In this document: one piece after another, positions 1 to 60,385 of the stretch
Layout of the letters: each line of letters begins with the position of its first letter
Position numbering within the stretch: position 1 is the stretch's first letter
Translations under genes and position numbers: made by a program
Source of the DNA: a virus
Taxonomy: Duplodnaviria > Caudoviricetes
DNA length: 60,385 nt
Reading direction: 5' to 3' (one strand)
IMG/VR virus record: IMGVR_UViG_3300036859_000207
Coordinates: 1 to 60,385 of that record
The notes under the pieces: model-generated
What the model saw: only the letters and a program-made list of their open reading frames with translations
Database searches by the model: none
Told to the model about the DNA's origin: nothing

Positions 1-227
1 TCTTCCTGCAAGTCACCAATCAGCGCTTCTGCGTGACGCCACACGGGTGCGAGACGAAGGAGGAAGCCGAGTGGACGCGCGACATGCTGTGCATCGCGCT
101 TGACCAAGTGGTGCGCGACCACGCGAACAAGTAACTATGAGGTTCACTCGGCTGAGATGCAGAGTTCAGAAGCCACCCGGACATGGGTGGGAGCCCCGCC
201 AATTCGTCCCGCCCAAGGAGAACAGCA

Positions 228-557
228 ATGGGTGAGATTGCCACCACTCCTATAGAGTTCTTCAGCCCGAAGACGCTAGCACAGCGCTGGTCACGCTCGC
301 GCCAGCATGTCTATGATCTGATCGCCGCTGGCGAGATCAAGGCAACGCCGTGGGGCCGGCTCGTGCAAATCCACCGGGCCGAGGTAGAGCGCTTTGAGAG
401 GAAGATGCTATGCGAGACGGGTACATCATCGGACGCTACCGCGGCGAATTCTGCGCCAAGCTCTTCGTCAACGGTAAAAGAGTCAGCCGAGTTACGCTTG
501 GCACGGATAACGCAGAGGAGGCGCAACGACAAATCCGCGACCTCAACGCCGAGTTGA
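228..557 (+). CDS. xis: Excisionase-like HTH protein
   Basis: SD aaggag at 215-220; FSPKTLAQRWSRSRQHVYDLIAAGEIKA winged-HTH pattern; overlaps 5' end of integrase. Confidence 0.8.
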   Translation: MGEIATTPIEFFSPKTLAQRWSRSRQHVYDLIAAGEIKATPWGRLVQIHRAEVERFERKMLCETGTSSDATAANSAPSSSSTVKESAELRLARITQRRRNDKSATSTPS

Positions 558-1501
558 TCCGTGACGCCCTCCCCGAGGTGATCACGGTAGACGCGCTGAT
601 GGACAAGTACATCGCTGACCGTGAGGCCGAGAAGAAGGTCGCCGTTTATCGCATGAAGCAATGCCAGGCGATCCTCAGGCCGCATTTCGGCGCGCTTCGC
701 CCCGAACAGGTCGACAAGGGGTTGTGCACGAAGTTCATCGAGAAGCGGCAGAACGTAAATGTTGCAAATACGACCATCCGCACGGAGCTGGCCTATCTAT
801 CGGCGGCGCTGCAATGGGCCGTCGACATGAAGCTGATAGCGGCCAAGCCGCGCATCTGGAGGCCATCCCGCGGGCGACCGCGAAGCGCCCGTGAGGACTA
901 CCATCTGACCAGGGCGCAGGCGGATCGGCTGTTGGCGGAAGCCAAGGGCACACCGCATCTGTGGCTCTGGATCATCCTGGCGCTCGGAACCGCCGGCCGG
1001 CCGCTGCATATCCTCCAGCTCACCTGGGATCGGGTCGACTTCCACCGCGGCTTCGTCAACCTTGATGACCCGGACCGGGACGCAAACGCAAAGGGGCGCG
1101 CTCGAGTTGCCATGAACGAGAGCGTTCGGGATGCGCTGCTGGAGGCCCGCAGGCGCGCCACCAGCCCGTACGTCATCGAGTTTGAAGGCAAGCCCATCAA
1201 GAGCATCAAGGGCGCCCTGAAGCGTGCCGCAGAGCGTGCCGGCATCGAGGCGAGCCCCTATGTGCTCCGGCATACGGCGGCCGTGTGGATGGCCGAGGCT
1301 GGCGTGCCGATCCCGGAGATCGGACAGATCATGGGGCACAGCAAGCCTGAGATCACCTACAAGGTGTACGCACGCTTCAGCCCAGGACATCAGAAGGGCG
1401 CCGTCTCGAAGCTGGAGGTAATGCGTAGCTCGGCCGGGTCTGTTGAACCGACAACACGGAACGTCGGCGGAACCATCGGGCCAGTCGTGATATCATCGTG
1501 A
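410..1501 (+). CDS. int: Tyrosine integrase
   Basis: Box I GTAGR, box II YVLRH...MGH...TYKVY; directly upstream of tRNA-derived attP. Confidence 0.95.
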   Translation: MRDGYIIGRYRGEFCAKLFVNGKRVSRVTLGTDNAEEAQRQIRDLNAELIRDALPEVITVDALMDKYIADREAEKKVAVYRMKQCQAILRPHFGALRPEQVDKGLCTKFIEKRQNVNVANTTIRTELAYLSAALQWAVDMKLIAAKPRIWRPSRGRPRSAREDYHLTRAQADRLLAEAKGTPHLWLWIILALGTAGRPLHILQLTWDRVDFHRGFVNLDDPDRDANAKGRARVAMNESVRDALLEARRRATSPYVIEFEGKPIKSIKGALKRAAERAGIEASPYVLRHTAAVWMAEAGVPIPEIGQIMGHSKPEITYKVYARFSPGHQKGAVSKLEVMRSSAGSVEPTTRNVGGTIGPVVISS

Positions 1502-1542
1502 AGAAAACCCCAGCAAAACCAACACTCTTTATGTTGAGCGCA

Positions 1543-1590
1543 GCATTCGTAATGCGTGGGTCGGGGGTTCAAATCCCTCCTGCGGCACCA
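1543..1590 (+). other. attP core: 3' half of tRNA-Thr(CGT)
   Basis: gcattcgtaatgcgtgggtcgggggttcaaatccctcctgcggcacca has anticodon loop TTCGTAA, T-arm, acceptor strand and CCA; no 5' half; 40 bp after int stop. Confidence 0.88.
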
Positions 1591-1594
1591 ATAA

Positions 1595-1607
1595 AATCAA
1601 TAGGTTA
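1595..1607 (+). promoter_or_regulatory. IHF-binding site in attP
   Basis: aatcaataggtta matches WATCAANNNNTTR next to the att core. Confidence 0.65.
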
Positions 1608-1714
1608 TGATGAAGTTATGCCTAGCTCAATGGGGTCGTTTGACCCGGTTAGGCAGAAAATAGACCCCGAAAGGGCTGCCGTTGCAACTCAAGAGCGGCA
1701 GCGCTGAACGCCGT

Positions 1715-1741
1715 CTTGCAGCACCGCATTGGTGCTGCAAG
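1715..1741. terminator. Perfect 11-bp hairpin between convergent int and left array
   Basis: cttgcagcacc-gcatt-ggtgctgcaag; a second hairpin lies at about 1674-1702; no clear U-tract. Confidence 0.45.
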
Positions 1742-1793
1742 CGGTTCACCCATTCAGGTGTCCACCAGCACTCTGGCCATCTGCAACTCGCCT

Positions 1794-1826
1794 GGGTCAC
1801 AGGTTCGATCCCTGTACCGCCCACCA
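1794..1826 (+). other. Second tRNA 3' fragment (tRNA-Val-like), possible second or relic att core
   Basis: gggtcacaggttcgatccctgtaccgcccacca has T-arm (acagg-TTCGATC-cctgt), acceptor strand and CCA; no 5' half. Confidence 0.75.
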
Positions 1827-1833
1827 CGCTCCT

Positions 1834-2052
1834 CTATTCTGGTTTGCAGGGCACGCGCGGTACCCGATCTGGCCGGCCCTCTCGATCTTCGCGACTCAGC
1901 TCGACGTAGGCGGCCTCGGCGTATGGGCCGGCAATCTGCGCCAGTGCGGCGGTCGCCTGTACATCTGACAAGCGATGTGTTGATTTCCACGCGCCGACCA
2001 TCTGCCGTAGTTCGGCGATGACCTCCGCGTATGGCCGGTTGATGGGCTTCAT
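1834..2052 (-). CDS. Hypothetical protein (left array)
   Basis: SD gaggagg; ATG at 2052; stop fused to GAGGAG. Confidence 0.65.
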   Translation of the reverse strand: MKPINRPYAEVIAELRQMVGAWKSTHRLSDVQATAALAQIAGPYAEAAYVELSREDREGRPDRVPRVPCKPE

Positions 2053-2063
2053 TGCCTGCCTCC

Positions 2064-2288
2064 TCATGTTCTGTTGGGGGTCTTCTGCAAATCGGCCGCA
2101 ACCGTCGCCACAACGGTCGGCATGATCTGCCGCTTCAGCTCGGCCGTGAATGCTTGGCCTGCAGCCAGCGCGTCGTCCCAATTCTTGAACGGCCCGATGC
2201 GGTTCACGCACTCACCATCGACAAAGACATGGATGTCGGACCCGTGAGGGTGGATCCCGATCTCTGCGTTTACCGTCAGCATCGACAT
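2064..2288 (-). CDS. Hypothetical protein (left array)
   Basis: SD ggagg; C-terminus DLQKTPNRT is encoded by the junction repeat. Confidence 0.65.
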   Translation of the reverse strand: MSMLTVNAEIGIHPHGSDIHVFVDGECVNRIGPFKNWDDALAAGQAFTAELKRQIMPTVVATVAADLQKTPNRT

Positions 2289-2290
2289 GG

Positions 2291-2488
2291 CTACAGCGCC
2301 CTCCGAAACATCTGGCTCAGCATCTCGTGGAGAATGCGAGCCTCCATCTGAGTGATGATGTTCTCCGAGGTCGACTTCGGCCCCACAATCTTTATGGTCG
2401 CGCGCCCGACAGCCATCATGGTTCCGGGTGTGCGGGTTACGCTCATGGAAATCTTGTTGTCCAGCTCGTTGACAAACTCCCGCTGCAT
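2291..2488 (-). CDS. Hypothetical protein (left array)
   Basis: SD taggagg; tightly packed. Confidence 0.6.
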   Translation of the reverse strand: MQREFVNELDNKISMSVTRTPGTMMAVGRATIKIVGPKSTSENIITQMEARILHEMLSQMFRRAL

Positions 2489-2497
2489 CCCAGCCTC

Positions 2498-2698
2498 CTA
2501 TCGTTCTGTCGATTTGCGCAAATCTTCCACCGAAGCCATGTCCCGCAAGTGGTCCTCGATGAGTGCTGCTATCCTGCGGTAGCCAGTCATCCAGTGCTGG
2601 AACGCGACGCCGCCAACCGCATACGGGCACGCGGTCTCCACCTCGCCGAGCTCGGCGGCTCGTTCGCCCATCTTCTGCCACTTGATGACCGAGCCCAC
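2498..2698 (-). CDS. Rmf/CrpP-fold-like small protein (left array)
   Basis: GTG with SD gggagg; ACPY...HWMTGY pattern resembles ribosome modulation factor. Confidence 0.5.
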   Translation of the reverse strand: MGSVIKWQKMGERAAELGEVETACPYAVGGVAFQHWMTGYRRIAALIEDHLRDMASVEDLRKSTER

Positions 2699-2708
2699 GC
2701 GCACCTCC

Positions 2709-2864
2709 CTATCGGAATTGACCGTCGCAGAGATAGCGATGCGCAGCAGCCATCTTGAAAGCGTACCGCCATCGCATCGGTCCTGCGCCATGCCGCTTGC
2801 GGCGAACGATCCACAGCGCTCGCGCCCACATCTTCCAGCCGTAGAGCCATCGCCAGGCGTGCAC
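2709..2864 (-). CDS. Small Trp/Arg-rich hypothetical protein (left array; below ORF-track cutoff)
   Basis: GTG with SD gaggag; 51 aa; fills the gap exactly. Confidence 0.5.
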   Translation of the reverse strand: MHAWRWLYGWKMWARALWIVRRKRHGAGPMRWRYAFKMAAAHRYLCDGQFR

Positions 2865-2874
2865 GTGCTGCTCC

Positions 2875-3060
2875 TCAATTTCTCTCGCGAATGCGGCGCC
2901 TAAGCCGTCGCGCGGCCTCTGTCTTCTCGACGATCAGATCGCCAATATCTGCGTGCGGCTGGTTGGCCTCAGCGATCCGCAGCGCCTCTAACTGCGCCAA
3001 CGTCGCCTCAAGCTCCGCCGCGAGTTTCGCCTTCTTCTGCAACCTCACAGAGGTACGCAT
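2875..3060 (-). CDS. Hypothetical coiled-coil protein (left array)
   Basis: SD aggag; helical composition. Confidence 0.6.
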   Translation of the reverse strand: MRTSVRLQKKAKLAAELEATLAQLEALRIAEANQPHADIGDLIVEKTEAARRLRRRIRERN

Positions 3061-3076
3061 CGTCTCTCCTATCTTA

Positions 3077-3280
3077 TCAGGGGTCGCCAGCGAACACGTC
3101 GTTGGCGCCAGCTTCGATTTCATCTCCATCGCGCTCAGTCATCTCGTTGCGAAGACGCTCAAGGAGAGCATGCGTTGTGTTTGGAACGGGCGTCGGGAAC
3201 TTGGCTTCCACATACTCGCCCCAGCTTACAAGCTGGCGCACTTCGTCATCACTTAGCTCGAACATCGCGTCGCTCCTCAT
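3077..3280 (-). CDS. Hypothetical protein (left array)
   Basis: ORF track; SD present. Confidence 0.6.
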   Translation of the reverse strand: MRSDAMFELSDDEVRQLVSWGEYVEAKFPTPVPNTTHALLERLRNEMTERDGDEIEAGANDVFAGDP

Positions 3281-3462
3281 TTCCGCACTTCGATGACGCG
3301 CGTTGATTGACCGTCAAGCATCGCCCGCTTGCGCTCCGCATCGGCCGACAATCGGTCCACGAAGCACGTGGCGTAGCTCTGACTTTTCATCCACCCAGCG
3401 ACACGATGCCACCAGCGCTGCGGATATCGGTCGTCTTCCGGCCACTCAATCACGAAGGGCAT
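3277..3462 (-). CDS. Hypothetical protein (left array)
   Basis: SD ggaggag before ATG at 3462. Confidence 0.6.
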   Translation of the reverse strand: MPFVIEWPEDDRYPQRWWHRVAGWMKSQSYATCFVDRLSADAERKRAMLDGQSTRVIEVRK

Positions 3463-3641
3463 CTGGTTCTCCTCCGCCGCCAGCCTGCCACGCCGTACAT
3501 ACACATCACGAAGAACCACCAGTTTGCTCTCCACCGATGACCACATGTCCAAGTTGGTTGCAGCCGGCGGCATTCTCGGTTGTGCCAAATGACTGCGAGG
3601 ATCGCCCTGGGCAGCCGCAACAGGCTCAGACGTGGTCGCAA
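3450..3641 (-). CDS. Hypothetical protein (left array)
   Basis: TTG start with SD aaggag; fills gap. Confidence 0.4.
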   Translation of the reverse strand: MRPRLSLLRLPRAILAVIWHNRECRRLQPTWTCGHRWRANWWFFVMCMYGVAGWRRRRTRCPS

Positions 3642-3656
3642 CTCAATGCTCCTTTG

Positions 3657-3845
3657 CTACCTGTCTACGAAATACTCTTCGATCTGATAGTCGGTCGAGG
3701 AGATGCAATCGAACTTTCGACGCTTGGTTTCCTCGAAGTCTCGTTCGGTTGCAGCGTGCGCTTTTTCTCGGGTCGAGAACACGCCGATCATTCGCGGATC
3801 GCGCAGAGTTTCTTTGCCAAAGGTGACAACGAATACCGTCTTCAC
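3657..3845 (-). CDS. Small phage protein, VFVV...IGVFSTREKA family
   Basis: Common small phage-protein motif; SD taggag. Confidence 0.7.
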   Translation of the reverse strand: MKTVFVVTFGKETLRDPRMIGVFSTREKAHAATERDFEETKRRKFDCISSTDYQIEEYFVDR

Positions 3846-3854
3846 GTCGCGCTC

Positions 3855-4082
3855 CTATCTTGACAGCCCAAGCGCGCGCTTCAACCCCGCGAGGGTTTGG
3901 CCACCGCTTCGCTCGAAGTCCTGCAATGCACGTCGCGCGGCCGCTCGATCCTGCTCAGCTCGTCGTTCGGCAACCGCAGCCGCCGCCTCCGCATTGAGGC
4001 ATTCACGGCAGAACAAGTAGCCGTGCCTGTCGCATGTCCACTTGCCAGGGCCGATGCCAGCGTGGTGTGTGCCGTATCTCAT
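3855..4082 (-). CDS. Hypothetical zinc-finger-like protein (left array)
   Basis: CxxH...CxxC; SD gaggagg. Confidence 0.6.
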   Translation of the reverse strand: MRYGTHHAGIGPGKWTCDRHGYLFCRECLNAEAAAAVAERRAEQDRAAARRALQDFERSGGQTLAGLKRALGLSR

Positions 4083-4093
4083 TCGTGCCTCCT

Positions 4094-4318
4094 CTATTCC
4101 GGGTGCCTTGCAAATCTTCCGTCCATGAACTCGCCAATCGGGCGAACCCATACGCGCCCATCGCCATGCGCTTTGTAGACGACAACTGTTGCCAGCGTCG
4201 CCTCGATCTCAGCCACGGCGATCACGTCGTAATAGCCGCCCGTCTTCCGGTGTCGGAACGTATCTCCCATCGACACTTGGCTCAGCGGCTCACCCGTTTC
4301 CACGACTGTCACGTTCAA
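4094..4318 (-). CDS. DUF1653-like SH3-fold protein
   Basis: FRHRKTGGYYDVI...VVVYK...VWVRPIGEFMDGRF signature. Confidence 0.8.
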   Translation of the reverse strand: MNVTVVETGEPLSQVSMGDTFRHRKTGGYYDVIAVAEIEATLATVVVYKAHGDGRVWVRPIGEFMDGRFARHPE

Positions 4319-4323
4319 TGCTC

Positions 4324-4530
4324 CTAAACTTCTGTTGGGGTCTTCTGCAAATCTCGCAGGGTGCGCAAGTCCAGAGGTTTCACGCCAAGCCTGTAGCAGT
4401 CGCCAGCGTGCCAGTAGAGTGCCGGTTCGCGATCCATGGTGTAAACGACACGCTGACCCCGCTCGATGGACTTCCCGCAGTGGTCACACACCTCGCCGCA
4501 GTTCTTGAATGGCGTCACCAACTTCAACAT
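4324..4530 (-). CDS. Hypothetical zinc-binding protein (left array)
   Basis: CDHCGKSI...WHAGDC; C-terminus DLQKTPTEV comes from the junction repeat. Confidence 0.65.
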   Translation of the reverse strand: MLKLVTPFKNCGEVCDHCGKSIERGQRVVYTMDREPALYWHAGDCYRLGVKPLDLRTLRDLQKTPTEV

Positions 4531-4534
4531 CGCT

Positions 4535-4621
4535 TTATCCCTTCGTGGGCAAGATGCAGTCCAGCACAAGGCCGATAGCGAAGAACGCCCACATGAGGCC
4601 GACGATCTCTGCCCACGGCAT
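4535..4621 (-). CDS. 28-aa single-TM peptide (left array)
   Basis: SD taggagg; MPWAEIVGLMWAFFAIGLVLDCILPTKG. Confidence 0.45.
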   Translation of the reverse strand: MPWAEIVGLMWAFFAIGLVLDCILPTKG

Positions 4622-4630
4622 ATGTGCCTC

Positions 4631-4807
4631 CTATTCTGCTGACGGTTTTTGCAAACCCCACAACACTGCGGCTTTGATCAGACCACCCATGCCGCTCAAG
4701 ATCATTCCTGCAGCAACCCACCAGTTGGGCGCAGCTCCGAGCAGCGCAAAAACGCCAGCAGCGCAGCACCAATTTGCGCACAGCAGCAGGTGAACTCGCT
4801 CGCTCAT
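4631..4807 (-). CDS. Small membrane protein (left array)
   Basis: Two hydrophobic segments; SD gaggagg; ends GLQKPSAE (junction repeat). Confidence 0.6.
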   Translation of the reverse strand: MSERVHLLLCANWCCAAGVFALLGAAPNWWVAAGMILSGMGGLIKAAVLWGLQKPSAE

Positions 4808-5019
4808 GCTGCGCCTCCTCATGTGTTGCTGGCTGAGAACCGATCTTCCCAGCGCTTCGCGTCTTCGGGGTACGCCCACCGCATATCCTCAATCATGCGC
4901 CAGAAGCGTTCCTTATCTTCAGTCTTGTCGTCGCGCATCGCGTACATGTGACGGCGCAACAGATCGCCGTAGACGTACGCGGCTGGCTTCCACGGCTCCT
5001 CCAGGACACGGCCCTCCGA

Positions 5020-5247
5020 TTATTTGATCAGTCCCATTTGCTTGAACTGCTCGCGGCGAGCGAAGTTCTGCAGTTCGCCGCGCGTCACCCACCCGTGGAT
5101 TTTACCGCACCGGATGCATTTGCCGCCGATGCCTTCCGGCATGTCGTGGACGCGGCAGGCGAGACACCGGCCGAAGCGACAGCACATTCGTCCGAGCCAC
5201 TCGCTGAAGGTTTCCAAAATTGTCTCTCCTGCTCTTTCGTGCGACAT
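5020..5247 (-). CDS. Cys-rich hypothetical protein (left array)
   Basis: C...H...CIRCG pattern. Confidence 0.55.
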   Translation of the reverse strand: MSHERAGETILETFSEWLGRMCCRFGRCLACRVHDMPEGIGGKCIRCGKIHGWVTRGELQNFARREQFKQMGLIK

Positions 5248-5296
5248 GCCCCGCAGTAGGGGATCGGCGTTCCGTGTCTACACTTCACAGGCCCTC

Positions 5297-5515
5297 CTAT
5301 CTTGTTGCTTTCTCACGGCGCCAAACCGCGACCGTGACCCAGATTGCGACTGATGCCGTTCCGATAATCATGCTCGCCGCCCCGACGTAGTGTATGAGCG
5401 TTGCCGGCACGTCGATCGGGTCAACCAGGAACCAAAACGCGGCACCGACCACGACGAGAAACAAGCCAGACAATCCGACGCGGATCGGTCCTATCTGTTC
5501 GCTGAAGGGCTCCAT
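5297..5515 (-). CDS. Small two-TM membrane protein (left array)
   Basis: SD taggag; two hydrophobic helices. Confidence 0.65.
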   Translation of the reverse strand: MEPFSEQIGPIRVGLSGLFLVVVGAAFWFLVDPIDVPATLIHYVGAASMIIGTASVAIWVTVAVWRREKATR

Positions 5516-5522
5516 GATGCTC

Positions 5523-5891
5523 CTATGCTGTCGAGACTGGCGCGCAGCCGATGTGGTAGCGCTGGCCCATCGTCGTGATGTGTGCGTCGTGCGGGATTGA
5601 CGTGTAACACGTCGGGCACTGCTTCTCCGGAAACACCTTGAGCGAGCGTTCGATGATGGGGTTGACACATTCGTCTTCCACGTCGACCGCGTCGATGCCG
5701 TTTAGGATGTCACCGAGCTGACTAAGCAAGCACGCCGTGCGCTCGCCAACCTGATCTTCCAGTCCCTCCATGCCAGCGCGGTCCTGGAAGAGGCGCGCAT
5801 AGTCGGAGTGAACCTTCGCAATCACATCGGCCATGTGCGCGATGGCGCGGCACTGGTCGGCGACCTGCTGGCGCTTCGTCTGGGTGTCCAT
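5523..5891 (-). CDS. Hypothetical protein with C-terminal CxxC...HxxC
   Basis: SD aggag; first gene downstream of the recombinase. Confidence 0.7.
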   Translation of the reverse strand: MDTQTKRQQVADQCRAIAHMADVIAKVHSDYARLFQDRAGMEGLEDQVGERTACLLSQLGDILNGIDAVDVEDECVNPIIERSLKVFPEKQCPTCYTSIPHDAHITTMGQRYHIGCAPVSTA

Positions 5892-5905
5892 GTCTTGCTC
5901 CTGTC

Positions 5906-6520
5906 TTACCGTTTGCGCCTAGCCTTGGCGCGCTTCAGATAGTTGTTCACTGACGCGGGACTTATGTCGAATTTGAGCGCCAGCGACGACACCGTTGCGC
6001 CTCGCTTGCGCATCCGCACGAGGGTTGCCGCTTGGCGCGCGGTGAGTTTCGGCTGCGCTCCGTACATGAAACCGGCATCCTGTAGAGCCTTGATGCCAGC
6101 CGACGTGCGCTCTGACGTGCGGTCCACTTCGAGCTGCGCTAGTAGCGCCGTAAGCCCCATGGTGAAGCGACCGATCGGCGTCTTTACTTCCAAATGCGGC
6201 TCTGTGATCGAGCGAATTATGCAGCCGGACTTCTCGACCCGCTCGAGAAGCTTGTAGGCGTCGGAGGTGTTGCGCACGAGCCGGTCGAATTTCCATACCA
6301 GCAGCACATCGCCTGGGCGCAGGTCTATCAGCGCAAGCTCTAGCTGCGGCCGCTTGTGCCGCGTCGCGCTGCGCTTCTCCTGATAGATGTTCCAGCAACC
6401 GGCTTTCTCCAATGCCGCGACTTGCATTCGTAGGTCTTGGTCGTCGGTGCTGACCCTCGCGTAGCCGATCAGCTTGCCGGTCTCCTGCTTCTTCTGCACG
6501 CCAACCCCAGCGGTTTCCAC
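5906..6520 (-). CDS. Small serine recombinase (resolvase/invertase family)
   Basis: GYARVST catalytic motif, LRPGDVLLVWKFDRLVR, ERTSAG and C-terminal HTH. Confidence 0.95.
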   Translation of the reverse strand: METAGVGVQKKQETGKLIGYARVSTDDQDLRMQVAALEKAGCWNIYQEKRSATRHKRPQLELALIDLRPGDVLLVWKFDRLVRNTSDAYKLLERVEKSGCIIRSITEPHLEVKTPIGRFTMGLTALLAQLEVDRTSERTSAGIKALQDAGFMYGAQPKLTARQAATLVRMRKRGATVSSLALKFDISPASVNNYLKRAKARRKR

Positions 6521-6550
6521 AGCTCAACATCACATTTAGCGCAAATCCCC

Positions 6551-6581
6551 TTGACTGTCTAGTAGGCGTACGCTAGTTATA
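6551..6581 (+). promoter_or_regulatory. Sigma70-type promoter driving the right array
   Basis: TTGACT-N17-TAGTTA(T) in a GCTAG context, 26 nt upstream of ATG 6607. Confidence 0.65.
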
Positions 6582-6606
6582 CACCATCAGGCACGGGAGA
6601 GACGTA

Positions 6607-6846
6607 ATGGACCGCTTCAACGTCGCAGATCATGAGACCTTCGTACTTGTGACTGAGAAGACCATTCCGGGGCGCAGCTTTTTCTCATGCTTCGGCGCGA
6701 AAAAGGCGAGCTGGGGCTATCGCGGCTGCGGCGTGTTCAGCGTTCCGAGCGGCGAGCGCGAGGCTAACGTCAAGGCTCTGCTCACCGGCAAGTTTCATCG
6801 CTATCGCGTGTTTGATAACGACACCGGCCGCGAACTCACGATCTGA
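6607..6846 (+). CDS. Hypothetical protein (right array 1)
   Basis: SD gggag; ends TGAGGCC. Confidence 0.7.
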   Translation: MDRFNVADHETFVLVTEKTIPGRSFFSCFGAKKASWGYRGCGVFSVPSGEREANVKALLTGKFHRYRVFDNDTGRELTI

Positions 6847-6856
6847 GGCCGGCCAG

Positions 6857-7159
6857 ATGCGCAAAGACCTAATCCCGATGGTCGGCGGAGTGCCGCAGAC
6901 CCGACACATGATCAGGTTGAGGAAGATGGCAACGCTACCAATTCCGGCAATCGAGCTTCAAACGCTTGCCGCCTACGACGCATCAGACCGGCACATTCCC
7001 GACAGCGACCTTGACGATGAGCAGCCCATTACGCTCACGGTCAGCACGACGCTTGGCGAGGTACGGCGCATGCGGCGTACACATGCGATGATCGCGGAGG
7101 GTAAGCGTCTGCGCGATGCGGACGAGCGTGCACGTATCGCTTACGAAGACAGCCTGTAA
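6857..7159 (+). CDS. Hypothetical protein (right array 2)
   Basis: ATG after AGGCC junction. Confidence 0.65.
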   Translation: MRKDLIPMVGGVPQTRHMIRLRKMATLPIPAIELQTLAAYDASDRHIPDSDLDDEQPITLTVSTTLGEVRRMRRTHAMIAEGKRLRDADERARIAYEDSL

Positions 7160-7171
7160 GAAAGGCCCGAG

Positions 7172-7396
7172 ATGTGCGAGCGGTGCGATGATCTGGAGGA
7201 AGCCCTGACCCGCATCATGCTTTGGGCCGATGCCTACCCTCAGGACATCTTCCACGTGCCCGACGCCGCCGAGCTGAAGCGCGCCCATGAAGTTCTGAAG
7301 GCGAACGGCATGACTATCGATGCGATATCGGCGCACGCTATGCGTCACGCTCTACAGGGCGTTGGCGAGATCGCGCGCGGCATTCTGGCGAAGTGA
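7172..7396 (+). CDS. Hypothetical protein (right array 3)
   Basis: ORF track; AGGCC junction. Confidence 0.7.
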   Translation: MCERCDDLEEALTRIMLWADAYPQDIFHVPDAAELKRAHEVLKANGMTIDAISAHAMRHALQGVGEIARGILAK

Positions 7397-7410
7397 GAGA
7401 GGCCAATCTG

Positions 7411-7629
7411 ATGCCGATAGGCCCGAGCGACATCACGATAGCAAGTCAGGGCGCCAACATGGGCGCCCTGCGGATCATGTCTCGACGGACGGAAGAGCAC
7501 ATCGTCAGGGCCATGCTCCGCGACCTCAACGCGGAGGGACTCGTCGTCGTCAGATTGTCGGACTTTGAGAAAGGGCGTGATCTGATAACCGCGATCAGCG
7601 TCGCGATCAAAACCGACGATGACGTTTAG
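7411..7629 (+). CDS. Hypothetical protein (right array 4)
   Basis: AGGCC junction. Confidence 0.6.
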   Translation: MPIGPSDITIASQGANMGALRIMSRRTEEHIVRAMLRDLNAEGLVVVRLSDFEKGRDLITAISVAIKTDDDV

Positions 7630-7648
7630 TGTAACGGAGGCCTCTAAG

Positions 7649-7906
7649 GTGGCGAAGCCATGGACAAACCAAGTGATGCCGCCGCTGCAAGTGCAGCGAG
7701 AGTTTGGCGTCGCGCTTCTGCCATGCCCGTTCTGCGCGAGCGAGAACGTCGGCATGTGGGTTGTCGGTACGCCGCACGTCACGTGCGGAAGGTGCGAGGC
7801 CGATGGTCCCGCCATTTGGGGACCACGCGAAAACCTGGAAGAGCGCCGTCGCGAAGCAGCACTGCGCTGGAACGTGCGCCCGACTCTTCCTCAACCGTCA
7901 ACGTGA
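7649..7906 (+). CDS. Lar-family restriction alleviation-like protein (right array 5)
   Basis: LLPCPFC...VTCGRCEADGP...AALRWNVR signature. Confidence 0.8.
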   Translation: MAKPWTNQVMPPLQVQREFGVALLPCPFCASENVGMWVVGTPHVTCGRCEADGPAIWGPRENLEERRREAALRWNVRPTLPQPST

Positions 7907-7949
7907 GGCCGCCACGATAGCAATCAACACTTGGGCAGGGAGCGGACCA

Positions 7950-8153
7950 ATGCAGATCGATCACTATCGCCTGGATGTGGACGACGACAAGGGCGGCTTT
8001 TCGTTCACCTACGTGCGTCGCGACCTCAGGTATGCAGTCTCGCAATTCGAGAAGCACAGGTGTCGTGCGGGCGTGTCCTGCGTCACGCTGCGCGGCGTAT
8101 CCGCGTGGGGCGACCACATCGAGAACGTGAAGCACTATTCCGCGAACAGTTGA
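7950..8153 (+). CDS. Hypothetical protein (right array 6)
   Basis: SD gggag; ends TGAGGCCCGAGG. Confidence 0.65.
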   Translation: MQIDHYRLDVDDDKGGFSFTYVRRDLRYAVSQFEKHRCRAGVSCVTLRGVSAWGDHIENVKHYSANS

Positions 8154-8164
8154 GGCCCGAGGCC

Positions 8165-8572
8165 ATGAGCGATACTTGCCCGCGCTGCTACCCATTCATG
8201 AAGGGGAACAAGGTCTGTCGTGAGCATGCGCTCGAAGATGCGATCAGACCATTCGTCGAGGCAAGCAAGCGCTACGAGGAGAGCGGCGGCGACTTCGCGA
8301 AGGCGTTCCATTCTGTATCGGTCGCGGACATCCGCCGCGCCGCTGCAATTGACCTGCCGAAGAGTGACAAGGAAAGGCCCCCAAGTCGTGCACGCAAACT
8401 TACCTGGCAGATAGAGGACGAGCGCACGTCGCCTCACGGCGCTGTGGTGCAACTACTTCGGAGTGGCAAACATTGGGGCGTGCGCATTTGGTGGGATGAG
8501 TGTGAGTTTGAGATCACAAAGCACGCATCCGAACAAATTGCACGCGAGCAGTTCGCAACAGCCAACAACTGA
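8165..8572 (+). CDS. Hypothetical protein (right array 7)
   Basis: N-terminal CxxC; AGGCC junction. Confidence 0.65.
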   Translation: MSDTCPRCYPFMKGNKVCREHALEDAIRPFVEASKRYEESGGDFAKAFHSVSVADIRRAAAIDLPKSDKERPPSRARKLTWQIEDERTSPHGAVVQLLRSGKHWGVRIWWDECEFEITKHASEQIAREQFATANN

Positions 8573-8581
8573 GCCCCGACG

Positions 8582-8875
8582 ATGCGAACCAGCGAAGAGC
8601 GGGACCGAATGCACGACGAAGTCGTCGCGCGCTTCCCTGCTGGATTGACGCGCGGGCAGTTCAAGCTGGTGACGCTTGAAAGCGCGGACGAAGAAGACGG
8701 CCGCGTGTATCCGCCGTCGGTTGCCGACGGCGTCATGGCTACGCATTCGCTGATGATGGCGCTCTGGCTGCACGACAAAGTCGTGGAGCCGGGCTGGCGT
8801 GGCTACGACGTGCCGATGTGGTGGAAGATCACCCAGACGGGTCGCGATTGGGTCGCGGCCCAAAACGGAAATTGA
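8582..8875 (+). CDS. Hypothetical protein, winged-helix-like C-terminus (right array 8)
   Basis: WKITQTGR end resembles a wHTH wing. Confidence 0.65.
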   Translation: MRTSEERDRMHDEVVARFPAGLTRGQFKLVTLESADEEDGRVYPPSVADGVMATHSLMMALWLHDKVVEPGWRGYDVPMWWKITQTGRDWVAAQNGN

Positions 8876-8885
8876 GGCCCGAGGC

Positions 8886-9188
8886 TTGGAAGCCACCGCC
8901 ACAGTCGATGACGACGCCCTCTCGTTCCTGCTCTCGCTTGTGGCGAGGGAGCTGGTGGCGCGGAACTCTCCGTTGTGGAAGACGGATGTTGAGGCGGCGG
9001 CAGATGAGCACTGCGAGGCATGCGAAGCGGTGTGGAGCGAACTGTATCGCATGCTCGATAAGATACCCGTTGAAGCGGCGAAGCCGGCGCGGCCGGAACT
9101 GATAAAACGGGCGCTGAAGCGCGACATGAAAAAGGCGCTGAAGGCAGCACTGAGCAACACAGTCGATCAGTTGGTCGACGACCTGTAA
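8886..9188 (+). CDS. Hypothetical protein (right array 9)
   Basis: TTG after TGAGGCCCGAGG. Confidence 0.55.
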   Translation: MEATATVDDDALSFLLSLVARELVARNSPLWKTDVEAAADEHCEACEAVWSELYRMLDKIPVEAAKPARPELIKRALKRDMKKALKAALSNTVDQLVDDL

Positions 9189-9200
9189 GGAAGGCCAGAC

Positions 9201-9494
9201 ATGCTCAGGGTGGGACAGAAAATCGTATGTATCGACGGCGCGCCAGTGCGGAACGACTGCGCGGAGGTGATGCCGCTCCGCTTGGTTGAGGGCCAGATTT
9301 ACACGGTCCGCGAATTACACACCGAGCCGCATATTCATGGCTACGGAGTGCGCCTTGTTGAGCTGCCCAATCCGTCAATCGTCTGGAGCGACGGGACCGA
9401 GAAGGAATGGTCCTACCAGTCAGAGCGCTTTCGGCCAATCGTCGAGGGCGAAACCGAAGCGGGTATGCGCGACCGCGCTCCCGTCAATAGTTGA
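9201..9494 (+). CDS. Phage protein, VGQKIVCID...YTVR...RFRP family (right array 10)
   Basis: Recurrent small beta-rich phage-protein pattern; AGGCC junctions. Confidence 0.75.
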   Translation: MLRVGQKIVCIDGAPVRNDCAEVMPLRLVEGQIYTVRELHTEPHIHGYGVRLVELPNPSIVWSDGTEKEWSYQSERFRPIVEGETEAGMRDRAPVNS

Positions 9495-9503
9495 GGCCCG
9501 TTC

Positions 9504-9577
9504 CAGCGGTAGAGGTCGGTGCACCGCTGAAACCTCGAACAAGCACCGGCCGATCTTATCGGAGCTAGAACCCGATG
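9504..9577 (+). ncRNA. Candidate structured cis-regulatory RNA (pseudoknot plus RBS/ATG-sequestering switch)
   Basis: Stems cagcggt/accgctg, gaggt/acctc, ggtcggtgc/gcaccggcc; alternative ccgat/atcgg pairings. Confidence 0.5.
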
Positions 9578-9712
9578 GACGACGTGAAGAAGCAAGTGAA
9601 AGAGATGATCAGCAAGGCGGCGGAGGCAGAGAAGTCCGACGACGCACTCAAGTTTTCGCAGGCGGCACTGAACGCGGCGAACGCCTTGCGTCAGATTACC
9701 GACACGAAGTAG
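9575..9712 (+). CDS. 45-aa helical protein (right array 11; below ORF-track cutoff)
   Basis: MDDVKKQVKEMISKAAEAEKSDDALKFSQAALNAANALRQITDTK; followed by an 11-bp GAGA-loop hairpin at 9721-9746. Confidence 0.7.
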   Translation: MDDVKKQVKEMISKAAEAEKSDDALKFSQAALNAANALRQITDTK

Positions 9713-9767
9713 GCAACCAGCGCCGCGCTCGGAGACGGGCGCGGCGAACTTCAACGAAGGCCCGAGC

Positions 9768-9968
9768 GTGTCGCGCGACCCGAACTGGATGGACCCCGAT
9801 CAGACAATCACGCCGATTGTCTTGTCCGATATCATCGTCCGCATGCAGCTCAGAGAAGAAGTGGACCCGCGCCTGATGCTGCGAACGCTGCAATGGGCGA
9901 ATGCTCAGATAACTGAGATGCACGAGAAGATTGAGCGGGCGCGCTGGGCGCTCCGCGACCCGCAATAG
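9768..9968 (+). CDS. Hypothetical protein (right array 12)
   Basis: GTG after AAGGCCCGAG; ends TAGAGGCC. Confidence 0.6.
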   Translation: MSRDPNWMDPDQTITPIVLSDIIVRMQLREEVDPRLMLRTLQWANAQITEMHEKIERARWALRDPQ

Positions 9969-10265
9969 AGGCCGCCGTCATGCAGGCGGTGGCTTGCGGT
10001 TGTGCGCTCAAAGCGGCGCATCCCGACCACATCGCACAACTGGCGACAATACAAAGGCTTAGCTTAATCGGATCGTCCCCCGCGCGCGACACCGAACCGA
10101 GGTCCAAAAACAAAAGCAACCCCAACGCGGGGCCGCAGTCAGGCGCAAAAGGACGAAGGCACAAATATCAACCAAGCAACAACATCAGGGCGCACGCCGA
10201 CGTTAGGGCCGTTGCATTCACCGCCCACCGATGCACCCAGGTAGAATTGTACCAGCCATAAAACA

Positions 10266-10586
10266 TCATCCAACAACCCCCAATCCAGCGAGCCACGCTA
10301 GGCCGGAGGACAAAACCCGCCACAGCCAGCGCAGCCCCGGCAAAAGTAGGGTCCATATTGCCGCCGCCGCCAAGGCCAGCAGGGGCCACATATGATAGAG
10401 CAGCTTCAGGAGCCCAACGATCTTGGTCGCGATCTCCGCCATGGAGCTGATCCGCTCCCAATGATCTGCGGATGTCGGCGATGACTGGATCGAGCGGTCT
10501 TCGAGGGTCGAAATCCGCCCATCGTGACTCGTGGTCTGAGTCTTGAGCACCCGAAGGCGCGCCCAGAAAATGCTTTCGAGCTCCAT
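10266..10586 (-). CDS. Membrane protein at end of lysis cassette (holin/antiholin-like)
   Basis: SD gagg; coiled N-terminus (HDGRISTLE) and C-terminal TM. Confidence 0.55.
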   Translation of the reverse strand: MELESIFWARLRVLKTQTTSHDGRISTLEDRSIQSSPTSADHWERISSMAEIATKIVGLLKLLYHMWPLLALAAAAIWTLLLPGLRWLWRVLSSGLAWLAGLGVVG

Positions 10587-10606
10587 CGCGCATATCCGTG
10601 CTTCCT

Positions 10607-10906
10607 CTATGAAGTCGGCTTGTCACGCTCCCTCGACGGAAACAACGCCTTCAACTGCTCACTGCAGGACTGCCTATGCGATCTTTCAACCCTTGCATTC
10701 CGCTTCCAGGCTTCTCGATCCCTCAGGGCGATCACGTCGGTGATGTCCTGGTCCGGAAGCCTGGGTTCTTTTGGTGATGGCACCTTGGTGGTATCGCATT
10801 GATCGGGTAGCTGGGGAGAGTCGTTTGTGATATAGAGCGGGGGCGGAGCGTCCTTGGAGCAGGCGGATAGAATAACACAAGCCGCCAGTATCGTGGTGAT
10901 GCGCAT
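10607..10906 (-). CDS. Outer-membrane spanin (Rz1-like lipoprotein)
   Basis: Lipobox ILSAC after a short signal; Pro-rich; lysis cassette. Confidence 0.75.
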   Translation of the reverse strand: MRITTILAACVILSACSKDAPPPLYITNDSPQLPDQCDTTKVPSPKEPRLPDQDITDVIALRDREAWKRNARVERSHRQSCSEQLKALFPSRERDKPTS

Positions 10907-10936
10907 TTTGTTTTCCACGGAAGGAGGAGAACGGTC

Positions 10937-11410
10937 GTGCCGAATGATCACAATTGGGACCACGTCTTGGGTTGGCGTGTCGGCAAGCTTGTGGCGAAGC
11001 AGGTTTCCGGGTTGACCACCAGCGACGGGTCTATTGCGTTATCCGCTAAATGTGATTGCGGAAAAGTAGTGAAGATATCAGCGTCTAGGTTTGTGGTTGG
11101 CAACTATAGATCATGCGGGTGCGCAAGAGGTCCCGGCAAGCGTCTCACAAGCGCAAACAAAACGTCGCGCTTTAAGGGCGTAAGTTTTGCGGCGAATAGA
11201 ACCAAACAGTGGAAGGCGCAATGTCTTCGTCCAAACGGAAAGCGCCACATTGGATATTTTGATACAGAGGAAGAGGCGGCGCACGCTTACGATTCCGTTG
11301 CAACCCTAGCGTATGGGGACGCCGCCCTGACTAATGCGCATCTGGGGTTATTTGATGAAGTAGACCCACCATCAGATCGGCGGCCCTTCTTCCTGGAGAA
11401 AGATTTGTAA
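10937..11410 (+). CDS. AP2-domain DNA-binding protein (HNH-AP2 relative lacking an HNH core), antisense insertion
   Basis: CDCG...SCGC N-terminus; SRFKGV...HIGYFDTEEEAAHAYD AP2 motif; lower GC. Confidence 0.8.
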   Translation: MPNDHNWDHVLGWRVGKLVAKQVSGLTTSDGSIALSAKCDCGKVVKISASRFVVGNYRSCGCARGPGKRLTSANKTSRFKGVSFAANRTKQWKAQCLRPNGKRHIGYFDTEEEAAHAYDSVATLAYGDAALTNAHLGLFDEVDPPSDRRPFFLEKDL

Positions 11411-11417
11411 CCAAAGC

Positions 11418-11783
11418 CTACCGATTCAACTCCTTCACCATCACCCTCGGCCAAACCACCGGCCTGACCGGCTTCTTCAACAGTTCCGCTTCCAGCTTGG
11501 AATTCTGCAATGTCAGCACGTCGATTTCCTCTACTAGGTTCTTCTCTGCTCTGGAGCCGATGGCCATGGCGTCACGTTCTCGCTTTTGTCGCAGCGCGAG
11601 TTGCTGGATGCGGGCGTTGGCCATGCGGAGCTGCCAGGAGTTGCGTTCATCGAGTCTTGCGTCATGGCGGAGCCAGAACAAGCCGCCTACCAACAGTGCC
11701 ACCCCCAGCACAACCGCCACGGCTTGCATGGCGATGCCGGAGAGCTTCTGAGTCCACCAACCCAAGGAAAGGAGCGCCATCAT
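11418..11783 (-). CDS. Inner-membrane spanin (Rz-like)
   Basis: N-terminal TM plus coiled coil, between endolysin and lipoprotein. Confidence 0.65.
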   Translation of the reverse strand: MMALLSLGWWTQKLSGIAMQAVAVVLGVALLVGGLFWLRHDARLDERNSWQLRMANARIQQLALRQKRERDAMAIGSRAEKNLVEEIDVLTLQNSKLEAELLKKPVRPVVWPRVMVKELNR

Positions 11784-12006
11784 GACGAGTGTTCCAGACA
11801 CCAAGCCGCCGCAGGGTTTCAAAATGTGGATGAGCCCATATGGCTTCGCTCCGGGAACTGAAACGCCATACGATTATGAGCTGGTAGAAATCTGGCGATC
11901 CGGGAACAGAGATGTTGTCTACCCTGCGAAGCTACACCCGGCATTCAATGTGGCTAACCTCTACTGGCGCCCAGCGAAGCGCTTCGGCGAAGAGATGTCA
12001 GCCTAA
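11782..12006 (+). CDS. Hypothetical protein, antisense insertion in lysis cassette
   Basis: SD aaggag; exactly spans endolysin stop to spanin start. Confidence 0.6.
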   Translation: MTSVPDTKPPQGFKMWMSPYGFAPGTETPYDYELVEIWRSGNRDVVYPAKLHPAFNVANLYWRPAKRFGEEMSA

Positions 12007-12833
12007 ACGGCGTGCTTCCGCCTCCAAAGATACGCCATGACCGCCCCGAACAGAGCAGTTGCAGCTACCCAGAACAGCGGCTCGCTCAGAACGGCCAATA
12101 GGAAGGCCGTGAGGCTGAATTTTCCGGCCGGGGCCGACCTCTCGACGATCCCAGGAGCTGCCGCCGTGAGCCCTCCTAGGCCGCCTACGCCTAGGCTGGC
12201 CTCGGTGGCGAGGGGCGGGGATGGATTTTGGGCCGGAGCCTTGCCGATCTCGGCGCTCTGAGCATGCGGGTCCGCCAACGGCTCATCTGCCTCTGTTGCG
12301 GCGTGGAAGAGACGAGAGCCAGAAATAGCTGCCAACGCGACCCGCTCGACACCATCGCATCGGCTCATCCAGCCCCTGCCAAACTTCCAGAAGGTTCTGA
12401 GACCCCGCAGAAACCTTCTGCGCTCCTCCATGTAGGAGTGGATGAGTTGTGCTGGCTCCGCCCGATGAACTGCCGCCATTGTAAGCGATCCAAGATGCCC
12501 ATCAATGGACAACCCAAGCACGCGTTGAAGCGACTTGATCGCCTGCCCACACCCCGAGTTGACCGAAAAATCCCACACCTCCAAGTCAACGCCCGGCGGC
12601 ATTTCGCTTGCGCGCGCCGGCACCCAGTAGTTGTCCCGATAGATGGTGGTGAACTCTTCTCTTGTGATCGCCTTCACGCTCTGCCGCGGCAAGCGGGAAC
12701 GATCACGGAATGCGTCATACTCAACCTGGATGATGCCGCACATTGTCGGCCCACCAGGGTCCTCTTTGACATTGCTGTATCCACCTTCCCAGCGTAAGGT
12801 CTCGGCAAGGCAGACAGGGAAACGGTCAGGCAT
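12003..12833 (-). CDS. Endolysin, glycoside hydrolase family 108 with PG-binding domain and C-terminal TM
   Basis: EGGYSN..EDPGGPTMCGI; LQRVLG..IDGHLG; FGRGWMSR. Confidence 0.92.
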   Translation of the reverse strand: MPDRFPVCLAETLRWEGGYSNVKEDPGGPTMCGIIQVEYDAFRDRSRLPRQSVKAITREEFTTIYRDNYWVPARASEMPPGVDLEVWDFSVNSGCGQAIKSLQRVLGLSIDGHLGSLTMAAVHRAEPAQLIHSYMEERRRFLRGLRTFWKFGRGWMSRCDGVERVALAAISGSRLFHAATEADEPLADPHAQSAEIGKAPAQNPSPPLATEASLGVGGLGGLTAAAPGIVERSAPAGKFSLTAFLLAVLSEPLFWVAATALFGAVMAYLWRRKHAV

Positions 12834-12845
12834 TGCTCATTAGCC

Positions 12846-14351
12846 TCAGATCAGACCGTAAACGGCATAGTCGCCACTGGCGATGTTGCCGGATGAGAAC
12901 ATGAAGCGGATTGCATCCGTGTCTTGCGCCGTCTCGCGAGCGCCGCCGCCTGCGGAATGTTCGCCCTGCGGCGTACCGTTGTTGGTGATGTAGTAGCCAT
13001 CGAAGAAAACGCGCGACCAGAACGCGGCGCTGGTGTTCTTCAGAAGCTTGATCTCTCCGAAGTAGCCTTCATTCGCACCGTTGCCGATCTGGTTGTTGGC
13101 ACCCGTGTTAGTCATCACGATCTGATTGGCGGAACCGCTGCCAACGGCTGTTGCGGTCGGCGTGTCGTTGACCGAGTTCACCGCGTAGTTATAGCCCGTA
13201 GCATCGTAGGTGGACCCGGCGTCCGTCGAGAACCTGCACCACAAATCGACGCCATCAGTGGCGGGCACGAAGCCGGCCAAGGAAATGAGGAAACCTCGAT
13301 AGCCGGTATAGGTGCTGAGCACGAGGTCGAGGGTAGCGGCGCTACTGACAGAACCAGAGGTCAACAGGAACGCATTGCGCACCGCCAGCGCCGTCATGAA
13401 GGCGGTGTTATCGGTCCCTGTTTGGGCCTGCGCCGTGGAAGCCGTCAGCGAAACCCAAGCCGAGGCCTGGAATTGATAGAGCGTGTTCTCGTCCTGGACA
13501 TAGGCGAGCCAACCGCAATCAGTGGGTGGCGTGTACTTGTTGAACGAGGCGCCGTTGGCCTCGATGATGTCGCCTACAGAGTAGGTCGAGAAGGCGCCGG
13601 AGACGATATAGCGCGCGCCGGCCGTTGGCGAGCCAGGCGCAGCGCTGACCAGATCAACAATTGGGATGACGGCCGGCGCACGGGACGCCATCAGCGGCGG
13701 CGTGTGTCCAACAAGCTTGAAGCCGGTTCCGTCGCAGATGATCTCCGCGCCTTCGCCGATCTGAAAGGCGCGGGCCGTGAAATTCTGTCCCTCGAAGGCG
13801 ATGTTCTCGGAAGCTGCAAGTATGACCTGATTGGCTGTTCCAGAGCATCGAACTTTGACGGACCAGTTGTCACCCAGCGTTGCCGCCGCTGTCAGCGTCA
13901 ACGTAAACTGGCCGCCCGTCGTGTTGGCCTCGATCAGCTTGGATCGATCCGCCGCCACGATGGTATAGTTTGCCGTCTTGGTGATGACGGGCTGGGTGAG
14001 GGTGGAGGTCGAACCCGTGGTCAGGAATGTGGAGGTATCCAGCGCCCCCTTGATGTTGTCGAGAGTGCGGATGATGTTGTCGTCGGCGTCGGTGATGACG
14101 ACCTTGTAGGCGGCCGTCCCGGTGTACACCATGACGGCAGTGGATGAGCCGAAACTGGCAACAGGCGTGCCCAGGCTATCGCAATAGACGGTGGCCCCCA
14201 GAGACGCGGACAGGGCCGAATCCGAGTACACCGTCTTGGGTGTGGTGGTGGTCGCATTGTAGAAATTGATCTTCGCCCCCGACACGGGAGCGCCGGTAGC
14301 GTTGTCGGTGATGCGGAAATTTGGGGGGAAGATTTGTACGGCATCAACCAT
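12846..14351 (-). CDS. Tail fiber/spike with P22-tailspike-like head-binding N-terminus and DUF2793-like segment
   Basis: PVSGAKINFY..TTTPKTVYSD; GWLAYVQDENTLYQF. Confidence 0.75.
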   Translation of the reverse strand: MVDAVQIFPPNFRITDNATGAPVSGAKINFYNATTTTPKTVYSDSALSASLGATVYCDSLGTPVASFGSSTAVMVYTGTAAYKVVITDADDNIIRTLDNIKGALDTSTFLTTGSTSTLTQPVITKTANYTIVAADRSKLIEANTTGGQFTLTLTAAATLGDNWSVKVRCSGTANQVILAASENIAFEGQNFTARAFQIGEGAEIICDGTGFKLVGHTPPLMASRAPAVIPIVDLVSAAPGSPTAGARYIVSGAFSTYSVGDIIEANGASFNKYTPPTDCGWLAYVQDENTLYQFQASAWVSLTASTAQAQTGTDNTAFMTALAVRNAFLLTSGSVSSAATLDLVLSTYTGYRGFLISLAGFVPATDGVDLWCRFSTDAGSTYDATGYNYAVNSVNDTPTATAVGSGSANQIVMTNTGANNQIGNGANEGYFGEIKLLKNTSAAFWSRVFFDGYYITNNGTPQGEHSAGGGARETAQDTDAIRFMFSSGNIASGDYAVYGLI

Positions 14352-14388
14352 CTTGAAGGCGCCTCAAAGCTTTGTTAGGGAATGGATG

Positions 14389-16074
14389 TCACTGTCCGCG
14401 CGTAAGTCTGTTTTCCCAGTAGGCGGGGTCATTGGGGTCGGTGATTTTCTCAGAGGTTGGCTCTTCTTTCGCTTTCGCCGCCCGAGTCGTTGGAGTAGGC
14501 TTGCTCTGCTGCGGAGCATCAAGGAGCCTTTTCTTGATCTTTTGCCCCGTGTGGGCATCATAGGCGACACCATTGATGTCGCGCTTCACGCCGGGAGGCA
14601 GATCAGATGCAGATCGACTGGGCGAAGCTTCGGGAGACGGCAGTTGACCTCGAGGCGGGCCAGACAACGCATTCGGCACGACGGCGCCCGACGCTTGAGG
14701 AGTACCAGCGGATGACGCCGCGCCAACAGTGGTCGGCCGCAAAAGCGCATTTGTCTCCACAAGAGTACCGGAGAGAGGTGCGTCGATGGATACGCCTGTG
14801 GGTTGCGCACCTGCTGGCCCCCGCCACCGATTCCCCAGCGCGGTAGCGCCTCTTCCTATGGCGCGCACCAAGTCGGTTCCGAACAGCCCTCCACCGAAGC
14901 CCTCAACACCGCCCATGATCAGGCGCTCTTGCATTTTCTGCGGGTCGTAGAACTCGGCAGAAGCCGCAGAGCGGATCGGGTTGGCCTCGGGCAAGGACTT
15001 GAAGTCCTGGAGGCGATCAACAGCCTCTTGGCGCCGCGGGTGCGCGGCAGGAAGGTTTTCCGCGAGCGCTTCGTACATGCGACGCTTCGGATTGTCGGGC
15101 TCCGTCGCCAAGGCGTTGTAGGCGAGGGGAAGGTTTGCGGTGATGCCGCCGGAAATGGTGCCCGTGGTCAAAGGCAGGGCGTAATCTTTGAAGACCTGGC
15201 CGGGCAATGTCTCCCCCGGCCCCGTCGCCAATCGCGACAGTTTAGCCCCAGCAAATCCAGCGATAGCTGGGGCTAAGCCGCCAGTCTTGTCGTAAACTTG
15301 GCCGACTGCGGTATCGGAAAACCGCCTATCCCGCGCCATTTCCTTGGCTGCCGCCGCTTCTGCCGTCGCGACGGCGCGATCGTACTCCGCCCGATCCTTC
15401 CTTTGCGCCTCCGCTTCGATCTCCCGCTTCGTGGCAGCATCAGCGCTCTCGCGGCCAAGCCTAGCGCTGGTTTCCGAAGCCCGCCTATCAATCTCGGCTT
15501 GGCGCTCAGAACGCTGCCGCTCCATCTCCATCTCGCGCCGCTGCGTTCGCGTGAGCGGCGTCTGGGCCTCCGCCTCAGTTACCGGAGAGCCGCCGATGTC
15601 CGAAACCGCAGCGGCGCCATAGCCACCCGCAAGGGTTTTCAGCGCGGCCATCGGCCTACCGACTGCCATCGCCGTCTGTACACCTGCATTTGTTACGGTG
15701 GGGACAGAAGGATCGATCATCGCGTCACGCACGGCATCGCTCGCTCTGCCCACCTGCGGGATGCCCGTGAACTCGCGCGTGATAGGCTCCACCCTCAGAA
15801 GCGTATCGATGGCCGGACCCGCCGAGGTCGGAAGCCCCATGTTGATCATTGCCCTTTCTGCCTCCGGCGAGAGGCTGTTGCGCAGCTCGCCAAAACCCTG
15901 GGGTGGCAACGTAGGCAGATAGGGCAACCCGTGCTCCCCGGCACCAACCTTTGGCCGGACCCGATCAAGGATGGCCCGCTTCTCGACGGGCGAAGCCCGC
16001 GCCAGCTCTGCCGCCAGCTCTGCCAGCGCTGCATCGAAGTCAGAAACTTGCTCTGGGGCGATCTCGTCGGCCAT
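14389..16074 (-). CDS. Putative internal virion/ejection protein
   Basis: Ala/Gly-rich and helical; position in P22-like ejection cluster. Confidence 0.6.
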   Translation of the reverse strand: MADEIAPEQVSDFDAALAELAAELARASPVEKRAILDRVRPKVGAGEHGLPYLPTLPPQGFGELRNSLSPEAERAMINMGLPTSAGPAIDTLLRVEPITREFTGIPQVGRASDAVRDAMIDPSVPTVTNAGVQTAMAVGRPMAALKTLAGGYGAAAVSDIGGSPVTEAEAQTPLTRTQRREMEMERQRSERQAEIDRRASETSARLGRESADAATKREIEAEAQRKDRAEYDRAVATAEAAAAKEMARDRRFSDTAVGQVYDKTGGLAPAIAGFAGAKLSRLATGPGETLPGQVFKDYALPLTTGTISGGITANLPLAYNALATEPDNPKRRMYEALAENLPAAHPRRQEAVDRLQDFKSLPEANPIRSAASAEFYDPQKMQERLIMGGVEGFGGGLFGTDLVRAIGRGATALGNRWRGPAGAQPTGVSIDAPLSGTLVETNALLRPTTVGAASSAGTPQASGAVVPNALSGPPRGQLPSPEASPSRSASDLPPGVKRDINGVAYDAHTGQKIKKRLLDAPQQSKPTPTTRAAKAKEEPTSEKITDPNDPAYWENRLTRGQ

Positions 16075-16168
16075 GGCCTATCAACCTGATCTGTGCTAAG
16101 CGATACGCATGCGGGGGTTTTGGCGCGTCCAACCGTCGAAACGGCTGGCGTTCTACTTCATTGTCGCG

Positions 16169-18697
16169 CTACTGAAGCCGGGGCTGGTTTTCTACTGGCT
16201 GCTCTTCATCGCCGCTTGGCTTGATCCCATTTTCGGCGGCGATGGCGCGATAGACGGGGAGTAGGGCTTGGTCTCTCTTGGCGAGCTCGCCCAGGCGGTT
16301 GATGTGCGTTAGGATGCGCGGCGCCGTCACATTGATGGGCGCCCGTAAAGCGGCTGCACGCAGTTGCGCGTAGGTGGTCATCCAGCGCGTATAGGCGGGG
16401 CGCGACAGCAGGATCGAGGCTGCAAGTCCCGTGCCCGCGACCCCAAGCGGGAGCATGAAGTTACCACTGGCGATTGAGCCGGCCGATCCTACTAACGCGG
16501 TCAGGTTCATCGTGTTGGTGCCGCTGCGCGAGCGGTTGGTTTGCTTCTCGACATTGGCGAGTCGAGACACCACGCGAGCGAAATCGTCTGTTGCAGATGC
16601 TTGCTCGCCACCGAACAGAAGACGCCGGGCAGCAGGGTTCATCTCCTGCCATCGCCGCATGGCGCTCTCTGGCGAGAAGCCAAGCTCCTGCACAATGCCA
16701 CCTGCTGACGGTTGCGGTTTGCCAAGCTCTCGGAACACCAGCGCCGAAAGCTGGTTGCGTTCCTCCGGCCGGAGGACGGCAACCGCCGTCCGCAACATCT
16801 GCATGTTGCCTTTGGTGCCGTCGAGCGCCGCGCGGATAAGGAGTCCCGCCGCCTGTTGCGGGTTTTCCGTGCCGACGACCTTGGAGAAGCGGTCCATTCG
16901 CTCCATACCCATGCGCGTGTAGCGATCGGCGCGACGTAGGGCATACAAAGCGCCTTCAGCCTTGCGCGCCATATCCAAGCTGACCGCATCAGCCCGGTTG
17001 TTGCCGAGCTGAGATTGATTGCGAGCACGATTGGCAAGATCCATAACGCCAATCTCTATGTCGCGCGAGATGGCACCATAGAGTTGCTTAAGCTGCGTGC
17101 GGTCAAGGCGCACATCATAGATGCCGAAGTTGGACAGTGCGCGGCCAATCTCCGTCCGCATGCTCTTCATGGTTGGCAGCGTTACGTTCGTTTTTACCCG
17201 ATCCGCCATACCAGCAAAACGGCCGCCCACAATGCCGCCGGATATCCCAGCCTTCGCTTCAGCCGCAGCCATGGCTTGAAACGCATTCTTTGTGTTCGTC
17301 GCCGCCATCAAATCTGGGTTGGCCGCATTGTTTATCTTCATCTTAGCTGGAATCTGCTGCCACGCATGCTCAAATAGAGCCTCTTGACGGGCGGCGAATG
17401 AAGTCTCCGAACTTGGTGCTCGAATAATCTGCGCCAGCTCGGCGTGGCTCATGTCTTCAGCGGAGCGGCGGGCCAACATAACCTGATCAAGCGGGCGCGC
17501 AGCCGCTACTGGAACACCCCTTGATGTTGCGGCGCTAGCGACATCGCCAATCGCTTGGCGGGCTTGCTGCGCTTGGCTCGCTCGCTCTACGGCACCTGCA
17601 GACATTGTGGAACCGCCACGAGCCGCCCGCTCGTATACAGCCAGCCGCCCAGCGTCATTCATAATAACGTGCTTGGATGGGTCGAGATATTCCAGAGTTC
17701 CGTCTGACTTCACGATGGCTTGCCGTCTTGCTGACAGCGGCGCCGATCCAGGGAGGGGCGACACAAGCTCTCCGACATACCGCCCTGGCGCAAACGGCTG
17801 CACCCCAAGATCTGAGAGCGCGCCAGGCTCAAGACCACGAATCCCAGACGTGCGATAGCGATCAAGGCCACGCTGTAGCGCAGCACCTGTTTGCTCCACG
17901 CTGGCGGCCGGCGCCATGGCGTCCGCAATCCGTCCCTGCGCGGACACCACGTCACGCATGGACTCCTCTAGGGCATTGCGGACGGGGGCGCCGATGATGG
18001 GTGTTTCAGCCAGTTGCTTGGCGACTGAAGCGACAGGACCCTGGTTGAACGCTGGGCCGAACTTGCGCACATCGATATTTTCGAAGGCGCGCGCGTCCTG
18101 GACAGCATTGGCGGCGCGCTCCGTTGCCAGTGCTGCTCCCGTCCGTGTTCCGACTGTGCCCGCCGTCTGTGCGCCTTGTAGCGTTCTCTGAATGCCCGTC
18201 ACAGGCCCAACAGCCAAACCTGGCACGATCTCACGCGCAACGCGCGTCATTGCGCCTTCGTTGGTCTGCGCCTCAGCCTCTCTGCCGGCCGCCGCTGTGT
18301 GCCGCGCAAAGACCGCCTCGCGCCCCGTCTCTGGGTCGTTGGCAAGGAAATCGGTCTGCGGATTGATGCGCAGAAGCTCGCCGTTCGGTCCCTTATAGGC
18401 AGGGCCGAAATCGTATTCCTCGACATCACCCAGCTTCTGTGGTTTGGCGGGCGCATATTGCGAGAACGCATGCGGCGAGACGCCTTGGCGCGCCAAATTA
18501 CGCCCCTCCAGTTCTCCCTGCAGCATGGCCTTGCTGGCGTCCCCGAAGCCCATCGCCGCTGGCTTTGGCGGCTGGTAGTCTTCCCATGGACCACCAGCCG
18601 GCGCGGCGTCGGACATCGGCACGATCTGTGCCTTGGCCAGCGGCATCTGCGCTGGCGCCGCTGGCGCCTGCTGATAGTCCTCCCAAGGCCCCGTCAC
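16169..18697 (-). CDS. Large DNA ejection protein (gp16-like position)
   Basis: PWEDYQ twice at N-terminus; 842 aa helical; C-terminal hydrophobic segment. Confidence 0.7.
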   Translation of the reverse strand: MTGPWEDYQQAPAAPAQMPLAKAQIVPMSDAAPAGGPWEDYQPPKPAAMGFGDASKAMLQGELEGRNLARQGVSPHAFSQYAPAKPQKLGDVEEYDFGPAYKGPNGELLRINPQTDFLANDPETGREAVFARHTAAAGREAEAQTNEGAMTRVAREIVPGLAVGPVTGIQRTLQGAQTAGTVGTRTGAALATERAANAVQDARAFENIDVRKFGPAFNQGPVASVAKQLAETPIIGAPVRNALEESMRDVVSAQGRIADAMAPAASVEQTGAALQRGLDRYRTSGIRGLEPGALSDLGVQPFAPGRYVGELVSPLPGSAPLSARRQAIVKSDGTLEYLDPSKHVIMNDAGRLAVYERAARGGSTMSAGAVERASQAQQARQAIGDVASAATSRGVPVAAARPLDQVMLARRSAEDMSHAELAQIIRAPSSETSFAARQEALFEHAWQQIPAKMKINNAANPDLMAATNTKNAFQAMAAAEAKAGISGGIVGGRFAGMADRVKTNVTLPTMKSMRTEIGRALSNFGIYDVRLDRTQLKQLYGAISRDIEIGVMDLANRARNQSQLGNNRADAVSLDMARKAEGALYALRRADRYTRMGMERMDRFSKVVGTENPQQAAGLLIRAALDGTKGNMQMLRTAVAVLRPEERNQLSALVFRELGKPQPSAGGIVQELGFSPESAMRRWQEMNPAARRLLFGGEQASATDDFARVVSRLANVEKQTNRSRSGTNTMNLTALVGSAGSIASGNFMLPLGVAGTGLAASILLSRPAYTRWMTTYAQLRAAALRAPINVTAPRILTHINRLGELAKRDQALLPVYRAIAAENGIKPSGDEEQPVENQPRLQ

Positions 18698-19968
18698 TGG
18701 GCGCGCTCCCAGCTGTTGGAGTCAGCGGGATTGCCACCCTTGAAGCGGTATGGCACGCCATCCCGCCCCGTCTTGATCGTGCCTATTGGCGGAGCCGCCG
18801 GCAGCGGGGACGTGTTGGGCTTCGTCACTTGGGGACCGCCCGGCGGCCCATTCTGCGCCTTCGTCACGCCACTCAGGTCAAGCGGGACCTGCCTGTTGAC
18901 CTCCGCCATGATGCCAGGCGAATCCGGGGGCATGCCGCGCTTGTAGAACTCCATCTCCAACTGATGCCGCAGCATCGAGCGCTGCGCCACAGCCTTTAGC
19001 ACGGGCAAAGCTAGAGGCAACGTTGACGGATCGGACTGCAAGCTCGCCGTGGCTCGCTCGCTGGCGATCATGTCGAGGTTGCTGGCGGGCTTGAGCTGCT
19101 TCGTCAGCTCAAAGACGCCCTTCTGCGCCAGGAACTGGAACAACTCAGTCGGTGCAATACTGTCGTCCTTGATGCCAAGCGACGTGCCAAGCTTGCGCAG
19201 CTGCAAAAGCTGCGGGCCGGCGAATCCAGTCCTCGCGTGAGGCGCCAGCTCCTCCAGGGTGCTCATGATGTTGTGCGTGTCCGCCGCATCGGTATATAGC
19301 TTGCTGGATTCGGCGTAGAGCTTCGGTGCCTCTGATTTGGCGAATTCCTTGCCGAAGATCAGGGCGCCTTGATTGCTCTGTCCCGGCTGCTCTGGCAGCG
19401 GTCCCTTTTGGTTGTAGTATTGACCTGTAACGGGATTGACCTGCACCTTCGCGTTGGAGGCCTGCGACGTGAACAACCCGGCTTGCGCCGTGTCCTTGCC
19501 GGCTTCGGCCTCCTTGGCGGAAATGCCGACCTCTTTCGCCCGCGTATCCAGAGGATCGCGATACCCGCGCGCCACAGCCGTCCAGTACCTCGAGACAGCC
19601 ACTGGGTCGTTTATCAGCTCGGCAGGCAGGTGCTTGCCGAGCGTCGATTGGATGCGCGGATCCGAGGCGTAGATTTTGCGCAGCATGTCGGTGCGCTTGG
19701 CTTCATCGGATTCCGCGTCCATCATTTGCGACAAGCCCGCGAAGCGCTTGGCGAGAGCGCCCTCGTACTCCAGCGCGCCGGTATCATTGGCCTGCTTCAT
19801 CTGCGCGACTTTGAACGGCTGCATCTCCCTCTCGAAGCCAAGCCGCTCCTGCTCCATGCCGAGCTTGTTCCTCGCCATCTCCTGTTGCTGGAGGGCAAGC
19901 GCGTGCTGGCGACTGTTGTCCAGCGCGTTGGTGACTGGCGAAAAGTCGAGGGCGTATGGAGAGGCCAT
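18694..19968 (-). CDS. DNA ejection protein (gp20-like position)
   Basis: Gln-rich N-terminus; ends YRFKGGNPADSNSW. Confidence 0.65.
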   Translation of the reverse strand: MASPYALDFSPVTNALDNSRQHALALQQQEMARNKLGMEQERLGFEREMQPFKVAQMKQANDTGALEYEGALAKRFAGLSQMMDAESDEAKRTDMLRKIYASDPRIQSTLGKHLPAELINDPVAVSRYWTAVARGYRDPLDTRAKEVGISAKEAEAGKDTAQAGLFTSQASNAKVQVNPVTGQYYNQKGPLPEQPGQSNQGALIFGKEFAKSEAPKLYAESSKLYTDAADTHNIMSTLEELAPHARTGFAGPQLLQLRKLGTSLGIKDDSIAPTELFQFLAQKGVFELTKQLKPASNLDMIASERATASLQSDPSTLPLALPVLKAVAQRSMLRHQLEMEFYKRGMPPDSPGIMAEVNRQVPLDLSGVTKAQNGPPGGPQVTKPNTSPLPAAPPIGTIKTGRDGVPYRFKGGNPADSNSWERAQ

Positions 19969-19980
19969 CTTCTGTTCTCC

Positions 19981-20691
19981 TTACGAGAACCAACGCTGAT
20001 ACCAAGGCGTCTGCTGTGTGGACGTGCTCCAGCCGCCATTCGCAGCCGTTCCGGTAGAGCGTCCGAGATTGTTCATGCCGCCTACAGGCATCCCAGTGAA
20101 TGCGCTGACGGCAAGGCCGCCAAGTCCCAGCATGTTCTGCGCCAGCGTGTTTTGCGTCTTTGCCCGCTCGCCGTAGAGATTGGCCAACTGCGCACTGTTC
20201 TGGCCGTAGGCGCCGGCGATGCCCGCACCCTCATTCTGCGCAATGCCAGCCATCGTGTTGGCGGCTTCTTGCCCCTGCCGTCCCATGCCCGCCAGCTGAT
20301 TCTGCCAATTGCCATAGTTTTCGAGATTGGCGCGGCTTTCGGCGAGTGCGTGCACCGGGGCACCGTATCCACCGCGCGCATTGAACGCCCACCCCGTTCG
20401 CTTCTGGTCGAGCTCCCTCTGCTTGGCGAGGATCGGGTCGGAGGTGTAGAGGTCTTGCGCCACCCCGCGCGCATCCGCACCGTTGACACCCAGCGTATCG
20501 CCGTAGAGACCGAAGGCTCGGCCGCCTTGGTCCCGATAGGGCGACAGGTAGCCTTTGGCCTCATCGCTGTACTGACGAATGGCGCCGGTTGCCTGGCCGG
20601 TGTTGGCGTTGACCGCGCCAATGCCCTTGTCGATGTCCTTGCGTGCGTTGGCGCCCGTGAAGCCGCCCACAATATCGGATAGCCAGCCCAT
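19981..20691 (-). CDS. DNA ejection/pilot protein (P22 gp7-like)
   Basis: G/A/Q/N-rich; LSPYRDQG motif typical of gp7-like proteins. Confidence 0.75.
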   Translation of the reverse strand: MGWLSDIVGGFTGANARKDIDKGIGAVNANTGQATGAIRQYSDEAKGYLSPYRDQGGRAFGLYGDTLGVNGADARGVAQDLYTSDPILAKQRELDQKRTGWAFNARGGYGAPVHALAESRANLENYGNWQNQLAGMGRQGQEAANTMAGIAQNEGAGIAGAYGQNSAQLANLYGERAKTQNTLAQNMLGLGGLAVSAFTGMPVGGMNNLGRSTGTAANGGWSTSTQQTPWYQRWFS

Positions 20692-20706
20692 GGGAATTCC
20701 TCTCTG

Positions 20707-21381
20707 TCAGTGCCAGGCTGCGGCGGCCATGGCGGTGATCGTAGTTGTGCTGTCGAGCTGCGCCGAGTAGCCGTAGCCAACCTCGGCTGGAAGCTTCTGG
20801 TCGCTGGCGCAGCTCGACGGGATGTTGTTGATCGTTGCGTTGCTGTCGAGAAGCACGCCGGTCGGCCATGTGAAGGAACCGGCACTCGCCGCAGTCACAT
20901 TGCCCGCGATCAGAATGGCATGCGACGGCACATCGATGGTGTCGCTGAGCAGAGTGGCGGACGCGATGTTGGACGTGCCTTCGACTGCTGTCGGACTGTT
21001 GTTGCGCAATCGGCGCAAGGCATAAGTGTGGCAGTGCACGACCAGCATGTTGCCGGAGAACGTGCAGACGACATCGCCGCTCGTTCCGGTTGGTATCAGG
21101 CGGCTGCAAATCGCCGTTATTGCCACGGCTACCGCATTGGGGGCACGCTGGTTGATATGGATCGAAGCAGCGCCCCCACCAGATGTTACGGAGTTCAGTG
21201 TACGCGTAGATACAGCTACATAGGCCGAGATGATGTGCACAATGACGCGGTCAGACGCTTCCGGGCCGTAGTTGACCGCAGGAAAAGTGTAGATGGTCGC
21301 AGAAGTATTGAATGGCGTCTCAGACTGGAGAAACGTTCGCGTGCCAATCTTGCCGCCGATGGGAGCGCCAACAAACAGCAT
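20707..21381 (-). CDS. Virion structural protein (tail-associated)
   Basis: S/T/A-rich beta protein in tail cluster. Confidence 0.55.
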   Translation of the reverse strand: MLFVGAPIGGKIGTRTFLQSETPFNTSATIYTFPAVNYGPEASDRVIVHIISAYVAVSTRTLNSVTSGGGAASIHINQRAPNAVAVAITAICSRLIPTGTSGDVVCTFSGNMLVVHCHTYALRRLRNNSPTAVEGTSNIASATLLSDTIDVPSHAILIAGNVTAASAGSFTWPTGVLLDSNATINNIPSSCASDQKLPAEVGYGYSAQLDSTTTITAMAAAAWH

Positions 21382-21866
21382 CAGGCCAGCACGATGGGGC
21401 CGCTGAACTGCAGAGCCAGGTTCTCGCAATCGCTGGAGGTAGACGAGAACGTCACGCTGAGCTGATCTCCCACAGCAACCGCATTGGCCGAAGCATGCGC
21501 CTGCACATTCTCGGAGGTGGACGCGCTGTTGGACGACCCGCCAAGCGGCGTACCGTTGATGTTGAGCGTGACGGTCGCGGTGCCGACCTCGGTTTGCGTC
21601 ACCGTCTCAGTGATCGAGAACGCTTCCTTGGAACTGGGTATCAGGATGACGGTCTCATCCTCAGGGAACTTGACCGGATACGATCCCCAGAAGGTCTGCG
21701 CCTTGGCCGCCTTGGTGGCGAGGCCTGTGTCTTCGCTTCCAACCGCGCTGTTGGTGGCGTTGTAGGCCGACGCGAACAGCTGCATGATCCTGTACCAGTC
21801 GGGATGCATGCGGTTGTTGAGGATCAATGGAACGCTGGCGTCAGGCAGGTTGATGGGGTCGGCCAT
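21381..21866 (-). CDS. Tail needle/knob-like protein
   Basis: N-terminal MHPDWYR motif typical of post-gp10 needle genes; beta-rich C-terminus. Confidence 0.5.
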   Translation of the reverse strand: MADPINLPDASVPLILNNRMHPDWYRIMQLFASAYNATNSAVGSEDTGLATKAAKAQTFWGSYPVKFPEDETVILIPSSKEAFSITETVTQTEVGTATVTLNINGTPLGGSSNSASTSENVQAHASANAVAVGDQLSVTFSSTSSDCENLALQFSGPIVLA

Positions 21867-23135
21867 CTATTGCTGATCTCCAGCGAGACCGTTTACGGCA
21901 ACGCCTCCACCAACCACCGCCGGCCCAGCGATCCCGTACTTCCTCAGTATCTCTATGATCTCGGGAGACCAGACAACATAGTTGGATGTCGGCGGTCGCA
22001 TGTCGCGGAGGGCTGCCATCACGCTGTTGCCCTCAATGGTTTGTCCAGACCCGCGCAGATGATCCTCAAGTGCGGCCATTGCCTGCTTTTGATCACCTCC
22101 GACCCGCTCTAACCACTGTCTGGCGATGTCGTTGGCGGGCGAACTCGGCCCAGTCCGCATCCCTCTTGAGCCTTGGTCCAGGTAGCGGATGCCGGGGATG
22201 CCGGCTTCGTTGAGAATTGAGGCGGATTGCCTATCCGCGCTACGTATCGCCGATCCGACCGGAATGCCATATTTGGGATCAGCAGTCCCGCTTGTTGCCA
22301 CGATGGCATTGCGTAAACTGTTGAGGTGTTCGCCAACCTCGACATGGGCAAGCAGAGGAACCTTGTAGCCGGACACAGCCCGCGTAGCTTCATATGCTTT
22401 TTCAAGGGCACCTCTGGCCTGCTGACTTTGTCCTCCCAGTGGCTTATCCCAGTCCAGGAATGACTCTGGGGTGGCGTGGAGGGCGACCTCGTACATCTTG
22501 CCGGGAGGCGTAAACTTTCCGCTATCCAGAAGGTCAGCACCATCCCTTAAAGTTTGGGCGGTCAGAGGATGGTCTTGATGAAAGTTGGCCGCTTCGTCGC
22601 GCATAATGCGGGCTGCTTCCACTGGATCGCCCTTCGTCCAACTGAGCCAGTCCGCAGCACGTTTCTGCGCATCTTGACCTGGAGCCTGGCCAGCCAACCG
22701 ATCGCGGTACCCTTTTGCGACTGCCTCTTCCTGCGCAAAGTACAGCCCACTCCCATATGCTTGATTGCCCTCACCCGACCCAATCTTGGAGAGGTCGAAC
22801 TTGTCGAAGTCGTGCGGGGAGCCGTGGTAGGCGCGGATCGGTTTGGCGATGCGCGGCGGCATCGGCACCTTGGGCCCGAGGAAGTTCGCCGCGAACATCA
22901 CATCCTCAGGGATGTAGGACATGGCGCGGCCGATGGCGTTGGGTTCCACGCGCGCTGGCGCCGCTGCCAGCTGCTCTGGCGTCAGCATGCCGCCTTGCTG
23001 GCCTCGGTAGTAATCCTGCAAGGTCGGCACCTGCCGATCCAGACGTTCCTGCAGCCAGGACTTCGGCTGCATGCGATCCAGCACGTCGGCCGTTGTCGGC
23101 TCATCCGCCAAGGCGTTGCGCCAATCGTCTGCCAC
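21867..23135 (-). CDS. Virion-associated ADP-ribosyltransferase-like protein (ART-PolyVal-type domain)
   Basis: AYHGSPHDFDKFDLSKIGSGEG..AYGSGLYF; MYEV; GIPGIRYLD; NYVVW. Confidence 0.75.
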   Translation of the reverse strand: MADDWRNALADEPTTADVLDRMQPKSWLQERLDRQVPTLQDYYRGQQGGMLTPEQLAAAPARVEPNAIGRAMSYIPEDVMFAANFLGPKVPMPPRIAKPIRAYHGSPHDFDKFDLSKIGSGEGNQAYGSGLYFAQEEAVAKGYRDRLAGQAPGQDAQKRAADWLSWTKGDPVEAARIMRDEAANFHQDHPLTAQTLRDGADLLDSGKFTPPGKMYEVALHATPESFLDWDKPLGGQSQQARGALEKAYEATRAVSGYKVPLLAHVEVGEHLNSLRNAIVATSGTADPKYGIPVGSAIRSADRQSASILNEAGIPGIRYLDQGSRGMRTGPSSPANDIARQWLERVGGDQKQAMAALEDHLRGSGQTIEGNSVMAALRDMRPPTSNYVVWSPEIIEILRKYGIAGPAVVGGGVAVNGLAGDQQ

Positions 23136-23139
23136 GGCC

Positions 23140-24603
23140 TCACGCCGCCATCTTCAGCTTGCGCGCCGTCACGGCGGCAGCCAGCAATCCCCACACCACG
23201 CGAGCCGAGCACGACAGCCGGAACGACACGCCATTGGCGCCGAAGCGCCCGAAGCTCGTTTCCCGCAATTGCACGTGCCGTTGCGCATCGGCGCCGAGAT
23301 CGATCTGACGCAGGCCGCCGAATGATTGCCCGCCATCGTCGGAGTAATCCAGCATCAGCTGCGGGCTGGCGTCCTCATCCGCCGATGAATTCACGCCCAC
23401 GCCCGTGATGGCGTCGATGAACACCTCGTCAATAATGAACGGATTGGGAAACATATGCACGGGCGGGGTAACGACCTGCATCAGGATCACCTCGCCAACC
23501 TCATCGAAGGTGTCGGGATTGGAGGCATAGAGCAGGTTGGTAGCGTAGTCGCCGAACAGATGCACCTGCCCGATCTGGGCATGAGGACCAGTCCTGTGCC
23601 GATCCAACCCGAAGCTCTTGACCTGGAACCACTGGCCGGTGCCGCTATCCCAGCGCATGGAGAAAGCCGTCCCGGAAATCTCGTAGAACGAGTGCTCGTC
23701 CTCGGTCCATGCCTTGGAGCGGAGGTCGGCAGGATTCGGCTCGGCCCGCACGAGGATGTCGACCTCTGTATTGGAGATTTGCGTGCCGGAGTACCCATCC
23801 AGGACACGAATGCCGGCGTAGGTGCCCTCGCTGTCCGTAGCGGCCCAAATCACGCTGTCCACGGCCGACCCGCCGGGCGGCTGCAGGATGACCTGCTGGA
23901 CGGAACCGGCCGCGTAGCAGCCAATGCGGGCCGTCTGGATGCGGGTGAATGGGAAATCGCCCTGGCCGCCGTTGTCAACGTAGAACTCTAGGCTGCGCTG
24001 CCCCATGATGATCAGTTCGCGCCCGCGCACCGCCGCCATCACGTTCTGGTCTGGCGAGGATTGCGCCTCGGTGAAATCCAATCCATCGATGGTTGCATCG
24101 TCCACCGCCGAGATGTACCAGCGCCCATCGGCAATGACGAACACGAAAAAACCGTCCACCTCCACCACAGCGATCGGCGGGGGCAGGTCAGGGTCGGTGC
24201 CCTGGGTGAGTGTGCCGCTGGTGTAGATGTACCATAGGCCGTCGCAGACGATGGCGACTTGGGGATTGGGCGAGCGGCGGTTGCGCGCCATGGTGACGAA
24301 GCCATCCGAGGCAATGCCGCCAACCAGCGTCATGGGCGAGCCGCCGATGTTGGTGGCGAACAGCTGCCGCCCCGAGACGATCAGCACTTGGGCGTCTACT
24401 GTCAGCATGGCGCGTACGAGGCCGCCGCCGGTCAGCGCATCTCCGAAGGCATCCAGGCCGTTGATGGCGTAGATGGGCCATTCGACCTTGCCGCCCTCGC
24501 CCAAGTGCTCGACGTAGCAATTGACGAACGCGGCAACGCCTTCCGGGCCATGGCGGCCCTTGTTGGAGCCGCGACCGAGGGAGATGGGGACGGGCTCGGC
24601 CAT
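23140..24603 (-). CDS. Packaged-DNA stabilization/tail protein (P22 gp10-like)
   Basis: Beta-propeller-like composition; LDYSDDGGQSF motif; position. Confidence 0.85.
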   Translation of the reverse strand: MAEPVPISLGRGSNKGRHGPEGVAAFVNCYVEHLGEGGKVEWPIYAINGLDAFGDALTGGGLVRAMLTVDAQVLIVSGRQLFATNIGGSPMTLVGGIASDGFVTMARNRRSPNPQVAIVCDGLWYIYTSGTLTQGTDPDLPPPIAVVEVDGFFVFVIADGRWYISAVDDATIDGLDFTEAQSSPDQNVMAAVRGRELIIMGQRSLEFYVDNGGQGDFPFTRIQTARIGCYAAGSVQQVILQPPGGSAVDSVIWAATDSEGTYAGIRVLDGYSGTQISNTEVDILVRAEPNPADLRSKAWTEDEHSFYEISGTAFSMRWDSGTGQWFQVKSFGLDRHRTGPHAQIGQVHLFGDYATNLLYASNPDTFDEVGEVILMQVVTPPVHMFPNPFIIDEVFIDAITGVGVNSSADEDASPQLMLDYSDDGGQSFGGLRQIDLGADAQRHVQLRETSFGRFGANGVSFRLSCSARVVWGLLAAAVTARKLKMAA

Positions 24604-25073
24604 CAGTACAACCACCCCGATCCACCAGATGATCCCGTGAACGAATTGCTCTGCTGCGCCAGCTTGTTCTTCTGCAGTATGCCGATGGAATCGGGTGCCG
24701 CATTGCCAGAGGCAAAGCCACCAGAGGGCTGCGACGATGGTTGCGGTGGGCTGTAGTTTGCCAGCACTGGCGGCGGCGCGGAACTTGGCGCTGCCCCACC
24801 ACCGGCATCGGCGGTCGTGCTGAACCCAGGACTGACGGACCCAAGCGTCGGCGTCGGAGCTATGGGTCTACTCCCTGCCCGAGGCGCCATCCAAGGCTGC
24901 TGCAGAGACTGGGCGTTGATGCCGCCCTGCATGGGCTGAGCCTGCTGTCTCATGCCGAAGGCTTGCCAGTAAGGCTGCTGCGGAGGCGCCACGAAACCAA
25001 GCGCGGCATCTCCCCATTGCTGCAGGTTATTGCCGCCGAGCGCGTTGTAGCCGGATGATCCCCAACCAAGCAT
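24603..25073 (-). CDS. Low-complexity P/Q/S-rich virion protein
   Basis: Fills gap between gp4-like and gp10-like genes; TGATG coupling. Confidence 0.55.
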   Translation of the reverse strand: MLGWGSSGYNALGGNNLQQWGDAALGFVAPPQQPYWQAFGMRQQAQPMQGGINAQSLQQPWMAPRAGSRPIAPTPTLGSVSPGFSTTADAGGGAAPSSAPPPVLANYSPPQPSSQPSGGFASGNAAPDSIGILQKNKLAQQSNSFTGSSGGSGWLY

Positions 25074-25082
25074 GTTCGCCCC

Positions 25083-25448
25083 TCAGAAGTAGCACGCCTG
25101 CGTTGGTGCGCCGGTCGGATCGCGGGCCAGCAAGCGCTGCAGCATGCGCGTCCCCTTGGTGCCGATGGACACGACCTGGCCGTCCTCATCAGCCTCGGCC
25201 GGAACTGGCATTCCCAAGCCTGGGCACATTTCCTCGGCGATGATGCGAGAGAGGGCGCCGGCAACCAAATCGGGGATTTCATCGTGGGGCCAATAGACCC
25301 GATCCTGCGAGGACATCTCCGCGAACTTCTGGTCATACAGCCGCTCGACACGGGCACGCTGTGCCGATGTTGGGGACTTGTTGATGTCGACGATGCCGAG
25401 CCTTGTGCCCAACACGTCGGAAGCCAGTTCGGCTATGGAGGTCGTCAT
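25083..25448 (-). CDS. Head-tail adaptor (P22 gp4-like)
   Basis: Size, helical pattern and position; C-terminal YF. Confidence 0.65.
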   Translation of the reverse strand: MTTSIAELASDVLGTRLGIVDINKSPTSAQRARVERLYDQKFAEMSSQDRVYWPHDEIPDLVAGALSRIIAEEMCPGLGMPVPAEADEDGQVVSIGTKGTRMLQRLLARDPTGAPTQACYF

Positions 25449-25777
25449 GGAACGTAGTCCGTCAAGTTGCCATCCCAGGGATAGAAGGCGGAATCCTGCA
25501 CGAGGAAGTCACCCTCAAGCGCGATGACGCCGCCCGTCGATTCCCAGCGGAAACGCCAACGTCCCGAGCTGTCCGGCGTGATATCGGCGGCGTAGTCACC
25601 TACGCTCTGCTTGGTCACTTCGCTGTCCGTGCCGTAGGTGTAGGTCGTCGAAACGCCAAAGGGGTCCATCACCTTGATGAGGACGGTCGTCGGGTCGGTG
25701 TCGTTGCCGGCGTCGTCGGTCAGGTTGACCGTCAGCCGTATAGGCGAGTTGACGTAGTGCTTGCCGGGAGCGAGCAT
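25445..25777 (-). CDS. Ig/BppU-like virion protein
   Basis: Beta-sandwich pattern (GDYAADI...GRWRFRW). Confidence 0.6.
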   Translation of the reverse strand: MLAPGKHYVNSPIRLTVNLTDDAGNDTDPTTVLIKVMDPFGVSTTYTYGTDSEVTKQSVGDYAADITPDSSGRWRFRWESTGGVIALEGDFLVQDSAFYPWDGNLTDYVP

Positions 25778-25959
25778 GGAAGCCTCTCACTTCGCCGTAG
25801 CGACGATCAGCACGCTGGCGCTATCGTTGGCTGACTGAAGATGCGGGGCGACGAAGGTGGCGCCCAGCGGCAGCACCGACATCGCAGCGGCTCCAAATGC
25901 CCCCGACATGGCGACGGGGACAGGAAGCGTTGCCGGGCTGCTTGACGTAGATGTCGGCA

Positions 25960-26205
25960 TCAGCTGGCGCTTTCAGCATATGGGTTGGCGGCGTGGCCGT
26001 TGGTGGCCACGGGCGGGGTCTCTGGCTTGGCTGCCTTTGGCGCCTCTGCCGCTGCGGCTACCTCGGCGGTAGCCGCCCGAACAGCCCGCTGCTGCTGCTT
26101 TGTTGCTATCCAGTTCTGCAACGCCGCGATTTCCTTGCCACGAAAGTGCTCCATGGCGAAGATGTTGAGCTCGGCGAGGTCTTGATCTGAGAGAGTCAGT
26201 GGCAT
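25960..26205 (-). CDS. Hypothetical protein
   Basis: SD aggaagg before ATG at 26205. Confidence 0.55.
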   Translation of the reverse strand: MPLTLSDQDLAELNIFAMEHFRGKEIAALQNWIATKQQQRAVRAATAEVAAAAEAPKAAKPETPPVATNGHAANPYAESAS

Positions 26206-26309
26206 GTGGTTGTCTGCCTTCCTGTGGTTGTGGGGGGGGGCATTTTGGGCTTGCGCTTGGGCGGGTAATTTGCATCCATCCGGGGCAGGCACGCGAGCGA
26301 GGAGCGCAA

Positions 26310-26615
26310 ATGAGAAATCCCGAAGACAGGAAAGTCGTCACGCACCAAGCGCGCTACTTCGCTGGTCTTCCCTTCGGCCGCACCAGCGACCCGCGCGATG
26401 ACGAGCCATTCAGCGAGGCCGAGTTTGCGAACTTGACCACTGACGCAGACCAGATCGCCGCCATGGCCCGCTCGCTGCGCGCAACCCTCGTGCGAGACCG
26501 GCCCGGCAGCCCACCCATCACCACGCGCGAGGCGGCCGACATCGTCGAATTGATCCAGCTACTGGCCGAGTCGGTTGCCTTGCTCGTGAAGCGCGGCGAT
26601 GCCGTCGATCGCTAG
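26310..26615 (+). CDS. Hypothetical protein, antisense insertion in tail region
   Basis: SD gaggag; stop overlaps convergent stop (CTAG). Confidence 0.6.
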   Translation: MRNPEDRKVVTHQARYFAGLPFGRTSDPRDDEPFSEAEFANLTTDADQIAAMARSLRATLVRDRPGSPPITTREAADIVELIQLLAESVALLVKRGDAVDR

Positions 26616-26866
26616 GTCGCGACAGCAGCATCCAGAACATCCGCCGCCTCGCCGAACGCTTGCTGAACCCGTTCAACCGCCTTCTGGTGATTGATGGCCG
26701 CCTCGTCGCCTGCGTTCTTGTGCAGGAGCTTGGCGCTGTTGACGCGGGCGCGCGCAAGGTTGATGGCATTCTGCCACTTCGCAACCATCTCGCCATTGGC
26801 CTGCAGCTTGGCATTCAGCTGCTGGATTTGCTCGTTCAGGCGCACGATCTCTTCGTCTTTGGTCAT
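26612..26866 (-). CDS. Coiled-coil protein, possible tail-spike chaperone
   Basis: Heptad pattern directly downstream of tail spike. Confidence 0.55.
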   Translation of the reverse strand: MTKDEEIVRLNEQIQQLNAKLQANGEMVAKWQNAINLARARVNSAKLLHKNAGDEAAINHQKAVERVQQAFGEAADVLDAAVAT

Positions 26867-26871
26867 GATGG

Positions 26872-29718
26872 TCAACCTACTGTCGAAAACTCGTGCACAA
26901 AATCCCAGCCGAACCGTTCGTTGATGGAGCGCATGATGCGCTCCATGTCGATGCGTAGTCCTTTGCCGGTGCGGCTGTCGACCGAGTGATAAATCCACTC
27001 GTTGGTCTCGCTATCGTGGGGTGAGAGCAGGGTGGCATTACCGGCGGCATCCATGACCCGCAATTCGCCCGCGGTCGAGTAGAGCGAAACGCCATTGGCG
27101 AGAGCACCAACTGGCGCGGTGCCATCGAAGATCACAAGCTCGTTGGTGCCCTCGGTCGTGGCACGCGTAGCCGTGCCGCCTATCTTGCAGTTCCCTGTGC
27201 CGTAAACGTTCATCCGCGGGGCGTTGTTGGCGCAAATCTGAGTCGGGAAATCATCGACGGAGCCCAGTACAAAAGCGTTTGCCGCAGTGCCGGGAAACAG
27301 TTGGCCCCCCGTCGTGCCCTCGTTGCCCACGCGGGCATTGTGACCGTTGCCCTGGATCTGGAAGTAGGCAAAGGATGTGCCAGTATCCAAGAGCGAGAAA
27401 TTGGGTGACGCGTAGGTGATCGTCAGCTGCCCCGACATCTGCATCGCCGCAGCGTTCACGGTGCCCGTGAAGGTCGGCGAGCCGGCAAAGACATTCGCGC
27501 CGGTCCCCGTCTCGTCGGTCAAGGCAGCGGCAAGGTTGGCGCTAGAGAACGTCCCCAGCAATGTTGCAACACCTGCCCCCAGCCCACTCACGCCCGTGCT
27601 GATCGGCAAGCCAGTGCAGTTCGTCAGCGTACCCGATGCCGGCGTTCCCAAAACCGGCGCCGTCATGACCGGCGAGGTCAGCGTCTTGTTGATGAGCGTT
27701 GCCGCCAGCGCATTGCCAACAAACGTGTCTGTGGCGTTCGGGATGGTCCATGATCCGCCAGCTACTGCGGCTGATTGAATGGCAACAGCGCCTGATGTCG
27801 ATCCAGCCATATTCACTACGGCTGGCGTTGCGTTGGCAACCCCAAGATTTATTGTCGACGTCGCCCCTAGCGGATTTCGCAGCGTGATAGTCGCGGCCTG
27901 CATCGAAAGGGCGCTGGCTGAATGCGTTATGTTCGCGTCACCATTGGCCCAGTTGATGACCCCGCCGGACGCAAGGAACAGATCAGCCCAACTCTTCGTC
28001 GCAGAGCCGATGGCGGCAAGGTCATTGGCCGTTGGCAGGAATGGACCGCCAACGCTCATAAAGTCGTGCTCGGCAATCAGCTTGTTGGTTCCAGTGCCTC
28101 CATCCACCAGAGCGCCGTGGATATTGCCGACGATGTTGTAATGATCGCTCGTGCCAGGAGCGATCGTGATCGTGCCGTTGCCTAGATAGGAATTGACGAT
28201 GGAGAACTCTGTAACATTGGCGCCAATATTTACGTCGATGTCGATCGTTGGCGTGATGCCGGTGATATCGCTGATCGATGTGCGACCAGTATACGCCGTG
28301 TCGACAGTAATATCGTCGCCGACCTCGCAGCCACTGATAAATACGTGCTTGCCATCAAGGATGCTGACCGGCGAGGAGATGACGCAATCCCTGAACCACA
28401 CGTAGGCGCCGGGCTGGTTGATCAGGATCGACGCGAGGAATGGGCCGGAGAAATCGGTCTGGATGAAATGCGTCTCCAGCAGATCGGCGCTAGTGCCGCC
28501 TGTGAAGTTCACTCCGTACCATGTGTTCGGGCAGGCCAGCTCCCAGGTGACCGTACCGTCCGTTATGTTCTGTCCGGTGCCGCCGTTAAAGTTGTAGTTC
28601 TTGAGCGCCGGGAGCGAACCGCCGCTGGTGCCTCCGGTCTTGCAGACCATGACATAGCCGGCATTCGTGACTGCCTGGCCTGCGGTATACACCGTTGTCG
28701 ACGCCCAAGCCGAATATGGTCGCGAACTCGTGATCGCCGTGATCGCGGAGTCCTGATCGAACTTGTTGTGGTAGAACCAGTTGGCCGCTGGTGCGAGGCA
28801 ATGCACAATGGCCGGGCCATAGCCGTAGGCCGCAGCAATATTGTCGAAGACGGCATCGCGCTCGGTGATTTCCAGCGGGTAGTACCCGCCGAAAATCGTG
28901 CAATCCCGGATGTAGCCACCCGCCGAGTTCATCTGCACGGCGTTGGCGGTCGGGAAGGCGACGTTGGTGATGTAGTAGCCGCGCCCGAACACGGCCACGC
29001 GTTCCATTGAGCTTTGGCCGGAGATCGGCAGGGTAAAGACGGTCGCGTCGGCAGTGGCAATAAAGTAGCTGTTGACCCGCCCCGCACCGACGAGATGGAT
29101 ATTGACCCCGAGCGAATGGCCGCCTTGGGTCCGATAAAGCCCAGGCGGCGCGTAAAGGATGCCGCCGCCGATGGCGCTGAGAGCGGTAATGGCGTTGTTG
29201 ATGGTGGTGGTGTTATCGGTGGCATCATCGCCTACGGCACCGTAGGCCATGATGTCGACCCATGGTCGGCCGGATCGGAGAAGTGCGTTCCCCGGCACCG
29301 TCAGGTTGTTGCTGTCGTCGATCGTGACGCCGGAGTTCTGGAGATTTCCCTCCGTGCCATCGAATCTGGGAACGGCATTGTCGGTTGATGGGATAACGTC
29401 AACGCCATCGAACACGCTGGCTGGAACCCCCGCAACGATATCCTTAGTACCACTGGAGAAGTTGACCGCCGCCCCGGCGTTGCTGGATGCCAGAATGCTG
29501 GTCCGAGTCAGGACATTGAGGCCGGCCCCGTAGGTTCCCTTGCCGACCTCCCACTGATCCAGCGTGCGGTGTGCCACCGAGTAATAGATCGTGTCCCCGT
29601 CGCCGCACACATCGCCGAAGTTGCGGTAGGTGTTAAGGCTGGCGCTATCCAGCGCGAACGCACCTGTCCCCGTTGTCGAGGTGGTGTCGGCTACCCGGTC
29701 GGCGAATTTGTGGGACAT
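26872..29718 (-). CDS. Tail spike / depolymerase (pectate-lyase-like beta-helix)
   Basis: [15 protein letters not shown]-terminus; [16 protein letters not shown]...LYAPPGLY beta-helix start. Confidence 0.85.
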
Positions 29719-29721
29719 GGA

Positions 29722-30186
29722 TCAGAAGGCTTCTGCGTGCAGCGTGACGACGTGGGCCACAGCGCCCGGAGTCAGCGTGGTGCCGTTGACGAGGTAGCCC
29801 CACACCGAGGCTGTGTTCAGCCTGACAGGCTTGAAGATATTGTCGGTCGCTATGAACAAGGTGCTCCCGAAGTCGACGACCTGCGCAAGGGAGATGGCAC
29901 CCAGGTACGAGGCTTGATCTCCGGCCGCGAAAGTGAATGCCCCATCATCGGCCACAGCAGATGGCGGGGTGACATCGAACAGATGCAACGTCCAGGCGGT
30001 GGTCTCGATGGTGGCGTTGTTGATCAGCAGGCTGGCACCGATGATCTTCACCCGCCCGCCAGGCGGACCGATCTGGGAAAACTCCTGCGCGCCTCCCACC
30101 ACATCGCCGTTGGTGTGAGAGGTAGCGGCCGGCGTGAACGTCGCCACAGAAGAGAAGCCGTTGGCATGTTGGACGAGCATCGGCAT
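29722..30186 (-). CDS. Virion structural protein
   Basis: Beta-rich; late operon. Confidence 0.6.
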   Translation of the reverse strand: MPMLVQHANGFSSVATFTPAATSHTNGDVVGGAQEFSQIGPPGGRVKIIGASLLINNATIETTAWTLHLFDVTPPSAVADDGAFTFAAGDQASYLGAISLAQVVDFGSTLFIATDNIFKPVRLNTASVWGYLVNGTTLTPGAVAHVVTLHAEAF

Positions 30187-30200
30187 GGCTCAAAGACCCC

Positions 30201-30965
30201 TTAACTGATCTTGCGCCACACAAGGCTGATGACGCCGGTAAAGGTCACGGCGCCAGCCGCTGCCACGTCCGCCCAAGTGTCGGCGACGTTGAGGAACAGA
30301 TCATGCGCGAGCCCGGCTGATGGCTGGATCATCAACCGCACAGTCGACAGATTGGCTTTGTAGAAAGCCGTGCCAGCAACATCGGGCGCAACGAGGTCGG
30401 AGTCGCCAGTGCCGCCCGCCGCTCCGCCATCAACCACGTTCTCCGTGGTCGTTGACAGGGTCGCGTTTGCGCCCGAGCCGATGACAGTGCCGATGCCGAC
30501 CTCAGGCGTATCGGTTGTGACTGAGATGGCCGCCGTGATGCCGCCAGCAATGCTCGCACTCTCGACCATGATCGCGCCGGCCGGGAACGTGTAGAACTTG
30601 GCGCCGAGGGCCAGCGCTGCGTTGTCGCCCGAGGTGCCGACCGCAAAGGCCGTCATGGTCAGCTTGGTGTAGTGGTAAACATCGTCGCCGCGCTCTTCTA
30701 CCGCTGTCGTCGCGGTGGTCGTGACGGTGCCGTTCTCACCGGAGGCGCCGCCGACCGGGTCCCAGCCGCTGCCGTTGTAGGCTTCGACCGCACCCGTCGT
30801 GGTGTTGTAAATGATATCGCCAGCCTTGGCCGCCCCGGAACCCGTCAGCGCATCACGCTGGGTCGTGGTCAGGTTGTTCAGGCGCCAGCCTGGATGGTCT
30901 GTGTTCTGGAATTCCTGACGCTTACCCCAGATGTTCGCAAGATCGAGGATGCCGGAGCCGGACAT
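30201..30965 (-). CDS. Virion structural/decoration protein
   Basis: LTTTQRDAL...GDIIYNTT..VEAYNGSGW fiber-like motif. Confidence 0.65.
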   Translation of the reverse strand: MSGSGILDLANIWGKRQEFQNTDHPGWRLNNLTTTQRDALTGSGAAKAGDIIYNTTTGAVEAYNGSGWDPVGGASGENGTVTTTATTAVEERGDDVYHYTKLTMTAFAVGTSGDNAALALGAKFYTFPAGAIMVESASIAGGITAAISVTTDTPEVGIGTVIGSGANATLSTTTENVVDGGAAGGTGDSDLVAPDVAGTAFYKANLSTVRLMIQPSAGLAHDLFLNVADTWADVAAAGAVTFTGVISLVWRKIS

Positions 30966-30999
30966 GGGCGTCACCTTTTCGGGAATTAGAGGGAAGGGA

Positions 31000-31026
31000 G
31001 AGCGGGGCAGACCGGCCACCCCGCTC
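31000..31026 (-). terminator. GC-rich hairpin after cement gene
   Basis: gagcgggg...ccccgctc followed by a pyrimidine tract on the minus strand; similar to 31545-31570. Confidence 0.45.
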
Positions 31027-31043
31027 AATGCAATCGCCGCGCC

Positions 31044-31517
31044 TTAGGTCGTGCCCGCCACGAGTGCCGTGGTGTTGAAATCGGGATCGACGAAATACTC
31101 CAGCGCAAACTTGATCGTGCCCGCCGCCGGGGTGTTGGCTGCAGTGCCGATGTAGAGGCGGATTTCCGTCCTCGCAGTGTACTTGTAGAGATGGCCGGCA
31201 ACGGCCAATGTCGCGGTGATGCCCGCCGTCTGGCCGATCGTCGCTGCGGCAATGAGCCTGTCCTCGTCATCGACATCGCCGACATTGACGACAAGCGCTG
31301 CGCCATCGTCGATGTCGGTCGACGAGTACGTTGCGGCGACGATCACAGCGCCGGCGGGCACGTAGAACAGGCCGACATCGTCGTTGGCGTTGTCGATCAT
31401 AGCCGTGGTCACGGCGACGATCGCAGTGGCGCACACAATTTCACGCGCCCAGCCGGAGCCGACAACCTTCGACGGACTGCCGTTGGAGGGAGAAAGGGAG
31501 GTGTAGTAGACAGCCAT
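31044..31517 (-). CDS. Capsid decoration/cement protein
   Basis: VPAGAVIV...VNVGDVDDEDRL pattern; directly after MCP. Confidence 0.7.
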   Translation of the reverse strand: MAVYYTSLSPSNGSPSKVVGSGWAREIVCATAIVAVTTAMIDNANDDVGLFYVPAGAVIVAATYSSTDIDDGAALVVNVGDVDDEDRLIAAATIGQTAGITATLAVAGHLYKYTARTEIRLYIGTAANTPAAGTIKFALEYFVDPDFNTTALVAGTT

Positions 31518-31544
31518 GTGAGTGATCCTTGGAAAGAGGGAGGA

Positions 31545-31570
31545 GAGCGGCGAGGTTGCGCTCGCCGCTC
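31545..31570 (-). terminator. Hairpin downstream of MCP
   Basis: gagcggcgag-N6-ctcgccgctc perfect 10-bp stem plus pyrimidine tract. Confidence 0.5.
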
Positions 31571-31590
31571 ATTGATCAGGCATCAGACGA

Positions 31591-32730
31591 TCACGCATCG
31601 CCCACGGCTGCGAAGAACCCCGAGACCATGCCGTTGTCGCGGAACGTACCTAGCGTGCCGTGCTTGCGCATGATCTTGTTGACGCCGAGCATTTCCTCGA
31701 TGCCGACGCCGGTGAAGAACTCGTAGTCGTCCTCCTTCTTCATCACCGGGCGCGGCTCCTGACCCCAGGCCGCCGCCACCGACTGCGCACCACACAGCGC
31801 CGACAGGCCGACATCGATGCTGCCAGCACCGGCACCGGACAGGACCGGGAACTCCGGGATGCAGCGGATGATGACGCCGTCGTGGATGAGATCGCCGTCC
31901 TGGAACAGCGGGTTCTTGTCCATGCCGTTGCCCTCGCGAGCCCTGGCATCGCGCAGGTTGGCGACGATGGTGCTGTCCGCCTTGAGATCACGGAACGTCT
32001 TCGTGCCCGTGAACATCACGTAATACTCGCGGCCATCCTCCATGTTGGAGCGGATCGGACGAATGTGCGGATCGCAAGTCTGGGCGATGCGCTTCATCGT
32101 CGACACCGCCGCCGCAGTCAGCTTGTCGTCGGTGTTGTCGATGGTGGCGAGCGCCGTGGCAAACGTGGCGTTGTAGTTGGCGATGAGCTTGCCGAACAAC
32201 ACGCGATCCGAGTTGGCCGCCACCCAGGTGTTGTTCTCCGCCGCCGATGACGCCGTGTTCCACCCGTTCAACGGCGTGGTAAACGTCTTGGTGGTGGCAC
32301 CGGAGAACGTGGGGCTGTGCAGCGCGTCGATGATGTCGTCGCGCAGCTTCTGCTTCGACCATTCGACCAGCAGCGGGCGGGCGGCATCACGCGCATTCGA
32401 TGCGTCGTAGTGCTCGTCCTGCTTGCTGAACTCGATGCCGTTGCGGCGGTACTGGATGGTGATCGAGTGGCTGTGCTTGCCCAGCGACTCCTCGGCGCCA
32501 GACAGGCGGGTGTTGCCGACCACGCCGCCGGAGGTGAGGCGGCCGACCAGAGGAATGGTCAGGGTCTTGCCCTTCGGGCGCAGCTCGTAGCAGCGATGGA
32601 TGACGGAGGTGACGCCCTCGTTGCCGGCACCCATGTACGGGGCAAAGTAGTTGTCGCGGACGTACTCACGCCAGTAGTCCTGCCTCCACTTGGTAAGTTG
32701 GAGGTCAGCGGGGGTTTGAGTGGTAGCCAT
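31591..32730 (-). CDS. Major capsid protein (DUF4043/N4-gp56-like)
   Basis: GKTLTIPLVGRL..GVVG...LSGAEE; AREG...NPLF.DG...DGVII; DDYEF..GVG. Confidence 0.9.
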   Translation of the reverse strand: MATTQTPADLQLTKWRQDYWREYVRDNYFAPYMGAGNEGVTSVIHRCYELRPKGKTLTIPLVGRLTSGGVVGNTRLSGAEESLGKHSHSITIQYRRNGIEFSKQDEHYDASNARDAARPLLVEWSKQKLRDDIIDALHSPTFSGATTKTFTTPLNGWNTASSAAENNTWVAANSDRVLFGKLIANYNATFATALATIDNTDDKLTAAAVSTMKRIAQTCDPHIRPIRSNMEDGREYYVMFTGTKTFRDLKADSTIVANLRDARAREGNGMDKNPLFQDGDLIHDGVIIRCIPEFPVLSGAGAGSIDVGLSALCGAQSVAAAWGQEPRPVMKKEDDYEFFTGVGIEEMLGVNKIMRKHGTLGTFRDNGMVSGFFAAVGDA

Positions 32731-32762
32731 GGCGGTTCAGTCCCTTCGGGGCTGGAGACGGC

Positions 32763-33542
32763 TCATCGCTTTTTGAGCATGTCTCTGAAGAAGTCAGCCG
32801 AGTCCGCAACGACGGGGGCCGAACCATCGGCTCGCGTGGCTGTGGACAGCGGCGGCGGGAGAACTTGAGGCGCACCTGGCTGCGGCGCTTGGCCAGCCCG
32901 TAACCGAGCAAGAACACGCGCCTCGATCTCTTGCTCTTTCTTGGTTTCCCAAGCTTTGAGATCGGGGCCGACTTGCTGAGCGATGGTCTGGGTGTTTCTC
33001 CACTCCATCAGCGCTTTGTACGGATTGCGCTGTTGCATGAAGTGATTTCCAAGACCAGCGTCTTTGGCTGCCTTGACCGCCTGATCTACCGCCTCATCAC
33101 CGTATTTCTCACGCACAAGATACTCGGTGACATTGGCCGGCATGTTCGACGAGATGGACCGCAACTCACCTCGCAGTCGTGCGTTCTCTTGCGCGACTGC
33201 GTTTGCAAATCCAATCGGGTCATTGACCGGATCAATTGGTTCAGGCTGTGGCTGTGCTGCACGCTGCTGCACCTCTTGAGAACGCCGGAAATCTTCGAGC
33301 TGACTTTCGAGCCATTTGGTTCGCTCTTCGGCCAACTGCGCCCTGTGGCGCTGCTCCAGCATCTCAGGCAGTGGAACCATGTGCGGCGCTGGCGCAGCGG
33401 GAGGCTGCTGGACTGGTGCCGGCAACGAGGACGGATCAACGGCAGGAGTGGCCAGCGGATCGGGAGACGGCTGCGGTTGCAGGATTGCCTCGATATCCGT
33501 GGGCAACGCTTGCTGCTGTACAGGTTGCACTTGCTGTTCCAC
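32763..33542 (-). CDS. Scaffolding protein
   Basis: GTG at 33542 with SD ggag; MVPL..MLEQR coiled coil; directly upstream of MCP. Confidence 0.8.
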   Translation of the reverse strand: MEQQVQPVQQQALPTDIEAILQPQPSPDPLATPAVDPSSLPAPVQQPPAAPAPHMVPLPEMLEQRHRAQLAEERTKWLESQLEDFRRSQEVQQRAAQPQPEPIDPVNDPIGFANAVAQENARLRGELRSISSNMPANVTEYLVREKYGDEAVDQAVKAAKDAGLGNHFMQQRNPYKALMEWRNTQTIAQQVGPDLKAWETKKEQEIEARVLARLRAGQAPQPGAPQVLPPPLSTATRADGSAPVVADSADFFRDMLKKR

Positions 33543-33550
33543 TGCGTTTT

Positions 33551-33607
33551 CTCCAGTATCGTTGGGGAGCCACGAACCGCCCTGTATCGTCGGGCGCGAC
33601 GAACCGC
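33551..33607 (-). promoter_or_regulatory. Tandem ACGATAC-loop hairpins over the scaffold RBS (candidate translational operator)
   Basis: Two copies of gcggttcgt-stem-acgatac-stem; second stem includes the SD. Confidence 0.55.
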
Positions 33608-33715
33608 TCTGAACGCAACTTCTCATCCCCATTCCAGAGCGAGGAACGAGGTGATTTCCGACGCAAAGTGGTGTAAACTGACTAACGGGAAATCAGATGA
33701 GGCTTCGCGGTAAAA

Positions 33716-34267
33716 ATGAGCGAGACCAGAACAATATATATTAGGCAGCTATTGCACCGAGTTGGCGTGCTTGAAAGTGAGCTGCGCAAGCATGGGATTT
33801 CGATACCCAACAGCGAGCAACGTCTTGTGGACATTCTGCGTCTCGCTCATGAGACTGGTATGAGTTTCCCAAAGATCGACAAGGCGCTCAACTTGTGTTC
33901 TGGACGGGCGTATCGCGTCCACCGCAAATGGCGTGACCGTTATCCGTACACGCCAGACGGCAACGAGGCGGCGCGAGCCGCACTCGTTGCGATGGGAATC
34001 ACGCCATCAAACCGCCGCGAGCGAACGGAGGCAAAGGCCGCGCAATCAGAGATACGCTGCGCTATTTGTGGTCAGGCGGGCGTGGCCGATTTGGCGGACA
34101 GCGCCGTTTTCTTCACGTCTGATGGCGCGAAGTTCGTCCATGTATCTTGTGCAATCCGGACAGAGGCTAGACGCAAGCATGACGATTGGTGCGTGCGCCA
34201 TGATGACCCGAGCGGACCATGCACATGCAAACCGCCATCAATCCGCCGCGAGCGCGTGGCAGAGTGA
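33716..34267 (+). CDS. Hypothetical protein (HTH-like plus Cys motifs), antisense moron
   Basis: SFPKIDKALNL; CAICG...HVSC. Confidence 0.6.
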   Translation: MSETRTIYIRQLLHRVGVLESELRKHGISIPNSEQRLVDILRLAHETGMSFPKIDKALNLCSGRAYRVHRKWRDRYPYTPDGNEAARAALVAMGITPSNRRERTEAKAAQSEIRCAICGQAGVADLADSAVFFTSDGAKFVHVSCAIRTEARRKHDDWCVRHDDPSGPCTCKPPSIRRERVAE

Positions 34268-34413
34268 GTTCATGAAATCAGCGCGTAGAGTTGTGTGGCG
34301 ACCCGCTGAAGGATGGCCGAAAGGCTGGTACTATTGCGGCGAGTTCGACACAGTGAGCTTGGAAGCCTTGCTGGACTTCGACGCTTTTCTGGACTTCAAC
34401 AGGCGAGACCCGG

Positions 34414-34713
34414 ATGAAAAAGCTGAAGACGCGCCTGCCAAAAGGCATCAAAGGTCATCACAAGATGGTCTCGATGATCCTTGATTGGTGCTCCGACTGG
34501 ATTAGTCAGGATGCTTTCGACGAGAAGGCGTTTGAACACCGACCTCTCTTTGGAAAGATGCCGTTCCCGCGGATGGATGGCGACGATTTAATTCTGAGCC
34601 TTGATCAGCCTTGGTTGCATTTGCTGGGACTGATGCAAGACTGTGGCTTGGTGCGTTCAGAGACTCGGGAAGATGGGCTGATCTGGTACCGTGCCACGCC
34701 CGCTTCTGACTAA
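34414..34713 (+). CDS. Hypothetical protein, antisense moron
   Basis: Stop overlaps portal stop (CTAA). Confidence 0.6.
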   Translation: MKKLKTRLPKGIKGHHKMVSMILDWCSDWISQDAFDEKAFEHRPLFGKMPFPRMDGDDLILSLDQPWLHLLGLMQDCGLVRSETREDGLIWYRATPASD

Positions 34714-36980
34714 ACCCCACCCGGAGGCAGTGGCAGCCCGCCATCTTGATTCAGCTGCGGCTCATCCCCTGGAAGCCACGGCGTCGAAGACATCGCGAGG
34801 AAATCCGTAGGCACTTCGGCCCCAGGAGGCTGCCCAGGACCGGCAAGGGCGTTAGGCGGTGGCATCCCCCCGTCTGGTTCCATCCCGCCCTCTGGCGGCC
34901 CGCCCAGCGCGTTCTGAGGCATGGGCGGAGTCGAGGACATCCCTTGCGCCTGATCCAGGAACGTCGGCTCCCGGTAATAGAACGGGAAGGCCTCCATCGC
35001 CTGCGGCAGGACGCCCGCGCCGACCAGCGTGCCGATGGTATCGGCACGCGTCTTCTCCGTGTCCGCTCGCTTCTTGTCGAGGTCGGCCGCCGCCGTCAGC
35101 TCTTCCAGCTGAGCCATGCGCTTCTGCAAGTCCTGCAATTCCGGCGGCGGCGCCTTGAACTCCGCCAGCTTCTTCAGCAGCGCGTCCTTCTCGGAGATGT
35201 TGGACATCTCGATCAGAAGCTCGGGCGGGACGACACCAGGCCCGAGCTGGGATAGCTGCTCCATCAGCTCTTCCCGCATGGTGACGGTGTCGGGGCCCTC
35301 ATCGAGGATGATGTCGACATCGATCTCGGCGACTTGGTTCTCTACACCAATGACTTGGCCCGTCATTGGATCGACGACGGGCGCGTTGATCTTCAGGTAC
35401 TGAACGGCATTGGGATCGCCGGTCACGCGGATGATGCGCTCGTCGGTGTAGAATTGGCGGACGAGGTTCCAATCCCGGCGGTAGCAGCGCAGTTTCCACT
35501 CGCGCATGCGCTCATATACCGGGGACAGCTCGGCCATGCCGGCATTCTGCTGGGCGAGGATGGCGCGACCGGATTGGGTCTCGACGCCCTTGCCCTGCAG
35601 GGCCGGGTTCGGTCCGAGATTGGCCAGCGACTGCTCGGCGTCCTGCATCAGTTCGAGGTTGCCTTCGATCTGCGCCGTCTGTTCGATGACCTCGAACGTC
35701 TTGCCGGGGTTCGTTACAATATGGCCGTCTGGCTTGGCCAGCTCCGACTTCATCTTGTCAATGTCAGAAACGGCGCCAACCTCAGACCTAGTCTGGCGCA
35801 CCGTCAGCAGATGCAGGCTCTTGGAGCGCCGCTTGTTGACCTCATCCTGCAACGGGATCATGTCGCGGATCATGCTGTAGCGGTCGCCGGCCTCATCGAC
35901 ATACGGCGACCAGGCTTCATAGGGATGGATGGTCTGGTCGTTCTCATCGACGTAGGGCGAGCGGCAGTCCATCGGCGGGATGATGCGCTCTTGCCCTGTT
36001 TGCGGGTCCATCGATGTGACGGGCTCGCTCGGACACAGCGAGATCGGCCCGACGAGGTAATCGAACAACCACTCGCCCTTGTGGCGATAGGAGATGGAAA
36101 TCAGCCTGATGCGGCGCTCCTTGCCGTTGACATAAGGCTGCCAGTTCTTCTCCTTCTCGAACAACCACGGCAGCATGCTGTCGCCGCCAGCCGAGATGTC
36201 GCCCAACTGATCGATCATATCGGCGGCCCAAGGCAGCATTTCCTTGGCCTGATCGTTACCGATCCACTGGTGCTCGCCGAGAAAGCCGGCATCGGAAAAC
36301 TCCCAGCGCTCCGACTTCGGGTCATAGAAAAACCGATCGCCGGGAACGTGAAGCTTTCTGATGTCGAATTTGCCCTTGCGGTTCCTGGCGACGCCGGCCC
36401 ATTGCACGCCAATGCCGCGGATGAGCGCATCCCTGGCGCACTCGGAAGCAATGGCTTGCCACTTGGCGGTGTCCTCGACGGAGCGCAGGACCGCCGTCGC
36501 TACGGTCGCCGCCTTCTCGTCCGATGGTTCGCGCCCATAGCCCTTTGGATCACGCCGCAGCCTTTGCTCGAGGCCGACGAGGCCGTCCACCTTGCGCTTG
36601 ATGATGTTTTTGACGATGGGCTGTTGTTTGCGCCTGGCCAACACCTTGAGCTCGGCGTCAGTCCACTGCTTACCGTGATAGTAACGGGTAGCTTGATACA
36701 TCTCGTTGTTCTCGCCGACCTTGGCCTGCTCCCAGGCGAGGTACATCTTGTGCAGGGTTTCAGCTGGCAGGCGTTCGGCGAGGGGCGCCGGCGCCATCAT
36801 GGACGGCGCGTCCATCAATGGCCTCGGGTCCATGGGCATCATGGACGGCGGCTGATCCGGCGAAGGCGGAGCGCGCATGCCCATCCCCATCATGTCGGGA
36901 GGCATGCCGAAGCCGGGGTTGGATGTGTCAAACATCGATAGCTCTGCGGCGCCAGCGGCGGGGGTCCATTGGGGCGGCAA
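34710..36980 (-). CDS. Portal protein (P22-like)
   Basis: YYHGKQWT...NIIKRKVDGLVG; LQDEVNKRRSK; SGRAI..QQNAG; DVDIILDEGP. Confidence 0.92.
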   Translation of the reverse strand: MPPQWTPAAGAAELSMFDTSNPGFGMPPDMMGMGMRAPPSPDQPPSMMPMDPRPLMDAPSMMAPAPLAERLPAETLHKMYLAWEQAKVGENNEMYQATRYYHGKQWTDAELKVLARRKQQPIVKNIIKRKVDGLVGLEQRLRRDPKGYGREPSDEKAATVATAVLRSVEDTAKWQAIASECARDALIRGIGVQWAGVARNRKGKFDIRKLHVPGDRFFYDPKSERWEFSDAGFLGEHQWIGNDQAKEMLPWAADMIDQLGDISAGGDSMLPWLFEKEKNWQPYVNGKERRIRLISISYRHKGEWLFDYLVGPISLCPSEPVTSMDPQTGQERIIPPMDCRSPYVDENDQTIHPYEAWSPYVDEAGDRYSMIRDMIPLQDEVNKRRSKSLHLLTVRQTRSEVGAVSDIDKMKSELAKPDGHIVTNPGKTFEVIEQTAQIEGNLELMQDAEQSLANLGPNPALQGKGVETQSGRAILAQQNAGMAELSPVYERMREWKLRCYRRDWNLVRQFYTDERIIRVTGDPNAVQYLKINAPVVDPMTGQVIGVENQVAEIDVDIILDEGPDTVTMREELMEQLSQLGPGVVPPELLIEMSNISEKDALLKKLAEFKAPPPELQDLQKRMAQLEELTAAADLDKKRADTEKTRADTIGTLVGAGVLPQAMEAFPFYYREPTFLDQAQGMSSTPPMPQNALGGPPEGGMEPDGGMPPPNALAGPGQPPGAEVPTDFLAMSSTPWLPGDEPQLNQDGGLPLPPGGV

Positions 36981-37146
36981 ACTGCTCGTCTTCCTGCGGA
37001 CGCATCATCGGTTGCGCAAACATGCCAGTGCGTCCGCCCAACGAGTTAAACCAGTTGCGCGACATCTCCTGCGCCATCTCATCCATGGATGGACCCTGCG
37101 GTGTCTTGTCGGCCAGCTTGTTCCTGTTGGCGTCGTCGGGCATCAC
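36928..37146 (-). CDS. Small hypothetical protein between TerL and portal
   Basis: GTGA coupling to TerL stop. Confidence 0.5.
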   Translation of the reverse strand: MMPDDANRNKLADKTPQGPSMDEMAQEMSRNWFNSLGGRTGMFAQPMMRPQEDEQFAAPMDPRRWRRRAIDV

Positions 37147-38693
37147 ACGACCCTGGAGGATTCTTCAACGTCGATGTCATCGCGATAGGATCGATAGTCG
37201 TCGCGGTTGTCGGGCTCGACGGGCGGCGGAACGTAAGCGCCGACCATCTCAGCCAGCATTCGCCCCAACAGGCCGCACATATCCACCTGATCGTCCGTCT
37301 TGCCGGCTGGGAACGAATGGACCTCGGCTAGGAAGTCTCCGATCCATGGCGCTTTGCGCGGTAGATAGACCTTGCGCATGCTGGCGCGGCCCTGAAACGA
37401 ACGGCACCGCGTCGGCTTGTCGGCGATAGACACGAATTGCGTGCGTTGAAAGTACACCTTCCGCTCTCGACAGCGCTGCTCGATGAACGGCCCAACACCT
37501 TTGATGATCTGGCCATCCTCTTCGGCCCAATTCATCGTCGGATACTGATTGGCGAGGTCGAGCAACGCTTCAACCCACACGTTGGCCGCGCTCTGTCGGC
37601 GCCACAGGTCCACGAGATAGAGGTTGTCGTCGGGATCGACGCCGGCAACGCCGTGTACCGTGAAGTCGCCGCCCTTGGCGGTAACCGCGTAGTCCGAGGC
37701 GCCGTAATAGGTCAGATGCTTGGGCAGCTCGTCATACCAGCTCCACCATTCGCGCTTGAAGTAGTCGCCCTCTTCAGGCGCCGGCCTTTGCTGGTAGAGC
37801 GCCGACCAATCGCGATCGCCGATGGCGCGCCGAATTTCCCCGAGCCGCTTGAGCGGATACTTGCCAGGCCACAACGCTCGGCGCTCGCCCTCTCGCTCAT
37901 CAACGGCCGGAAGCTCCAGGATGTCCCACTGATCGCCGCCCCGTGCTTGCTCAATCAACAGGCGCCCAGCTAGATCATCCTCATGCCACCGAGTCTGAAT
38001 GACGACGATGGCGCCCTCGAATTTCTTGGCGTCGCCTGCCTCAATATCGCTCAGAAGGTCTTTCCAGAGCCAATCATCCTCCAGCACCTCGCTGGTATCG
38101 ATGTCGCTCTCAAGGCGAGTATAAGCTGTTGAGGTGTACCAGCGCCAAACCCGTTCGCGAATGACCTCGCTGTCAGCCTCTTGCCGATCCTTGAAGGGAT
38201 CATCAATCAGAAAAACGTGAGCGCCGCGCCCCGTGGTGCCTGTACCGACGCCAGCCGCAACGTACATCCCTCGCTGTTGCGTATGCCAGCGGTTGGCAGC
38301 GCTGCTATCCTCCGCCAACCGGACATCGAACAGGGCGCTGTAGGGCGCCGACGCCACAATGTTGCGCACCTCGCGACCGAAGTCGCCAGCGAGATCGCTG
38401 TTGTAGCTAGCAGCTATGATGCTGCGTTCAGGATTGCGGCCGATGAAGTAGGCCGGAAACCGTCTTGACGCCAGTTCAGACTTGCCATGCCGCGGCGGCA
38501 TGAAGATCATGAGGCGCTTCTTCTCGCCCCGCTCGATTGCCTCCAGCGCCCCGGCGATCAGATCATGATGCGGGGCTGGCCGGTACTTCGGGAACGTGTA
38601 TCTAGTGAACCCTATCAGGCTTCCGCGAGCCATTCTGCGGCGCAGCAGTTCCGTTGCTGCGGCCTCGCGCGATATCGGCAAGCTCTGCATCAT
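37143..38693 (-). CDS. terL: Terminase large subunit
   Basis: Walker A MPPRHGKS, Walker B LIDDP, QTRWHEDDL, nuclease DDQVD. Confidence 0.95.
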   Translation of the reverse strand: MMQSLPISREAAATELLRRRMARGSLIGFTRYTFPKYRPAPHHDLIAGALEAIERGEKKRLMIFMPPRHGKSELASRRFPAYFIGRNPERSIIAASYNSDLAGDFGREVRNIVASAPYSALFDVRLAEDSSAANRWHTQQRGMYVAAGVGTGTTGRGAHVFLIDDPFKDRQEADSEVIRERVWRWYTSTAYTRLESDIDTSEVLEDDWLWKDLLSDIEAGDAKKFEGAIVVIQTRWHEDDLAGRLLIEQARGGDQWDILELPAVDEREGERRALWPGKYPLKRLGEIRRAIGDRDWSALYQQRPAPEEGDYFKREWWSWYDELPKHLTYYGASDYAVTAKGGDFTVHGVAGVDPDDNLYLVDLWRRQSAANVWVEALLDLANQYPTMNWAEEDGQIIKGVGPFIEQRCRERKVYFQRTQFVSIADKPTRCRSFQGRASMRKVYLPRKAPWIGDFLAEVHSFPAGKTDDQVDMCGLLGRMLAEMVGAYVPPPVEPDNRDDYRSYRDDIDVEESSRVV

Positions 38694-39081
38694 CCAGTTC
38701 TGTGGCAGTCTTGGTGGTCACGGCCGCTTCCACCTGCTTGACATAGAAGCGTCTGAGTTCGCCGCGCTTTACTTCGGCAGCGATCGCAGCGCTCAACTGC
38801 CCGCGCGCGTCCGCCTTATCTCGCAGCTCTTCCAGTTTTCTCATGTGCTGCTCGATAGTTAGCAGAATTCCGTCGGCCGCCTTATCCTCAACCTTAACGT
38901 GCAGTTCTGCAATCCTTAAGCGCACCTTATCTTGACTAAAGAATTTCGACGCCTGGACGTGGATTGACTGGGCTTTTGCCTTGCTGTTGGGGTTGCCAGC
39001 TTTCCACGCCTCTGTCTGATTGCCGCCGTTCTGCATGTAGGCGGCAACGATGACCTCTTCCTTTGGATCAAGCAGCGGCAT
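38602..39081 (-). CDS. terS: Terminase small subunit
   Basis: GGNQTEAWKA...ASKFF..KVRLRI HTH; directly upstream of TerL. Confidence 0.85.
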   Translation of the reverse strand: MPLLDPKEEVIVAAYMQNGGNQTEAWKAGNPNSKAKAQSIHVQASKFFSQDKVRLRIAELHVKVEDKAADGILLTIEQHMRKLEELRDKADARGQLSAAIAAEVKRGELRRFYVKQVEAAVTTKTATELDDAELADIARGRSNGTAAPQNGSRKPDRVH

Positions 39082-39409
39082 CTGGCGTCGACGCGGGCTT
39101 TCTGGGTCGTCCTGGCTTTTTCGACTGCACGGGCGCGCTTGTCGTTTCAGGGGGGCCTGAAAGCGTGGGGCTCGGCAAGGCTGGCGGAGCTGGCTTGGAG
39201 CCTACCAAAGAGGAAGGAGAGCGGCTAGGATCGCCCGGTAGCTTCGCCCTTAGCGTTGCCTCGTCCCACTCGGGATCGAGTTGCATGGTCTGGCGATGGT
39301 TGATGGGGCCGAAGGTGATGACAAACAAGAACTCGTTGCGGTCGATCCTGACGCGCGTCAGGCCGGCTTCGTTGGCGGCATCTTCGATAATGGAGGCGGT
39401 TAGGCTCAT
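39068..39409 (-). CDS. Hypothetical protein
   Basis: ATGA coupling; KKPGRPRK AT-hook-like end. Confidence 0.55.
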   Translation of the reverse strand: MSLTASIIEDAANEAGLTRVRIDRNEFLFVITFGPINHRQTMQLDPEWDEATLRAKLPGDPSRSPSSLVGSKPAPPALPSPTLSGPPETTSAPVQSKKPGRPRKPASTPDAAA

Positions 39410-39810
39410 CTGATGCCCGCCTTATTGGCGGCTTCAGTCAGCTCCCCATCGCTCGCTCGCCCCAACGCATGGAGATCAAGGACGCGACTAAACTCCTTCT
39501 GCTCCGGCGTTCTATCGTCGGGAGCAAACACAACTCGCTCAGTCGCTGCCCGCACTCTCTCCGATTCGATGCCCTGCCATATTGCGTCCAGGACAATACT
39601 CTCGACGGCTGATGGCGAGGAAAGAGCAATGCGCCGCGCCGCCTGCTCAGCAATCTCCTCTGGGCTAGACGGAAGAGGGCCGCCAATTGGCTCCCACGGC
39701 GCCCGCAAGTAAGCCAGGACGCCTTTTGTGGCGTACTCACGGTCGGCGACACCCAGAGACATGACCAAGCTAACGCCCGACTCAATGTCTTCGTCTGAAA
39801 AGTCATCCAT
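39406..39810 (-). CDS. Hypothetical protein
   Basis: ORF track; coupled. Confidence 0.55.
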   Translation of the reverse strand: MDDFSDEDIESGVSLVMSLGVADREYATKGVLAYLRAPWEPIGGPLPSSPEEIAEQAARRIALSSPSAVESIVLDAIWQGIESERVRAATERVVFAPDDRTPEQKEFSRVLDLHALGRASDGELTEAANKAGIR

Positions 39811-39994
39811 GTTTGCTGGCATCCCCGCTCTTGGGTAGGAACCCGATGGGATCGGGAACCCAGTATATCTCCCTGCCGTCCTTGTCGAGAATGCCGGTCT
39901 TGACAGGCTCCGAAACGTAGGCAACGGGATGAGGCAGCGCTGGCGCTGGTTGCGGCTCAAGGAATTGCTTCGGTCTGGAGGTGTAGGTCGGCAT
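39803..39994 (-). CDS. Small phage protein (TGILDKDGREIY motif)
   Basis: Recurrent phage motif. Confidence 0.6.
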   Translation of the reverse strand: MPTYTSRPKQFLEPQPAPALPHPVAYVSEPVKTGILDKDGREIYWVPDPIGFLPKSGDASKHG

Positions 39995-40113
39995 CAGGCC
40001 ATCATTCCATCACAATCGTTGCGTACTATTTCAGCCTTGTGATTGGCGTCCGAATGTCCCGCGTACAACTGTCAGTCCCCAACGGCCTGAGGTAGCGAAA
40101 GCACTTCGGGCCG

Positions 40114-40362
40114 TCACTGTTTTGGAACGGCAGCCTCGATCTTGTCGAGGAAGGCGTGCGCCAAATCCATGACTGAGTAGCTCTTGCCGTCATTGCCGTT
40201 CAGCACGTAGCCGCCGCCAAGCCCAGCAGGAGGCACGCCGAGCCTTTCAGCGAGCCGCGTCACCTTATTGTTGAAATCCGTCCAGTCGGGGACGAATATT
40301 GTGAAGCCGGCTTCGCCGGAGAAGGAGGACAACACCTGGCCGGTAGGCTGGTCGTCAATCAT
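40114..40362 (-). CDS. Hypothetical protein
   Basis: ATGA coupling with upstream gene. Confidence 0.55.
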   Translation of the reverse strand: MIDDQPTGQVLSSFSGEAGFTIFVPDWTDFNNKVTRLAERLGVPPAGLGGGYVLNGNDGKSYSVMDLAHAFLDKIEAAVPKQ

Positions 40363-40544
40363 TTCGTCACCGTTGGTTGTGCAGGCGTCTTGGATAGGTA
40401 CCCGAACACGGCCGCCAGTGACGTGAGCCCAGCGCCCGCCGCTGAAAGACCAGCCACCCATCCGCCCTGGATCGCCGCTGCCGCCACGGCGCATCCTAGG
40501 CCTGCTGCGGCCAATGTGTAGCCTGTTGTCTCTCTGGAGAGCAT
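40359..40544 (-). CDS. Small two-TM protein, holin candidate
   Basis: Two Ala/Gly-rich hydrophobic helices; first gene of late operon. Confidence 0.45.
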   Translation of the reverse strand: MLSRETTGYTLAAAGLGCAVAAAAIQGGWVAGLSAAGAGLTSLAAVFGYLSKTPAQPTVTK

Positions 40545-40568
40545 GGCGGTCAGTTAGAGTTGTAGAGA

Positions 40569-40584
40569 TGTTTCACGTGAAACA
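40569..40584. promoter_or_regulatory. parS: parS centromere site (perfect consensus)
   Basis: TGTTTCACGTGAAACA; extends to an 18-bp palindrome at 40568-40585; intergenic. Confidence 0.85.
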
Positions 40585-40598
40585 TGATTGCACATCGT

Positions 40599-40817
40599 TC
40601 AGGTGAGGCTCTTCCCACGAAACGGCACCACCTTCAAGCCGTGCTCTATGAGCTGGCGAATTGCGGCCGACCTATTCCTGAACCTGTTCTCGTAGTGATA
40701 GTCGTCGATGGCCTTCACAAGCTCCTTGGGGAGCGTCGCCCACACGCGCTCGCCCGTCGACTCTTGCTCTTGAGCAGGTTCGGAAGGGCGAACGCCATTG
40801 AGGGCCGGATGCGCCAT
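40599..40817 (-). CDS. Ribbon-helix-helix (CopG-like) regulator
   Basis: RVWATLPKELVKAIDDY...NRSAAIRQLIEHGL. Confidence 0.85.
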   Translation of the reverse strand: MAHPALNGVRPSEPAQEQESTGERVWATLPKELVKAIDDYHYENRFRNRSAAIRQLIEHGLKVVPFRGKSLT

Positions 40818-41031
40818 CTCTCAGAACATGATCGGGGGTTTAAGTGCCCACACGGTTGTAGGGGCGATTTCCTGGCACCGTTCCCGATAGGCGCTGCTTG
40901 TGGCATTGGGCGGGCACAGGACGCTTAAGCCACCGTGAGGCACTGGGGTCGTGCAATTGCACGATTGCACCAAATCACTACTGCACTACGCCGTGTCTCT
41001 CATTGTTCGCGACCAAGCGCAAGCGGAATTG

Positions 41032-41655
41032 TTATCTCTTCTTGAGGATTTTTGCTGGTGTGTCGGGAGGGTCACTTGAAATCGACGGCCCAACCGCCTT
41101 TTTTCTTTTCTTCACTACAACAAACGGATTCGGCACTCTGGCTTCCGTATAGCTATCGCCAGTCGGCGGCTCTTGGCCCCCTTCGCATTCAGTGCTTACT
41201 GGCTTTCGAAATACCCTGCCAATTGCCTTAACGAAGCGGTTCCAAGGCCCATCATCTTGTTTGATGGGCTCAAGAAACATCCCGCGCCTATTCCTCCACC
41301 ATACCCCGACAGGAGGTCTGGTTGTCTCTTTGATCAACTCCCAATCCCTGTCCTCCTTCCGAAGCCGCTTGTACTCGACGATGTGATCCACATTTCTTGG
41401 TTCAGAAAACACATCCTCGAGCCCCGCGCCGATGGCCAGCAACATCCGAGCTCGCTGCTCATGATCGTAGTTCTCAGCAAACTTCCTCAACTCCTTGTCA
41501 ATTTTCGCTCTGTCTTGCTCAAGCTTGAACGCTGCATTCTCAACCATGCGCCGCCGACGATCCTGCGTCTTTTGCGACTCCCAATCGCCGCCCCTTTTTT
41601 GTTGGTGCTCGAGCCACCTCTCGCTGTCAGTCTGCCACTTAAATCCTCTTGCCAT
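41032..41655 (-). CDS. Hypothetical protein
   Basis: SD gagg; charged. Confidence 0.6.
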   Translation of the reverse strand: MARGFKWQTDSERWLEHQQKRGGDWESQKTQDRRRRMVENAAFKLEQDRAKIDKELRKFAENYDHEQRARMLLAIGAGLEDVFSEPRNVDHIVEYKRLRKEDRDWELIKETTRPPVGVWWRNRRGMFLEPIKQDDGPWNRFVKAIGRVFRKPVSTECEGGQEPPTGDSYTEARVPNPFVVVKKRKKAVGPSISSDPPDTPAKILKKR

Positions 41656-41659
41656 TGCC

Positions 41660-42220
41660 TCACGCCGCCCTCACCTTCTCGAATGGAACCTCGACGACAT
41701 GCATTGACCCCAGCATGCTCAGAAGCGCCTTGACGCCCTTCTTCGTGACGGCGTCGATCTTGGTGGTTTGAACAACGCCGCCGCCGAGAGATACCTCAAT
41801 GGTCTTTCCGGGCTTCAAGCCTTTGTGCAGATCCACCTCTGTCATGCCCCAATCCGCTCGTGCGACTACCTGGGAGATGAAAACAACGTCTGCAGGACGC
41901 AAGACAAGCGGGCTCCATTGGTCACGGCTGCGGCTAACGATGCCGTGGATTTCTGGGATGCCGGGAATGCCGAGCTTTGGGTTGCCGTTGCGCAGCCTAT
42001 CAAAATCAGCGTCTATGTTTTGGAGACCGGCGAACACGTAACGCGGGAACAGCGCGTACTTGCGCTTGATCGGCTCCTTCTTGCCGGGCTTTTTCTCGTA
42101 GACGATCTCATAGGGTAGCATTGCCGGAAACTCGTTCTGAGTGATCCGGTGCTCGACGCGAAACTCGATACGGGCGATGGGCACCGTACGCAGGACCACC
42201 CAGCTTATCGATCCTGTCAT
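41660..42220 (-). CDS. NusG-family transcription antiterminator
   Basis: WVVLRT...ALFPRYVF NGN domain; KOW-like C-terminus (LLSMLG...VEVPFEKV). Confidence 0.85.
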   Translation of the reverse strand: MTGSISWVVLRTVPIARIEFRVEHRITQNEFPAMLPYEIVYEKKPGKKEPIKRKYALFPRYVFAGLQNIDADFDRLRNGNPKLGIPGIPEIHGIVSRSRDQWSPLVLRPADVVFISQVVARADWGMTEVDLHKGLKPGKTIEVSLGGGVVQTTKIDAVTKKGVKALLSMLGSMHVVEVPFEKVRAA

Positions 42221-42371
42221 AGGAACCCAATGCCTTGTCTCTTCTTCACGCGCACCTTCTTCGACCCACGCCGCCGCTTGATCTGCGTTGCCACGTCGTA
42301 GCGTCTCTCGTCCTTGACGAGCTTGCCGTCCTTGTCGATCCTCATGCCGGGAACGCGGATGCCGGTGAGCT

Positions 42372-42605
42372 TCATTTGAATTGCACGCGGTTGGCTTTTG
42401 GCAGCCCGAGACCGTCACGTGCGATGTCCTCTACATCTGCCATCATCTGGCGCTTCGATAGACCGTCTGGGAACATGCCGTTGTGCTGGGCGTAGGAGCG
42501 GACCTTTTCGAGGGCGACCCGCACGCGTGCATAGGCTTCTGCAAGCTCTGATGCGGACATCACATCGGATAGGGCGTTGCCGGTGGGGCTGTTAGTGACT
42601 TTCAT
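42372..42605 (-). CDS. Hypothetical protein
   Basis: ORF track. Confidence 0.55.
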   Translation of the reverse strand: MKVTNSPTGNALSDVMSASELAEAYARVRVALEKVRSYAQHNGMFPDGLSKRQMMADVEDIARDGLGLPKANRVQFK

Positions 42606-42610
42606 GGGCG

Positions 42611-42847
42611 TTACCCGCAGTCCGTGTCTGCGTCAGGCGTGCATATATTGCTCTGTGTTTCCTTGTACCGCGTCTCCCATGGCAGCGGCATGCCTGCCTT
42701 GTAGTTTCCCGGCATGCACTCGTTCGCCGGCCAAAGTCGGCCAACGCGGACGAGCGTCTCGCATGTGGCTCGGCTCACCGGAACGCGCCTGATGTACGTT
42801 GCCCCTTCGGTTGGCAACAGCATCACGTAGAGCACCATCCATTCCAT
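42611..42847 (-). CDS. Small Cys-containing, possibly secreted protein
   Basis: Hydrophobic N-terminus; four Cys. Confidence 0.55.
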   Translation of the reverse strand: MEWMVLYVMLLPTEGATYIRRVPVSRATCETLVRVGRLWPANECMPGNYKAGMPLPWETRYKETQSNICTPDADTDCG

Positions 42848-42875
42848 TAGCGTTCGTCCCGATCTTCGGCGCGTC

Positions 42876-43301
42876 CTAGCGCTTCAACAACACCACGTCG
42901 TTGGGCTCGGCAGTGCGGGCAGCGATTTGCGTCTCAAGCGCGGCAAGCTCATGCTGCAACGGTGAGGGCTCCAAGTCGCTCAGTCTGTCCAGCAGAACCG
43001 GGCTGTCGAGAAGATGGTCACAAACCGCGACCGGATCGGTGCATTCCGCGATTGCTTCCAACAGCGCGTGCGGAAAATGGATGCTCGGATTCATGGCGCG
43101 GCTGGTGAGATTCGGGAAGCGCGGATCGCCGCGGGCGATCTTGTGATGCAATCGCTCCATCTTACGCTGTTTCGCGACGTAGTGGCTCGGGTCAAGCCAG
43201 TGCTTTTGAGCGCGCTGCTCGGCGGCTTCCAGAGCATCAGCGATACGCTTCAGGCTTGCCGCAATGTCCGCGATTGCTGCTCCGAACGAAGAATTCATCA
43301 T
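42876..43301 (-). CDS. Hypothetical protein (SLKRIADALE motif; scaffold-like C-terminus)
   Basis: TGATG coupling. Confidence 0.6.
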   Translation of the reverse strand: MMNSSFGAAIADIAASLKRIADALEAAEQRAQKHWLDPSHYVAKQRKMERLHHKIARGDPRFPNLTSRAMNPSIHFPHALLEAIAECTDPVAVCDHLLDSPVLLDRLSDLEPSPLQHELAALETQIAARTAEPNDVVLLKR

Positions 43302-43897
43302 CAGTCGTCCTTATCCTGTGGCGGAGCCAACGGCTCGCTTCTCGGCGCCTTGCATGGAGCGGCTTGTATTTCGCAGCGGGTGAACGTCTGCCCCAAGGTC
43401 GTGATGCCGGGCTCCTTGATGGAGGATCGCGAGCACGTGTACGAGACATGGCGGGCGTTATCCAAGTTCATGAACAGTTCGCCGTACCTGAACCGAACAT
43501 CGCCCGCCCACGCGTCGTCGGCAGCTTTCTTGGCTCCGTCCACGGTCAGATGCTGATTGCCAACCACGCGGCGCGTGTCTTGACAATCGCGGCGCTCAGA
43601 GTGCCGATAGTCCCGCAGCTCGTACTCTCGCTCCCTCGGCGGCGCGTAGTATCGCGGCCTCTGGATGTGGTGATGCCTCCATTGATAGGTGCAGCCGTAC
43701 CAGTCGCACACCCTGACTTGGCGCTTGATGGTGTGGCGGACCCAGCGGGTTTCCTCGTTCTGGGCGTCGGCCGGAGGCGTTCCGGATACGACCAGGACGA
43801 TGACGGCTAGGAGAATTCGCAAACCCAGCACAAGTTTGAGAACTTCGCCAGCCGCCAAGCAAGACTTAGTCAAAGCTCTAATACGTAAACCCATCAT
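43301..43897 (-). CDS. Putative secreted/periplasmic Cys-containing protein
   Basis: Signal-like hydrophobic stretch ending PADA; six Cys in mature part. Confidence 0.6.
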   Translation of the reverse strand: MMGLRIRALTKSCLAAGEVLKLVLGLRILLAVIVLVVSGTPPADAQNEETRWVRHTIKRQVRVCDWYGCTYQWRHHHIQRPRYYAPPREREYELRDYRHSERRDCQDTRRVVGNQHLTVDGAKKAADDAWAGDVRFRYGELFMNLDNARHVSYTCSRSSIKEPGITTLGQTFTRCEIQAAPCKAPRSEPLAPPQDKDD

Positions 43898-44115
43898 CAG
43901 TGCCCCCATGACCTGTCTCGAGCCAGCTTGTGGTCTGTCCTGTCCTTGGCCGTGTCGGCTGCCCAGCGCAGCCTTGCCTCGTATTCCAACTGCTCGTTTC
44001 GCTTTCTGGCTACGTCGAGCTGGCGCTGGAGCCATTCGTTGCGCTGGCGCTCTTTTAGGAGCTCGCGGCGCAGTTCGTCGGTGACGGATAGTCGGCGCTT
44101 GGTGGTGGTGCTCAT
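43897..44115 (-). CDS. Coiled-coil hypothetical protein
   Basis: ATGA coupling. Confidence 0.55.
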   Translation of the reverse strand: MSTTTKRRLSVTDELRRELLKERQRNEWLQRQLDVARKRNEQLEYEARLRWAADTAKDRTDHKLARDRSWGH

Positions 44116-44372
44116 TTCATCGATCTCCACCTCGGTTCCAAGCTGTCCATGAATTCCTCCAGCCGGCGAAGCCCGAAGGAATCGCCTTGTCTGATCTCGT
44201 AGGCGGCGCGGGCGAGCTCAAAAATGTCGGCATCTCTCAGCCTGTAGTCATCGGTTCTCTGGGCAAGCCTAGCCTTCAATTGTCCGACCTCGGCTTGCCG
44301 GTAGATGACCAGCTTGTCGGCGTCGGCCAGTTGCTTTTCAAGCTTGGTGAGCTTTGCGTCGGAGAAGCGCAT
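44112..44372 (-). CDS. Coiled-coil hypothetical protein
   Basis: ORF track. Confidence 0.55.
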   Translation of the reverse strand: MRFSDAKLTKLEKQLADADKLVIYRQAEVGQLKARLAQRTDDYRLRDADIFELARAAYEIRQGDSFGLRRLEEFMDSLEPRWRSMK

Positions 44373-44373
44373 T

Positions 44374-44649
44374 TCACGTTTCCTTCAGTGCATTCCACTT
44401 CAAATGGTTGCGTCCATACACGATCCAGAGCGCGATATTCATAGGCAGGAGACCGTAGGCGCCAGCCAGCACGATCCACACGAGCCACAAGAATTGGTTG
44501 ACGAGACCAATGAGCCACGCACTCGGATGCTTGTTGCCGGCAAGCACGGTCATCCAAATCGTGATGGCCGAGAGAAGCCAAGGCAGGTAGCTTACTAACC
44601 ATGCATGCAAATCAGGTCTCAGCACATATCCGAAGAACATCAGGTCCAT
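44374..44649 (-). CDS. Short PnuC-like three-TM membrane protein
   Basis: K...AWLIGLVNQFLW...YGRNHLKW resembles half of PnuC. Confidence 0.6.
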   Translation of the reverse strand: MDLMFFGYVLRPDLHAWLVSYLPWLLSAITIWMTVLAGNKHPSAWLIGLVNQFLWLVWIVLAGAYGLLPMNIALWIVYGRNHLKWNALKET

Positions 44650-44663
44650 TCCTCTAGTCAGTA

Positions 44664-44786
44664 CCCAGCGCTTGGACAGCGGTTGAACGTGGAAGACCCG
44701 CCTCTAACTCTTGATGACCATCCGGAGGGCCCAGCTCAGCAGTAGGGTGACGGATGATCGTCAAGAACAGGGGTCCAAGCGCTGGG
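44664..44786. ncRNA. Candidate structured intergenic RNA (multi-stem)
   Basis: Perfect 14-bp outer IR plus 16-bp inner stem. Confidence 0.5.
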
Positions 44787-44792
44787 ATGGGG

Positions 44793-45023
44793 TTACGTTT
44801 TTGGAGCCGGCGAGAAATCAACGTAATAGCACTCGCCGATCTTGAACTGCTCCACCGCAGACGGATTGTCGATCATGAACTCAGCATTTGCCGTGGGCGT
44901 AGCCTTCTGAAAACGAACATCCTCCGGCAGCGAGCTATCATACTGTGCCGTGAAGCGCAGAAGCTTTGCTGGCCACTCATGCTCAGTGATCGACGTAAGC
45001 CGTAATTTCGCGCGAACAGACAT
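44793..45023 (-). CDS. Conserved small phage protein (VRAK...F.KATP...YYVDF family)
   Basis: SD aggagg; recurrent phage motif. Confidence 0.75.
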   Translation of the reverse strand: MSVRAKLRLTSITEHEWPAKLLRFTAQYDSSLPEDVRFQKATPTANAEFMIDNPSAVEQFKIGECYYVDFSPAPKT

Positions 45024-45033
45024 AGTGTTCCTC

Positions 45034-45801
45034 CTATTTCTTGCAGTTGCCGATCTTCGGATCGCAGGCCTTGGAAACAGGCGCCGGGCCGTCGTCGAAG
45101 ATCGACTGAGGCGCGTTGCCCAGCTCGATGTTGATCCGGCCGACAACGCTGAGCTGATCCGTCTCGATGTTGACGCCGGTCGGAGCGCCGCCCCACTTCA
45201 GCTCTTCCTTGTCGTACTTCGTCCAGACGCCTTCGACGCCAAAGGACACGCTCTTGGCGATCGGGAAGGTGACGCCCATGCCGAGGTCCCATCCCCTCAG
45301 GGCCGGCGAGGACAGATTGCTCTCGGAGAACTTGAGATCGGTCTGACGGTACGCCACGAGTCCGTATGCCTTGGCGCCGCCGTGCCACATCAGGCCGACG
45401 CGGCCACCGCCGTAGAACGTATCGCCGAGCGTGGCGGAGAAGTTGCTGCTCCCCATCGTCACGGAGAATTCCGTGTTCTGCCAGGAGTAGCCGCCGAAGG
45501 TGCCAATGAAGGGAGCCAGAGCATTGCCGCTGGTCAGCGCCATATCGACACCGCCATGGACGCCGCCGACGTAGCCGGTGGCACCGAGGCCATCGAGCGA
45601 GAACGGCACGCCGTCAACCGTCACCTCGGTGTTGGCCATGCTCTTGCCGCCGTGAACGCCGAAATAGACCATGGGTGTCGGGCCATCAGCATGCGCCTTC
45701 CGCGGCGAGAACACCGTCACGAAGATCAGGGCAAGGCAGAACCCGATGACGATCGCCGCCAGGGCGCGTCGGTTCTTCAGGAAGTCAGGCAAGGTAAGCA
45801 T
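45034..45801 (-). CDS. Outer-membrane beta-barrel protein (Omp25/RopB-like)
   Basis: Signal ending AHA; YFGVHGG, GYVGGVHGG; alternating beta strands. Confidence 0.8.
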   Translation of the reverse strand: MLTLPDFLKNRRALAAIVIGFCLALIFVTVFSPRKAHADGPTPMVYFGVHGGKSMANTEVTVDGVPFSLDGLGATGYVGGVHGGVDMALTSGNALAPFIGTFGGYSWQNTEFSVTMGSSNFSATLGDTFYGGGRVGLMWHGGAKAYGLVAYRQTDLKFSESNLSSPALRGWDLGMGVTFPIAKSVSFGVEGVWTKYDKEELKWGGAPTGVNIETDQLSVVGRINIELGNAPQSIFDDGPAPVSKACDPKIGNCKK

Positions 45802-45961
45802 CGTTGCGTCTCCGCTGTGTTGTAAGGACTTGTTCACGCACTGGGGACGCAACGGAAACTCGGAAGGCTTTAGCCAGCGAACGCGACCAAGATCGCGCCC
45901 AGCAGAAATCCCGTGCTCATGAAGAAGCCGGCAATCGACCAGAAGATCGTGGAGACTGGCA

Positions 45962-46321
45962 TCAGGTTGCCTCCGCCATATCCGGGATCATCTTCCCCTC
46001 TTCCTCTTTCGCCCTAGGCGGGAGGCCACACGCGGAACGGAGGAAGAGTTCCCCGGTGTAGGCATCCTCAACGAGTTCGTCGCCGACGATGAGTGGTGCT
46101 TTGCAAGCCGCGCAGTAAAGGACTTCGCCGTGCTCGTCGTCTATAACCAGGGGATGCTCCTCATATGCAGCCTCGGCAGCCGAGGCTGCATCGTCCAAGG
46201 CCTTGAACTCCTCCTCCGATATGTCATCCGGGGCTTCGTCCCTGGCGTCCTGGGCTTTCGCCATCGCCTCGTAAAGTCTCGCCGCTTCTTCCCTGGCTTC
46301 CATGTTGTCGGGCTTGATCAT
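45962..46321 (-). CDS. Acidic protein with CxxC
   Basis: D/E-rich; CAACK. Confidence 0.6.
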   Translation of the reverse strand: MIKPDNMEAREEAARLYEAMAKAQDARDEAPDDISEEEFKALDDAASAAEAAYEEHPLVIDDEHGEVLYCAACKAPLIVGDELVEDAYTGELFLRSACGLPPRAKEEEGKMIPDMAEAT

Positions 46322-46353
46322 TGGTGGTCCAATCCTCCTGGCTGCATCCTCGA

Positions 46354-46968
46354 CTATCGCCCATTGGTGGGTTCCTTTCTCATCTCAATTCGCCTTTCGA
46401 GATCGTGACGGCGTTTCAGCATGTCGCCTCCGATCTTTTCGAGCGCAGCCGACACCCGCGCATCGCCATGGCCGCGAACACAAAGAGCGTAGGCGGCGTC
46501 AAAATCCTTCGCAGCCTGCTTGCAGCCTTCAATTTCCTTGCCTTGCTGTGGTAGCCGCGAATTCTTTCTGGCAAAGCTCCACAGGGCGCCGACCCAGCCC
46601 TCTTTCGCGGCTTGCTTGCCGAGCGGCGTCACCATCAGGTCGTTGGCGAGCTTCAAGCGCTCGGTGGTCCAGTCACGGTTGACGCCGCTGTCGTGCTCAA
46701 CCGACAGCGTTTCCGACTGCCGTTGAGCTTCGATCCAGCGCTTGGCATCCAGGCAAGCGTCGATGCATTCGGACACCAGCGGCGTTTGCGGTTTCTTGCG
46801 CGTGCGCACCATCTCGCGACCGGCGCGCTCGACGACATCGTCAGGGAACCCACTCAGCTCGCGGACCATGGTTTCCGCCCACGCGGCTTCCTTGTCATCA
46901 TCCCAACGGAACGGCGGGAAGTGCTGTAGAACCCTGTCGGCGAATGCGATCACCACCTTTTTGCTCAT
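46354..46968 (-). CDS. Replication accessory protein (helicase-loader-like position)
   Basis: ATGA-coupled downstream of initiator; ELSGFP.DVV.RA...P.VSEC pattern. Confidence 0.55.
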   Translation of the reverse strand: MSKKVVIAFADRVLQHFPPFRWDDDKEAAWAETMVRELSGFPDDVVERAGREMVRTRKKPQTPLVSECIDACLDAKRWIEAQRQSETLSVEHDSGVNRDWTTERLKLANDLMVTPLGKQAAKEGWVGALWSFARKNSRLPQQGKEIEGCKQAAKDFDAAYALCVRGHGDARVSAALEKIGGDMLKRRHDLERRIEMRKEPTNGR

Positions 46969-47891
46969 GAGCGGCCACCTTTCTCGGCGGCTTCTTCCAC
47001 ATGGCGAAGAAGGCGGGCAGCCCGGCTCTCCTTGGGCTTGCCGGACGATCTTGCCGCCTCGAGCCGAACGTCATGCACTTGGCCTTCGTTGAAATCGCTC
47101 ATCATGGCCCGCTTGACGGTGGCCATGGGGCTTGCCGGCTTCTTGCCGTTGATTGCCCAATCGCGAGCGCAAATTTCCGCGATGGCTCGCGCACGATCCT
47201 TGGTCATGCCGATCATGCCGGCGGCAAGGTCAATGGCGGCGTAATCTATTTTGAAGCCGGGACCATAAATCGCGATGCCGTTAAGTTGTACCTGCCCGTC
47301 TTCATTCGGTTGCTCGCTCTTAGAGAGAGAAGAGATAGATATAGACTCTCTCTCTCTATAGAGGAGAGGCGTTGTGGCAGGCTGGCTGGCCACAATCGGA
47401 GAAACGACAGGATTTGCGGCAGGCTGGCCGGCCATAACGCCGGTTGTGGCAGCGAGGCTGGCCACAACGCTTGCGGCAACGCGGCTGGCCACAAGCTCCG
47501 TTGTGGCAGCCTCGTCGGCCACAAGATTTGCGGCAGCGTGGCTGGTCACAACGTCTCTTGTGGCAGCCGCGGGGATACGTGAGCCTGCCACAACGGCAGT
47601 TGCAAGCGCATCCTCAATGCAGCCTTGGAGCTCGAAAAGCGCCTTCGCCCGGCCGCGGCCGAAGGTATGTTTTACGAACACCTCCAGTTCGGCTAGGTGA
47701 TCCTTTATCGCCGGTCGCGACCATCCGGTAATCCGCTCGAGATCACGGACAGAGAGGTTGAGTTGGTTCTTACCCTCAGCGACGAGGAAGATCACCATCG
47801 CGAGGTGCTGACCGATGCGGGTGACTTCGCCGGAGTAGAGCACCCGGCGGATGAATTCCTCGCGCGTCAATAGGTTGGCTGAAGAGGTCAT
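46965..47891 (-). CDS. Replication initiator (lambda O-like organisation)
   Basis: N-terminal wHTH (LSVRDLERITGWSRPAIKDHL); central DNA repeats. Confidence 0.75.
   Translation of the reverse strand: MTSSANLLTREEFIRRVLYSGEVTRIGQHLAMVIFLVAEGKNQLNLSVRDLERITGWSRPAIKDHLAELEVFVKHTFGRGRAKALFELQGCIEDALATAVVAGSRIPAAATRDVVTSHAAANLVADEAATTELVASRVAASVVASLAATTGVMAGQPAANPVVSPIVASQPATTPLLYRERESISISSLSKSEQPNEDGQVQLNGIAIYGPGFKIDYAAIDLAAGMIGMTKDRARAIAEICARDWAINGKKPASPMATVKRAMMSDFNEGQVHDVRLEAARSSGKPKESRAARLLRHVEEAAEKGGRS
47321..47593. repeat. Putative replication origin: palindromic iterons plus AG/AT-rich tract
   Basis: About seven TTG(T/C)GGCAG...GGCCACAA-like units next to agagagaga...ctctctctct at 47322-47357. 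Confidence 0.75.
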
Positions 47892-48109
47892 ACGCGCCCC
47901 TCCGTGATGGCTTTGGCGAGTGCGCGCAGCTGCACGCGCGAGAGGCGTGGGCTCATGACGGCCGCGATCAACTGCTGCAGCTGGTGGGTAGCTTCCTCAA
48001 GAGGTGTCTGGTGCGAGCGAAAGCTGCCGCTTCGCTGTTCGGCGCGGTCGGCAGCTTCCGCCACCCAGCGTTGGCGCTTGACATCCTGTGTATACTTGGT
48101 AGTGTCCAT
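47888..48109 (-). CDS. Hypothetical protein
   Basis: SD aagga; ATGA coupling. Confidence 0.6.
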   Translation of the reverse strand: MDTTKYTQDVKRQRWVAEAADRAEQRSGSFRSHQTPLEEATHQLQQLIAAVMSPRLSRVQLRALAKAITEGRV

Positions 48110-48205
48110 CCTGTTTTCCTTTCGGTGCGGGTCGTTACCAGCGACCTCGGTTAAGGTTCTCGGGCAATTCCGATGGCTCTCCCTGGCAGGAGGGCCATCG
48201 CAGTT

Positions 48206-49246
48206 TCAGGCGGAAGCTTTCTTCTTCAGGACCTCCGTGAGCATGGTGGCGGGGTGATGGGCGCCGTTGCCGTTGAGATTTGGGGCAAGAACGCGCTTGC
48301 CTTTGCCGCGAAAGGGGATTGCATGGCCCTCGTCGGCGAAATCCTGGAGCCAATGGCAAACCGTCGTCGGGCTCACGGCCCAGCGCGCCGCCAAAGCCTT
48401 GTTTTGGGGGAAGCGCTCTCCCTTGACGATCAGCCGGATGACCTCGGCGCGAGCGGCGTCCTTTGCGAATTTGGCTGGCGATTTGCCAAATTTGTCATGG
48501 CTTTCCTGTGCAATCACAGGCACCCCTGATGCGGCATGGGCGGCAACGAGAGGCTCTACCCGATTTCGCAAAAACGACCATTGATAGAGGCACCCGTACT
48601 GGATGATCAGGAGCAGAGCCGCCAACCCGATCGTCATCCAGCTGCGGACATCGGCCTCAGCGAGCCCCGTCACCCGAGCAATCGTCGCCGATTGGCCATC
48701 CCCTACCGTTGGGATGTCTCCTGACTGCAGATTTTTGATCTGATCGCCAACGGCCTTGCCGACCGCGGCGATGCCGGCCTCCATGGTTTTGCTGGCGCTG
48801 GCGCCCTTGTCCTTGACCTTGCTCTGCTCAGACAGAGCATCGACTGTGATCGACTTGGACCATTCGAGAAATCCAGCAGCGAGCTTGGATGCCTGCTCGC
48901 TGGACTGGGCGCGAGCCTCGCGCGTCGTCCCCTGGAACCCGATGATACCCCCCAGGGTGACGCAGAAGCACAGGGAGCCCAGAATGAGCGCCCCCTTGGC
49001 CTGATTTCTCTCGCCCACGGCGGAGTGGGTACCGGAGGTAGACATCAGATAGGCGCCGGCGATGTCCACAAAAACCAGCGCCACGGCCCACAGTATCTTT
49101 TCCGCCAGCGAGAGCCCGAAGCTCCAGCCATAGAACCCCGTCATGGCAGCGCAAGAGATCAGCAGGACGCGGGACACGACGTACAGCCCGCGCGCTTGGC
49201 TGCGCACGTGCTTTTCCATGCGGGATGCTTTGGGCTGGGCGCTCAC
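48206..49246 (-). CDS. Multi-TM membrane protein with C-terminal HTH
   Basis: Four hydrophobic helices; NKALAARWAVSPTTVCHWL. Confidence 0.7.
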   Translation of the reverse strand: MSAQPKASRMEKHVRSQARGLYVVSRVLLISCAAMTGFYGWSFGLSLAEKILWAVALVFVDIAGAYLMSTSGTHSAVGERNQAKGALILGSLCFCVTLGGIIGFQGTTREARAQSSEQASKLAAGFLEWSKSITVDALSEQSKVKDKGASASKTMEAGIAAVGKAVGDQIKNLQSGDIPTVGDGQSATIARVTGLAEADVRSWMTIGLAALLLIIQYGCLYQWSFLRNRVEPLVAAHAASGVPVIAQESHDKFGKSPAKFAKDAARAEVIRLIVKGERFPQNKALAARWAVSPTTVCHWLQDFADEGHAIPFRGKGKRVLAPNLNGNGAHHPATMLTEVLKKKASA

Positions 49247-49464
49247 GCGGTCTCCATCTCTGCGGGAAAGCGGTGCTTGGCGGGCTTTTTCCGTCTGCCA
49301 TGGATGAGATCGATTGGCCGGGAGCCGCCATGCTTGGCCCGCTGCAGCGTTGCCCTGATGTATGCCCTGCAGCAGTTGAGGTGCCTGGCAATTTGCTCGT
49401 GGCTCAGACCGGCTTCATGGAGAGCCAAGACACGCAGTTTCTTTGTCGGCGGACGCGACATCAC
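49243..49464 (-). CDS. Small HTH protein
   Basis: GLSHEQIARHLNCCRAYIR. Confidence 0.75.
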   Translation of the reverse strand: MMSRPPTKKLRVLALHEAGLSHEQIARHLNCCRAYIRATLQRAKHGGSRPIDLIHGRRKKPAKHRFPAEMETA

Positions 49465-50051
49465 GCGGTCTCCATCGCGTCGAATTCCTCAAGGCTCTTC
49501 AGGGGTATTTGCGGTTGCTGTAGCGCTCTCTTGGTATCGAACCACTGCGGACCACGGCCCAAACGCGGCTGGATGGGTTGAAGGCTTCTGGCATTGTGGA
49601 AGTCGCAGTACGATTTGCCGGGGATCGCCTTGTGGCAGCAGAAGTAATAGGGGTCTGCCTTGGTGCCGGTGCCGTATGGCCACCTGCAATCGCCGCGCTC
49701 CAGGTCCAGGAGCTGCTTGCGCTGGTCGGGCGGGACGACGAGATCGGAGCCGGCTTGGTTGGTCTGGCGTTCGGCGGCGGCACCGGATCGCGCCGCTATC
49801 TCAGCTAACTGCGTCGCCGTCTTGGCCATCTTTGGGAGATGCGGACGCAGCCGGGTGCGCTTTCCGGCCCTGACCTGGGACTCATAGTTTCTGCGCGAGG
49901 TGGTGACCCGGCCCGGCAGGCCGAGGCGGTACACCTTGCCGATCACGGCGTTGCGGGTGATCACGAGCCGACGGGCGATTTCGCCGCCACTCAGGCCATC
50001 AGCCCACAGCCGCTTGAGTGTTTCCACACGGTCATCCGTCCAGGCGGCCAC
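49461..50051 (-). CDS. gcrA: GcrA cell-cycle regulator homolog
   Basis: WTDDRVETLKRLWADGLS..EIA..L..TRNAVIGKVYRLGL; LLDL...CRWP.G...FC...YCDFH. Confidence 0.92.
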   Translation of the reverse strand: MAAWTDDRVETLKRLWADGLSGGEIARRLVITRNAVIGKVYRLGLPGRVTTSRRNYESQVRAGKRTRLRPHLPKMAKTATQLAEIAARSGAAAERQTNQAGSDLVVPPDQRKQLLDLERGDCRWPYGTGTKADPYYFCCHKAIPGKSYCDFHNARSLQPIQPRLGRGPQWFDTKRALQQPQIPLKSLEEFDAMETA

Positions 50052-50102
50052 GTTCTGCTCCCATAGAGTTTTGGGTGGGACGCACAACGCAACGGACTGG
50101 AA

Positions 50103-50278
50103 AAGCATCAGAGTTCTGCGCATCGGAGGGCTTTGGGCTCTGCAGAGCTTTGGCCCGGCTCACAGGCGGCCACAGCCCCTGATGTTGCCTGTCGGGAACC
50201 TCGCTTCACGGCTGCCTAACCCGGTCCCTTCCGGCCAAGACAGATGTTGCAAGGGCGATGCGCAGAACGCTGATGCTT
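50103..50278. repeat. 23-bp inverted repeat enclosing about 130 nt in the gcrA leader
   Basis: aagcatcagagttctgcgcatcg / cgatgcgcagaacgctgatgctt, 1 mismatch. Confidence 0.8.
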
Positions 50279-50473
50279 GCGGACGCAACGCAACTGACTT
50301 CGGGACTTGATCAGCACCCGTCCTCTACCAGACGGTGCGACACGCAACTTATGGTTGACCGACACGGTACTGACGGATTACGCTCTCAACGTCGGGTCAT
50401 CATGCGGGGTGGGCTGGCCGTTATGCGTAACTGCGGGGAGGCCATGATGCCCAAACCGACGCCAGGGTGACGC

Positions 50474-50722
50474 TTACGCCGCCCGTGAGCCCTCCTGACG
50501 CGCCGAGGGCACCTCAAAGAACCAGTTGTTGTCCCAGGCAATTCGCTTCCGGCGCGCGAGCTTCCGGATGCGCTCTTGTGCTTGGGTCGAGATCGGCCGG
50601 CCGCCCTCGAAACGCGAGATGTTGGGCGCCGTGTAGCCGAGCATGGTCGCGAATTCTTCCTGTGTCGGCACCTTGAAGATGCACTCACGGATGAACCGCG
50701 CGGGGGTCAGGGCCTCGCTCAT
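50474..50722 (-). CDS. cro: Cro-like repressor
   Basis: TQEEFATMLGYTAPNISRFEGG HTH; divergent from cI. Confidence 0.8.
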   Translation of the reverse strand: MSEALTPARFIRECIFKVPTQEEFATMLGYTAPNISRFEGGRPISTQAQERIRKLARRKRIAWDNNWFFEVPSARQEGSRAA

Positions 50723-50734
50723 GATGGTTTTGAA

Positions 50735-50784
50735 CATACATGAATTGTATGCGTTGACAAGGCCCCTCAAACAGTTTCTGTATA
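50735..50784. promoter_or_regulatory. OR-like operators and divergent promoters
   Basis: CATACA-N5-TGTATG at 50735-50751; CAAACA-N5-TGTATA at 50768-50784; TTGACA at 50754. Confidence 0.75.
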
Positions 50785-50818
50785 GGGGCGTGGCCTCCGG
50801 TCCGCTAAACATGCGGGC

Positions 50819-51415
50819 ATGTCGAGGGACATCGGTAAAAAGATTGCTGAGTTGCGCAAGCTCCTTGGGGACACCCAGGAGATATTTGGCGAGCGCCTTG
50901 GTGTGGAACAAGCAACAGTCAGCCGCTGGGAGAAGGGTGAGCCGCCTCAGCGCCGGTACGAGAAGCCCATTGCGGACCTTGCTCATATGACGGTCGCGGA
51001 GTTCTTTCACTCGGCCGAAAAGCCGAGATTGATCCCAATTATCGGGGATCTGTCGGACAGAGGGGTTGCCCTGAGACCGACCAAATCGGGTGGCGCCATA
51101 GGCCATATCACATTGAGTTTAGGGGAAAATGACCAGATCGCTCTGACGGTCGTCGGGAACGCGCTGGCTCCCGCCTATCGCCACGGTGACACGATCATCG
51201 CCGGCAAACTCATCAAGGCGAAGATGGCCAAGGCGGTGGGCCGGGACTGCATTGTTTTGAGTACCTCTGGCGATGCCTACATCAAGAACGTGCGCAAGGG
51301 CAGCCGCAAGGGCGCGTACAACCTTCGCGATGTCGGACTAACCTCCAGCGACGATCTTGAAGACGTCGAGCTCCAATGGGCGGCGCCCATCATCTGGATC
51401 GGACGCGCGCAGTAG
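50819..51415 (+). CDS. cI: CI-like repressor (XRE HTH plus S24-like domain)
   Basis: TQEIFGERLGVEQATVSRWEKG; VVGNALAPAYRHGD...YIK. Confidence 0.9.
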   Translation: MSRDIGKKIAELRKLLGDTQEIFGERLGVEQATVSRWEKGEPPQRRYEKPIADLAHMTVAEFFHSAEKPRLIPIIGDLSDRGVALRPTKSGGAIGHITLSLGENDQIALTVVGNALAPAYRHGDTIIAGKLIKAKMAKAVGRDCIVLSTSGDAYIKNVRKGSRKGAYNLRDVGLTSSDDLEDVELQWAAPIIWIGRAQ

Positions 51416-51489
51416 GCGTCTGCCGCGCCGGGTCTCCCCAGCCAAGAATTGCATTTTTGTCACAGCCAAGCGCCACCTTGTCGCGCACG

Positions 51490-51540
51490 AATACATTTTC
51501 TGTATTTTGCAGTTGACCAATCATACAAAAACTGTATGTT
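51490..51540 (+). promoter_or_regulatory. OL-like operators and PL promoter
   Basis: AATACA-N5-TGTATT at 51490-51506; CATACA-N5-TGTATG at 51522-51538; TTGACC-N16-TATGTT. Confidence 0.75.
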
Positions 51541-51667
51541 CCATCCTGTCACTGAGTGGCACCCGACTCGCACCGCAACCGCGAGAGCCTGCTTCCCCCA
51601 GGCGCCTTACGCTCCGTTAGGCAGGGAGCGCCGCTCAGTGACCCCGAATTGCGATGGAGGCGGTCAG

Positions 51668-52444
51668 ATGCACATTGCCATTGATCTTGAGCGTTTCGAG
51701 AAACTGCCGCCACTTCGGCACGGCAGTCATACTCCGAACGACACCGATATGTGCGTGATGGAGGCCGTTGCCTATGTCACGCACAAGGACTGGTCCGACC
51801 ATCCTCCATGCGTGTGTCCCGTCATCGGCGCCTTCATGCGAGCCTGGAACGATGGCCTGCCGGACGACGAAAGCCGCACGCGACTGCTCAAGCCGCTCAT
51901 CCCGAAGTTGATCAACACGCGTGGCTCGAATGCACTTGAGCAACGCCGCGCCACTATGGCGGCTGACTGGTTGGTGCGTGAGCACACCGTTGCGTGGCTG
52001 CGATTGGCCAAGTTAGACACGGCGGCTGATGCACTTGCGGCGCTGCCGGAGATTACCGACTTCGCCCAATGCCCACCACTCATGCCCGCGCTTGAGGCGG
52101 CACGCAAAGATGCGGCTGCCGCCTGGGATGCCGCCAGGGCTGCCGCCAGGGCTGCCGCCTGGGATGCCGCCTGGGCTGCCGCCAGGGCTGCCGCCTGGGA
52201 TGCCGCCAGGGCTGCCGCCATGGATGCCGCCTGGGATGCCGCCTGGGCTGCCGCCAGGGCTGCCGCCATGGATGCCGCCTGGGATGCCGCCTGGGCTGCC
52301 GCCAGGGCTGCCGCCATGGATGCCGCCATGGATGCCGCCATGGATGCCGCCTGTGCTGCGCTCGCACCTACGGCGCTTGCTCTTCAACAGTCCGCACTTG
52401 CCCTTGTCGAGCGGATGATCGCTCTCAAAGACGGCGAGGCATGA
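51668..52444 (+). CDS. Phage protein with Ala-rich tetrapeptide repeats
   Basis: SD ggagg; CVMEAVAY...SDHP.CV.PVI N-domain; AAAW/DAAR repeats. Confidence 0.8.
52115..52354 (+). repeat. 20 x 12-nt tandem repeat G(C/A)TGCCGCC(TGG/AGG/ATG)
   Basis: Directly visible. Confidence 0.95.
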
Positions 52445-52752
52445 TCATGGCCAAATTTCAGATCAACGGCGGCTATCGCCTTCAGACCATCGATGCGCCG
52501 ACCCAGGAAGCCGCAGAGGCAGTGGCGGTTGCCACCAGCATCGGCGCCGGCATCCGAGAGCCGGAGCTTTCCCACATCACCTGGGCCCGTCCGGTTCGGG
52601 TTGCAGAGATGGAAACTCTCGACATCGAGCGCCAGCTGCGCGGGATGCTGAAGCGCAACGCGCGCAATTCCTGGGCCGCCGAGGCGCCCATTCAAATCGC
52701 CATCCGGATGGCCGAGCTGCGCAAGCGCCGCGAGCAGGAGGCAAAGCTATGA
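52441..52752 (+). CDS. Hypothetical protein
   Basis: ATGA coupling. Confidence 0.65.
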
Positions 52753-53249
52753 GCGGCGGCAGAGGTGGTGATCTCAAGCGCGCCCTTAAACTTTGGGTGC
52801 AGGTCGATCCGTACGTGGGGCTTCTGAAAATCGGGCGCGAGTGCGGTATGGCAACCAAGCGTATCAGGGGGGCAGCCAAGGCGCGTGATCTGCCGCGACC
52901 GCCAAGGCCGATCCTAAGTGTTCGAGGGCGACGGCGGAAGGGGTTGGAGCCGCCGAAGCCGCGCAAGCTTCCTAATCATGAGGTCGCCAAGCGTGCCGCC
53001 GCCGCTGTGCGCAAGCGCAAACTCGATGAGCGACGCGCGCGTCTGCTGCACCTGTGGGGACTGGGTCTCGATCTGAAGACTATTGGCCGGCGCATTGGCA
53101 TTTCTGGATCCCATGCCAAGAAGCAGCTTGCCAGCTATGGCGTAGATACCAGCGGAGCAAGGTATCGCATACCGCCAACCGGGGCCGGTGTAGTCGCGCC
53201 GAACAGCGGCACACGGGGTCTTGCAACAAGCATGTGGAGGCGAACGTGA
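52749..53249 (+). CDS. Basic double-HTH protein
   Basis: LLKIGRECGM; LKTIGRRIGISGSH. Confidence 0.6.
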   Translation: MSGGRGGDLKRALKLWVQVDPYVGLLKIGRECGMATKRIRGAAKARDLPRPPRPILSVRGRRRKGLEPPKPRKLPNHEVAKRAAAAVRKRKLDERRARLLHLWGLGLDLKTIGRRIGISGSHAKKQLASYGVDTSGARYRIPPTGAGVVAPNSGTRGLATSMWRRT

Positions 53250-53251
53250 CG

Positions 53252-53425
53252 ATGACCCCAGAACGCCTTTCCCCGGAGCGCCAGAAGCTCCTGACCGATC
53301 TTCGCGAAGCGCTTCAGGCCCTCACCAAGAAATACGACCAGCCCGATCCTCTTGCCTCGGCCATTTCCGCCGTCCACGCCAGCAGGAAGAGGCATCCAAC
53401 GGAATGGGTGGAGGTGCAATCGTGA
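53252..53425 (+). CDS. Hypothetical protein
   Basis: SD ggagg; GTGA coupling. Confidence 0.55.
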   Translation: MTPERLSPERQKLLTDLREALQALTKKYDQPDPLASAISAVHASRKRHPTEWVEVQS

Positions 53426-53934
53426 GAGGATATTGCGGCATCGCTCTCCTTGGAACCAAGTTTCCCTCCAACGTGGGAACAGTCCTTCGGTCGGCGCACT
53501 GTTTCGGTGCTGATTTCTTGGCGACCATTGGCGCCCGCTATGTGCGCCGGCAAGCGACAGATACCACAGCGGCTGAGCGCCATGTTCCGCTATTCCACTT
53601 CGGAAATGTTGAGGCGTTCATGGCTTCGCTGCCGTCGACCGCACAAGTTGTTGCGATCGAGGTGGATGGGGTGGCCGACCTATCGTCATTCCAGCATCCA
53701 GAGCGCGCCGTATATCTTCTGGGAGCAGAAGATCGGACGCTTCCTTGGAATGATAAATGGAAGCGCGTCCGAATACCCACGAAGCTGTGCCTAAATTTGG
53801 CCGTCGCCGCCAGCATCGTCCTCTACGATCGCGAGGCGAAGTTTAGAAGTAGCAAGAGTTCGGCAGCGGGGCCGGAGAGTGTGTGTAGCGTCGCAGATCA
53901 AGATGCGGGCAGTGCGGGGGTTGGTCTCCGCTAG
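53422..53934 (+). CDS. SpoU/TrmH-family RNA 2'-O-methyltransferase
   Basis: NVGTVLRSAHCFG; YLLGAED; IP...CLNLAVAASIVLYDR. Confidence 0.9.
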   Translation: MRGYCGIALLGTKFPSNVGTVLRSAHCFGADFLATIGARYVRRQATDTTAAERHVPLFHFGNVEAFMASLPSTAQVVAIEVDGVADLSSFQHPERAVYLLGAEDRTLPWNDKWKRVRIPTKLCLNLAVAASIVLYDREAKFRSSKSSAAGPESVCSVADQDAGSAGVGLR

Positions 53935-53942
53935 CACACGAC

Positions 53943-53984
53943 GGCGGGCGGTTTCTCAGAGGGGTCTTGGGGGAACCGCCCGCC
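53943..53984 (+). terminator. Strong hairpin after SpoU gene
   Basis: ggcgggcggtt...aaccgcccgcc 11-bp stem. Confidence 0.5.
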
Positions 53985-53998
53985 ACTTACAAAAAGCG

Positions 53999-54274
53999 AT
54001 GAACGAAATGTCCAGAAAACGACACCAATACATAAGCGCAAGCGTCGACATCCATGACGCTGAAGTGGAGGTCGACATCGCACAGCTGGATGACAGCGAT
54101 ATCCGCGCAGTCATGGAAGAGGCCCATGAGCGAGGGATAGGCGGGCCGCTTGACTATGAGCGTGACTATGCCGAGCGGGCGCTGGAGGCACTCCTGGGCA
54201 AGCGCTACGGGGCGGCAATCGCGCTTCTGGACCGCGCGCTGTATCCGTCGCAGGTAACCCCAGAAAGAGTTTGA
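53999..54274 (+). CDS. Hypothetical protein
   Basis: ORF track. Confidence 0.6.
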   Translation: MNEMSRKRHQYISASVDIHDAEVEVDIAQLDDSDIRAVMEEAHERGIGGPLDYERDYAERALEALLGKRYGAAIALLDRALYPSQVTPERV

Positions 54275-54475
54275 GACCGCACTCCGCAGCAGAACGATGA
54301 CCGAACCGTCCGCACCAACGAGTGCGCCGGAAGCCTGAAACAAAAACTAGGGACACAGAACAATGCGACGGATCAACGAAGGCTTTGGATGGATCGTGGT
54401 TCAGGTCATGGCGCTCTGCATGATCGGGCCGATCTTCGGAGTGCTTTGCGCGCTGTTGGCTACGGGAGCAATCAG

Positions 54476-54841
54476 ATGACTGGGGAAAGCGACGATATTC
54501 GGCGTGAGGTTGAGGAGCCATTCAAAGAGTTGGCTCCCATTGGCGACGTGAAGGTTGCGCCAGCGCACGGTATCGCCGCCATCGCATTGAATATGGCCAT
54601 GAAATACCACGACATAGGCACGGTTCAGGATGGCGCTCTTTACCAGCATTACAAACTGGAGGGGCGCAATATGGTCCCGCTTCATATCGACATGGTCTTT
54701 GAGACAGCCATCAAGATCGAGGCCCATCTTATGGGTTCGTCAAGACGTATTGCAGACCTCATCGTGAACGCCCTGGAGATCGAAGTCGCGGACGACGAGG
54801 TCGCTGCGGGACTCAAGGCGCAGAACACTGAGCAGAAGTAG
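54476..54841 (+). CDS. Hypothetical protein
   Basis: SD gggag. Confidence 0.65.
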   Translation: MTGESDDIRREVEEPFKELAPIGDVKVAPAHGIAAIALNMAMKYHDIGTVQDGALYQHYKLEGRNMVPLHIDMVFETAIKIEAHLMGSSRRIADLIVNALEIEVADDEVAAGLKAQNTEQK

Positions 54842-54851
54842 GGAGCCTGAG

Positions 54852-55079
54852 ATGAGCGAGAAATACACCATTGCTTGGTACGGCAGCACAGAAATCGAAG
54901 CCGACAGCGCCGACGAGGCCGCGGAGAAATTCTGGGAACTCGCCGCCTGCATGAATGCTGGCGATCTGGCGGACGGGAGCCTGCAACCCAGCGACCCGGA
55001 GACTAAGGCCGAGATGGAGGCTTCGCGGGCGCGATTATTTCCCTTGTCCAGCAAGTCCACCGAGGCGGCCAATGGCTAA
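54852..55079 (+). CDS. Hypothetical protein (IEADSADEAAE motif)
   Basis: SD gggag. Confidence 0.65.
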   Translation: MSEKYTIAWYGSTEIEADSADEAAEKFWELAACMNAGDLADGSLQPSDPETKAEMEASRARLFPLSSKSTEAANG

Positions 55080-55302
55080 AGTCATCGCCATCGACGACAT
55101 TCGCATCCGCCGCGCCGCCAGGCCGAAGCTGAAGGCCGACCTTGAGGCTTCCGTGGACCTTGAGAGCAAGAAGCGGATCGAGCGAACCCGCGCGGCACTC
55201 CTCGACGCTCTCAAAGACTTAGTCCTGCTAGAGGGCGGCGAGACCGCAGTTGAGTGGACAGAGAAGGCGCTCGATCAGTTGAAGATGGGGATGCAGCCAT
55301 GA
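55072..55302 (+). CDS. Hypothetical protein
   Basis: SD gagg; coupled. Confidence 0.6.
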   Translation: MAKVIAIDDIRIRRAARPKLKADLEASVDLESKKRIERTRAALLDALKDLVLLEGGETAVEWTEKALDQLKMGMQP

Positions 55303-56732
55303 GCTTGTTCAAACCGGCAGAGAACACGATGGCCTACTTCAAGGCCGGCCTGATGGGCGAAGCCGGAAGCGGCAAGACGCACACGGCAACGCTGGTAGCG
55401 ATCGGCCTCGTTCAGCACCTCAAGAAGCTTGGCATTAGCGGGCACGACCGGCCAGCGATGTTGCTCGATACCGAGAACGGATCGAGCTGGATCAAGCCGA
55501 TGTTCGATGAGGTTGGCATTCCGCTGCTCGTCGCTAAGACGCGCGCCTTTCGTGATCTGGTGCCGGCGCTGCGCGAGGCTGAGAAGGGCGCCAGCGTTTT
55601 GATCGTGGATAGTGTGACCCATTTCTGGGAGGAACTTCAGGCGTCCTACCTGGCTCGCTTGTCCGAGCGCAAGGGGCGGGCGATCACGCGTCTTGAGTTC
55701 CAAGATTGGAACTACATCAAGGGCACGTGGCGGAAGTTCTCCGATGCCTTCGTGACCAGCAACCTGCATTGCATTCTGTGCGGGCGGCTTGGCTGGGAAT
55801 ACGAGACCGTCGAGGAAGACGGCAAGAAGCAGATCGAAAAATCCGGCGCCAAGATGCAGGCCGAGAAGGGCCTGGGCTATGAGCCCAACATCCTCGTTTG
55901 GATGGAGCGCAACATGGACCTGCACACAAAGGTCGTGGCGCGCACAGCCACCGTGCTCAAGGATCGCTCGCGCCGGCTGGACGGCAAGCAGTTCCCGGAC
56001 CCAACGTTCGCAACATTCCTTCCTCACATAGACTTCATGGCGCTCGGCGGAAAGCACGAGGCCGCCGACACGACTCGCAACAGCGAAGACATCATGCCTG
56101 ACGACGATGCGCCGATGTCGGATATCAAATCGATCCGCCGCACCATCGTCGTCGAGGAAGTCCAGGCGCTGATGGTGAAACACTACCCCAGCCGCAGCGC
56201 AGAAGACGTGAAGGCCAAGAACGGCTTGCTGCTGGAATTCTTCAAGACGGCGAGCTGGACCGAGGTTGAAAAGCTCATGCCGCTGACGCATCTGCAATCC
56301 AACTACGATGCGCTGCACCGCAAGCTGGAGGGCAAGCCGTCGCGATACGACGTGGCCGCTCCGTCAACCGAGCCAGTCGACGAAATTCCGTTCACGGAAC
56401 CCGCAAAGGAGGCGACGCCGCAGATCAATGCTAGACCGCCCGCGCCAGATGAACCACTCGACAAAGAAGCGGCAGCAGCTGCGCTAGCGGGCTTCTCGGC
56501 CGCCATGACGAGCGCCCACACACAGAACAAGATCACTCGCGTCTGGAACAAGTGGGCGACCGTCATCGAGCAGTGTGACAAGCTCGCCCAGTCTGAATTC
56601 CTGCTGGTGAAGGCAGGCGCAATGAAGCGTGTGAAGGACGATGGCGAGGCTCGATTGCAAGAGGACGCAAAGCGCGCGACGGCGGCCGGATACAACGTTG
56701 GCCCCGCGCTCGCCGAAGCGGCAGCGGAGTGA
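55299..56732 (+). CDS. AAA_24/Sak4-like ATPase (single-strand annealing recombinase)
   Basis: Walker A GEAGSGKT; LLDTENGS; IVDSVTHFW; GYEP. Confidence 0.85.
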   Translation: MSLFKPAENTMAYFKAGLMGEAGSGKTHTATLVAIGLVQHLKKLGISGHDRPAMLLDTENGSSWIKPMFDEVGIPLLVAKTRAFRDLVPALREAEKGASVLIVDSVTHFWEELQASYLARLSERKGRAITRLEFQDWNYIKGTWRKFSDAFVTSNLHCILCGRLGWEYETVEEDGKKQIEKSGAKMQAEKGLGYEPNILVWMERNMDLHTKVVARTATVLKDRSRRLDGKQFPDPTFATFLPHIDFMALGGKHEAADTTRNSEDIMPDDDAPMSDIKSIRRTIVVEEVQALMVKHYPSRSAEDVKAKNGLLLEFFKTASWTEVEKLMPLTHLQSNYDALHRKLEGKPSRYDVAAPSTEPVDEIPFTEPAKEATPQINARPPAPDEPLDKEAAAAALAGFSAAMTSAHTQNKITRVWNKWATVIEQCDKLAQSEFLLVKAGAMKRVKDDGEARLQEDAKRATAAGYNVGPALAEAAAE

Positions 56733-56737
56733 CCGCT

Positions 56738-56896
56738 ATGGACCCTCATACCAGCACCATCAAGGAGCTGACGGACAAAGTCAGGCGCATGGCTGCGGAA
56801 GGCCTCGGCTACGAGGATGCCTGGGTCCGTCACAAAGTTCCTTTGGCGTGGCGGGATTGGGTGCGGGACATCATGATCTACGGGGGGAAGCGGTGA
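56738..56896 (+). CDS. Small hypothetical protein (52 aa)
   Basis: SD ggag; TGATG coupling to HNH gene. Confidence 0.5.
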   Translation: MDPHTSTIKELTDKVRRMAAEGLGYEDAWVRHKVPLAWRDWVRDIMIYGGKR

Positions 56897-57420
56897 TGGC
56901 CACCAGATCGATGGTACGGCTAACCGTTGAGCGTCTGCGCGAGCTTCTTTCGTATGACCCGCGCACTGGCGTTTTTACATGGAAGGTTAACAAGTCTTCG
57001 AGAGTGGGAGTCGGACGCAGGGCTGGGTGCGCGGATGTGCGCCGCGGGTACGTAGAAATTTATATCGACGGCCGATCGCACCGGGCACATCGGCTTGCTT
57101 GGCTCTATGTGCACGGCAACTTGCCGACCCGGATGATGGTCGATCACAAAGATGGAGATGGCGGGAATAACCGCATCGACAACCTGCGGCTAGCTACTCG
57201 CTCGCAAAATGCCATCAACACCAAAACAATGACGAGCGGAGTCTCTGGCTACAGAGGCGTGTTCCGAAATCAATATCTCAAGCGACCGTGGGCGGCGAAA
57301 ATAAAAGTCGCTCAAAAGGAGATGTACCTAGGTGCGTTCTATACTCCAGAGGAAGCAAGCGCGGCGTACGAAAACAAGAGAAGAGAGCTCTTCGGAGAGT
57401 TCGTACCCAAGAGGGTTTAA
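56896..57420 (+). CDS. HNH-AP2 homing endonuclease-like protein
   Basis: AHRLAWLYVHG...VDHKDG...NNRIDNLR...QN; SGYRGV...YLGAF.TPEEA. Confidence 0.92.
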   Translation: MATRSMVRLTVERLRELLSYDPRTGVFTWKVNKSSRVGVGRRAGCADVRRGYVEIYIDGRSHRAHRLAWLYVHGNLPTRMMVDHKDGDGGNNRIDNLRLATRSQNAINTKTMTSGVSGYRGVFRNQYLKRPWAAKIKVAQKEMYLGAFYTPEEASAAYENKRRELFGEFVPKRV

Positions 57421-57429
57421 GGGAACGCA

Positions 57430-57894
57430 ATGCGCACCTCTACAATTTGTCCCAGCTGCGGATGCGAGCTGACGAAGCCACGCTCGGGGGCGGATCATCG
57501 GAGATTTTTTGCCGGCATCCGAGCTGCTTATTTTCACTGGCGCGGCGATTTCACGCCCACGTCAGAAGATCAGCTACGGGCATATCTTCTCATTCGCGTA
57601 GGGCACTTCGATGTCACCTCCATCCCGGCTCCAGAAGGCATCTCAGAACACGAAACACTGCTGCGGCTGTTCAGGCTGTCGGTGGAGGCGGCGGCGACGG
57701 CGCTGCAGAGAGCCTACCCCTACGTGGATGTTAGAATTAGTGCGGCAGGCGCTGAAATCTTCACGCCCCGGTCTATCGACTACAGAACCGTCAGCCAGCG
57801 CGAGTTCGGTCCGATCCGAGATGCGGTTGAGGCGTACATCGAAGCTCAACTAGGCGTGCCGATGCAGCGGCTACTTGCGGAGCAAGCCGCATGA
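57430..57894 (+). CDS. NinB/DUF1367-like recombination accessory protein
   Basis: PRS..DHRRFFA; PRSIDY..VSQREF. Confidence 0.65.
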   Translation: MRTSTICPSCGCELTKPRSGADHRRFFAGIRAAYFHWRGDFTPTSEDQLRAYLLIRVGHFDVTSIPAPEGISEHETLLRLFRLSVEAAATALQRAYPYVDVRISAAGAEIFTPRSIDYRTVSQREFGPIRDAVEAYIEAQLGVPMQRLLAEQAA

Positions 57895-58079
57895 TCATCA
57901 CCCATTCCCCCTCTCCCGTAGAGCGCGCCCGCGAGTCCAGAAAGCTCGCCAGATGCATTGAGCAAGGCTGGCCCATCTCCAGGATCATGACCAAGTACAG
58001 GGTATCGGCGGCGAGGGTGTATGAGGTGGCGAGGGAATATCAGATGGAAGTGACCAGGCCAGGAGAGGACAGGCAATGA
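57891..58079 (+). CDS. Small HTH protein
   Basis: GWPISRIMTKYRVSAARVY. Confidence 0.6.
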   Translation: MIITHSPSPVERARESRKLARCIEQGWPISRIMTKYRVSAARVYEVAREYQMEVTRPGEDRQ

Positions 58080-58297
58080 AGTGGCCGCTCGGAACGCGAA
58101 CCATGTCACTCAATGGAGAAGAGCCGCAAGCTCTGATCAGCCCGCACGACGCGGCGACTGAGTGCGCGAATCTTTACGCCGCATTTGACGATTGGCAGCG
58201 CAAGCAATTTGCGCGACGCCTGAGAGACCTCGGCGCAGACCAAACGATGACCGTATCAACGGCGACCTCAGGGCGTGAACCCATCGTGAACCCATGA
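58076..58297 (+). CDS. Hypothetical protein
   Basis: ATGA coupling. Confidence 0.55.
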   Translation: MKWPLGTRTMSLNGEEPQALISPHDAATECANLYAAFDDWQRKQFARRLRDLGADQTMTVSTATSGREPIVNP

Positions 58298-58560
58298 CCA
58301 ACGAAACCGTCAGTCCCCACCTCTGCCAAATCACCCAGGACAAGGTCGAGAGCTTCTACTGGCGCATCCTCGCCAACGGCGCCATTCCCTACCATGTCAA
58401 ATTGGAGCTCGACGCCTTCCGCGAAAGCCGGACCCCGTGGGACGGACTGAGGGTCGCCAACGCTCTGCATCATTTCAAGATGGTGCCGGAGATCGTGAAA
58501 GAGCTGGACGAAATCGCCAAAGAGGCTGGGATCACGCCAAGGGAGAGGGCGCAGAAATGA
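58294..58560 (+). CDS. Hypothetical protein
   Basis: ATGA coupling. Confidence 0.6.
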   Translation: MTNETVSPHLCQITQDKVESFYWRILANGAIPYHVKLELDAFRESRTPWDGLRVANALHHFKMVPEIVKELDEIAKEAGITPRERAQK

Positions 58561-58919
58561 ACCCGCGCCCGTCATCTACCAAGGTCCGAAGGGAATGCTT
58601 CGACCGCGAGAAATGGACCGATCTCGTGACGGGTCGAATCATGCTGACTTGTCATATCTGCGGCATGTCGATTGACCCCGTCAGAGAGCGGTGGGATGCG
58701 GAGCATACGTCACCCCACGCCAACGGAGGCACCGATGTTCGCCCAGCCCACGTGGCGTGTCATCGGATCAAAACAAGCACGCAGGACGTTCCGGCGATAG
58801 CAAAGGGCAAGAGGGTTCGGGATCGTCATTTCGGCATCACCCAATCCGCCAGCATCATGCCGGGCTCGAGGCGGTCGCGGTGGAAGAAGAAGATCAACGG
58901 GGAGGTCGTGGAGAGATGA
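58557..58919 (+). CDS. HNH endonuclease
   Basis: CHICG...WDAEH...AHVACHRIKT. Confidence 0.85.
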   Translation: MNPRPSSTKVRRECFDREKWTDLVTGRIMLTCHICGMSIDPVRERWDAEHTSPHANGGTDVRPAHVACHRIKTSTQDVPAIAKGKRVRDRHFGITQSASIMPGSRRSRWKKKINGEVVER

Positions 58920-58994
58920 GCGATCTAGAGCAGCGCATCAGTGTTGAGCGTCTGTCGCGTGATCTACGTGCCGTTCTGAGAGAGGCCACACAAA

Positions 58995-59255
58995 ATGTGT
59001 AAGCACGAGGATTTCAAGGCCAATGTTGGTGTGGCGCGCCTTGAAGATAGCGGCGGCTTCGTCGCGGAGATCACCGTGAAATGCAGCCAGTGCGGCTTGC
59101 CATTTCAATTTCTCGGACTTGAGCCTGGTATCGACACACAGGGCGCTTCCGTCAGCATCGACGGACTGGAGGCCCGCATAGCAATCGTGCCGAACGGCAG
59201 TCGCCCGAACCCAATGCAGAGGATGGCCTTCGGCGTACGTAAATTCGAGTCCTGA
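58995..59255 (+). CDS. Conserved small phage protein (CxxC)
   Basis: CKHEDF.A.V.V.RL...CSQCGLPFQF. Confidence 0.7.
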   Translation: MCKHEDFKANVGVARLEDSGGFVAEITVKCSQCGLPFQFLGLEPGIDTQGASVSIDGLEARIAIVPNGSRPNPMQRMAFGVRKFES

Positions 59256-59272
59256 GAAGAAGGAGAAGCACC

Positions 59273-59488
59273 ATGCACGCATCAACCTACGAATATCTGA
59301 AGCCGACTGACGATCAGCTCAACACCATGAACGCCCACCGTTTGGCGGCCAAGGCTTATGGGGATGCCTTGGAGGCTCTACTGCCTGACGGCCCCGACAA
59401 GACGTTCGTGATCCGAGCACATCGCTCCAATGCGATGTGGGCAAACGTTGCCATCACGCGGCAGCCAGATGGTTCGCCGCGCACGTGA
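59273..59488 (+). CDS. Acb2/Tad1-like helical-hairpin protein (candidate cyclic-nucleotide sponge)
   Basis: SD aaggag; YLKPTDDQL..MN...LPDGPDK.......AMWANVAI. Confidence 0.6.
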   Translation: MHASTYEYLKPTDDQLNTMNAHRLAAKAYGDALEALLPDGPDKTFVIRAHRSNAMWANVAITRQPDGSPRT

Positions 59489-59501
59489 GAGTTTTACCCA
59501 A

Positions 59502-59723
59502 ATGCGTGGCTTCCTGAGGGTCCACCAACAGCTCGTCGGCCCAATAGTCTTAGGCCTAAGCCAGATATCCTCCATCGAGCCCTTGAAGGTTCCCGGCAAC
59601 GGCAAGGCTCCATTCGCCCAGATACGCATGGGCAACGGCATGTGCATCGATACGGCAGAGACGTGGGAAGAGGTGCAGGAGGCTTTGGCGAAGGCTGGGG
59701 AACCGCCGGCCAAGAAGAAATAA
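59502..59723 (+). CDS. Small FlbD-like beta protein
   Basis: IVL..SQISSIE...I.M.NG...ETWEEV. Confidence 0.55.
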   Translation: MRGFLRVHQQLVGPIVLGLSQISSIEPLKVPGNGKAPFAQIRMGNGMCIDTAETWEEVQEALAKAGEPPAKKK

Positions 59724-59733
59724 CGATCCAGGT

Positions 59734-60006
59734 GTGGAGATCATGATAACGACCACGCATCGCTACAAACACATGACGCCAGAAATGCGCCCGCAAGACC
59801 CGAGCTTGAATGGTGACGGGCTTCGCTTCGAGACGCTGGAGCACGGCGGCGAAGAGCCCGACACCATGCCCCAAGCAATCAAGCTGATCGACGCTGATGG
59901 CCGTTGGTGCATCTACGAGCCAACGACCGTGAGCGGCAAGGTCGTGCAGTCGCATGGCTATGACCACAACGAAGAGCCAAAGCCGACGCTCTCGGTTGTC
60001 AAATAA
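59734..60006 (+). CDS. Hypothetical protein
   Basis: ORF track. Confidence 0.6.
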   Translation: MEIMITTTHRYKHMTPEMRPQDPSLNGDGLRFETLEHGGEEPDTMPQAIKLIDADGRWCIYEPTTVSGKVVQSHGYDHNEEPKPTLSVVK

Positions 60007-60057
60007 GCTGGGCCAATGCCTACGGCGAAGCCGAAGAAATAAACCAACGGAGCGGCT

Positions 60058-60385
60058 GTGGACACGAACGATAACGACCTGATCCTCGCCCGGATGCGAG
60101 GCGTCCCGGCTCAAACAACGACGCAGCTGGAGGCGATGATGGACCAAACGAACCCGCAGAAGCTTGAAGCGAATGACAACAAAGGACAATGGGTAACGCG
60201 CCGCGCCCCGCACATGGAGCGCTACGTCACCATTGCCCCAGTCGTGATCGAGGATTGGCCGGACGCTCATCATGTCTTCCTGCAAGTCACCAATCAGCGC
60301 TTCTGCGTGACGCCACACGGGTGCGAGACGAAGGAGGAAGCCGAGTGGACGCGCGACATGCTGTGCATCGCGCTTGACCAAGTGG
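60058..60385 (+). CDS. Hypothetical protein spanning the circular join (ends at 134)
   Basis: GTG with SD ggag; open through 60385 and 112-134. Confidence 0.65.
   Translation, partial: MDTNDNDLILARMRGVPAQTTTQLEAMMDQTNPQKLEANDNKGQWVTRRAPHMERYVTIAPVVIEDWPDAHHVFLQVTNQRFCVTPHGCETKEEAEWTRDMLCIALDQV
60275..60385 (+). repeat. Terminal direct repeat of 1-111 (circular assembly overlap)
   Basis: Identical to bases 1-111; ORF from 60058 continues in frame through the join to TAA at 132-134. Confidence 0.97.

What the first reader, a model, noticed from the sequence alone, without database searches (positions are those of the whole stretch)
1834..9973. Candidate serine-recombinase 'integron': a resolvase between two outward-facing arrays of about 30 mini-gene cassettes
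Seen: an intact small serine recombinase (5906-6520) and a promoter (6551-6581) sit at the centre of about 8 kb. About 18 unrelated ORFs of 28-122 aa run leftward and 12 run rightward, each arm strictly co-oriented. Each arm has its own junction motif placed at or just after the stop codons. The phage's other small-gene operons (41-49 kb, 52-60 kb) mostly use ATGA/GTGA overlaps and lack these motifs. Known: integrons use a tyrosine integrase, Pc promoter and attC-delimited promoterless cassettes, while phage serine invertases normally flip tail-fibre segments; no such segment is near this enzyme. Inference: the recombinase may capture, excise or shuffle single-gene cassettes at short degenerate sites and build an accessory library (Lar-like, Rmf-like, DUF1653, small membrane proteins). 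I know of no described system like this.
Basis: partly seen in the sequence, partly recalled or inferred. Interest (0 to 1): 0.9.

Follow-up and report, generated by a model that had tools for sequence, protein, structure and literature searches.

The report
Shuffled mini-gene arrays in a phage
A soil phage carries two back-to-back strings of about 31 tiny genes joined by a standard stop-plus-ribosome-site junction, and whole genes have been swapped between unrelated phages exactly at these junctions, but the recombinase in the middle is probably not what does the swapping.

Summary
The anatomy is real. An intact small serine recombinase (5906-6520) heads a leftward operon of 19 tiny genes and faces a rightward operon of 12. 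No two of the 31 products are related. Each arm has its own junction: in the left arm the stop codon lies inside GGAG, and in the right arm the stop is followed by RGGCC(CGAG). The phage's other operons hardly use either. Two other IMG/VR phages share single genes or gene blocks with the window at 98.4-100% identity, one of them in a different order. All 16 block edges that I examined, including two within-array duplications, lie in the junctions. The recombinase's role is not supported. The motif is a stop codon plus Shine-Dalgarno sequence, not a dyad-symmetric recombination site. Two complete phage genomes have the same kind of array, one with an exact single-cassette duplication, and neither has a resolvase-domain gene. 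Close precedents exist: the Start-Associated Sequences of Cluster K mycobacteriophages (core ATAGGAG) and the PeSL cassettes of T4-type phages. My best reading is a hyperplastic accessory region with standardised translational junctions that also serve as recombination patches. The recombinase is a conserved, itself exchangeable, first gene of unknown target.

The parts
183..557 (+). excisionase-family DNA-binding protein (context)
   Evidence: NCBIfam TIGR01764, 9.2e-8
410..1501 (+). tyrosine integrase of the phage (context); not an integron integrase
   Evidence: Pfam Phage_integrase 2.9e-18. The integron-integrase models scored 26.6-26.7 bits against cut-offs of 265 and 435.
1543..1590 (+). 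fragment like the 3' end of a tRNA (candidate attP core)
   Evidence: Read. Short contigs from all three soil runs match only this stretch and continue into tRNA-like bodies. ARAGORN finds no complete tRNA.
1795..1826 (+). second fragment like the 3' end of a tRNA, at the far end of the left arm (candidate attP core)
   Evidence: Summed depth over the bin 1601-2000 is 94-144 against 23 for the phage, and many different loose ends start at 1794/1795 and 1826-1828. The flanking 1762-1806 is 84% identical to L143 771-815, in the same position there.
1834..5891 (-). left arm: operon of 19 tiny unrelated genes (28-122 aa) joined by stop-in-GGAG junctions
2495..3474 (-). block of five cassettes shared with phage G001 at 99% identity
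2498..2698 (-). RMF-like cassette (weak)
   Evidence: PF04957, 3.3e-6, 27.5 bits against a cut-off of 27.9
3657..3845 (-). DUF7336 cassette (borderline)
   Evidence: PF24024, 1.8e-5, 24.9 bits against a cut-off of 25
4094..4312 (-). DUF1653 cassette
   Evidence: PF07866, 6.5e-9
4628..4828 (-). single membrane-protein cassette shared with G001 at 98.5% identity
5294..5526 (-). single membrane-protein cassette shared with G001 at 97-99.5% identity. It is second in the window's arm and last in G001's arm.
5898..6850 (.). 'platform' block, 100% identical in G001: the recombinase gene, the divergent intergenic region and the first rightward gene
5906..6520 (-). small serine recombinase (resolvase/invertase type), first gene of the left operon
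   Evidence: Pfam Resolvase 2.4e-34. PHROG 125, 6.8e-55. Best solved relative is Gin invertase, 3.5e-30, ahead of gamma-delta resolvase, 1.1e-20.
6521..6606 (.). divergent intergenic region. It holds TTGACT at 6551-6556, an 8-bp palindrome GCGTACGC, and a copy of GATTTGC at 6541-6547 on the minus strand. Candidate site for promoters and for binding of the recombinase or a regulator.
   Evidence: Read. No promoter was returned by the scan.
6607..9968 (+). right arm: operon of 12 small unrelated genes (45-135 aa) joined by stop+RGGCC(CGAG) junctions
7619..7906 (+). Lar-like restriction-alleviation cassette
   Evidence: PF14354, 3.9e-7, 30.6 bits against a cut-off of 28.6
9198..9500 (+). single cassette shared with a third phage (L143) at 98.4% identity. 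In the source run it is a separate assembly-graph node at depth 65, against 23 for its neighbours.

Best explanation
The region is a hyperplastic accessory, probably early-gene, region of a temperate soil phage. It lies between int/attP and the lysis and tail genes. It consists of two divergent operons of tiny genes.

Within each operon the genes are joined by a standard adaptor. In the left arm the stop codon is embedded in the Shine-Dalgarno sequence (A-TAG-GAG, or TGA-GGAG), followed by a 4-10 nt spacer and a start codon. In the right arm the stop is followed by (GA)AAGGCC(CGAG) and a start codon.

Shown: these adaptors are the boundaries at which single genes or runs of genes have recently been exchanged between otherwise unrelated phages, and duplicated within arrays.

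Inferred: the adaptors primarily set translation (coupled termination and re-initiation). Because they are the only sequence shared by neighbouring cassettes, they also act as short homology patches for general or phage-encoded relaxed recombination. In a few junctions the similarity stretches over 20-44 nt. Any gene that enters an array in this format is therefore expressed at once and can move on. This is the role proposed for SAS repeats in Cluster K mycobacteriophages and shown for PeSLs in T4-type phages.

The serine recombinase is the conserved first gene of the left operon in one lineage, and it is itself exchanged as a cassette-like block. It is not needed for the shuffling. Its own target is unknown. 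My guess is a site in the divergent intergenic region, serving resolution and/or autoregulation as in the Tn3 family.
For: Junction statistics:.

Exchange between phages:
- G001 (93,968 bp) shares nothing with the window beyond weak protein matches, except four blocks at 97-100% identity. One of them is in a different order.
- L143 (54,202 bp; its recombinase is only 58% identical) shares one cassette with G001 at 99.6% and one with the window at 98.4%.
- All 12 edges of these six blocks, and all 4 edges of two within-array duplications (L168, 514 bp; L194, 202 bp at 100%), lie in the junction. In 15 of the 16 the identity starts or stops at the SD core itself.
- Left-arm cassettes recur only in left arms and right-arm cassettes only in right arms.
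- The blocks differ in divergence: 3 of 201 against 0 of 953 mismatches, Fisher p=0.005. That points to several separate events.
- The G001-type order is reproduced in one contig of an independent soil run (X2), and pieces of it in another (X3). The window's array is reproduced as a single 7,666-nt contig at even depth in X1.

Independence from the recombinase:
- G004 and G006 are both terminally repeated and rated 100% complete. They have 8 and 7 such junctions in the stretches held, and no PF00239 match. The three control records each gave one match.
- G004's array holds the exact cassette duplication.

The adaptor belongs to the array, not to the gene. Of 47 loci with a homologue of the 145-aa cassette, only the two records of this group carry TGAGGAG/TAGGAG flanks and a recombinase. 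Most of the other 45 sit in ATGA-overlap operons, and none has a recombinase in the flanks held.

[quoted passage not shown] PeSL-mediated shuffling and mini-circles: PMC2839356 (abstract).
Against: No recombination event was observed directly. Only assembled contigs were available, not raw reads.

Selection for intact genes could by itself place the surviving breakpoints in the very short intergenic junctions, so the role as a homology patch is an inference.

The conserved core is only 7-9 nt, which is short for homologous recombination. I found no clear phage recombinase of the Rad52, RecT or Erf type in the window, only a weak Sak4-like match of 4.4e-6.

The recombinase-free arrays (G004, G006) carry the GGAGCGACCGTG variant of the junction. 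They resemble the arrays behind recombinases 41-55% identical to L143's, not the window's own group, so applying them to the window is an extension.

All 9 of 9 recombinase homologues at 50% identity or more head such an array. This link is unexplained by my reading, except as conserved gene order.

The guess about the recombinase's own function rests on position alone.
Confidence: 0.55

Rival explanations
1. Serine-recombinase 'integron'. The central recombinase recognises the junction motifs, or sites that overlap them, and excises, inserts and re-orders single-gene cassettes. The recombinase, the divergent promoter region and the first gene form the fixed platform.
For: - The platform block is 100% identical in two unrelated phages while the cassettes around it differ.
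- Arrays with recombinases that are 100% and 58% identical draw on one cassette pool.
- Single cassettes are translocated or duplicated with edges in the motifs.
- 9 of 9 homologues at 50% identity or more head an array.
- Small resolvase-type recombinases can integrate and excise at simple sites: the phiRSM Int (PMC4471427, passages).
- A 7-nt word, GATTTGC, recurs 20-35 nt before four left-arm junctions and once next to the recombinase start.
Against: - The same kind of array, and an exact single-cassette duplication, exist in complete phage genomes with no Resolvase-domain gene.
- The motif is stop+SD. It is asymmetric, has a 7-9 nt core and differs between the two arms. One enzyme would need two unrelated sites.
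- No dyad-symmetric site of about 26-30 bp recurs at the junctions.
- One edge lies at the start codon, not at the core.
- A five-gene block moved as one piece.
- The recombinase gene itself lies inside an exchanged block.
- The motif variants do not track whether a recombinase is present.
- The GATTTGC tail is confined to the window's own small group of arrays.
Confidence: 0.1
2. Ordinary mosaicism with no special role for the motifs. Random illegitimate recombination between co-infecting phages, followed by selection for intact and expressed genes, leaves breakpoints in the only non-coding bases there are. The motifs are purely translational signals.
For: Intergenic space in the arms is only about 7-17 nt and consists of the motif itself, so any viable junction must fall there. 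The core equals the Shine-Dalgarno sequence. One edge is offset to the start codon. Mosaicism with gene-boundary breakpoints is the textbook pattern for phages; PMC3203893 cites it in its introduction.
Against: - 15 of 16 edges sit at the same position relative to the SD core.
- Block identities of 98.4-100% leave little time for selection to sift rare illegitimate events.
- The adaptor type is specific to each arm and almost absent from the phage's other operons.
- The same gene family carries the adaptor only inside this group's arrays.
- Similarity stretches over 20-44 nt at some junctions, with the GATTTGC word falling in all three reading frames.
- Dispersed exact duplications of single cassettes exist.
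Confidence: 0.25
3. The recombinase is a DNA invertase or an alternative integrase for a target elsewhere (a flip switch, or a second attP at 1795-1826), and its position among the arrays is incidental.
For: - The best solved relative is the Gin invertase, and PHROG names the family 'DNA invertase'.
- There are two fragments like tRNA 3' ends but only one tyrosine integrase.
- The phiRSM-type enzymes integrate at a tRNA gene.
- A 23-nt, 96% inverted repeat flanks 130 bp at 50103-50278.
Against: - No inverted repeats of note flank the gene or any tail-fibre segment.
- The tRNA-like piece sits in the same place next to the tyrosine integrase in L143.
- The position at the head of an array is conserved in 9 of 9 close homologues, which is not incidental.
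- The 50-kb repeat is about 16 kb away around the circle and lies in the repressor region, where paired operators are expected.
Confidence: 0.07
4. Assembly artefact: the mosaic pattern comes from chimeric metagenome contigs joined at shared repeats.
For: All records are metagenome assemblies. The shared cassette 9198-9500 is a branching node in the source run.
Against: - An independent assembly (Logan) of the source run gives 1562-9227 as one contig at depth 23, and 9471 onward at depth 25. The competing path has depth about 50-65.
- The G001 order is found in IMG/VR records from two samples and in one 9,439-nt contig of another study's run.
- The window closes on itself with a 111-nt terminal repeat.
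Confidence: 0.03

Closest known systems
Start-Associated Sequences (SAS) and Extended SAS of Cluster K mycobacteriophages (Pope et al. 2011, PMC3203893; passages of the SAS section and concluding remarks read; figures and supplementary files not seen)
   Same: An asymmetric conserved word that contains AGGAG, and the same ATAGGAG core. It lies a few bases before start codons, often contains the upstream gene's stop codon, has one orientation, is confined to non-structural small genes, and precedes unrelated gene families. About half of the SAS carry an extra upstream element; here a few junctions carry a GATTTGC tail. [quoted passage not shown]
   Different: Only the 7-nt core matches the 13-nt SAS consensus. 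Here there are two arm-specific versions. The host and phage group are unknown soil ones. Near-identical cassettes shared between unrelated phages, with edges in the motif, are documented here; in the passages I read, the paper only raises that as a possibility. No serine recombinase is mentioned in those passages.
PeSL (promoter-early stem-loop) cassettes of T4-type phage hyperplastic regions (Arbiol et al. 2010, PMC2839356, abstract read; Comeau et al. 2014, PMC4122927, search listing only)
   Same: Short conserved expression signals between small non-essential ORFs act as recombination points that insert, delete, replace and shuffle single genes between related phages. Mini-circles are the proposed vehicle.
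   Different: PeSLs are transcription signals (a sigma-70 promoter plus a terminator hairpin). Here the shared element is a translation signal inside a polycistronic operon. The scan of 1500-10500 found 1 promoter-like site, and 10 terminator-like sites against 7.0 expected. The phages here are temperate and the exchange is between unrelated backbones.
Integrons
   Same: A recombinase next to an outward promoter region, followed by co-oriented, tightly packed, promoterless single-gene cassettes that differ between otherwise identical platforms. The same cassettes occur on different platforms.
   Different: The enzyme is a serine recombinase, not an IntI tyrosine recombinase. There are no attC-type folded sites of 57-141 bp (that size is recalled, not from a call); the junctions are 7-17 nt of stop+SD. 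There are two divergent arrays. The arrays also exist without the enzyme.
Small serine recombinases: Gin/Hin invertases, Tn3/gamma-delta resolvases, phiRSM Int
   Same: Domain order (catalytic domain, then a C-terminal HTH), catalytic motifs and size. The gene abuts a divergent promoter region, as tnpR abuts res in Tn3 (recalled).
   Different: About 40% identity to any characterised member. No invertible segment, no recognisable res site, and no attP was shown for it.
Relaxed homologous recombination by phage Rad52-like recombinases (De Paepe et al. 2014, PMC3945230; search listing and start of abstract only)
   Same: A mechanism by which temperate phages exchange DNA at short or diverged homologies.
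   Different: No clear recombinase of that type was found in the window. Its use here is an inference.

Membership tests
Integron | IntI-type tyrosine recombinase adjacent to the array | tested here: not met
   The adjacent enzyme has a Resolvase domain. The phage's tyrosine integrase (410-1501) scores 26.6-26.7 bits against the integron-integrase cut-offs of 265 and 435.
Integron | attC sites (imperfect inverted repeats) at the 3' end of each cassette | tested here: not met
   The junctions are 7-17 nt of stop+SD+spacer. No recurring inverted repeat was found at the junctions.
Integron | Variable, co-oriented, promoterless cassettes on a conserved platform | tested here: met
   The platform is 100% identical in G001 with different cassettes around it. 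One promoter-like site was found in 9 kb.
Small serine recombinase (resolvase/invertase) | N-terminal catalytic domain with the serine nucleophile and the DRLxR motif | tested here: met
   PF00239, 2.4e-34. S24 and D79-R80-L81-x-R83 are invariant in the 4-sequence alignment.
Small serine recombinase (resolvase/invertase) | C-terminal helix-turn-helix domain | tested here: inconclusive
   Only sub-threshold matches: HTH_23 at 0.0071 and HTH_10 at 0.0081. The match to Gin covers residues 17-191.
DNA invertase (Hin/Gin type) | Invertible segment bounded by inverted crossover sites next to the gene | tested here: not met
   The longest inverted pair within 1500-10500 is 33 nt at 73%. None brackets the gene or a plausible segment.
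Resolvase (Tn3 type) | res site with several dimer-binding subsites beside the gene | tested here: inconclusive
   The intergenic region is only 86 bp (6521-6606). It holds one 8-bp palindrome and one GATTTGC word. No repeated subsites were recognised.
IS607-family transposase | TnpA model match and a TnpB partner | tested here: not met
   NF033518 scores 25.9 bits against a cut-off of 110. There is no TnpB in the window. The 58%-identical homologue in L143 is followed by a TnpB with a 4-nt overlap.
Start-Associated Sequences (Cluster K mycobacteriophages) | Conserved asymmetric word containing AGGAG, 3-7 bp before start codons, in one orientation, in the non-structural region, with the upstream stop codon often inside it | tested here: met
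   definition from PMC3203893
Start-Associated Sequences (Cluster K mycobacteriophages) | The 13-nt consensus GGGATAGGAGCCC with at most two deviations | tested here: not met
   Only the ATAGGAG core is shared. The flanks here are variable on the 5' side and G/C then C/A on the 3' side.
PeSL | Early promoter plus terminator stem-loop between the ORFs | tested here: not met
   In 1500-10500 the scan found 1 promoter-like site (at 1568-1597, outside the arms), and 10 terminator-like sites against 7.0 expected.

The most novel reading that the evidence does not exclude
The lineage-specific serine recombinase that heads these arrays is the catalyst, or a necessary helper, of cassette capture and re-ordering at the standard junctions. 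That would make it a serine-recombinase counterpart of the integron, carried by temperate soil phages. The recombinase-free arrays would then be served in trans or be fossil arrays.
Probability: 0.1. Interest if true: 0.9.

Novelty: new variant of a known kind. Interest (0 to 1): 0.5.

Why it matters
If the reading holds, some temperate phages keep their accessory genes (restriction alleviation, small membrane proteins, methylases in related arrays) in a plug-and-play format. A standard stop/ribosome-site adaptor makes any incoming gene expressible and gives it the homology to move on. Unrelated phages in soil would then draw on one common cassette pool.

That would give a function to the unexplained SAS-type repeats. 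It would extend the PeSL idea from transcription signals to translation signals, and from one phage family to exchange between unrelated backbones.

It also offers a simple sequence signature for finding hypervariable counter-defence loci in viral metagenomes.

The constant presence of a serine recombinase at the head of one lineage of arrays remains an open and testable puzzle.

Tried and rejected
Searches for close relatives of the recombinase:
- Phage records: 459 records matched, all below 60% identity, the best about 40%.
- Plasmids: the 15 records listed are 38-43% identical, and all of at least 5000 are below 60%.
- Genome contigs: 14 loci, at most 44%.
- Metagenome contigs: 37 loci, the best 49%.
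- IMG/VR with the single protein found only G001 and a fragment of it. L143 was found only through a cassette.

Other dead ends:
- Megablast of the whole region against phage records found nothing.
- A terminase relative (L054/G002, 80% identity) is a 47%-complete fragment without the region.
- The search of earlier findings returned nothing.
- ARAGORN and Rfam found nothing in the window. In L015, Rfam likewise found nothing and ARAGORN no tRNA.
- Burkholderia phage FLC5, the top named hit, has its recombinase beside the repressor of a P2-like genome and no array.

Points from read laying:
- The 'joint 1792 to 9185' in run X1 looked like a deletion of the whole array. It is a contig of the L143-type phage, which carries both short matches 5 kb apart. 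I rejected it as a deletion.
- The weak X2/X3 joints (6850 to 8361 with side 21; 3100 to 8614 at depth 3.9) are too short or too thin, and I did not interpret them.
- Parts of the window without cover in X2 and X3 say nothing.
- All three runs are kept as contigs. Circles, inversions and rare re-arrangements could therefore not be looked for.

Ideas considered and dropped:
- TAG read as a sense codon: the genes lie in different frames, each with its own start.
- The 11-nt direct repeat CACCGCCCACC at 1815-1825 and 10219-10229 as att-like ends of an 8.4-kb island: about 10 such pairs are expected by chance in 9 kb (my own estimate), and G001 shows no counterpart.

Not used: structure prediction, fold search, complex prediction, the search for homologous proteins, the search of protein representatives, the protein-atlas search, the listing of cluster members and the RNA-model tools. 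The questions they answer were not the open ones here.

Supplementary files of PMC3203893 (Figs S3, S4, tables) and its figures 14 and 15 were not seen. They hold the full SAS/ESAS alignments and could refine the comparison.

Full report
**What the window is.** The window is a complete virus record of 60,385 bp. Its first 111 bases repeat at the end, so it is circular or terminally redundant. It is a temperate tailed phage. The genes recognised are:
- an excisionase-family protein and a tyrosine integrase at 183-1501;
- an endolysin at 12003-12833;
- a connector protein (PHROG 'head closure Hc3') at 23140-24615, a portal and a large terminase between 23 and 39 kb;
- a repressor-like protein at 50819-51415.

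No record in the phage collection is similar at the DNA level.

**Checking the observation.**
- The ORF at 5906-6520 (-) is an intact small serine recombinase. It scores Pfam Resolvase 2.4e-34 and PHROG 125 'DNA invertase' 6.8e-55. Its closest solved relative is the Gin invertase (3.5e-30), ahead of gamma-delta resolvase (1.1e-20). The serine nucleophile and the DRLxR motif are conserved.
- Reading the coding strands and anchoring starts on the junctions, I leftward genes (28-122 aa) and 12 rightward genes (45-135 aa). Each arm is strictly co-oriented. No pair among the 31 products is related at E<=0.01.
- Pfam supports the DUF1653, Lar-like and, just under its cut-off, RMF-like labels.
- The consensus scan did not return the promoter proposed at 6551-6581. 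A TTGACT hexamer is there, but the -10 element is poor.

**The junction motifs.** They are real and specific to each arm.
- Left arm: the stop codon lies inside or beside GGAG (mostly A-TAG-GAG or TGA-GGAG), followed 3-10 nt later by a start codon. The whole minus strand has 16 such sites, 13 of them in 1836-5525. ATAGGAG occurs 9 times against 2.8 expected, with 0 of 100 shuffles reaching 9.
- TAG ends 11 of the 19 left-arm genes, against 11 of 67 elsewhere.
- Right arm: the stop is followed by (GA)AAGGCC(CGAG) and a start codon. GGCCCGAG occurs 7 times on the plus strand (5 in the arm) and never on the minus strand.
- In my 67 rough gene calls for the rest of the genome, 29 end in xTGA overlaps and only 2 in each arm's junction type.

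Both motifs are, at their core, a stop codon fused to a Shine-Dalgarno sequence. A longer similarity of 20-44 nt links some left-arm junctions. It includes the word GATTTGC 20-35 nt before four junctions, with a fifth copy beside the recombinase start. That word falls in all three reading frames, so it is conserved as nucleic acid, not as peptide. It is confined to the window's own small group of arrays.

- IMG/VR holds one other phage with an identical recombinase: G001, 93,968 bp (L015; L016 is a fragment of the same sequence).
- G001 is otherwise unrelated to the window, even at the protein level.
- It shares four blocks with the window: 5898-6850 (recombinase, intergenic region and first rightward gene; 100%), 2495-3474 (five genes; 99%), 4628-4828 (one gene; 98.5%) and 5294-5526 (one gene; 97-99.5%).
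- The last block is the second gene of the window's left arm but the last gene of G001's arm.
- In G001 the array has third-position GC of 0.70-0.76, while the flanking genes have 0.85-0.88. The array looks foreign there.

A third phage, L143 (54,202 bp), was found through a right-arm cassette.
- It has the same layout: integrase, tRNA-like piece, left arm, recombinase, right arm, lysin.
- Its recombinase is only 58% identical.
- It shares one left-arm cassette with G001 at 99.6% and one right-arm cassette with the window at 98.4%.
- That right-arm cassette is also a separate, deeper node in an independent assembly of the source run (depth 65 against 23). This fits both phages living in that sample.
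- The G001 arrangement is reproduced in a single 9,439-nt contig from another study's soil run.

**Where the edges fall.** I examined all 12 edges of the six blocks shared between phages. I also examined the 4 edges of two within-array duplications: L168, 514 bp, and L194, 202 bp at 100%.
- All 16 edges lie in the junction.
- In 15 of them the identity begins or ends at the SD core: after GGAG in left arms, and after GGCC(CG) or just before the spacer and ATG in right arms.
- In one, the 5' edge of the five-gene block, identity begins at the start codon.
- The operational cassette is therefore spacer + ORF + stop/SD.
- Left-arm cassettes recur only in left arms and right-arm cassettes only in right arms. 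A 67% homologue of the right-arm cassette sits to the right of a recombinase gene in L144.
- The blocks differ in divergence: 3 of 201 against 0 of 953 mismatches, p=0.005. Several exchanges at different times fit better than one transfer followed by losses.

**Is the recombinase the agent? Evidence for.**
- Among 138 loci with a homologue, all 9 that are at least 50% identical to the window's or L143's enzyme, and have at least 1.4 kb of downstream sequence, are followed by three or more stop-in-GGAG junctions (3 to 12 of them).
- Below 50% identity only six loci reach three junctions.
- So one recombinase lineage is always the first gene of such an array.

**Is the recombinase the agent? Evidence against.**
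- A scan of IMG/VR for the commonest junction word in the more distant arrays gave eight loci.
- Two of them lie in terminally repeated records rated 100% complete (G004 and G006). They have 8 and 7 junctions in the stretches held.
- Neither record has any match to the recombinase alignment or to Pfam Resolvase. Three control records each gave exactly one Resolvase hit.
- G004's array contains the exact duplication of a single 59-aa cassette, bounded by the junctions.
- These arrays carry methylase genes (Dam, C5) and start with other genes.
- The motifs are asymmetric, short and different in the two arms. No recurring dyad-symmetric site of recombinase size was found.
- The recombinase gene is itself inside an exchanged block that ends in the junctions.
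- These recombinase-free arrays belong to the wider family (the GGAGCGACCGTG variant), not to the window's closest group, so the argument is by extension.

**The adaptor belongs to the array, not to the gene.** The 145-aa cassette shared by G001 and L143 has homologues in 47 IMG/VR loci. Only the two records of this group flank it with TGAGGAG and TAGGAG and have the recombinase nearby. Most of the other 45 (42-66% identical) sit in ordinary ATGA-overlap operons, and none has a recombinase in the flanks held. Genes are thus re-formatted on entering these arrays.

**Comparison with what is known.** The nearest precedent is the Start-Associated Sequence of Cluster K mycobacteriophages.
- It is a 13-nt asymmetric repeat, GGGATAGGAGCCC, lying 3-7 bp before the start codons of non-structural genes.
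- It often contains the upstream gene's stop codon and precedes unrelated gene families.
- About half of the copies carry an extended upstream element.
- Its function is unknown. [quoted passage not shown]
- The window shares the ATAGGAG core and every positional property, but not the full consensus.

The nearest mechanistic precedent is PeSL-mediated modular shuffling in T4-type phages, where conserved promoter-terminator cassettes between small ORFs recombine and form mini-circles (PMC2839356, abstract). Here the shared element is translational, and promoters and terminators are not enriched between the genes.

The resemblance to integrons is one of pattern only: a platform plus variable promoterless cassettes. 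The defining enzyme and the attC sites are absent.

Small resolvase-type enzymes can act as integrases (phiRSM, PMC4471427, passages).

**Verdict.**
- The part of the interpretation about cassette arrays exchanged at motif boundaries is supported and extended to a family of soil phages.
- The part about a recombinase-driven 'integron' is not supported. I put it at about 0.1.
- My best explanation (0.55) is a hyperplastic accessory region whose standard translational adaptors double as recombination patches.
- Plain illegitimate recombination filtered by selection (0.25) is the main rival. It cannot be excluded without experiments.
- The recombinase's own job is unknown. From its position beside a divergent intergenic region I guess resolution and/or autoregulation.

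This is a new variant of a known kind (SAS- or PeSL-like). It is of moderate interest, with an open question about the recombinase that could raise it.

Noticed in passing
L143 3134-5004 (minus strand): In the third phage, the 58%-identical recombinase is followed, with a 4-nt GTGA overlap, by a 426-aa TnpB-type protein (HTH_OrfB_IS605, OrfB_IS605, Cas12f1-like TNB). This gene order recalls IS607, but the recombinase here is resolvase-type with a C-terminal HTH. A PAPS-reductase-like gene of 288 aa follows.
   Followed up: partly
window 50103-50125 and 50256-50278: A 23-nt, 96% complementary inverted repeat flanks 130 bp between the leftward gene 49461-50123 and the repressor-like gene 50819-51415. 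It may be paired operators or a small invertible switch.
   Followed up: no
window 47365-47567: Four to five direct repeats of 27-47 nt (iteron-like), possibly a replication origin.
   Followed up: no
window 52066-52413: About 29 tandem copies of a 12-nt unit (20 overlapping 120-nt registers were reported), in a region of 67% GC. It is probably a repetitive peptide inside a gene.
   Followed up: no
window 1543-1590 and 1795-1826: Two separate fragments like tRNA 3' ends lie between the integrase and the left arm. Both are matched by many unrelated soil contigs that continue into tRNA bodies. There is only one tyrosine integrase.
   Followed up: partly
L199 4103-4587, 7646-7868 and 9057-9329: In the recombinase-free phage G006, the Dam-methylase cassette has a second copy that is split by about 1.2 kb of other sequence. 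About 11 nt (4315-4325) are common to both halves at the join. This could be an insertion into the duplicate.
   Followed up: no
L015 about 8880-9010 (minus strand of the locus): G001's right arm contains about 130 nt with two tRNA T-arm-like motifs in place of a gene (read). ARAGORN and Rfam report nothing there.
   Followed up: partly
window 5020-5288 and 4950-5019: After the junction at 5297 a GTG-started frame (5085-5288) overlaps the better-coding zinc-ribbon-like gene 5020-5247. The stretch 4950-5019 holds two SD-like sites but no convincing ORF. These may be scars of past junction events.
   Followed up: partly
window 3450-3641: The window's copy of the five-gene block has no stop codon before its first gene. 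An odd Arg/Trp/Cys-rich 63-aa frame overlaps the junction there, whereas G001 has a clean TGAGGAG junction.
   Followed up: partly

Follow-up and report, generated by a model that had tools for sequence, protein, structure and literature searches.

The window analysed here, a 60,385-nucleotide stretch of a Caudoviricetes virus (IMG/VR record IMGVR_UViG_3300036859_000207, positions 1 to 60,385), carries at its left an array of 19 co-directional small ORFs, G1–G19, which encode 28–122 aa and are separated by gaps of about 10 bases (Table 1). Only G8 (DUF1653) among the array ORFs passes the Pfam cut-off, and G10 (DUF7336) and G16 (RMF-like) score just under theirs. At the head of the array lies a small serine recombinase, SR, a member of the DNA-invertase family with a resolvase N-terminal domain and a C-terminal HTH, whose closest homologues in isolated phages are Hin/Gin-type invertases, only about 40% identical. 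No promoter-like site was found within the array, nor do its gene junctions hold a stem-loop; its only terminator-like matches are inside G2 and on the opposite strand. The array probably represents densely packed, co-transcribed small accessory genes of a temperate phage of an alphaproteobacterium. At its far end, the stop-SD (Shine-Dalgarno) box behind the last cassette directly adjoins a fragment that resembles a tRNA 3' end.

Table 1. Features of the small-ORF array and its surroundings (positions in the window; p values from scoring against 5000 random 36-mers)
Feature	Position	Strand	Evidence or remark
Block of SR, divergent intergenic region and 79-aa gene	5898..6850	-	100% identical in L041/L042 over 953 bases
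Small serine recombinase SR, 204 aa, heads array	5906..6520	-	Pfam Resolvase 2.4e-34; phrog_125 DNA invertase 6.8e-55
SR stop codon and SD	5898..5908	-	L041 identity ends at 5898; first cassette differs beyond
Small-ORF array G1–G19	1834..5891	-	Coordinates and translations
Stop-SD box TAGGAG after G1	5520..5525	-	In L041, box and spacer CATC follow G16 and precede G2
Stop-SD box after G2; end of shared block	5294..5299	-	Comparison with L041
Final 7 bases of G4 and TGAGGAGG; start of shared G5 block	4814..4828	-	Comparison with L041
Third, diverged repeat copy, G5 tail	4634..4656	-	p = 0.0002; 17/24 bases match (base-by-base reading)
Stop-SD box after G5; shared block ends at 4628	4627..4633	-	Comparison with L041
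Long repeat copy 1, last codons of G7 (Zn-ribbon-like), DLQKTPTE	4330..4353	-	
Apparent copy, G8 tail, different reading frame, encodes DGRF end of DUF1653	4097..4116	-	p = 0.011
Block G12–G16	2495..3474	-	Common to L041, 99% identity
Box AAGATAGGAG, 1 base past G13's real stop (TGA, then TAA)	3066..3075	-	
Marginal copy, G16 tail, contains 14-base palindrome	2504..2524	-	p = 0.038
Stop-SD box after G16; shared block ends at 2495	2494..2500	-	Comparison with L041
Long repeat copy 2, last codons of G18, DLQKTPNR; one extra C in C-run	2069..2093	-	
Orphan stop-SD TAGAGGAG after last cassette G19	1829..1836	-	
Terminator-like hairpin and T-run, downstream of array	1664..1676	-	

The junctions are built in a recurrent way: at 13 of the 20 gene ends in the array, the stop codon is fused to the next gene's Shine-Dalgarno site, compared with 3 of 53 in a hand-made list of gene ends from the rest of the phage (Fisher p = 3.5e-7); the sequence-only reading had counted about 13 such junctions, and its count holds. 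TAG stops make up 11/20 of the array gene ends and 11/53 of the others. The consensus of the box is roughly A-R-A, then TAG or TGA, then GGAG, so that the stop codon overlaps the Shine-Dalgarno site, and among the predicted ORFs the box ends one and lies 4–11 bases ahead of the start codon of the next, an arrangement likely to give coupled translation. In translationally coupled operons, the Shine-Dalgarno site is located at or within the end of the upstream gene, and the array resembles them in its minimal intergenic distances and in a stop that adjoins or overlaps the next ribosome site. It differs from them in that one fused spelling recurs at the frequency given above within a single genome and in that the box is retained behind terminal genes without a downstream ORF: the last cassette, both here and in the related array described below, retains an orphan stop-SD that no gene follows. 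The 10-mer AAGATAGGAG occurs three times, all within the array (near G13, G2 and G9), and the box past G13 persists even though G13 does not stop at its TAG.

Evidence on how these junctions are used comes from L041, a second and otherwise unrelated phage (IMG/VR record, 93,968 bases), which, like L042, carries the same SR at 100% identity. There is no TerL match between the window and the L041 record, and outside the array their DNA matches are confined to three stretches of 52–196 bases and a 61-base match to the tRNA-like fragment beside the integrase. Four gene blocks of the window are present in L041 at 97–100% identity, re-ordered and interleaved with foreign genes (the blocks 4628–4828, 2495–3474 and 5294–5526 are 97–99% identical in L041/L042), and the order there is SR, three foreign genes, G5, five foreign genes, G12–G16 and G2, which moves G2 from the second position in the window array to the last. 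The style of the L041 array is alike, with 11/16 gene ends fused, and identical block ends occur in Logan contigs from two further soil runs of different studies; L041, L042, X2 and X3 seem to represent a single phage lineage, and the comparison counts one independent relative. At five joints, the final G of the stop-SD box is where identity between L041 and the window halts; spacer and start codon move with the downstream gene. Because every junction has the box, this boundary is partly identity by state, and the actual exchange may have taken place a few bases before or after it; illegitimate recombination at random positions, followed by selection, would produce the same picture. Read from the aligned arrays, whole genes have been gained, lost and re-ordered with apparent crossovers in the box, which supports the view that the array genes behave like exchangeable cassettes. 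The five joints and the orphan boxes agree with the sequence-only reading that the junction supplies the stop and the next ribosome-binding site. Its further proposal, that a recombination site is appended to captured ORFs, is not supported: no joint maps to the 25-base repeat, as none of the relatives covers G7 or G18, and the tails of G5 and G16 are identical in L041 despite different downstream genes, that is, they stay with their own ORFs.

Two of the tails share much more than the box. An exact 17-mer on the minus strand (2077–2093 and 4337–4353) joins the ends of G18 and G7, and past a C5/C4 run difference 7 further bases are identical, which gives 24/24 identity with one indel; the claim of two near-identical long copies is thereby upheld, as are, from the translations, the C-terminal peptides quoted for the array ORFs. 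The G7 and G18 proteins have nothing in common except DLQKTP, and the identity of their genes runs on across the frame shift (TEV in G7, NRT in G18). The two copies bracket the 2.26-kb block G8–G18 as a direct repeat, and a base-by-base reading found no dyad symmetry in them. Matches with ≤3 mismatches number 3 against 0.16 in shuffles. The G7 homologues P0004, P0156 and P0157 have different ends, homology to them halts at 4366, 42 bases ahead of the G7 stop, and one of them precedes a gene missing from the window; the only homologue of G18, P0002, has DLQ as well and diverges after it, which lends no support to an appended tail there. The L041 blocks cover SR, G5, G12–G16 and G2, and no crossover is seen in the long repeat itself. 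Twenty-four identical bases between unrelated flanks need two crossovers, gene conversion, or selection, for example on a binding site. The most likely origin of the repeat is a single recombination or gene-conversion event that involved two tails of this family, with the lineage of G18 as donor; the slip in the C-run would have come later, and the identical C-terminal peptides would be a by-product.

The degenerate copies listed in the sequence-only reading fared unevenly, and its observation as a whole is confirmed for the long repeat and the fused stops but only in part for these copies. The G5 copy is well supported and those of G16 and G8 are marginal by score (Table 1), whereas the G19 candidate at 1837–1848 is no better than background (p = 0.63) and the remaining 14 array tails score at p ≥ 0.11 on the same random 36-mers. 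The G8 tail was considered as an appended element and rejected: its DGRF motif is (near-)invariant in 41 aligned DUF1653 proteins, with D66, R68 and F69 invariant, and is therefore native coding sequence, so that the foreign tail suspected for this gene did not materialize. The 14-base palindrome at 2511–2524 is exact, and a near-copy of it at 6534–6547 falls within the intergenic region on the promoter side, upstream of SR.

An unbiased k-mer test on a non-redundant set (the window array plus the L041-specific parts) extended the likeness of the tails beyond these copies. The final 36 bases of genes hold 7 copies of TTTGC, compared with one in gene bodies (p = 3e-6), and 9 copies of CAGAA, compared with 6 (p = 2e-5); the composite of TTTGC, 8–22 bases and TAGGAG has 3 + 3 matches, only in the two arrays and none elsewhere, while the reversed control pattern has zero matches. 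Several junctions share a longer tail, made of TTTGC, 8–20 bases, CAGAA or CAACA, and the stop, and the tails of the unrelated L041 genes R1 and R4 match at 15/16 bases. TTTGC is read in one frame in G7, G18, G16 and G5, in a second in G8 and R7, and in the third in R3; together with the G7/G18 identity across the frame shift, this use of three frames argues that the signal resides in nucleic acid and not in peptide.

The explanation that best accommodates these observations, and which we consider probable, is that the stop-SD boxes are crossover points for modular exchange and that the 25-base repeat represents a more extended homology at the boundaries of two cassettes, G7 and G18. Because nearly the same box, with the longer tail at several, stands at every junction, the junctions would be the only homology among otherwise unrelated array genes as well as the places where recombinants stay viable. 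Crossovers in the box would therefore let related phages acquire, drop and rearrange entire genes. The agent of exchange is more plausibly general or phage-encoded homologous or microhomology recombination, together with selection for intact junctions, than a dedicated site-specific system.

Recombination alone does not explain the enrichment of TTTGC and CAGAA if the tails are unconstrained. The tail motif and box may be a selected cis-regulatory element that a phage or host factor binds on the mRNA or the DNA and that sets translation or transcription of the downstream gene, with recombination secondary; it would then be comparable to the stoperators of L5 or to the start-associated sequences (SAS) and extended SAS (ESAS) of Cluster K mycobacteriophages. 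Its single orientation, array restriction and tail enrichment in all three frames would suit such an element, as would the palindrome near-copy upstream of SR, the retained G13 box, and the SAS/ESAS, which are placed alike and are likewise unexplained in the available text of PMC3203893. We nevertheless regard it as unlikely, as the TTTGC part is found at only about 5/19 window junctions, it lies anywhere between 15 and 25 bases ahead of the stop, 9 folded junctions yielded no common RNA fold (z-scores -1.6 to +1.0), and the palindrome with ≤3 mismatches is not enriched genome-wide (6 found vs 3.7 expected from shuffles). Moreover, where the downstream gene differs, the tail has stayed with the upstream one, and is therefore not a leader specific to the downstream gene. 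A function of the shared tail as a C-terminal peptide of the type D-[LW]-[QR]-K-[ST], for example a tag for degradation or partner binding on which selection acted separately in several small proteins, is improbable. Six tails (G7, G18, G16, G5, R1 and R4) do keep one frame, as DLQK, DLQK, DLRK, GLQK, DWRK and DWRI, homologues end in DLQNSTVK and DLPLRKSTP, and the differences of G5 and G16 from G7 preserve Q or K, but the reading of the same bases in two other frames and the persistence of G7/G18 identity past the frame shift speak against a peptide signal, and the tails fall outside every Pfam or PHROG family.

Integron cassettes are recombined by the tyrosine integrase IntI at attC sites, imperfect palindromes of tens of bases with a folded-strand signal. 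An integron-like platform, in which SR would use the box or tail as its specific site for the excision and insertion of cassettes and the long copies would be the left and right products around an inserted 2.26-kb element, could draw on co-directional, promoterless small genes next to a recombinase, a junction element after each ORF, the recombinase block shared in full by two otherwise unrelated phages, content that diverges from the first junction past it, the changed position of G2, block identity ending at a fixed box position (though partly by state), and the orphan boxes. It is nonetheless quite improbable. SR is a small serine recombinase, not a tyrosine enzyme of the IntI type, whose nearest relatives in isolated phages are the distant invertases noted above, and neither an integron-type integrase nor an attC-like structure was found at the array: the long copies lack dyad symmetry, the junction boxes span only 6–10 bases and overlap the stop codon, no hairpin or folded-strand signal is conserved, and intergenic gaps of about 10 bases leave no space for an attC-like element. 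Enzymes of the invertase family normally act on inverted sites with an enhancer, whereas all repeat copies are direct repeats and the array lacks an inverted partner except for the G16 palindrome at 2511, which is the same on both strands. Least credible is chance combined with ordinary ribosome-binding-site constraints and no shared descent, which is very unlikely for the two long copies and possible only for the weakest ones. An exact 17-mer repeat is not rare in a 60-kb genome (0.22 expected by composition), this 17-mer is present also in 5 unrelated IMG/VR contigs, and the G19 and G8 copies are background and native coding sequence, respectively; however, exact 24-mers are expected at about 2e-5, the two long copies belong to one operon and are equally far from a stop, the tests on k-mers and on the composite pattern speak against chance, and no general G+C drop exists 40–21 bases ahead of start codons.

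Exchange at short, conserved boundary (linker) sequences between the modules of temperate phages goes back to proposals on lambdoid phages. In the Cluster I mycobacteriophage Island3, gp67 and gp68 have 18 C-terminal residues in common, which its authors attributed to recombination between ~50-bp gene-end sequences (PMC3029335). In the available text, the linkers are alike in that unrelated neighbour genes have the same last codons in their DNA, that this stretch borders genes gained or lost by insertion or deletion, that mosaic joints between genomes lie at gene ends, and that general recombination is the proposed agent (PMC3029335). The present array differs in a core that is only a 6–10-base stop-SD box at 13/20 junctions, a longer version of 24 bases at two junctions against ~50 bp (PMC3029335), an alphaproteobacterial host, and a whole array, with a serine recombinase at its head, that two otherwise unrelated phages have in common. 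The SAS of Cluster K, as described in the available text of PMC3203893, are asymmetric repeats with AGGAG a few bases ahead of start codons, which often include the TAG of the upstream gene, keep one orientation, are confined to the non-structural genome part and have a second conserved element just upstream, within the end of the preceding gene; there too the function lacks an explanation. They are well-conserved 13-mers whose flanks are conserved too but have no pairing with rRNA, whereas the array is less conserved outside the stop and SD, with roughly A-R-A ahead of the stop; most array tails are asymmetric, whereas ESAS form pairs of 17-bp inverted repeats; and, unlike the array boxes, SAS are not reported as crossover points in the available text of PMC3203893. 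The promoter-early stem-loop (PeSL) cassettes of T4-type hyperplastic regions likewise consist of small regulatory repeats that separate small, non-essential genes and through which modules are shuffled among close relatives, but, going by the available text, they are promoter-plus-terminator units (PMC2839356), while the unit of the array is translational (stop, SD and coding tail), with neither a promoter-like site nor a junction stem-loop. We read the array as a hyperplastic cassette-like operon, the junction boxes of which serve translation and act as crossover points for modular exchange. As such, this array of tiny genes is a clear new example of a known mode of phage gene shuffling, that of boundary or linker sequences with SAS-like junctions.

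In the left array, a minus-strand row of small genes (G1-G19) headed by a serine recombinase gene (SR), most gene junctions carry a stop codon fused to the Shine-Dalgarno (SD) site of the next gene, here called the stop-SD box. Stops are fused to GGAG at 13 of the 20 array gene ends versus 3 of 53 other gene ends, the latter hand-picked from the long ORFs in ORF lists (Fisher p = 3.5e-7), and TAG stops are found at 11/20 array ends versus 11/53 elsewhere. The box ends the preceding ORF and lies 4-11 bases ahead of the next start codon; the base after GGAG is G or C, and the sequence is variable from then on. An orphan box is also present, as G19 keeps TAGAGGAG beside a tRNA-like fragment.

A longer repeat ends two of the genes. 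An exact 17-mer occurs at 2077-2093 in G18 and at 4337-4353 in G7, and beyond a difference in a C run (C5/C4) seven more bases agree, while G7 and G18 have no similarity outside this shared tail. From composition, 0.22 exact 17-mer pairs and 2e-5 exact 24-mer pairs are expected in the window. At up to 3 mismatches, three matches to the 17-mer were found as against 0.16 in shuffled sequence, the third (52816-52832, 3 mismatches) being antisense to a plus-strand gene. Because the extra C shifts the reading, such that the final bases of the identical stretch encode NRT in G18 but TEV in G7, the identity lies in the DNA and not in the peptide. The last 36 bases of each gene were scored for similarity to the long copies, 5000 random 36-mers serving as the null (see the table). 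The degenerate copies proposed in the sequence-only reading proved solid for G5, marginal for G8 and G16 and unsupported for G19. Overall, its observation of a shared repeat is confirmed in part.

The array proteins themselves are poorly annotated. G8 (DUF1653) alone passes a Pfam cut-off in the array and was the sole match in a PHROGs scan of 10 array proteins; G10 falls just under the cut-off for DUF7336 (24.9 vs 25 bits), as does G16 (2498-2698) for RMF (27.5 vs 27.9 bits), and the latter may be a candidate phage-borne ribosome modulation factor (RMF)-like protein. In the G3 region (5020-5288), two frames overlap (5288-5085 and 5247-5020), and the frame of G4 (4819-5009) stays open beyond its first listed start codon in the upstream direction, the good SD there belonging to another frame; these oddities could be due to start-codon uncertainty, a frameshift or very short ORFs.

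Features of the array and its surroundings, scores of gene tails, and blocks shared with the mosaic relative
Feature	Position	Strand	Details
Tyrosine integrase	410-1501		Beyond the array, adjoining tRNA-like att fragment; match to the general phage integrase family only
SR, 204 aa	6520-5906	minus	Head of the array; Pfam Resolvase, 2.4e-34; phrog_125 DNA invertase, 6.8e-55
G1-G19, 19 ORFs of 28-122 aa	5891-1834	minus	Gaps of ~10 bases
tRNA-3'-end-like fragment	1795-1832		After the array
Terminator-like hairpin	1676-1664		Follows G19
Terminator-like matches (two)	5438-5479		Inside G2
Terminator-like match	2904-2916	opposite strand	
Tail of G5			p = 0.0002
Tail of G8			p = 0.011
Tail of G16			p = 0.038
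Tail of G19			p = 0.63
14 other tails			p >= 0.11
Shared block	5898-6850		blastn 100% over 953 bases
Shared block	5294-5526		blastn 97.1%
Shared block	4628-4828		blastn 98.5%
Shared block	2495-3474		blastn 99.1%

Direct comparative evidence came from a mosaic relative. Logan contigs of three soil runs were compared with positions 1600-6700 of the window. One run, probably the source of the window, gave a 7.7-kb contig with 0 differences and no joints within the array. Two runs from other studies hold a relative sharing just 5898-6700, 5294-5512, 4628-4828 and 2495-3463 with this region; 778 and 1522 foreign bases lie between shared blocks, G2 is relocated behind G16, and the array parts without cover in these two runs (G1, G3-G4, G6-G11, G17-G19) are uninformative on their own. 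None of the sequencing runs listed for this sequence was an RNA run. Through the SR protein, the relative was also found in IMG/VR, as L041, part of a 93,968-base record, and L042, on a 6.2-kb contig. Its gene order is SR, R1-R3, G5, R4-R8, G12-G16 and G2, where R1-R8 are genes specific to the relative. The cassette idea of the sequence-only reading is thereby borne out, in that gene blocks common to the window and L041 are re-ordered and end at the box.

Side-by-side reading resolves these ends to the base. Behind SR, G5, G16 and G2, identity runs up to the final G of the stop-SD box, and the same box immediately precedes the G2 block. Spacer and start codon move with the downstream gene (CATC-ATG for G2, CGCAGC-ATG for G5), and the tails of G5 and G16 move with their own gene despite a different next gene. 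As aligned, the five joints between the window and L041 fall at the box; this applies to the box alone, since no relative covers the 24-base repeat. The two records are otherwise dissimilar: no TerL match was found between the window and the relative's record, the DNA outside the shared blocks gave only three matches (52-196 bases, 72-89% identity) and one more, of 61 bases, to the tRNA-like fragment, and tblastx over the 20.6-kb locus returned, outside the four blocks, only short matches at about 20-43% identity. In the relative's own array, 11 of 16 gene ends are fused, the unrelated genes R1 and R4 have 15 of 16 tail bases in common, and the last cassette, G2, retains TAGGAG with no start codon after it, the next gene being convergent. 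Exact 30-mers of the G5 and G16 tails were found in one relative only in IMG/VR. Collectively, the gene-end counts and these alignments show that the box is array-specific, that blocks shared with an unrelated phage end at it, and that the tails belong to the upstream gene.

About 3.6 kb past the end of the relative's array, the minus strand of L041 carries at 17972-18697 an ORF that begins like a signal peptide; its product, judged by eye, resembles an outer-membrane beta-barrel protein. The relative's array may lie near a prophage end too.

Homologues of the tail-bearing genes were then consulted on the origin of the tails. For G8, 1607 proteins were obtained at E <= 0.001, and 40 of them, mostly shorter ones chosen from the first 70 of 150 listed, were aligned with it. 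Across these 41 DUF1653 sequences, D66, R68 and F69 of the DGRF end never vary, and conservation of G67 is at least 90%. The repeat-like bases of G8 therefore encode the family's own DGRF end, in a frame different from that of G7, and the foreign tail suspected for the DUF1653 gene gives way to a native one. The one homologue found for G18, P0002 (79% identical), keeps DLQ and then diverges, ending in DLQNSTVK; on this comparison the start of the repeat, at least, is native to the G18 family. In the case of G7, a Zn-ribbon-like gene, homologues P0004 and P0157 end in DLPLRKSTP, unlike G7, and homology stops at 4366, 42 bases before the G7 stop; G7 therefore looks like a recipient of the shared tail. 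A further member of this homologue cluster, P0156 (ENA; one metagenome copy), reads through the stop and SD region into the next gene to give a 118-aa fusion, and the downstream protein so fused is without counterpart in the window. The search with G16 returned its own cluster only. The proposal that a recombination site had been appended to captured ORFs is, overall, partly supported: its cassette part has direct comparative evidence, the appended site stays hypothetical, and for G8 and G18 the homologues argue against a foreign tail.

At the level of nucleic acid, a tail motif emerges. Among the 1024 possible 5-mers, counted on a non-redundant set of the window array and the relative's own segments, the most tail-enriched are TTTGC and CAGAA. 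TTTGC has 7 occurrences in the last 36 bases versus 1 in gene bodies (p = 3e-6), two of the seven being supplied by G7 and G18 and perhaps reflecting one event. CAGAA is found 9 times in tails versus 6 in gene bodies (p = 2e-5). TTTGC is read in three frames (G7, G18, G16 and G5; G8 and R7; R3), and the composite of TTTGC, 8-22 bases and TAGGAG has 3 occurrences in each of the two records, all within the arrays, as against 0 for the reversed control. Every copy of the motif has the same orientation, on the coding strand, as a direct repeat, and GATTTGC is absent from the other strand of the array besides the G16 palindrome at 2511, which is the same on both strands. This palindrome is exact; on direct reading only the tails of G16, G5 and R3 are palindrome-like, unlike the long copies. 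Allowing up to 3 mismatches, the palindrome was found 6 times genome-wide versus 3.7 expected; it is not over-represented, and its candidacy as a genome-wide operator was dropped as not above chance. One of the six, a near-copy with 3 mismatches, is located at 6534-6547, in the divergent intergenic region upstream of SR, and is conserved in L041.

Few other signals accompany the junctions. Rfam gave no match at gathering thresholds, no promoter-like sites were found on either strand of the array, and terminator-like matches were absent from gene junctions. Nine folded junctions had no common RNA fold or hairpin (z-scores -1.6 to +1.0). An A/U-rich enhancer ahead of all start codons was rejected, as the region 40-21 bases upstream is not generally A/T-rich, and so was a trans-acting antisense partner, with no complementary copy in the genome.

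The window is a complete IMG/VR record of 60,385 bases with a G+C content of 0.605. It bears an exact terminal direct repeat of 111 bases (1-111 = 60275-60385), so the underlying assembly is probably a closed circle of 60,274 bases. Its products include terminase large subunit, portal, head-closure and tail proteins, along with an endolysin, an HNH endonuclease, a Lar-like protein and, at 50819-51415, a CI-like repressor. Two different tRNA 3'-end-like fragments, 1540-1594 and 1795-1832, fall in the interval from the array to the tyrosine integrase, and ARAGORN detected no whole tRNA gene; many soil-metagenome contigs match the second fragment and diverge to either side of it, and two att-like cores in one phage may record a past swap of the integration module. 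An exact 48-base stretch of the first fragment, which is tRNA-Thr-like and adjoins the integrase, is present in 15 genome contigs, all from Alphaproteobacteria MAGs (Hyphomicrobiaceae, Rhodospirillaceae and others), which suggests this class as the host group. Elsewhere, ~29 tandem 12-base units at 52066-52413 within the ORF 51449-52444 give a long repeat run in the protein, and 4-5 iteron-like repeats, each with an internal inverted repeat, cluster at 47365-47567 within the ORF 46965-47891, possibly a replication origin inside an initiator gene.

Further searches returned little. No useful relatives were obtained from the G18 and G7 proteins against viral contigs, from searches with a G7 alignment in genome and metagenome contigs or with a G18 alignment in metagenome contigs, or from blastn of the array against isolated phages. 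Array DNA gave only weak matches of 33-107 bases in 401 genomes of a candidate host's order, and nothing in 5 candidate host genomes. SR matched isolated phages only at about 40% identity. Relatives of the integrase are 30-41% identical; the two nearest (41% and 36%) lack the motifs beside the integrase, and the ORFs of the nearest show no comparable array.

We favor, with moderate confidence, the interpretation of the left array as a cassette operon that exchanges genes at the junction boxes, which act as linkers. The box would confer coupled translation and would be the site where exchange happens or survives; exchange is placed there because no other sequence is common to all cassettes and a crossover at no other spot spares both genes and the ribosome site. 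The longer tail family may contribute extra homology, and the G7/G18 repeat could derive from one such exchange, with the lineage of G18 as donor, followed by a slip in the C run. General or phage-encoded recombination would suffice; the phage encodes a Sak4-like annealing protein at 55254-56732. Relaxed homologous recombination by phage recombinases is reportedly the subject of published papers. With shared blocks still 97-100% identical, at least four or five junction events lie between the two arrays, and turnover is therefore fast relative to point mutation.

Precedents exist among phages. In the account of Island3 by Pope et al. (2011), the orphan gp68 matches the upstream gp67 in its 18 C-terminal residues and in the DNA that encodes them; this match is ascribed to recombination between ~50-bp sequences and called 'fundamentally similar' to the short conserved boundary sequences that had been proposed (PMC3029335). 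In T4-type phages, small genes are shuffled through recombination between repeated promoter/terminator cassettes (PMC2839356). By its sequence, the present case works like such a boundary or linker: a short sequence common to unrelated genes stands at junctions (the box at 13/20, the 24-base repeat at two), mosaic breakpoints coincide with shared sequence at five joints, and it is the stop-SD box, and for the breakpoints the box only, that displays both features. A selected cis-element resembling a start-associated sequence (SAS), its extended form (ESAS) or a stoperator is an unlikely alternative of some standing. Cluster K mycobacteriophages carry a 13-base SAS with AGGAG, often including the TAG of the upstream gene, confined to non-structural genes, and an extended element directly upstream (PMC3203893). 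The array likewise has an asymmetric AGGAG repeat 3-8 bases before starts, in one orientation and in non-structural genes only, whereas strong conservation at positions not pairing with 16S rRNA (a 13-mer with fixed flanks) and the paired 17-bp inverted repeats upstream of ESAS are missing.

That the tails encode a functional C-terminal peptide is improbable, as the same bases are read in three frames. A bolder possibility is that SR and the array form a mobile, integron-like cassette platform of phages, and the recombinase block is indeed 100% conserved at the head of both arrays. It is highly improbable that SR cuts and rejoins at the box or tail motif, and equally hard to credit that such a platform captures and re-orders promoterless mini-genes and transfers them between unrelated phages, each cassette bringing the ribosome site for the next: a symmetric site is absent, the copies are in direct orientation, and an integron would need an enzyme of another class. 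The adjoining enzyme is a Resolvase-domain serine recombinase in place of an IntI-type tyrosine recombinase, and the gaps of ~10 bases leave no attC imperfect palindrome of tens of bases after each cassette. Similarly, no sigma-70-like promoter with a terminator stem-loop separates the genes, as in a promoter-early stem-loop, no inverted crossover sites flank invertible segments as in DNA invertase or shufflon systems, and strong inverted repeats around SR were not detected. Integron, promoter-early stem-loop and invertase switch were each dropped for want of a defining feature. Chance, by which the exact 17-mer in 5 further IMG/VR contigs of unrelated context is explained, is scarcely credible for the array.

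As it stands, the array is a good, clean example of a known process, offering an unusually clean, base-resolved view of the shuffling of accessory mini-genes between phages. Two otherwise unrelated soil phages have the recombinase and four gene blocks in common at 97-100% identity, and at five joints this identity ends at a 6-10-base box that doubles as stop codon and ribosome site. This lends support to the long-standing linker model of modular evolution in phages of soil Alphaproteobacteria, a group in which the model has hardly been examined, and a translational signal can double as a homology or viability point for recombination. For annotation, unrelated small proteins can end in an identical peptide as a by-product of junction DNA. 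If the neighboring recombinase drives the exchange, the array would represent a new cassette system.

Follow-up and report, generated by a model that had tools for sequence, protein, structure and literature searches.

After analyzing a 60,385-nucleotide stretch of DNA (the window) from an uncultured soil phage, we propose that AG[GC]CC is a start-associated, specialised ribosome-binding element of one accessory operon and that it lies on the boundaries of cassette exchange, a reading to which we give roughly even chances. The phage, whose host is probably proteobacterial, carries the small genes in question as one plus-strand accessory array (Table 1). The motif would be a special translation signal that also marks points of gene swapping, because related phages with different genes keep AGGCC.

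Position and spacing of the motif

The junctions of the array, A|B through K|L plus the end of L, are short (8-25 nt), and AG[GC]CC was found at 12 of 12; elsewhere in the window, it stood at 5 of 82 gene ends. Within 16 nt past the stop, it followed 11 of 12 genes in the array and 5 of 82 outside it (Fisher p=7e-10). The positional enrichment at stops proposed in the first-pass annotation was also found for AGGCC alone (10/12 versus 1/82). On the start side, AG[GC]CC lay 7-15 nt before the candidate start in 9 of 11 genes from B to L, 0 of 9 genes in the left array and 4 of 74 others (9/11 versus 4/83 for the pooled rest, p=3e-8); the left array, which is divergent, uses GGAGC in place of AGGCC. 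Between 6844 and 9973, the motif occurs 15 times on the plus strand and once on the minus strand, compared with approximately 4.2 plus-strand occurrences expected from the plus-strand rate elsewhere in the window (Poisson P=3e-5). Over the whole window, AGGCC occurs 148 times against an expected 155, without enrichment; the excess is positional. The right-array observation is real and far beyond chance. A 400-kb sample of a Rhizobium genome, with 366 genes, had AGGCC on the start side of 7 genes and on the stop side of 7, and the motif is no general feature of this single bacterial genome sampled.

Every AGGCC listed earlier from 6846 to 9969, including both 8153 and 8160, is present on the plus strand, AGCCC is present at 8572, and the described fusion to the stop codon was seen as TGAGGCC at 6844, 7904, 8151, 8873 and 9492 and as TGAGCCC at 8570. 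The longer repeats were recovered as well, with one 14-mer at 8150 and 8872 and another match at approximately 7146-7148 and 9176-9177. The motifs at 7906 and 9494 had been called too distant from the next start to serve it; the gaps are indeed 44 and 81 nt, and genes F and K have RBS-like sequences of their own (GGGAG and GGAG, respectively). The F segment, with its own RBS, is flanked by the motifs at 7906 and 8153-8160, and the K segment is bracketed by direct AGGCCCG copies at 9494 and 9758. Motif pairs in tandem or nested arrangement occur at 8153/8160, 8875/8882 and 7400/7419. We doubt that the ORF at 9980-10261, after the last motif, is a gene, as its GC3 is 0.65 and it matched no family; the array therefore probably ends with the motif at 9969. 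Among genes A-L, only E matched a family.

Table 1. Coordinates of the motif sites, genes and neighbouring features in the window
Feature	Coordinates	Strand	Remarks
Serine recombinase, small, resolvase/invertase type	5906..6520	-	PF00239, E=2.4e-34; divergent from array
Right array	6607..9968	+	12 small genes; ORF, start and GC3 table
Gene A	6607-6846	+	
AGGCC	6846..6850	+	fused to TGA of A; 11 nt upstream of B's ATG
Gene B	6857-7159	+	
AGGCC (TAAGAAAGGCCCGAG)	7163..7167	+	9 nt upstream of C's ATG
Gene C	7172-7396	+	
AGGCC	7400..7404	+	11 nt upstream of D's ATG
Gene D	7411-7629	+	
Junction-like relic within D	7419..7429	+	same 11-mer as 9758-9768; no start codon follows
AGGCC (GGAGGCCTCTAAG)	7638..7642	+	11 nt upstream of E's GTG
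Gene E, Lar-like	7649-7906	+	PF14354 and phrog_599; GTG start
Orphan AGGCC	7906..7910	+	fused to TGA of E; F begins 44 nt further
Gene F	7950-8153	+	
Tandem motif GAGGCCCGAGGCC	8153..8164	+	fused to F's TGA; G's ATG at 8165
Gene G	8165-8572	+	
Junction-like relic within G	8365..8385	+	includes AGGCC 8375; TGA out of frame with G
AGCCC variant	8572..8576	+	fused to TGA of G; 10 nt upstream of H's ATG
Gene H	8582-8875	+	
AGGCC in GAGGCCCGAGGC	8875..8885	+	fused to H's TGA; 11 nt upstream of I's TTG
Gene I	8886-9188	+	TTG start
AGGCC	9192..9196	+	9 nt upstream of J's ATG
Gene J	9201-9494	+	
Orphan AGGCC	9494..9498	+	fused to TGA of J; K begins 81 nt further
Gene K	9575-9712	+	
AGGCC	9758..9762	+	46 nt past K's stop; 10 nt upstream of L's GTG
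Gene L	9768-9968	+	GTG start
Terminal AGGCC	9969..9973	+	one base past L's TAG

Translational control, one of the three options offered in the first-pass annotation, is the best supported of them. In 31 of 39 sites from seven loci, counting starts that open an ORF of at least 40 aa, the first A of the motif lies 7-13 nt upstream of the start (mode 11), so that 2-8 nt (mode 6) separate CC from the start; the spacing between the stop and the motif varies from 0 to 16 nt. The motif sits at the Shine-Dalgarno position and overlaps an SD-like AGG/GAGG, and it is kept across phages that differ in gene content. The fuller consensus is A-R-n-n-R-AGGCC-C-G, with CC in 31/31 aligned sites, A at -5 in 27/31 and R at -1 in 31/31, although these sites were selected by AG[GC]CC, which makes the core frequencies circular. 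The conserved stretch of approximately 12 nt is asymmetric, with low information beyond the 5-nt core, and no dyad symmetry or inverted repeats were found in it in the alignment of the 31 sites.

Against a generic 3' tail of 16S rRNA, AGG/GAGG would pair with the CCUCC core and CC would not. In the AGCCC variants, the SD part moves to GGAG or GAG and the CC is kept. We therefore rejected a canonical Shine-Dalgarno sequence as the full account, since the CC, invariant in sites selected by the motif, is non-complementary to this generic anti-SD and persists in these variants. The predicted duplexes with the same generic tail are modest (mean -7.1 kcal/mol; -1.9 for gene H), and RBS strength is for this reason inferential. 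No common RNA fold was found around the motif, no promoter-like sites were found in 5800-12000, and a search with GAGGCCCGAG at up to one mismatch found no antisense-RNA complement in the window; six matches to GAGGCCCGAG were found there, five of them array sites and the sixth inside a gene.

At least five sites lie past a stop and do not serve a nearby start: 7906 and 9494 in the window, 6000 and 4790 in the related locus L124, and 2600 in L121. The orphan motif of L121 is followed by a canonical AAGGAG, and that at 4790 of L124 stands ahead of a terminator-like hairpin. A pure RBS would not be expected to persist at orphan sites unless these were recent relics.

From these data, we provide a putative mechanism. 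The purine part of the element (RAGG, GAGG or GGAG), standing 6-9 nt upstream of the start codon, would serve as a short Shine-Dalgarno core, and the frequent overlap of the motif with the upstream stop would couple the translation of successive small genes. The CC(C/G) part may be read by something else, either an RNA-binding factor of the phage or the host or a component of the ribosome; such a reader would give the array a translational 'dialect' of its own.

Conservation in related phages

Relatives were found with the serine recombinase gene as the anchor. The motif is kept in related phages that have almost no genes in common, even where the neighbouring serine recombinase is only 36-61% identical, and the arrays share nearly no DNA except A and J. 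It stands at 7 of 7 junctions in L124 and at five sites in L120, four in L121, three in L026 and seven in L146; L152 has AGGGCC at three junctions and AGGCC at one. In the distant loci L225, L192, L223 and L194 (GC 0.53-0.58), the junctions are of the AAATAGGCC type, and the motif precedes 9 of 12 ORFs in L225. Particular forms of the junction recur as well. The site upstream of E has the flavour of the L146 junctions, the tandem sequence upstream of G is also present in L026, the variant TGAGCCCC of site 8572 recurs in L120, L124, L146 and L147, and the relic in G matches an L124 junction with 95.2% identity over the 21 nt at 8361-8381.

In a survey of 77 recombinase-anchored viral loci, which used crude ORF calls, accepted any start within 90 nt and included duplicate contigs (L177/L125 and L192/L193), AGGCC preceded 75 of 582 array-direction ORFs versus 23 of 529 opposite-strand ORFs (p=4e-7), and ten loci had at least three matches in the array direction versus none on the opposite strand. 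No strand difference was found in this survey for the control 5-mers GGCCT, ACCGG, AGCGC, CCGGA and AGGAG, four of which have the composition of AGGCC. No gene family was enriched within approximately 5 kb when 15 motif-positive loci were compared with 66 negative loci, and no reader for the CC emerged from this comparison.

Gene exchange and alternative explanations

Similarity to relatives is lost at the motif, as the first-pass annotation's idea of cassettes implied, with blocks stopping at 6850, 9185, 9500 and 9969. The 100% identity block common to the window and L124 stops exactly at the first of these positions, the 98.4% J block common to the window and L120 covers 9185-9500, and the 73% J match with L121 begins at 9191. 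Depth in the source run is 65 for the J unitig and 23-25 for its flanks, the loose ends at 9185 and 9500 are the flanks of L120, and at the further loose end a contig diverges upstream of exactly base 9969. The motif may therefore mark single-gene exchange points between co-occurring related phages. It would coincide with them because each cassette has the same 5-12 nt at both ends, and these shared ends probably provide microhomology for the exchange. The earlier proposal of crossover scars left by cassette insertion is supported in a weak form only, in that highly similar blocks stop at the motif and segments with their own RBS have orphan or tandem motifs on their flanks. Site-specific crossover scars are not supported: six of the seven ends of left-array blocks lie at junctions without AGGCC, and the conserved stretch has the size and asymmetry described above. 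In addition, the junctions are only 8-25 nt long, and breaks that preserve the genes must fall within them.

It is possible, but in our view unlikely, that the motif is only a weak Shine-Dalgarno sequence (AGG/GAGG) with no further function and that the CC and the flanks hitch-hike at shared cassette junctions. In this linker, or boundary-sequence, model, cassettes from a pool common to related phages would be linked at the shared junction through microhomology-mediated or relaxed homologous recombination, as a rare event, and the junction sequence would copy itself. The stopping of similarity blocks at the motif fits the linker model, as do the tandem or nested motifs and the relics in D and G, which resemble join scars, and the identical 14-mers that L026 has in common with two junctions between unrelated genes. 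Short conserved flanks and RecET recombination on 5-13 bp are routes to mosaicism discussed in passages of PMC2327257, and PMC2839356 describes PeSL cassettes that mediate shuffling in T4-type phages. However, the core survives where the anchor recombinase shows only 36-45% identity and the phages have a GC content of 0.53-0.63, and selection on the core is favoured because five unconstrained bases should otherwise have drifted. The tight phase to the start also argues against the linker model, and left-array cassettes exchange equally well without AGGCC. Moreover, the flanks have no within-genome flavour (within minus between = -0.03, permutation p=0.56), which argues against gene conversion, since that would give one.

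The adjacent serine recombinase raises the idea that the array is a phage counterpart of the integron, in which the recombinase would shuffle single-gene cassettes, inserting and excising promoterless genes with AGGCC as its crossover core. If so, the core would double as an RBS and a captured gene would be expressed immediately, and the orphan and tandem motifs would be scars of capture events. We consider this very improbable. The recombinase divergently adjoins the motif array in the window, L124, L120, L146, L152, L147 and L121, two of which (L120 and L121) were recovered via gene J and not via the recombinase, and direct motif copies bracket segments F and K. Motif-positive loci also show some clustering on the recombinase tree (10 changes versus a shuffled mean of 13.0, with 9/500 as low), where one five-row clade is wholly motif-positive (support 100/99). 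However, the linkage is partly by design, because the recombinase served as the query that recovered most loci; 62 of the 77 recombinase loci have fewer than three motif matches, and the tree forces at least nine changes of motif state. Known small serine recombinases act as dimers bound to sites of approximately 28 bp or more, whereas the conserved part here is only about 12 asymmetric nt without dyad symmetry or inverted repeats. Recombination has no need of a fixed start-codon distance, and the sequencing runs compared showed neither a deletion nor a circle joint from motif to motif. An integron attC array in the strict sense was rejected. The attC sites, one per cassette end, are imperfect inverted repeats of tens of bp on which the tyrosine integrase IntI acts, whereas these junctions are 8-25 nt without inverted repeats and the adjacent enzyme is a serine resolvase (PF00239).

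Two further readings concern RNA and DNA. The motif could be a candidate RNA-processing site at or near which an endoribonuclease cuts the polycistronic transcript, in the way that T4 RegB cuts GGAG in early RBSs, but we regard this as improbable. The 15:1 orientation with transcription and the motifs after stops without a following start (7906, 9494 and L124 4790) favour it; however, no nuclease candidate was found nearby, and cleavage would not require constant spacing from the start codon. At T4 RegA operators and RegB cleavage sites, a phage factor works in trans on the RBSs of numerous early transcripts, but their sequences are unrelated to AGGCC and no such factor was identified here. 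Of similarly low probability is a putative asymmetric DNA site through which a phage protein would silence the array by blocking elongation. PMC9283540 describes the stoperators of Cluster A mycobacteriophages as numerous sites that bind a repressor and terminate elongation, and PMC3203893 draws the contrast with them. Stoperators are 13-bp DNA sites, spread over the genome and bound by the immunity repressor. Like stoperators, AGGCC has many asymmetric copies oriented with transcription in short intergenic spaces, here in a single orientation and overlapping stops and starts. By distribution, however, AGGCC does not fit a stoperator, since it is restricted to a single array, and its fixed spacing from start codons argues for translation; the CI-like repressor gene lies 41 kb off (50819-51415), and there is little information outside the 5-nt core.

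Comparison with known gene-boundary elements

According to parts of PMC2327257, short conserved gene-boundary sequences can explain module exchange by homologous recombination in a subset of lambdoid phages. The AGGCC element resembles these, as described there, in being a short conserved sequence at gene boundaries. To our knowledge, lambdoid boundary sequences have no fixed start-codon phase and no single invariant core. PeSL elements (Arbiol et al. 2010, PMC2839356) consist of a sigma-70 promoter and a terminator stem-loop and span tens of nt. They are, as portrayed there, repeated in plastic regions, where they separate small ORFan genes that are not essential, and associated with gene gain, loss and replacement between close relatives, which is similar to what we observed. 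A PeSL was nevertheless rejected, given the 0 promoter-like sites in 5800-12000, the lack of a common hairpin and the RBS-sized oligomer that AGGCC represents.

By analogy, the best reading of the AGGCC element is that it is SAS-like with a different sequence. Pope et al. 2011 (PMC3203893), in the relevant passages, describe the Cluster K SAS as an SD core with conserved non-pairing bases 3-7 bp before starts, in a single orientation and only in the non-structural arm, across gene families and sometimes overlapping the upstream stop. Membership is defined by a 13-bp consensus with at most two deviations (passages of PMC3203893 and PMC12699233), and SAS function is still described in part of PMC12699233 as needing experimental verification. 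At up to three mismatches, the SAS consensus had 26 matches in the window versus 18.6 expected, 0 of the 26 in 6844-9973. The two elements differ in phage group and in extent, AGGCC having a core of 5-6 nt with weak flanks; AGGCC is also often stop-fused, with orphan copies, and the 17-bp inverted repeats of the ESAS type are absent from its array, the junctions of which are too short. In other respects, they are alike. Both are short asymmetric repeats at the RBS position (2-8 nt from the start for AGGCC), in one orientation (15:1) and limited to one region (9/11 versus 0/9 and 4/74). Both are conserved across related phages before different gene families, and in both the upstream stop can fall inside the element. 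Their 3' halves are similar, with an SD core followed by CCC.

Placement and anatomy of the AGGCC motif

The window, an entire 60,385-bp virus record, is present in sequencing runs labelled soil metagenome, and its main features are listed in the table below. The recombinase and gene A, the first gene of the right array, diverge across 86 bp (window 5906-6606), where a res-like or operator site might sit; a scan of 5800-12000 for sigma-70-like promoters found none.

Features of the window
Feature	Position	Strand	Remarks
Tyrosine integrase	410-1501		
Left array of small genes	2291-6520	-	First gene is the recombinase
Small serine recombinase	5906-6520	-	204 aa, C-terminal HTH
Right array of twelve small genes (A to L)	6607-9968	+	
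Gene E	7649-7906	+	Lar restriction-alleviation protein; only family match among the right-array genes
Lysis and structural genes	Beyond right array	-	
CI-like repressor	50819-51415		Distant from right array

AGGCC lies on the + strand at every position claimed by the first-pass annotation, with AGCCC at 8572. The sequence also shows the fusions to TGA stops, the 14-mer that occurs twice (8150 and 8872) and the longer match (about 7146 and 9176). Its observation is confirmed, with two small corrections: the motif at the junction of K and L exists but belongs to the start of L, 46 nt after the stop of K, and the copy at 9969 is probably the terminal one of the array, since the ORF that follows is doubtful as a gene. 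The enrichment that the annotation had proposed to measure on the stop side proved strong, with AG[GC]CC within 16 nt after the stop in 11 of 12 array genes compared with 5 of 82 other genes (p=7e-10), and AGGCC alone in 10 of 12 compared with 1 of 82. On the start side, 9 of 11 right-array genes have AG[GC]CC 7-15 nt before a candidate start; no left-array gene does (0 of 9), and among the remaining genes the count is 4 of 74. Between 6844 and 9973 the motif occurs 15 times on the + strand and once on the - strand (about 4.2 expected), and of the six places in the window that match GAGGCCCGAG with one mismatch or none, five fall in the array. Over the whole window AGGCC is not enriched (148 found, 155 expected); the excess is positional. 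Chance or base composition as the source of the pattern is ruled out by these junction and strand counts together with the survey counts described below.

The motif is phased to the start codon. In 31 of 39 sites across seven loci, its first A lies 7-13 nt (mode 11) before a start whose ORF has 40 aa or more. The upstream stop is 0 to 16 nt away, and in 14 of the 39 sites the motif A is also the last base of that stop. When 31 junction sites, taken from four relatives as well as the window and selected by their core, were aligned, conservation extended beyond that core: position -5 is A in 27/31, position -1 is a purine in 31/31, and positions +5 and +6 are C and G, each in 20/31. The motif occupies the Shine-Dalgarno (SD) position, and its purine part (AAGG, GAGG or GGAG) is able to pair with the anti-SD core, whereas the final CC is not. 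In the AGCCC variants the SD part moves (GGAG-CCC, TGAG-CCC) and the CC is unchanged. The predicted anti-SD duplexes are modest, with a mean of -7.1 kcal/mol computed from an assumed generic 16S 3' tail that may not be the host's, and no common RNA fold was found around the motif sites.

The left array of the window and its relatives carries a junction that is as consistent as the right-array motif but different. In the window (2291-5891, - strand) and on the recombinase strand of three related loci (L124, L120 and L146), it reads TGAGGAGC, TAGGAGC or TAAAGGAGC, a canonical SD followed by C. Because the left array has this consistent junction of its own, the two divergent arrays use two ribosome-binding-site (RBS) "dialects". 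The first and second junctions past the recombinase in L146 have AGGCC in place of the left-array junction.

Conservation among uncultured phages

Related uncultured contigs were reached through gene J (9201-9494), gene A and the recombinase, and one by chance through the 14-mer. All 7 junctions of L124 have the motif (five AGGCC, two AGCCC), and its genes after A differ from those of the window. There are five motif sites in L120, four in L121, three in L026, which include the same tandem TTGAGGCCCGAGGCC as the window, and seven in L146, often as AGGCCTCTAAGATG; the L146 recombinase is 61% identical to that of the window. In L152, whose recombinase is 45% identical, AGGGCC occurs at three junctions and AGGCC at one. 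By pairwise blastn, the only DNA common to these arrays is A (window and L124) and J (window, L120 and L121).

We then surveyed the best 80 viral loci with a recombinase homolog and scored the 77 with at least 600 nt upstream, taking ORFs on the divergent strand. AGGCC preceded 75 of 582 divergent-strand ORFs and 23 of 529 opposite-strand ORFs (p=4e-7), counts that rest on crude ORF calling with any start within 90 nt accepted, and on a set in which some loci are duplicate or near-identical contigs. At least three AGGCC matches were found in 10 loci on the array strand and in none on the control strand, and the control 5-mers GGCCT, ACCGG, AGCGC, CCGGA and AGGAG gave no such strand difference in the 77 loci. 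The distant positives L225 (9 of 12 ORFs), L192, L223 and L194 have a GC content of 0.53-0.58 and junctions of the type AAATAGGCC(G/C)..ATG, with a TAG stop that overlaps the motif in another register. These distant positives, together with the turnover of the array genes, indicate that the core persists while genes are replaced and while GC content and stop-codon register vary. A crude junction screen, which overlooks real junctions and gives only a rough background rate, found AG[GC]CC at 61 of 1943 pseudo-junctions.

The virus has no close relative among GenBank phages, which yielded no DNA match to the array and no J homolog, recombinase homologs of about 40% identity at most and TerL of 52% or less. 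Among viral contigs, gene H had no relative, gene A led again to the L124 and L125 contigs and nothing further, and Lar-like relatives occurred at 16 loci. As a probe, the 14-mer hit at least 119 stretches in viral contigs, and among the few inspected only L026 was a true relative. In the unrelated viral contig L022 (4602-6904), six copies of the 14-mer TTGAGGCCCGAGGC lie in a long tandem repeat inside a large - strand ORF and resemble the junction by chance.

Two genomes, one of a Rhizobium sp. and one from the Rhizobiales, contain distant J-like genes (33-36%) that are not accompanied by motif arrays, and no close recombinase was present in 401 sampled genomes of the order Rhizobiales at E<=1e-40. 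In a 400-kb sample of the Rhizobium genome, AGGCC stood on the start side of 7 of 366 genes; this genome, picked for its distant J-like gene, is a stand-in that is not known to be the host.

Cassette boundaries

The first-pass annotation had asked whether homology is lost at the motif, and similarity with the relatives does end there. With L124, 100% identity extends over 5898-6850 and stops on the final base of the first AGGCC. L120 shares a 98.4% J block spanning 9185-9500, which begins at the stop of I with the left motif and reaches two bases beyond the right motif, and the 73% J match with L121 starts at 9191. In the public contigs of a possible source run, the J unitig (9198-9500) has a depth of 65 compared with 23-25 for its flanks, and the flanking sequences of L120 form the loose ends at 9185 and 9500, so two phages of one sample share a single J cassette. 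Another loose end in this run lies exactly at 9969, and two other runs hold contigs identical to 5898-6850 that diverge thereafter.

These boundaries show single-gene cassette exchange, and they do not imply that the motif causes it. Since the junctions are only 8-25 nt long, breakpoints that keep both genes intact must fall in them. Six of seven block ends in the left array lie at junctions without AGGCC, and one (3474) lies within a gene. The earlier proposal of crossover scars is supported insofar as cassette boundaries coincide with the motif; the data do not show site-specific scars.

Several features of the array are scar-like. Orphan motifs follow E and J, each succeeded by a segment (F and K, respectively) that has its own RBS and is closed by another motif; tandem motifs occur at 8153/8160 and 8875/8882; and junction-like relics lie inside D (an 11-mer identical to the junction of L) and inside G (a 21-nt match, 95.2% identical, to an L124 junction). 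Gene G (8165-8572) has a GC3 of 0.65, below its neighbours, with an internal out-of-frame TGA and the junction-like sequence at 8365-8385, and may have arisen when two earlier cassettes fused. The K segment (9495-9757) encodes 45 aa at a GC3 of 0.83, with its own GGAG and a strong GC-rich hairpin at about 9722-9748 that lacks a T run. As direct AGGCCCG copies bracket the whole segment, it looks like a moron-type insertion. In L124 (about 5810-6000, - strand), an orphan AGGCC is followed by a gene-free stretch of about 190 nt with two T-arm-like GGTTCGAG(T/A)CC hairpins, in which ARAGORN detected no tRNA and Rfam gave only a sub-threshold M23 match (24 bits, cut-off 41.2).

Putative function of the element

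Its fixed start phase, overlap with the SD core, confinement to one operon and deep conservation point to the motif as a start-associated translation element, and the translational control that the first-pass annotation had offered as one option is likely on these grounds; overall, its interpretation is partly supported. The extra bases, CC, would have a reader different from the anti-SD. No antisense or seed partner of the motif was found within the window, and no trans-factor gene family tied to it was enriched within about 5 kb (15 positive and 66 negative loci), the best family (p=0.21) being the recombinase itself. An RMF-like gene at 2498-2878 (- strand, 126 aa) gave a sub-threshold PF04957 match (25.4 bits against 27.9, E=1.5e-5). 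Ribosome modulation factor (RMF) acts near the anti-SD; as a lineage-wide partner of the motif the gene was rejected, being present among the compared loci only in the window and L124.

Two other explanations were weighed against a translation element. The CC might merely hitch-hike with a linker that copies itself from junction to junction. Conservation of the motif in distant phages weakens this proposal, as does the finding that the flanks have no within-genome flavour; the flanks of one genome gave no support for concerted evolution (permutation p=0.56). The neighbouring serine recombinase could instead act site-specifically at the motif, in an integron-like manner, a reading favoured by conserved synteny and a mild clustering of the motif on the recombinase tree. 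However, the site is short, asymmetric and phased to starts, deletion joints are absent from public contigs aligned to the region, and the synteny owes something to a search design in which relatives were found with the recombinase. RNA processing, another option of the first-pass annotation, and silencing at the DNA level would be further, less likely readings of the motif.

The closest known kind of element is the start-associated sequence (SAS) of Cluster K mycobacteriophages. PMC3203893 describes the SAS as an asymmetric repeat of 13 bp in which AGGAG is accompanied by conserved bases that do not pair, lying 3-7 bp before starts in one orientation and in the non-structural arm only; it is kept before different gene families, and its function is given as unknown. 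According to a 2025 paper (PMC12699233), that function was still unverified. The present motif resembles the SAS in the way it works, but it is not a member by sequence and lacks ESAS-type inverted repeats. Junction elements at shuffling points have precedents in PeSL cassettes (PMC2839356) and lambdoid boundary sequences (PMC2327257), and stoperators are an analogue at the DNA level. The literature searched held no start-associated sequences outside Cluster K mycobacteriophages; a search of full texts that combined AGGCC, Shine-Dalgarno and phage returned no paper, and broader literature searches nothing closer.

If the motif is a second, unrelated SAS-like case, it would hint that temperate phages in general make use of operon-specific RBS dialects whose reader is not rRNA. 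The element is widespread, sharply defined and directly testable: it recurs in many uncultured phages that differ in GC content, and its dialect is paired with a second one, the GGAGC of the divergent array in those genomes. The CC offers a short, mutable target for studying the translation of accessory or anti-defence gene arrays, and the motif could serve as a marker for such arrays and for cassette boundaries in metagenomes.

The window contains no tRNA genes and no Rfam matches at gathering scores. The tetranucleotide GGCC is scarce throughout it (415 observed, 551 expected under a second-order model, ratio 0.75), and CGCG (0.79) and CCGG (0.84) are likewise under-represented.
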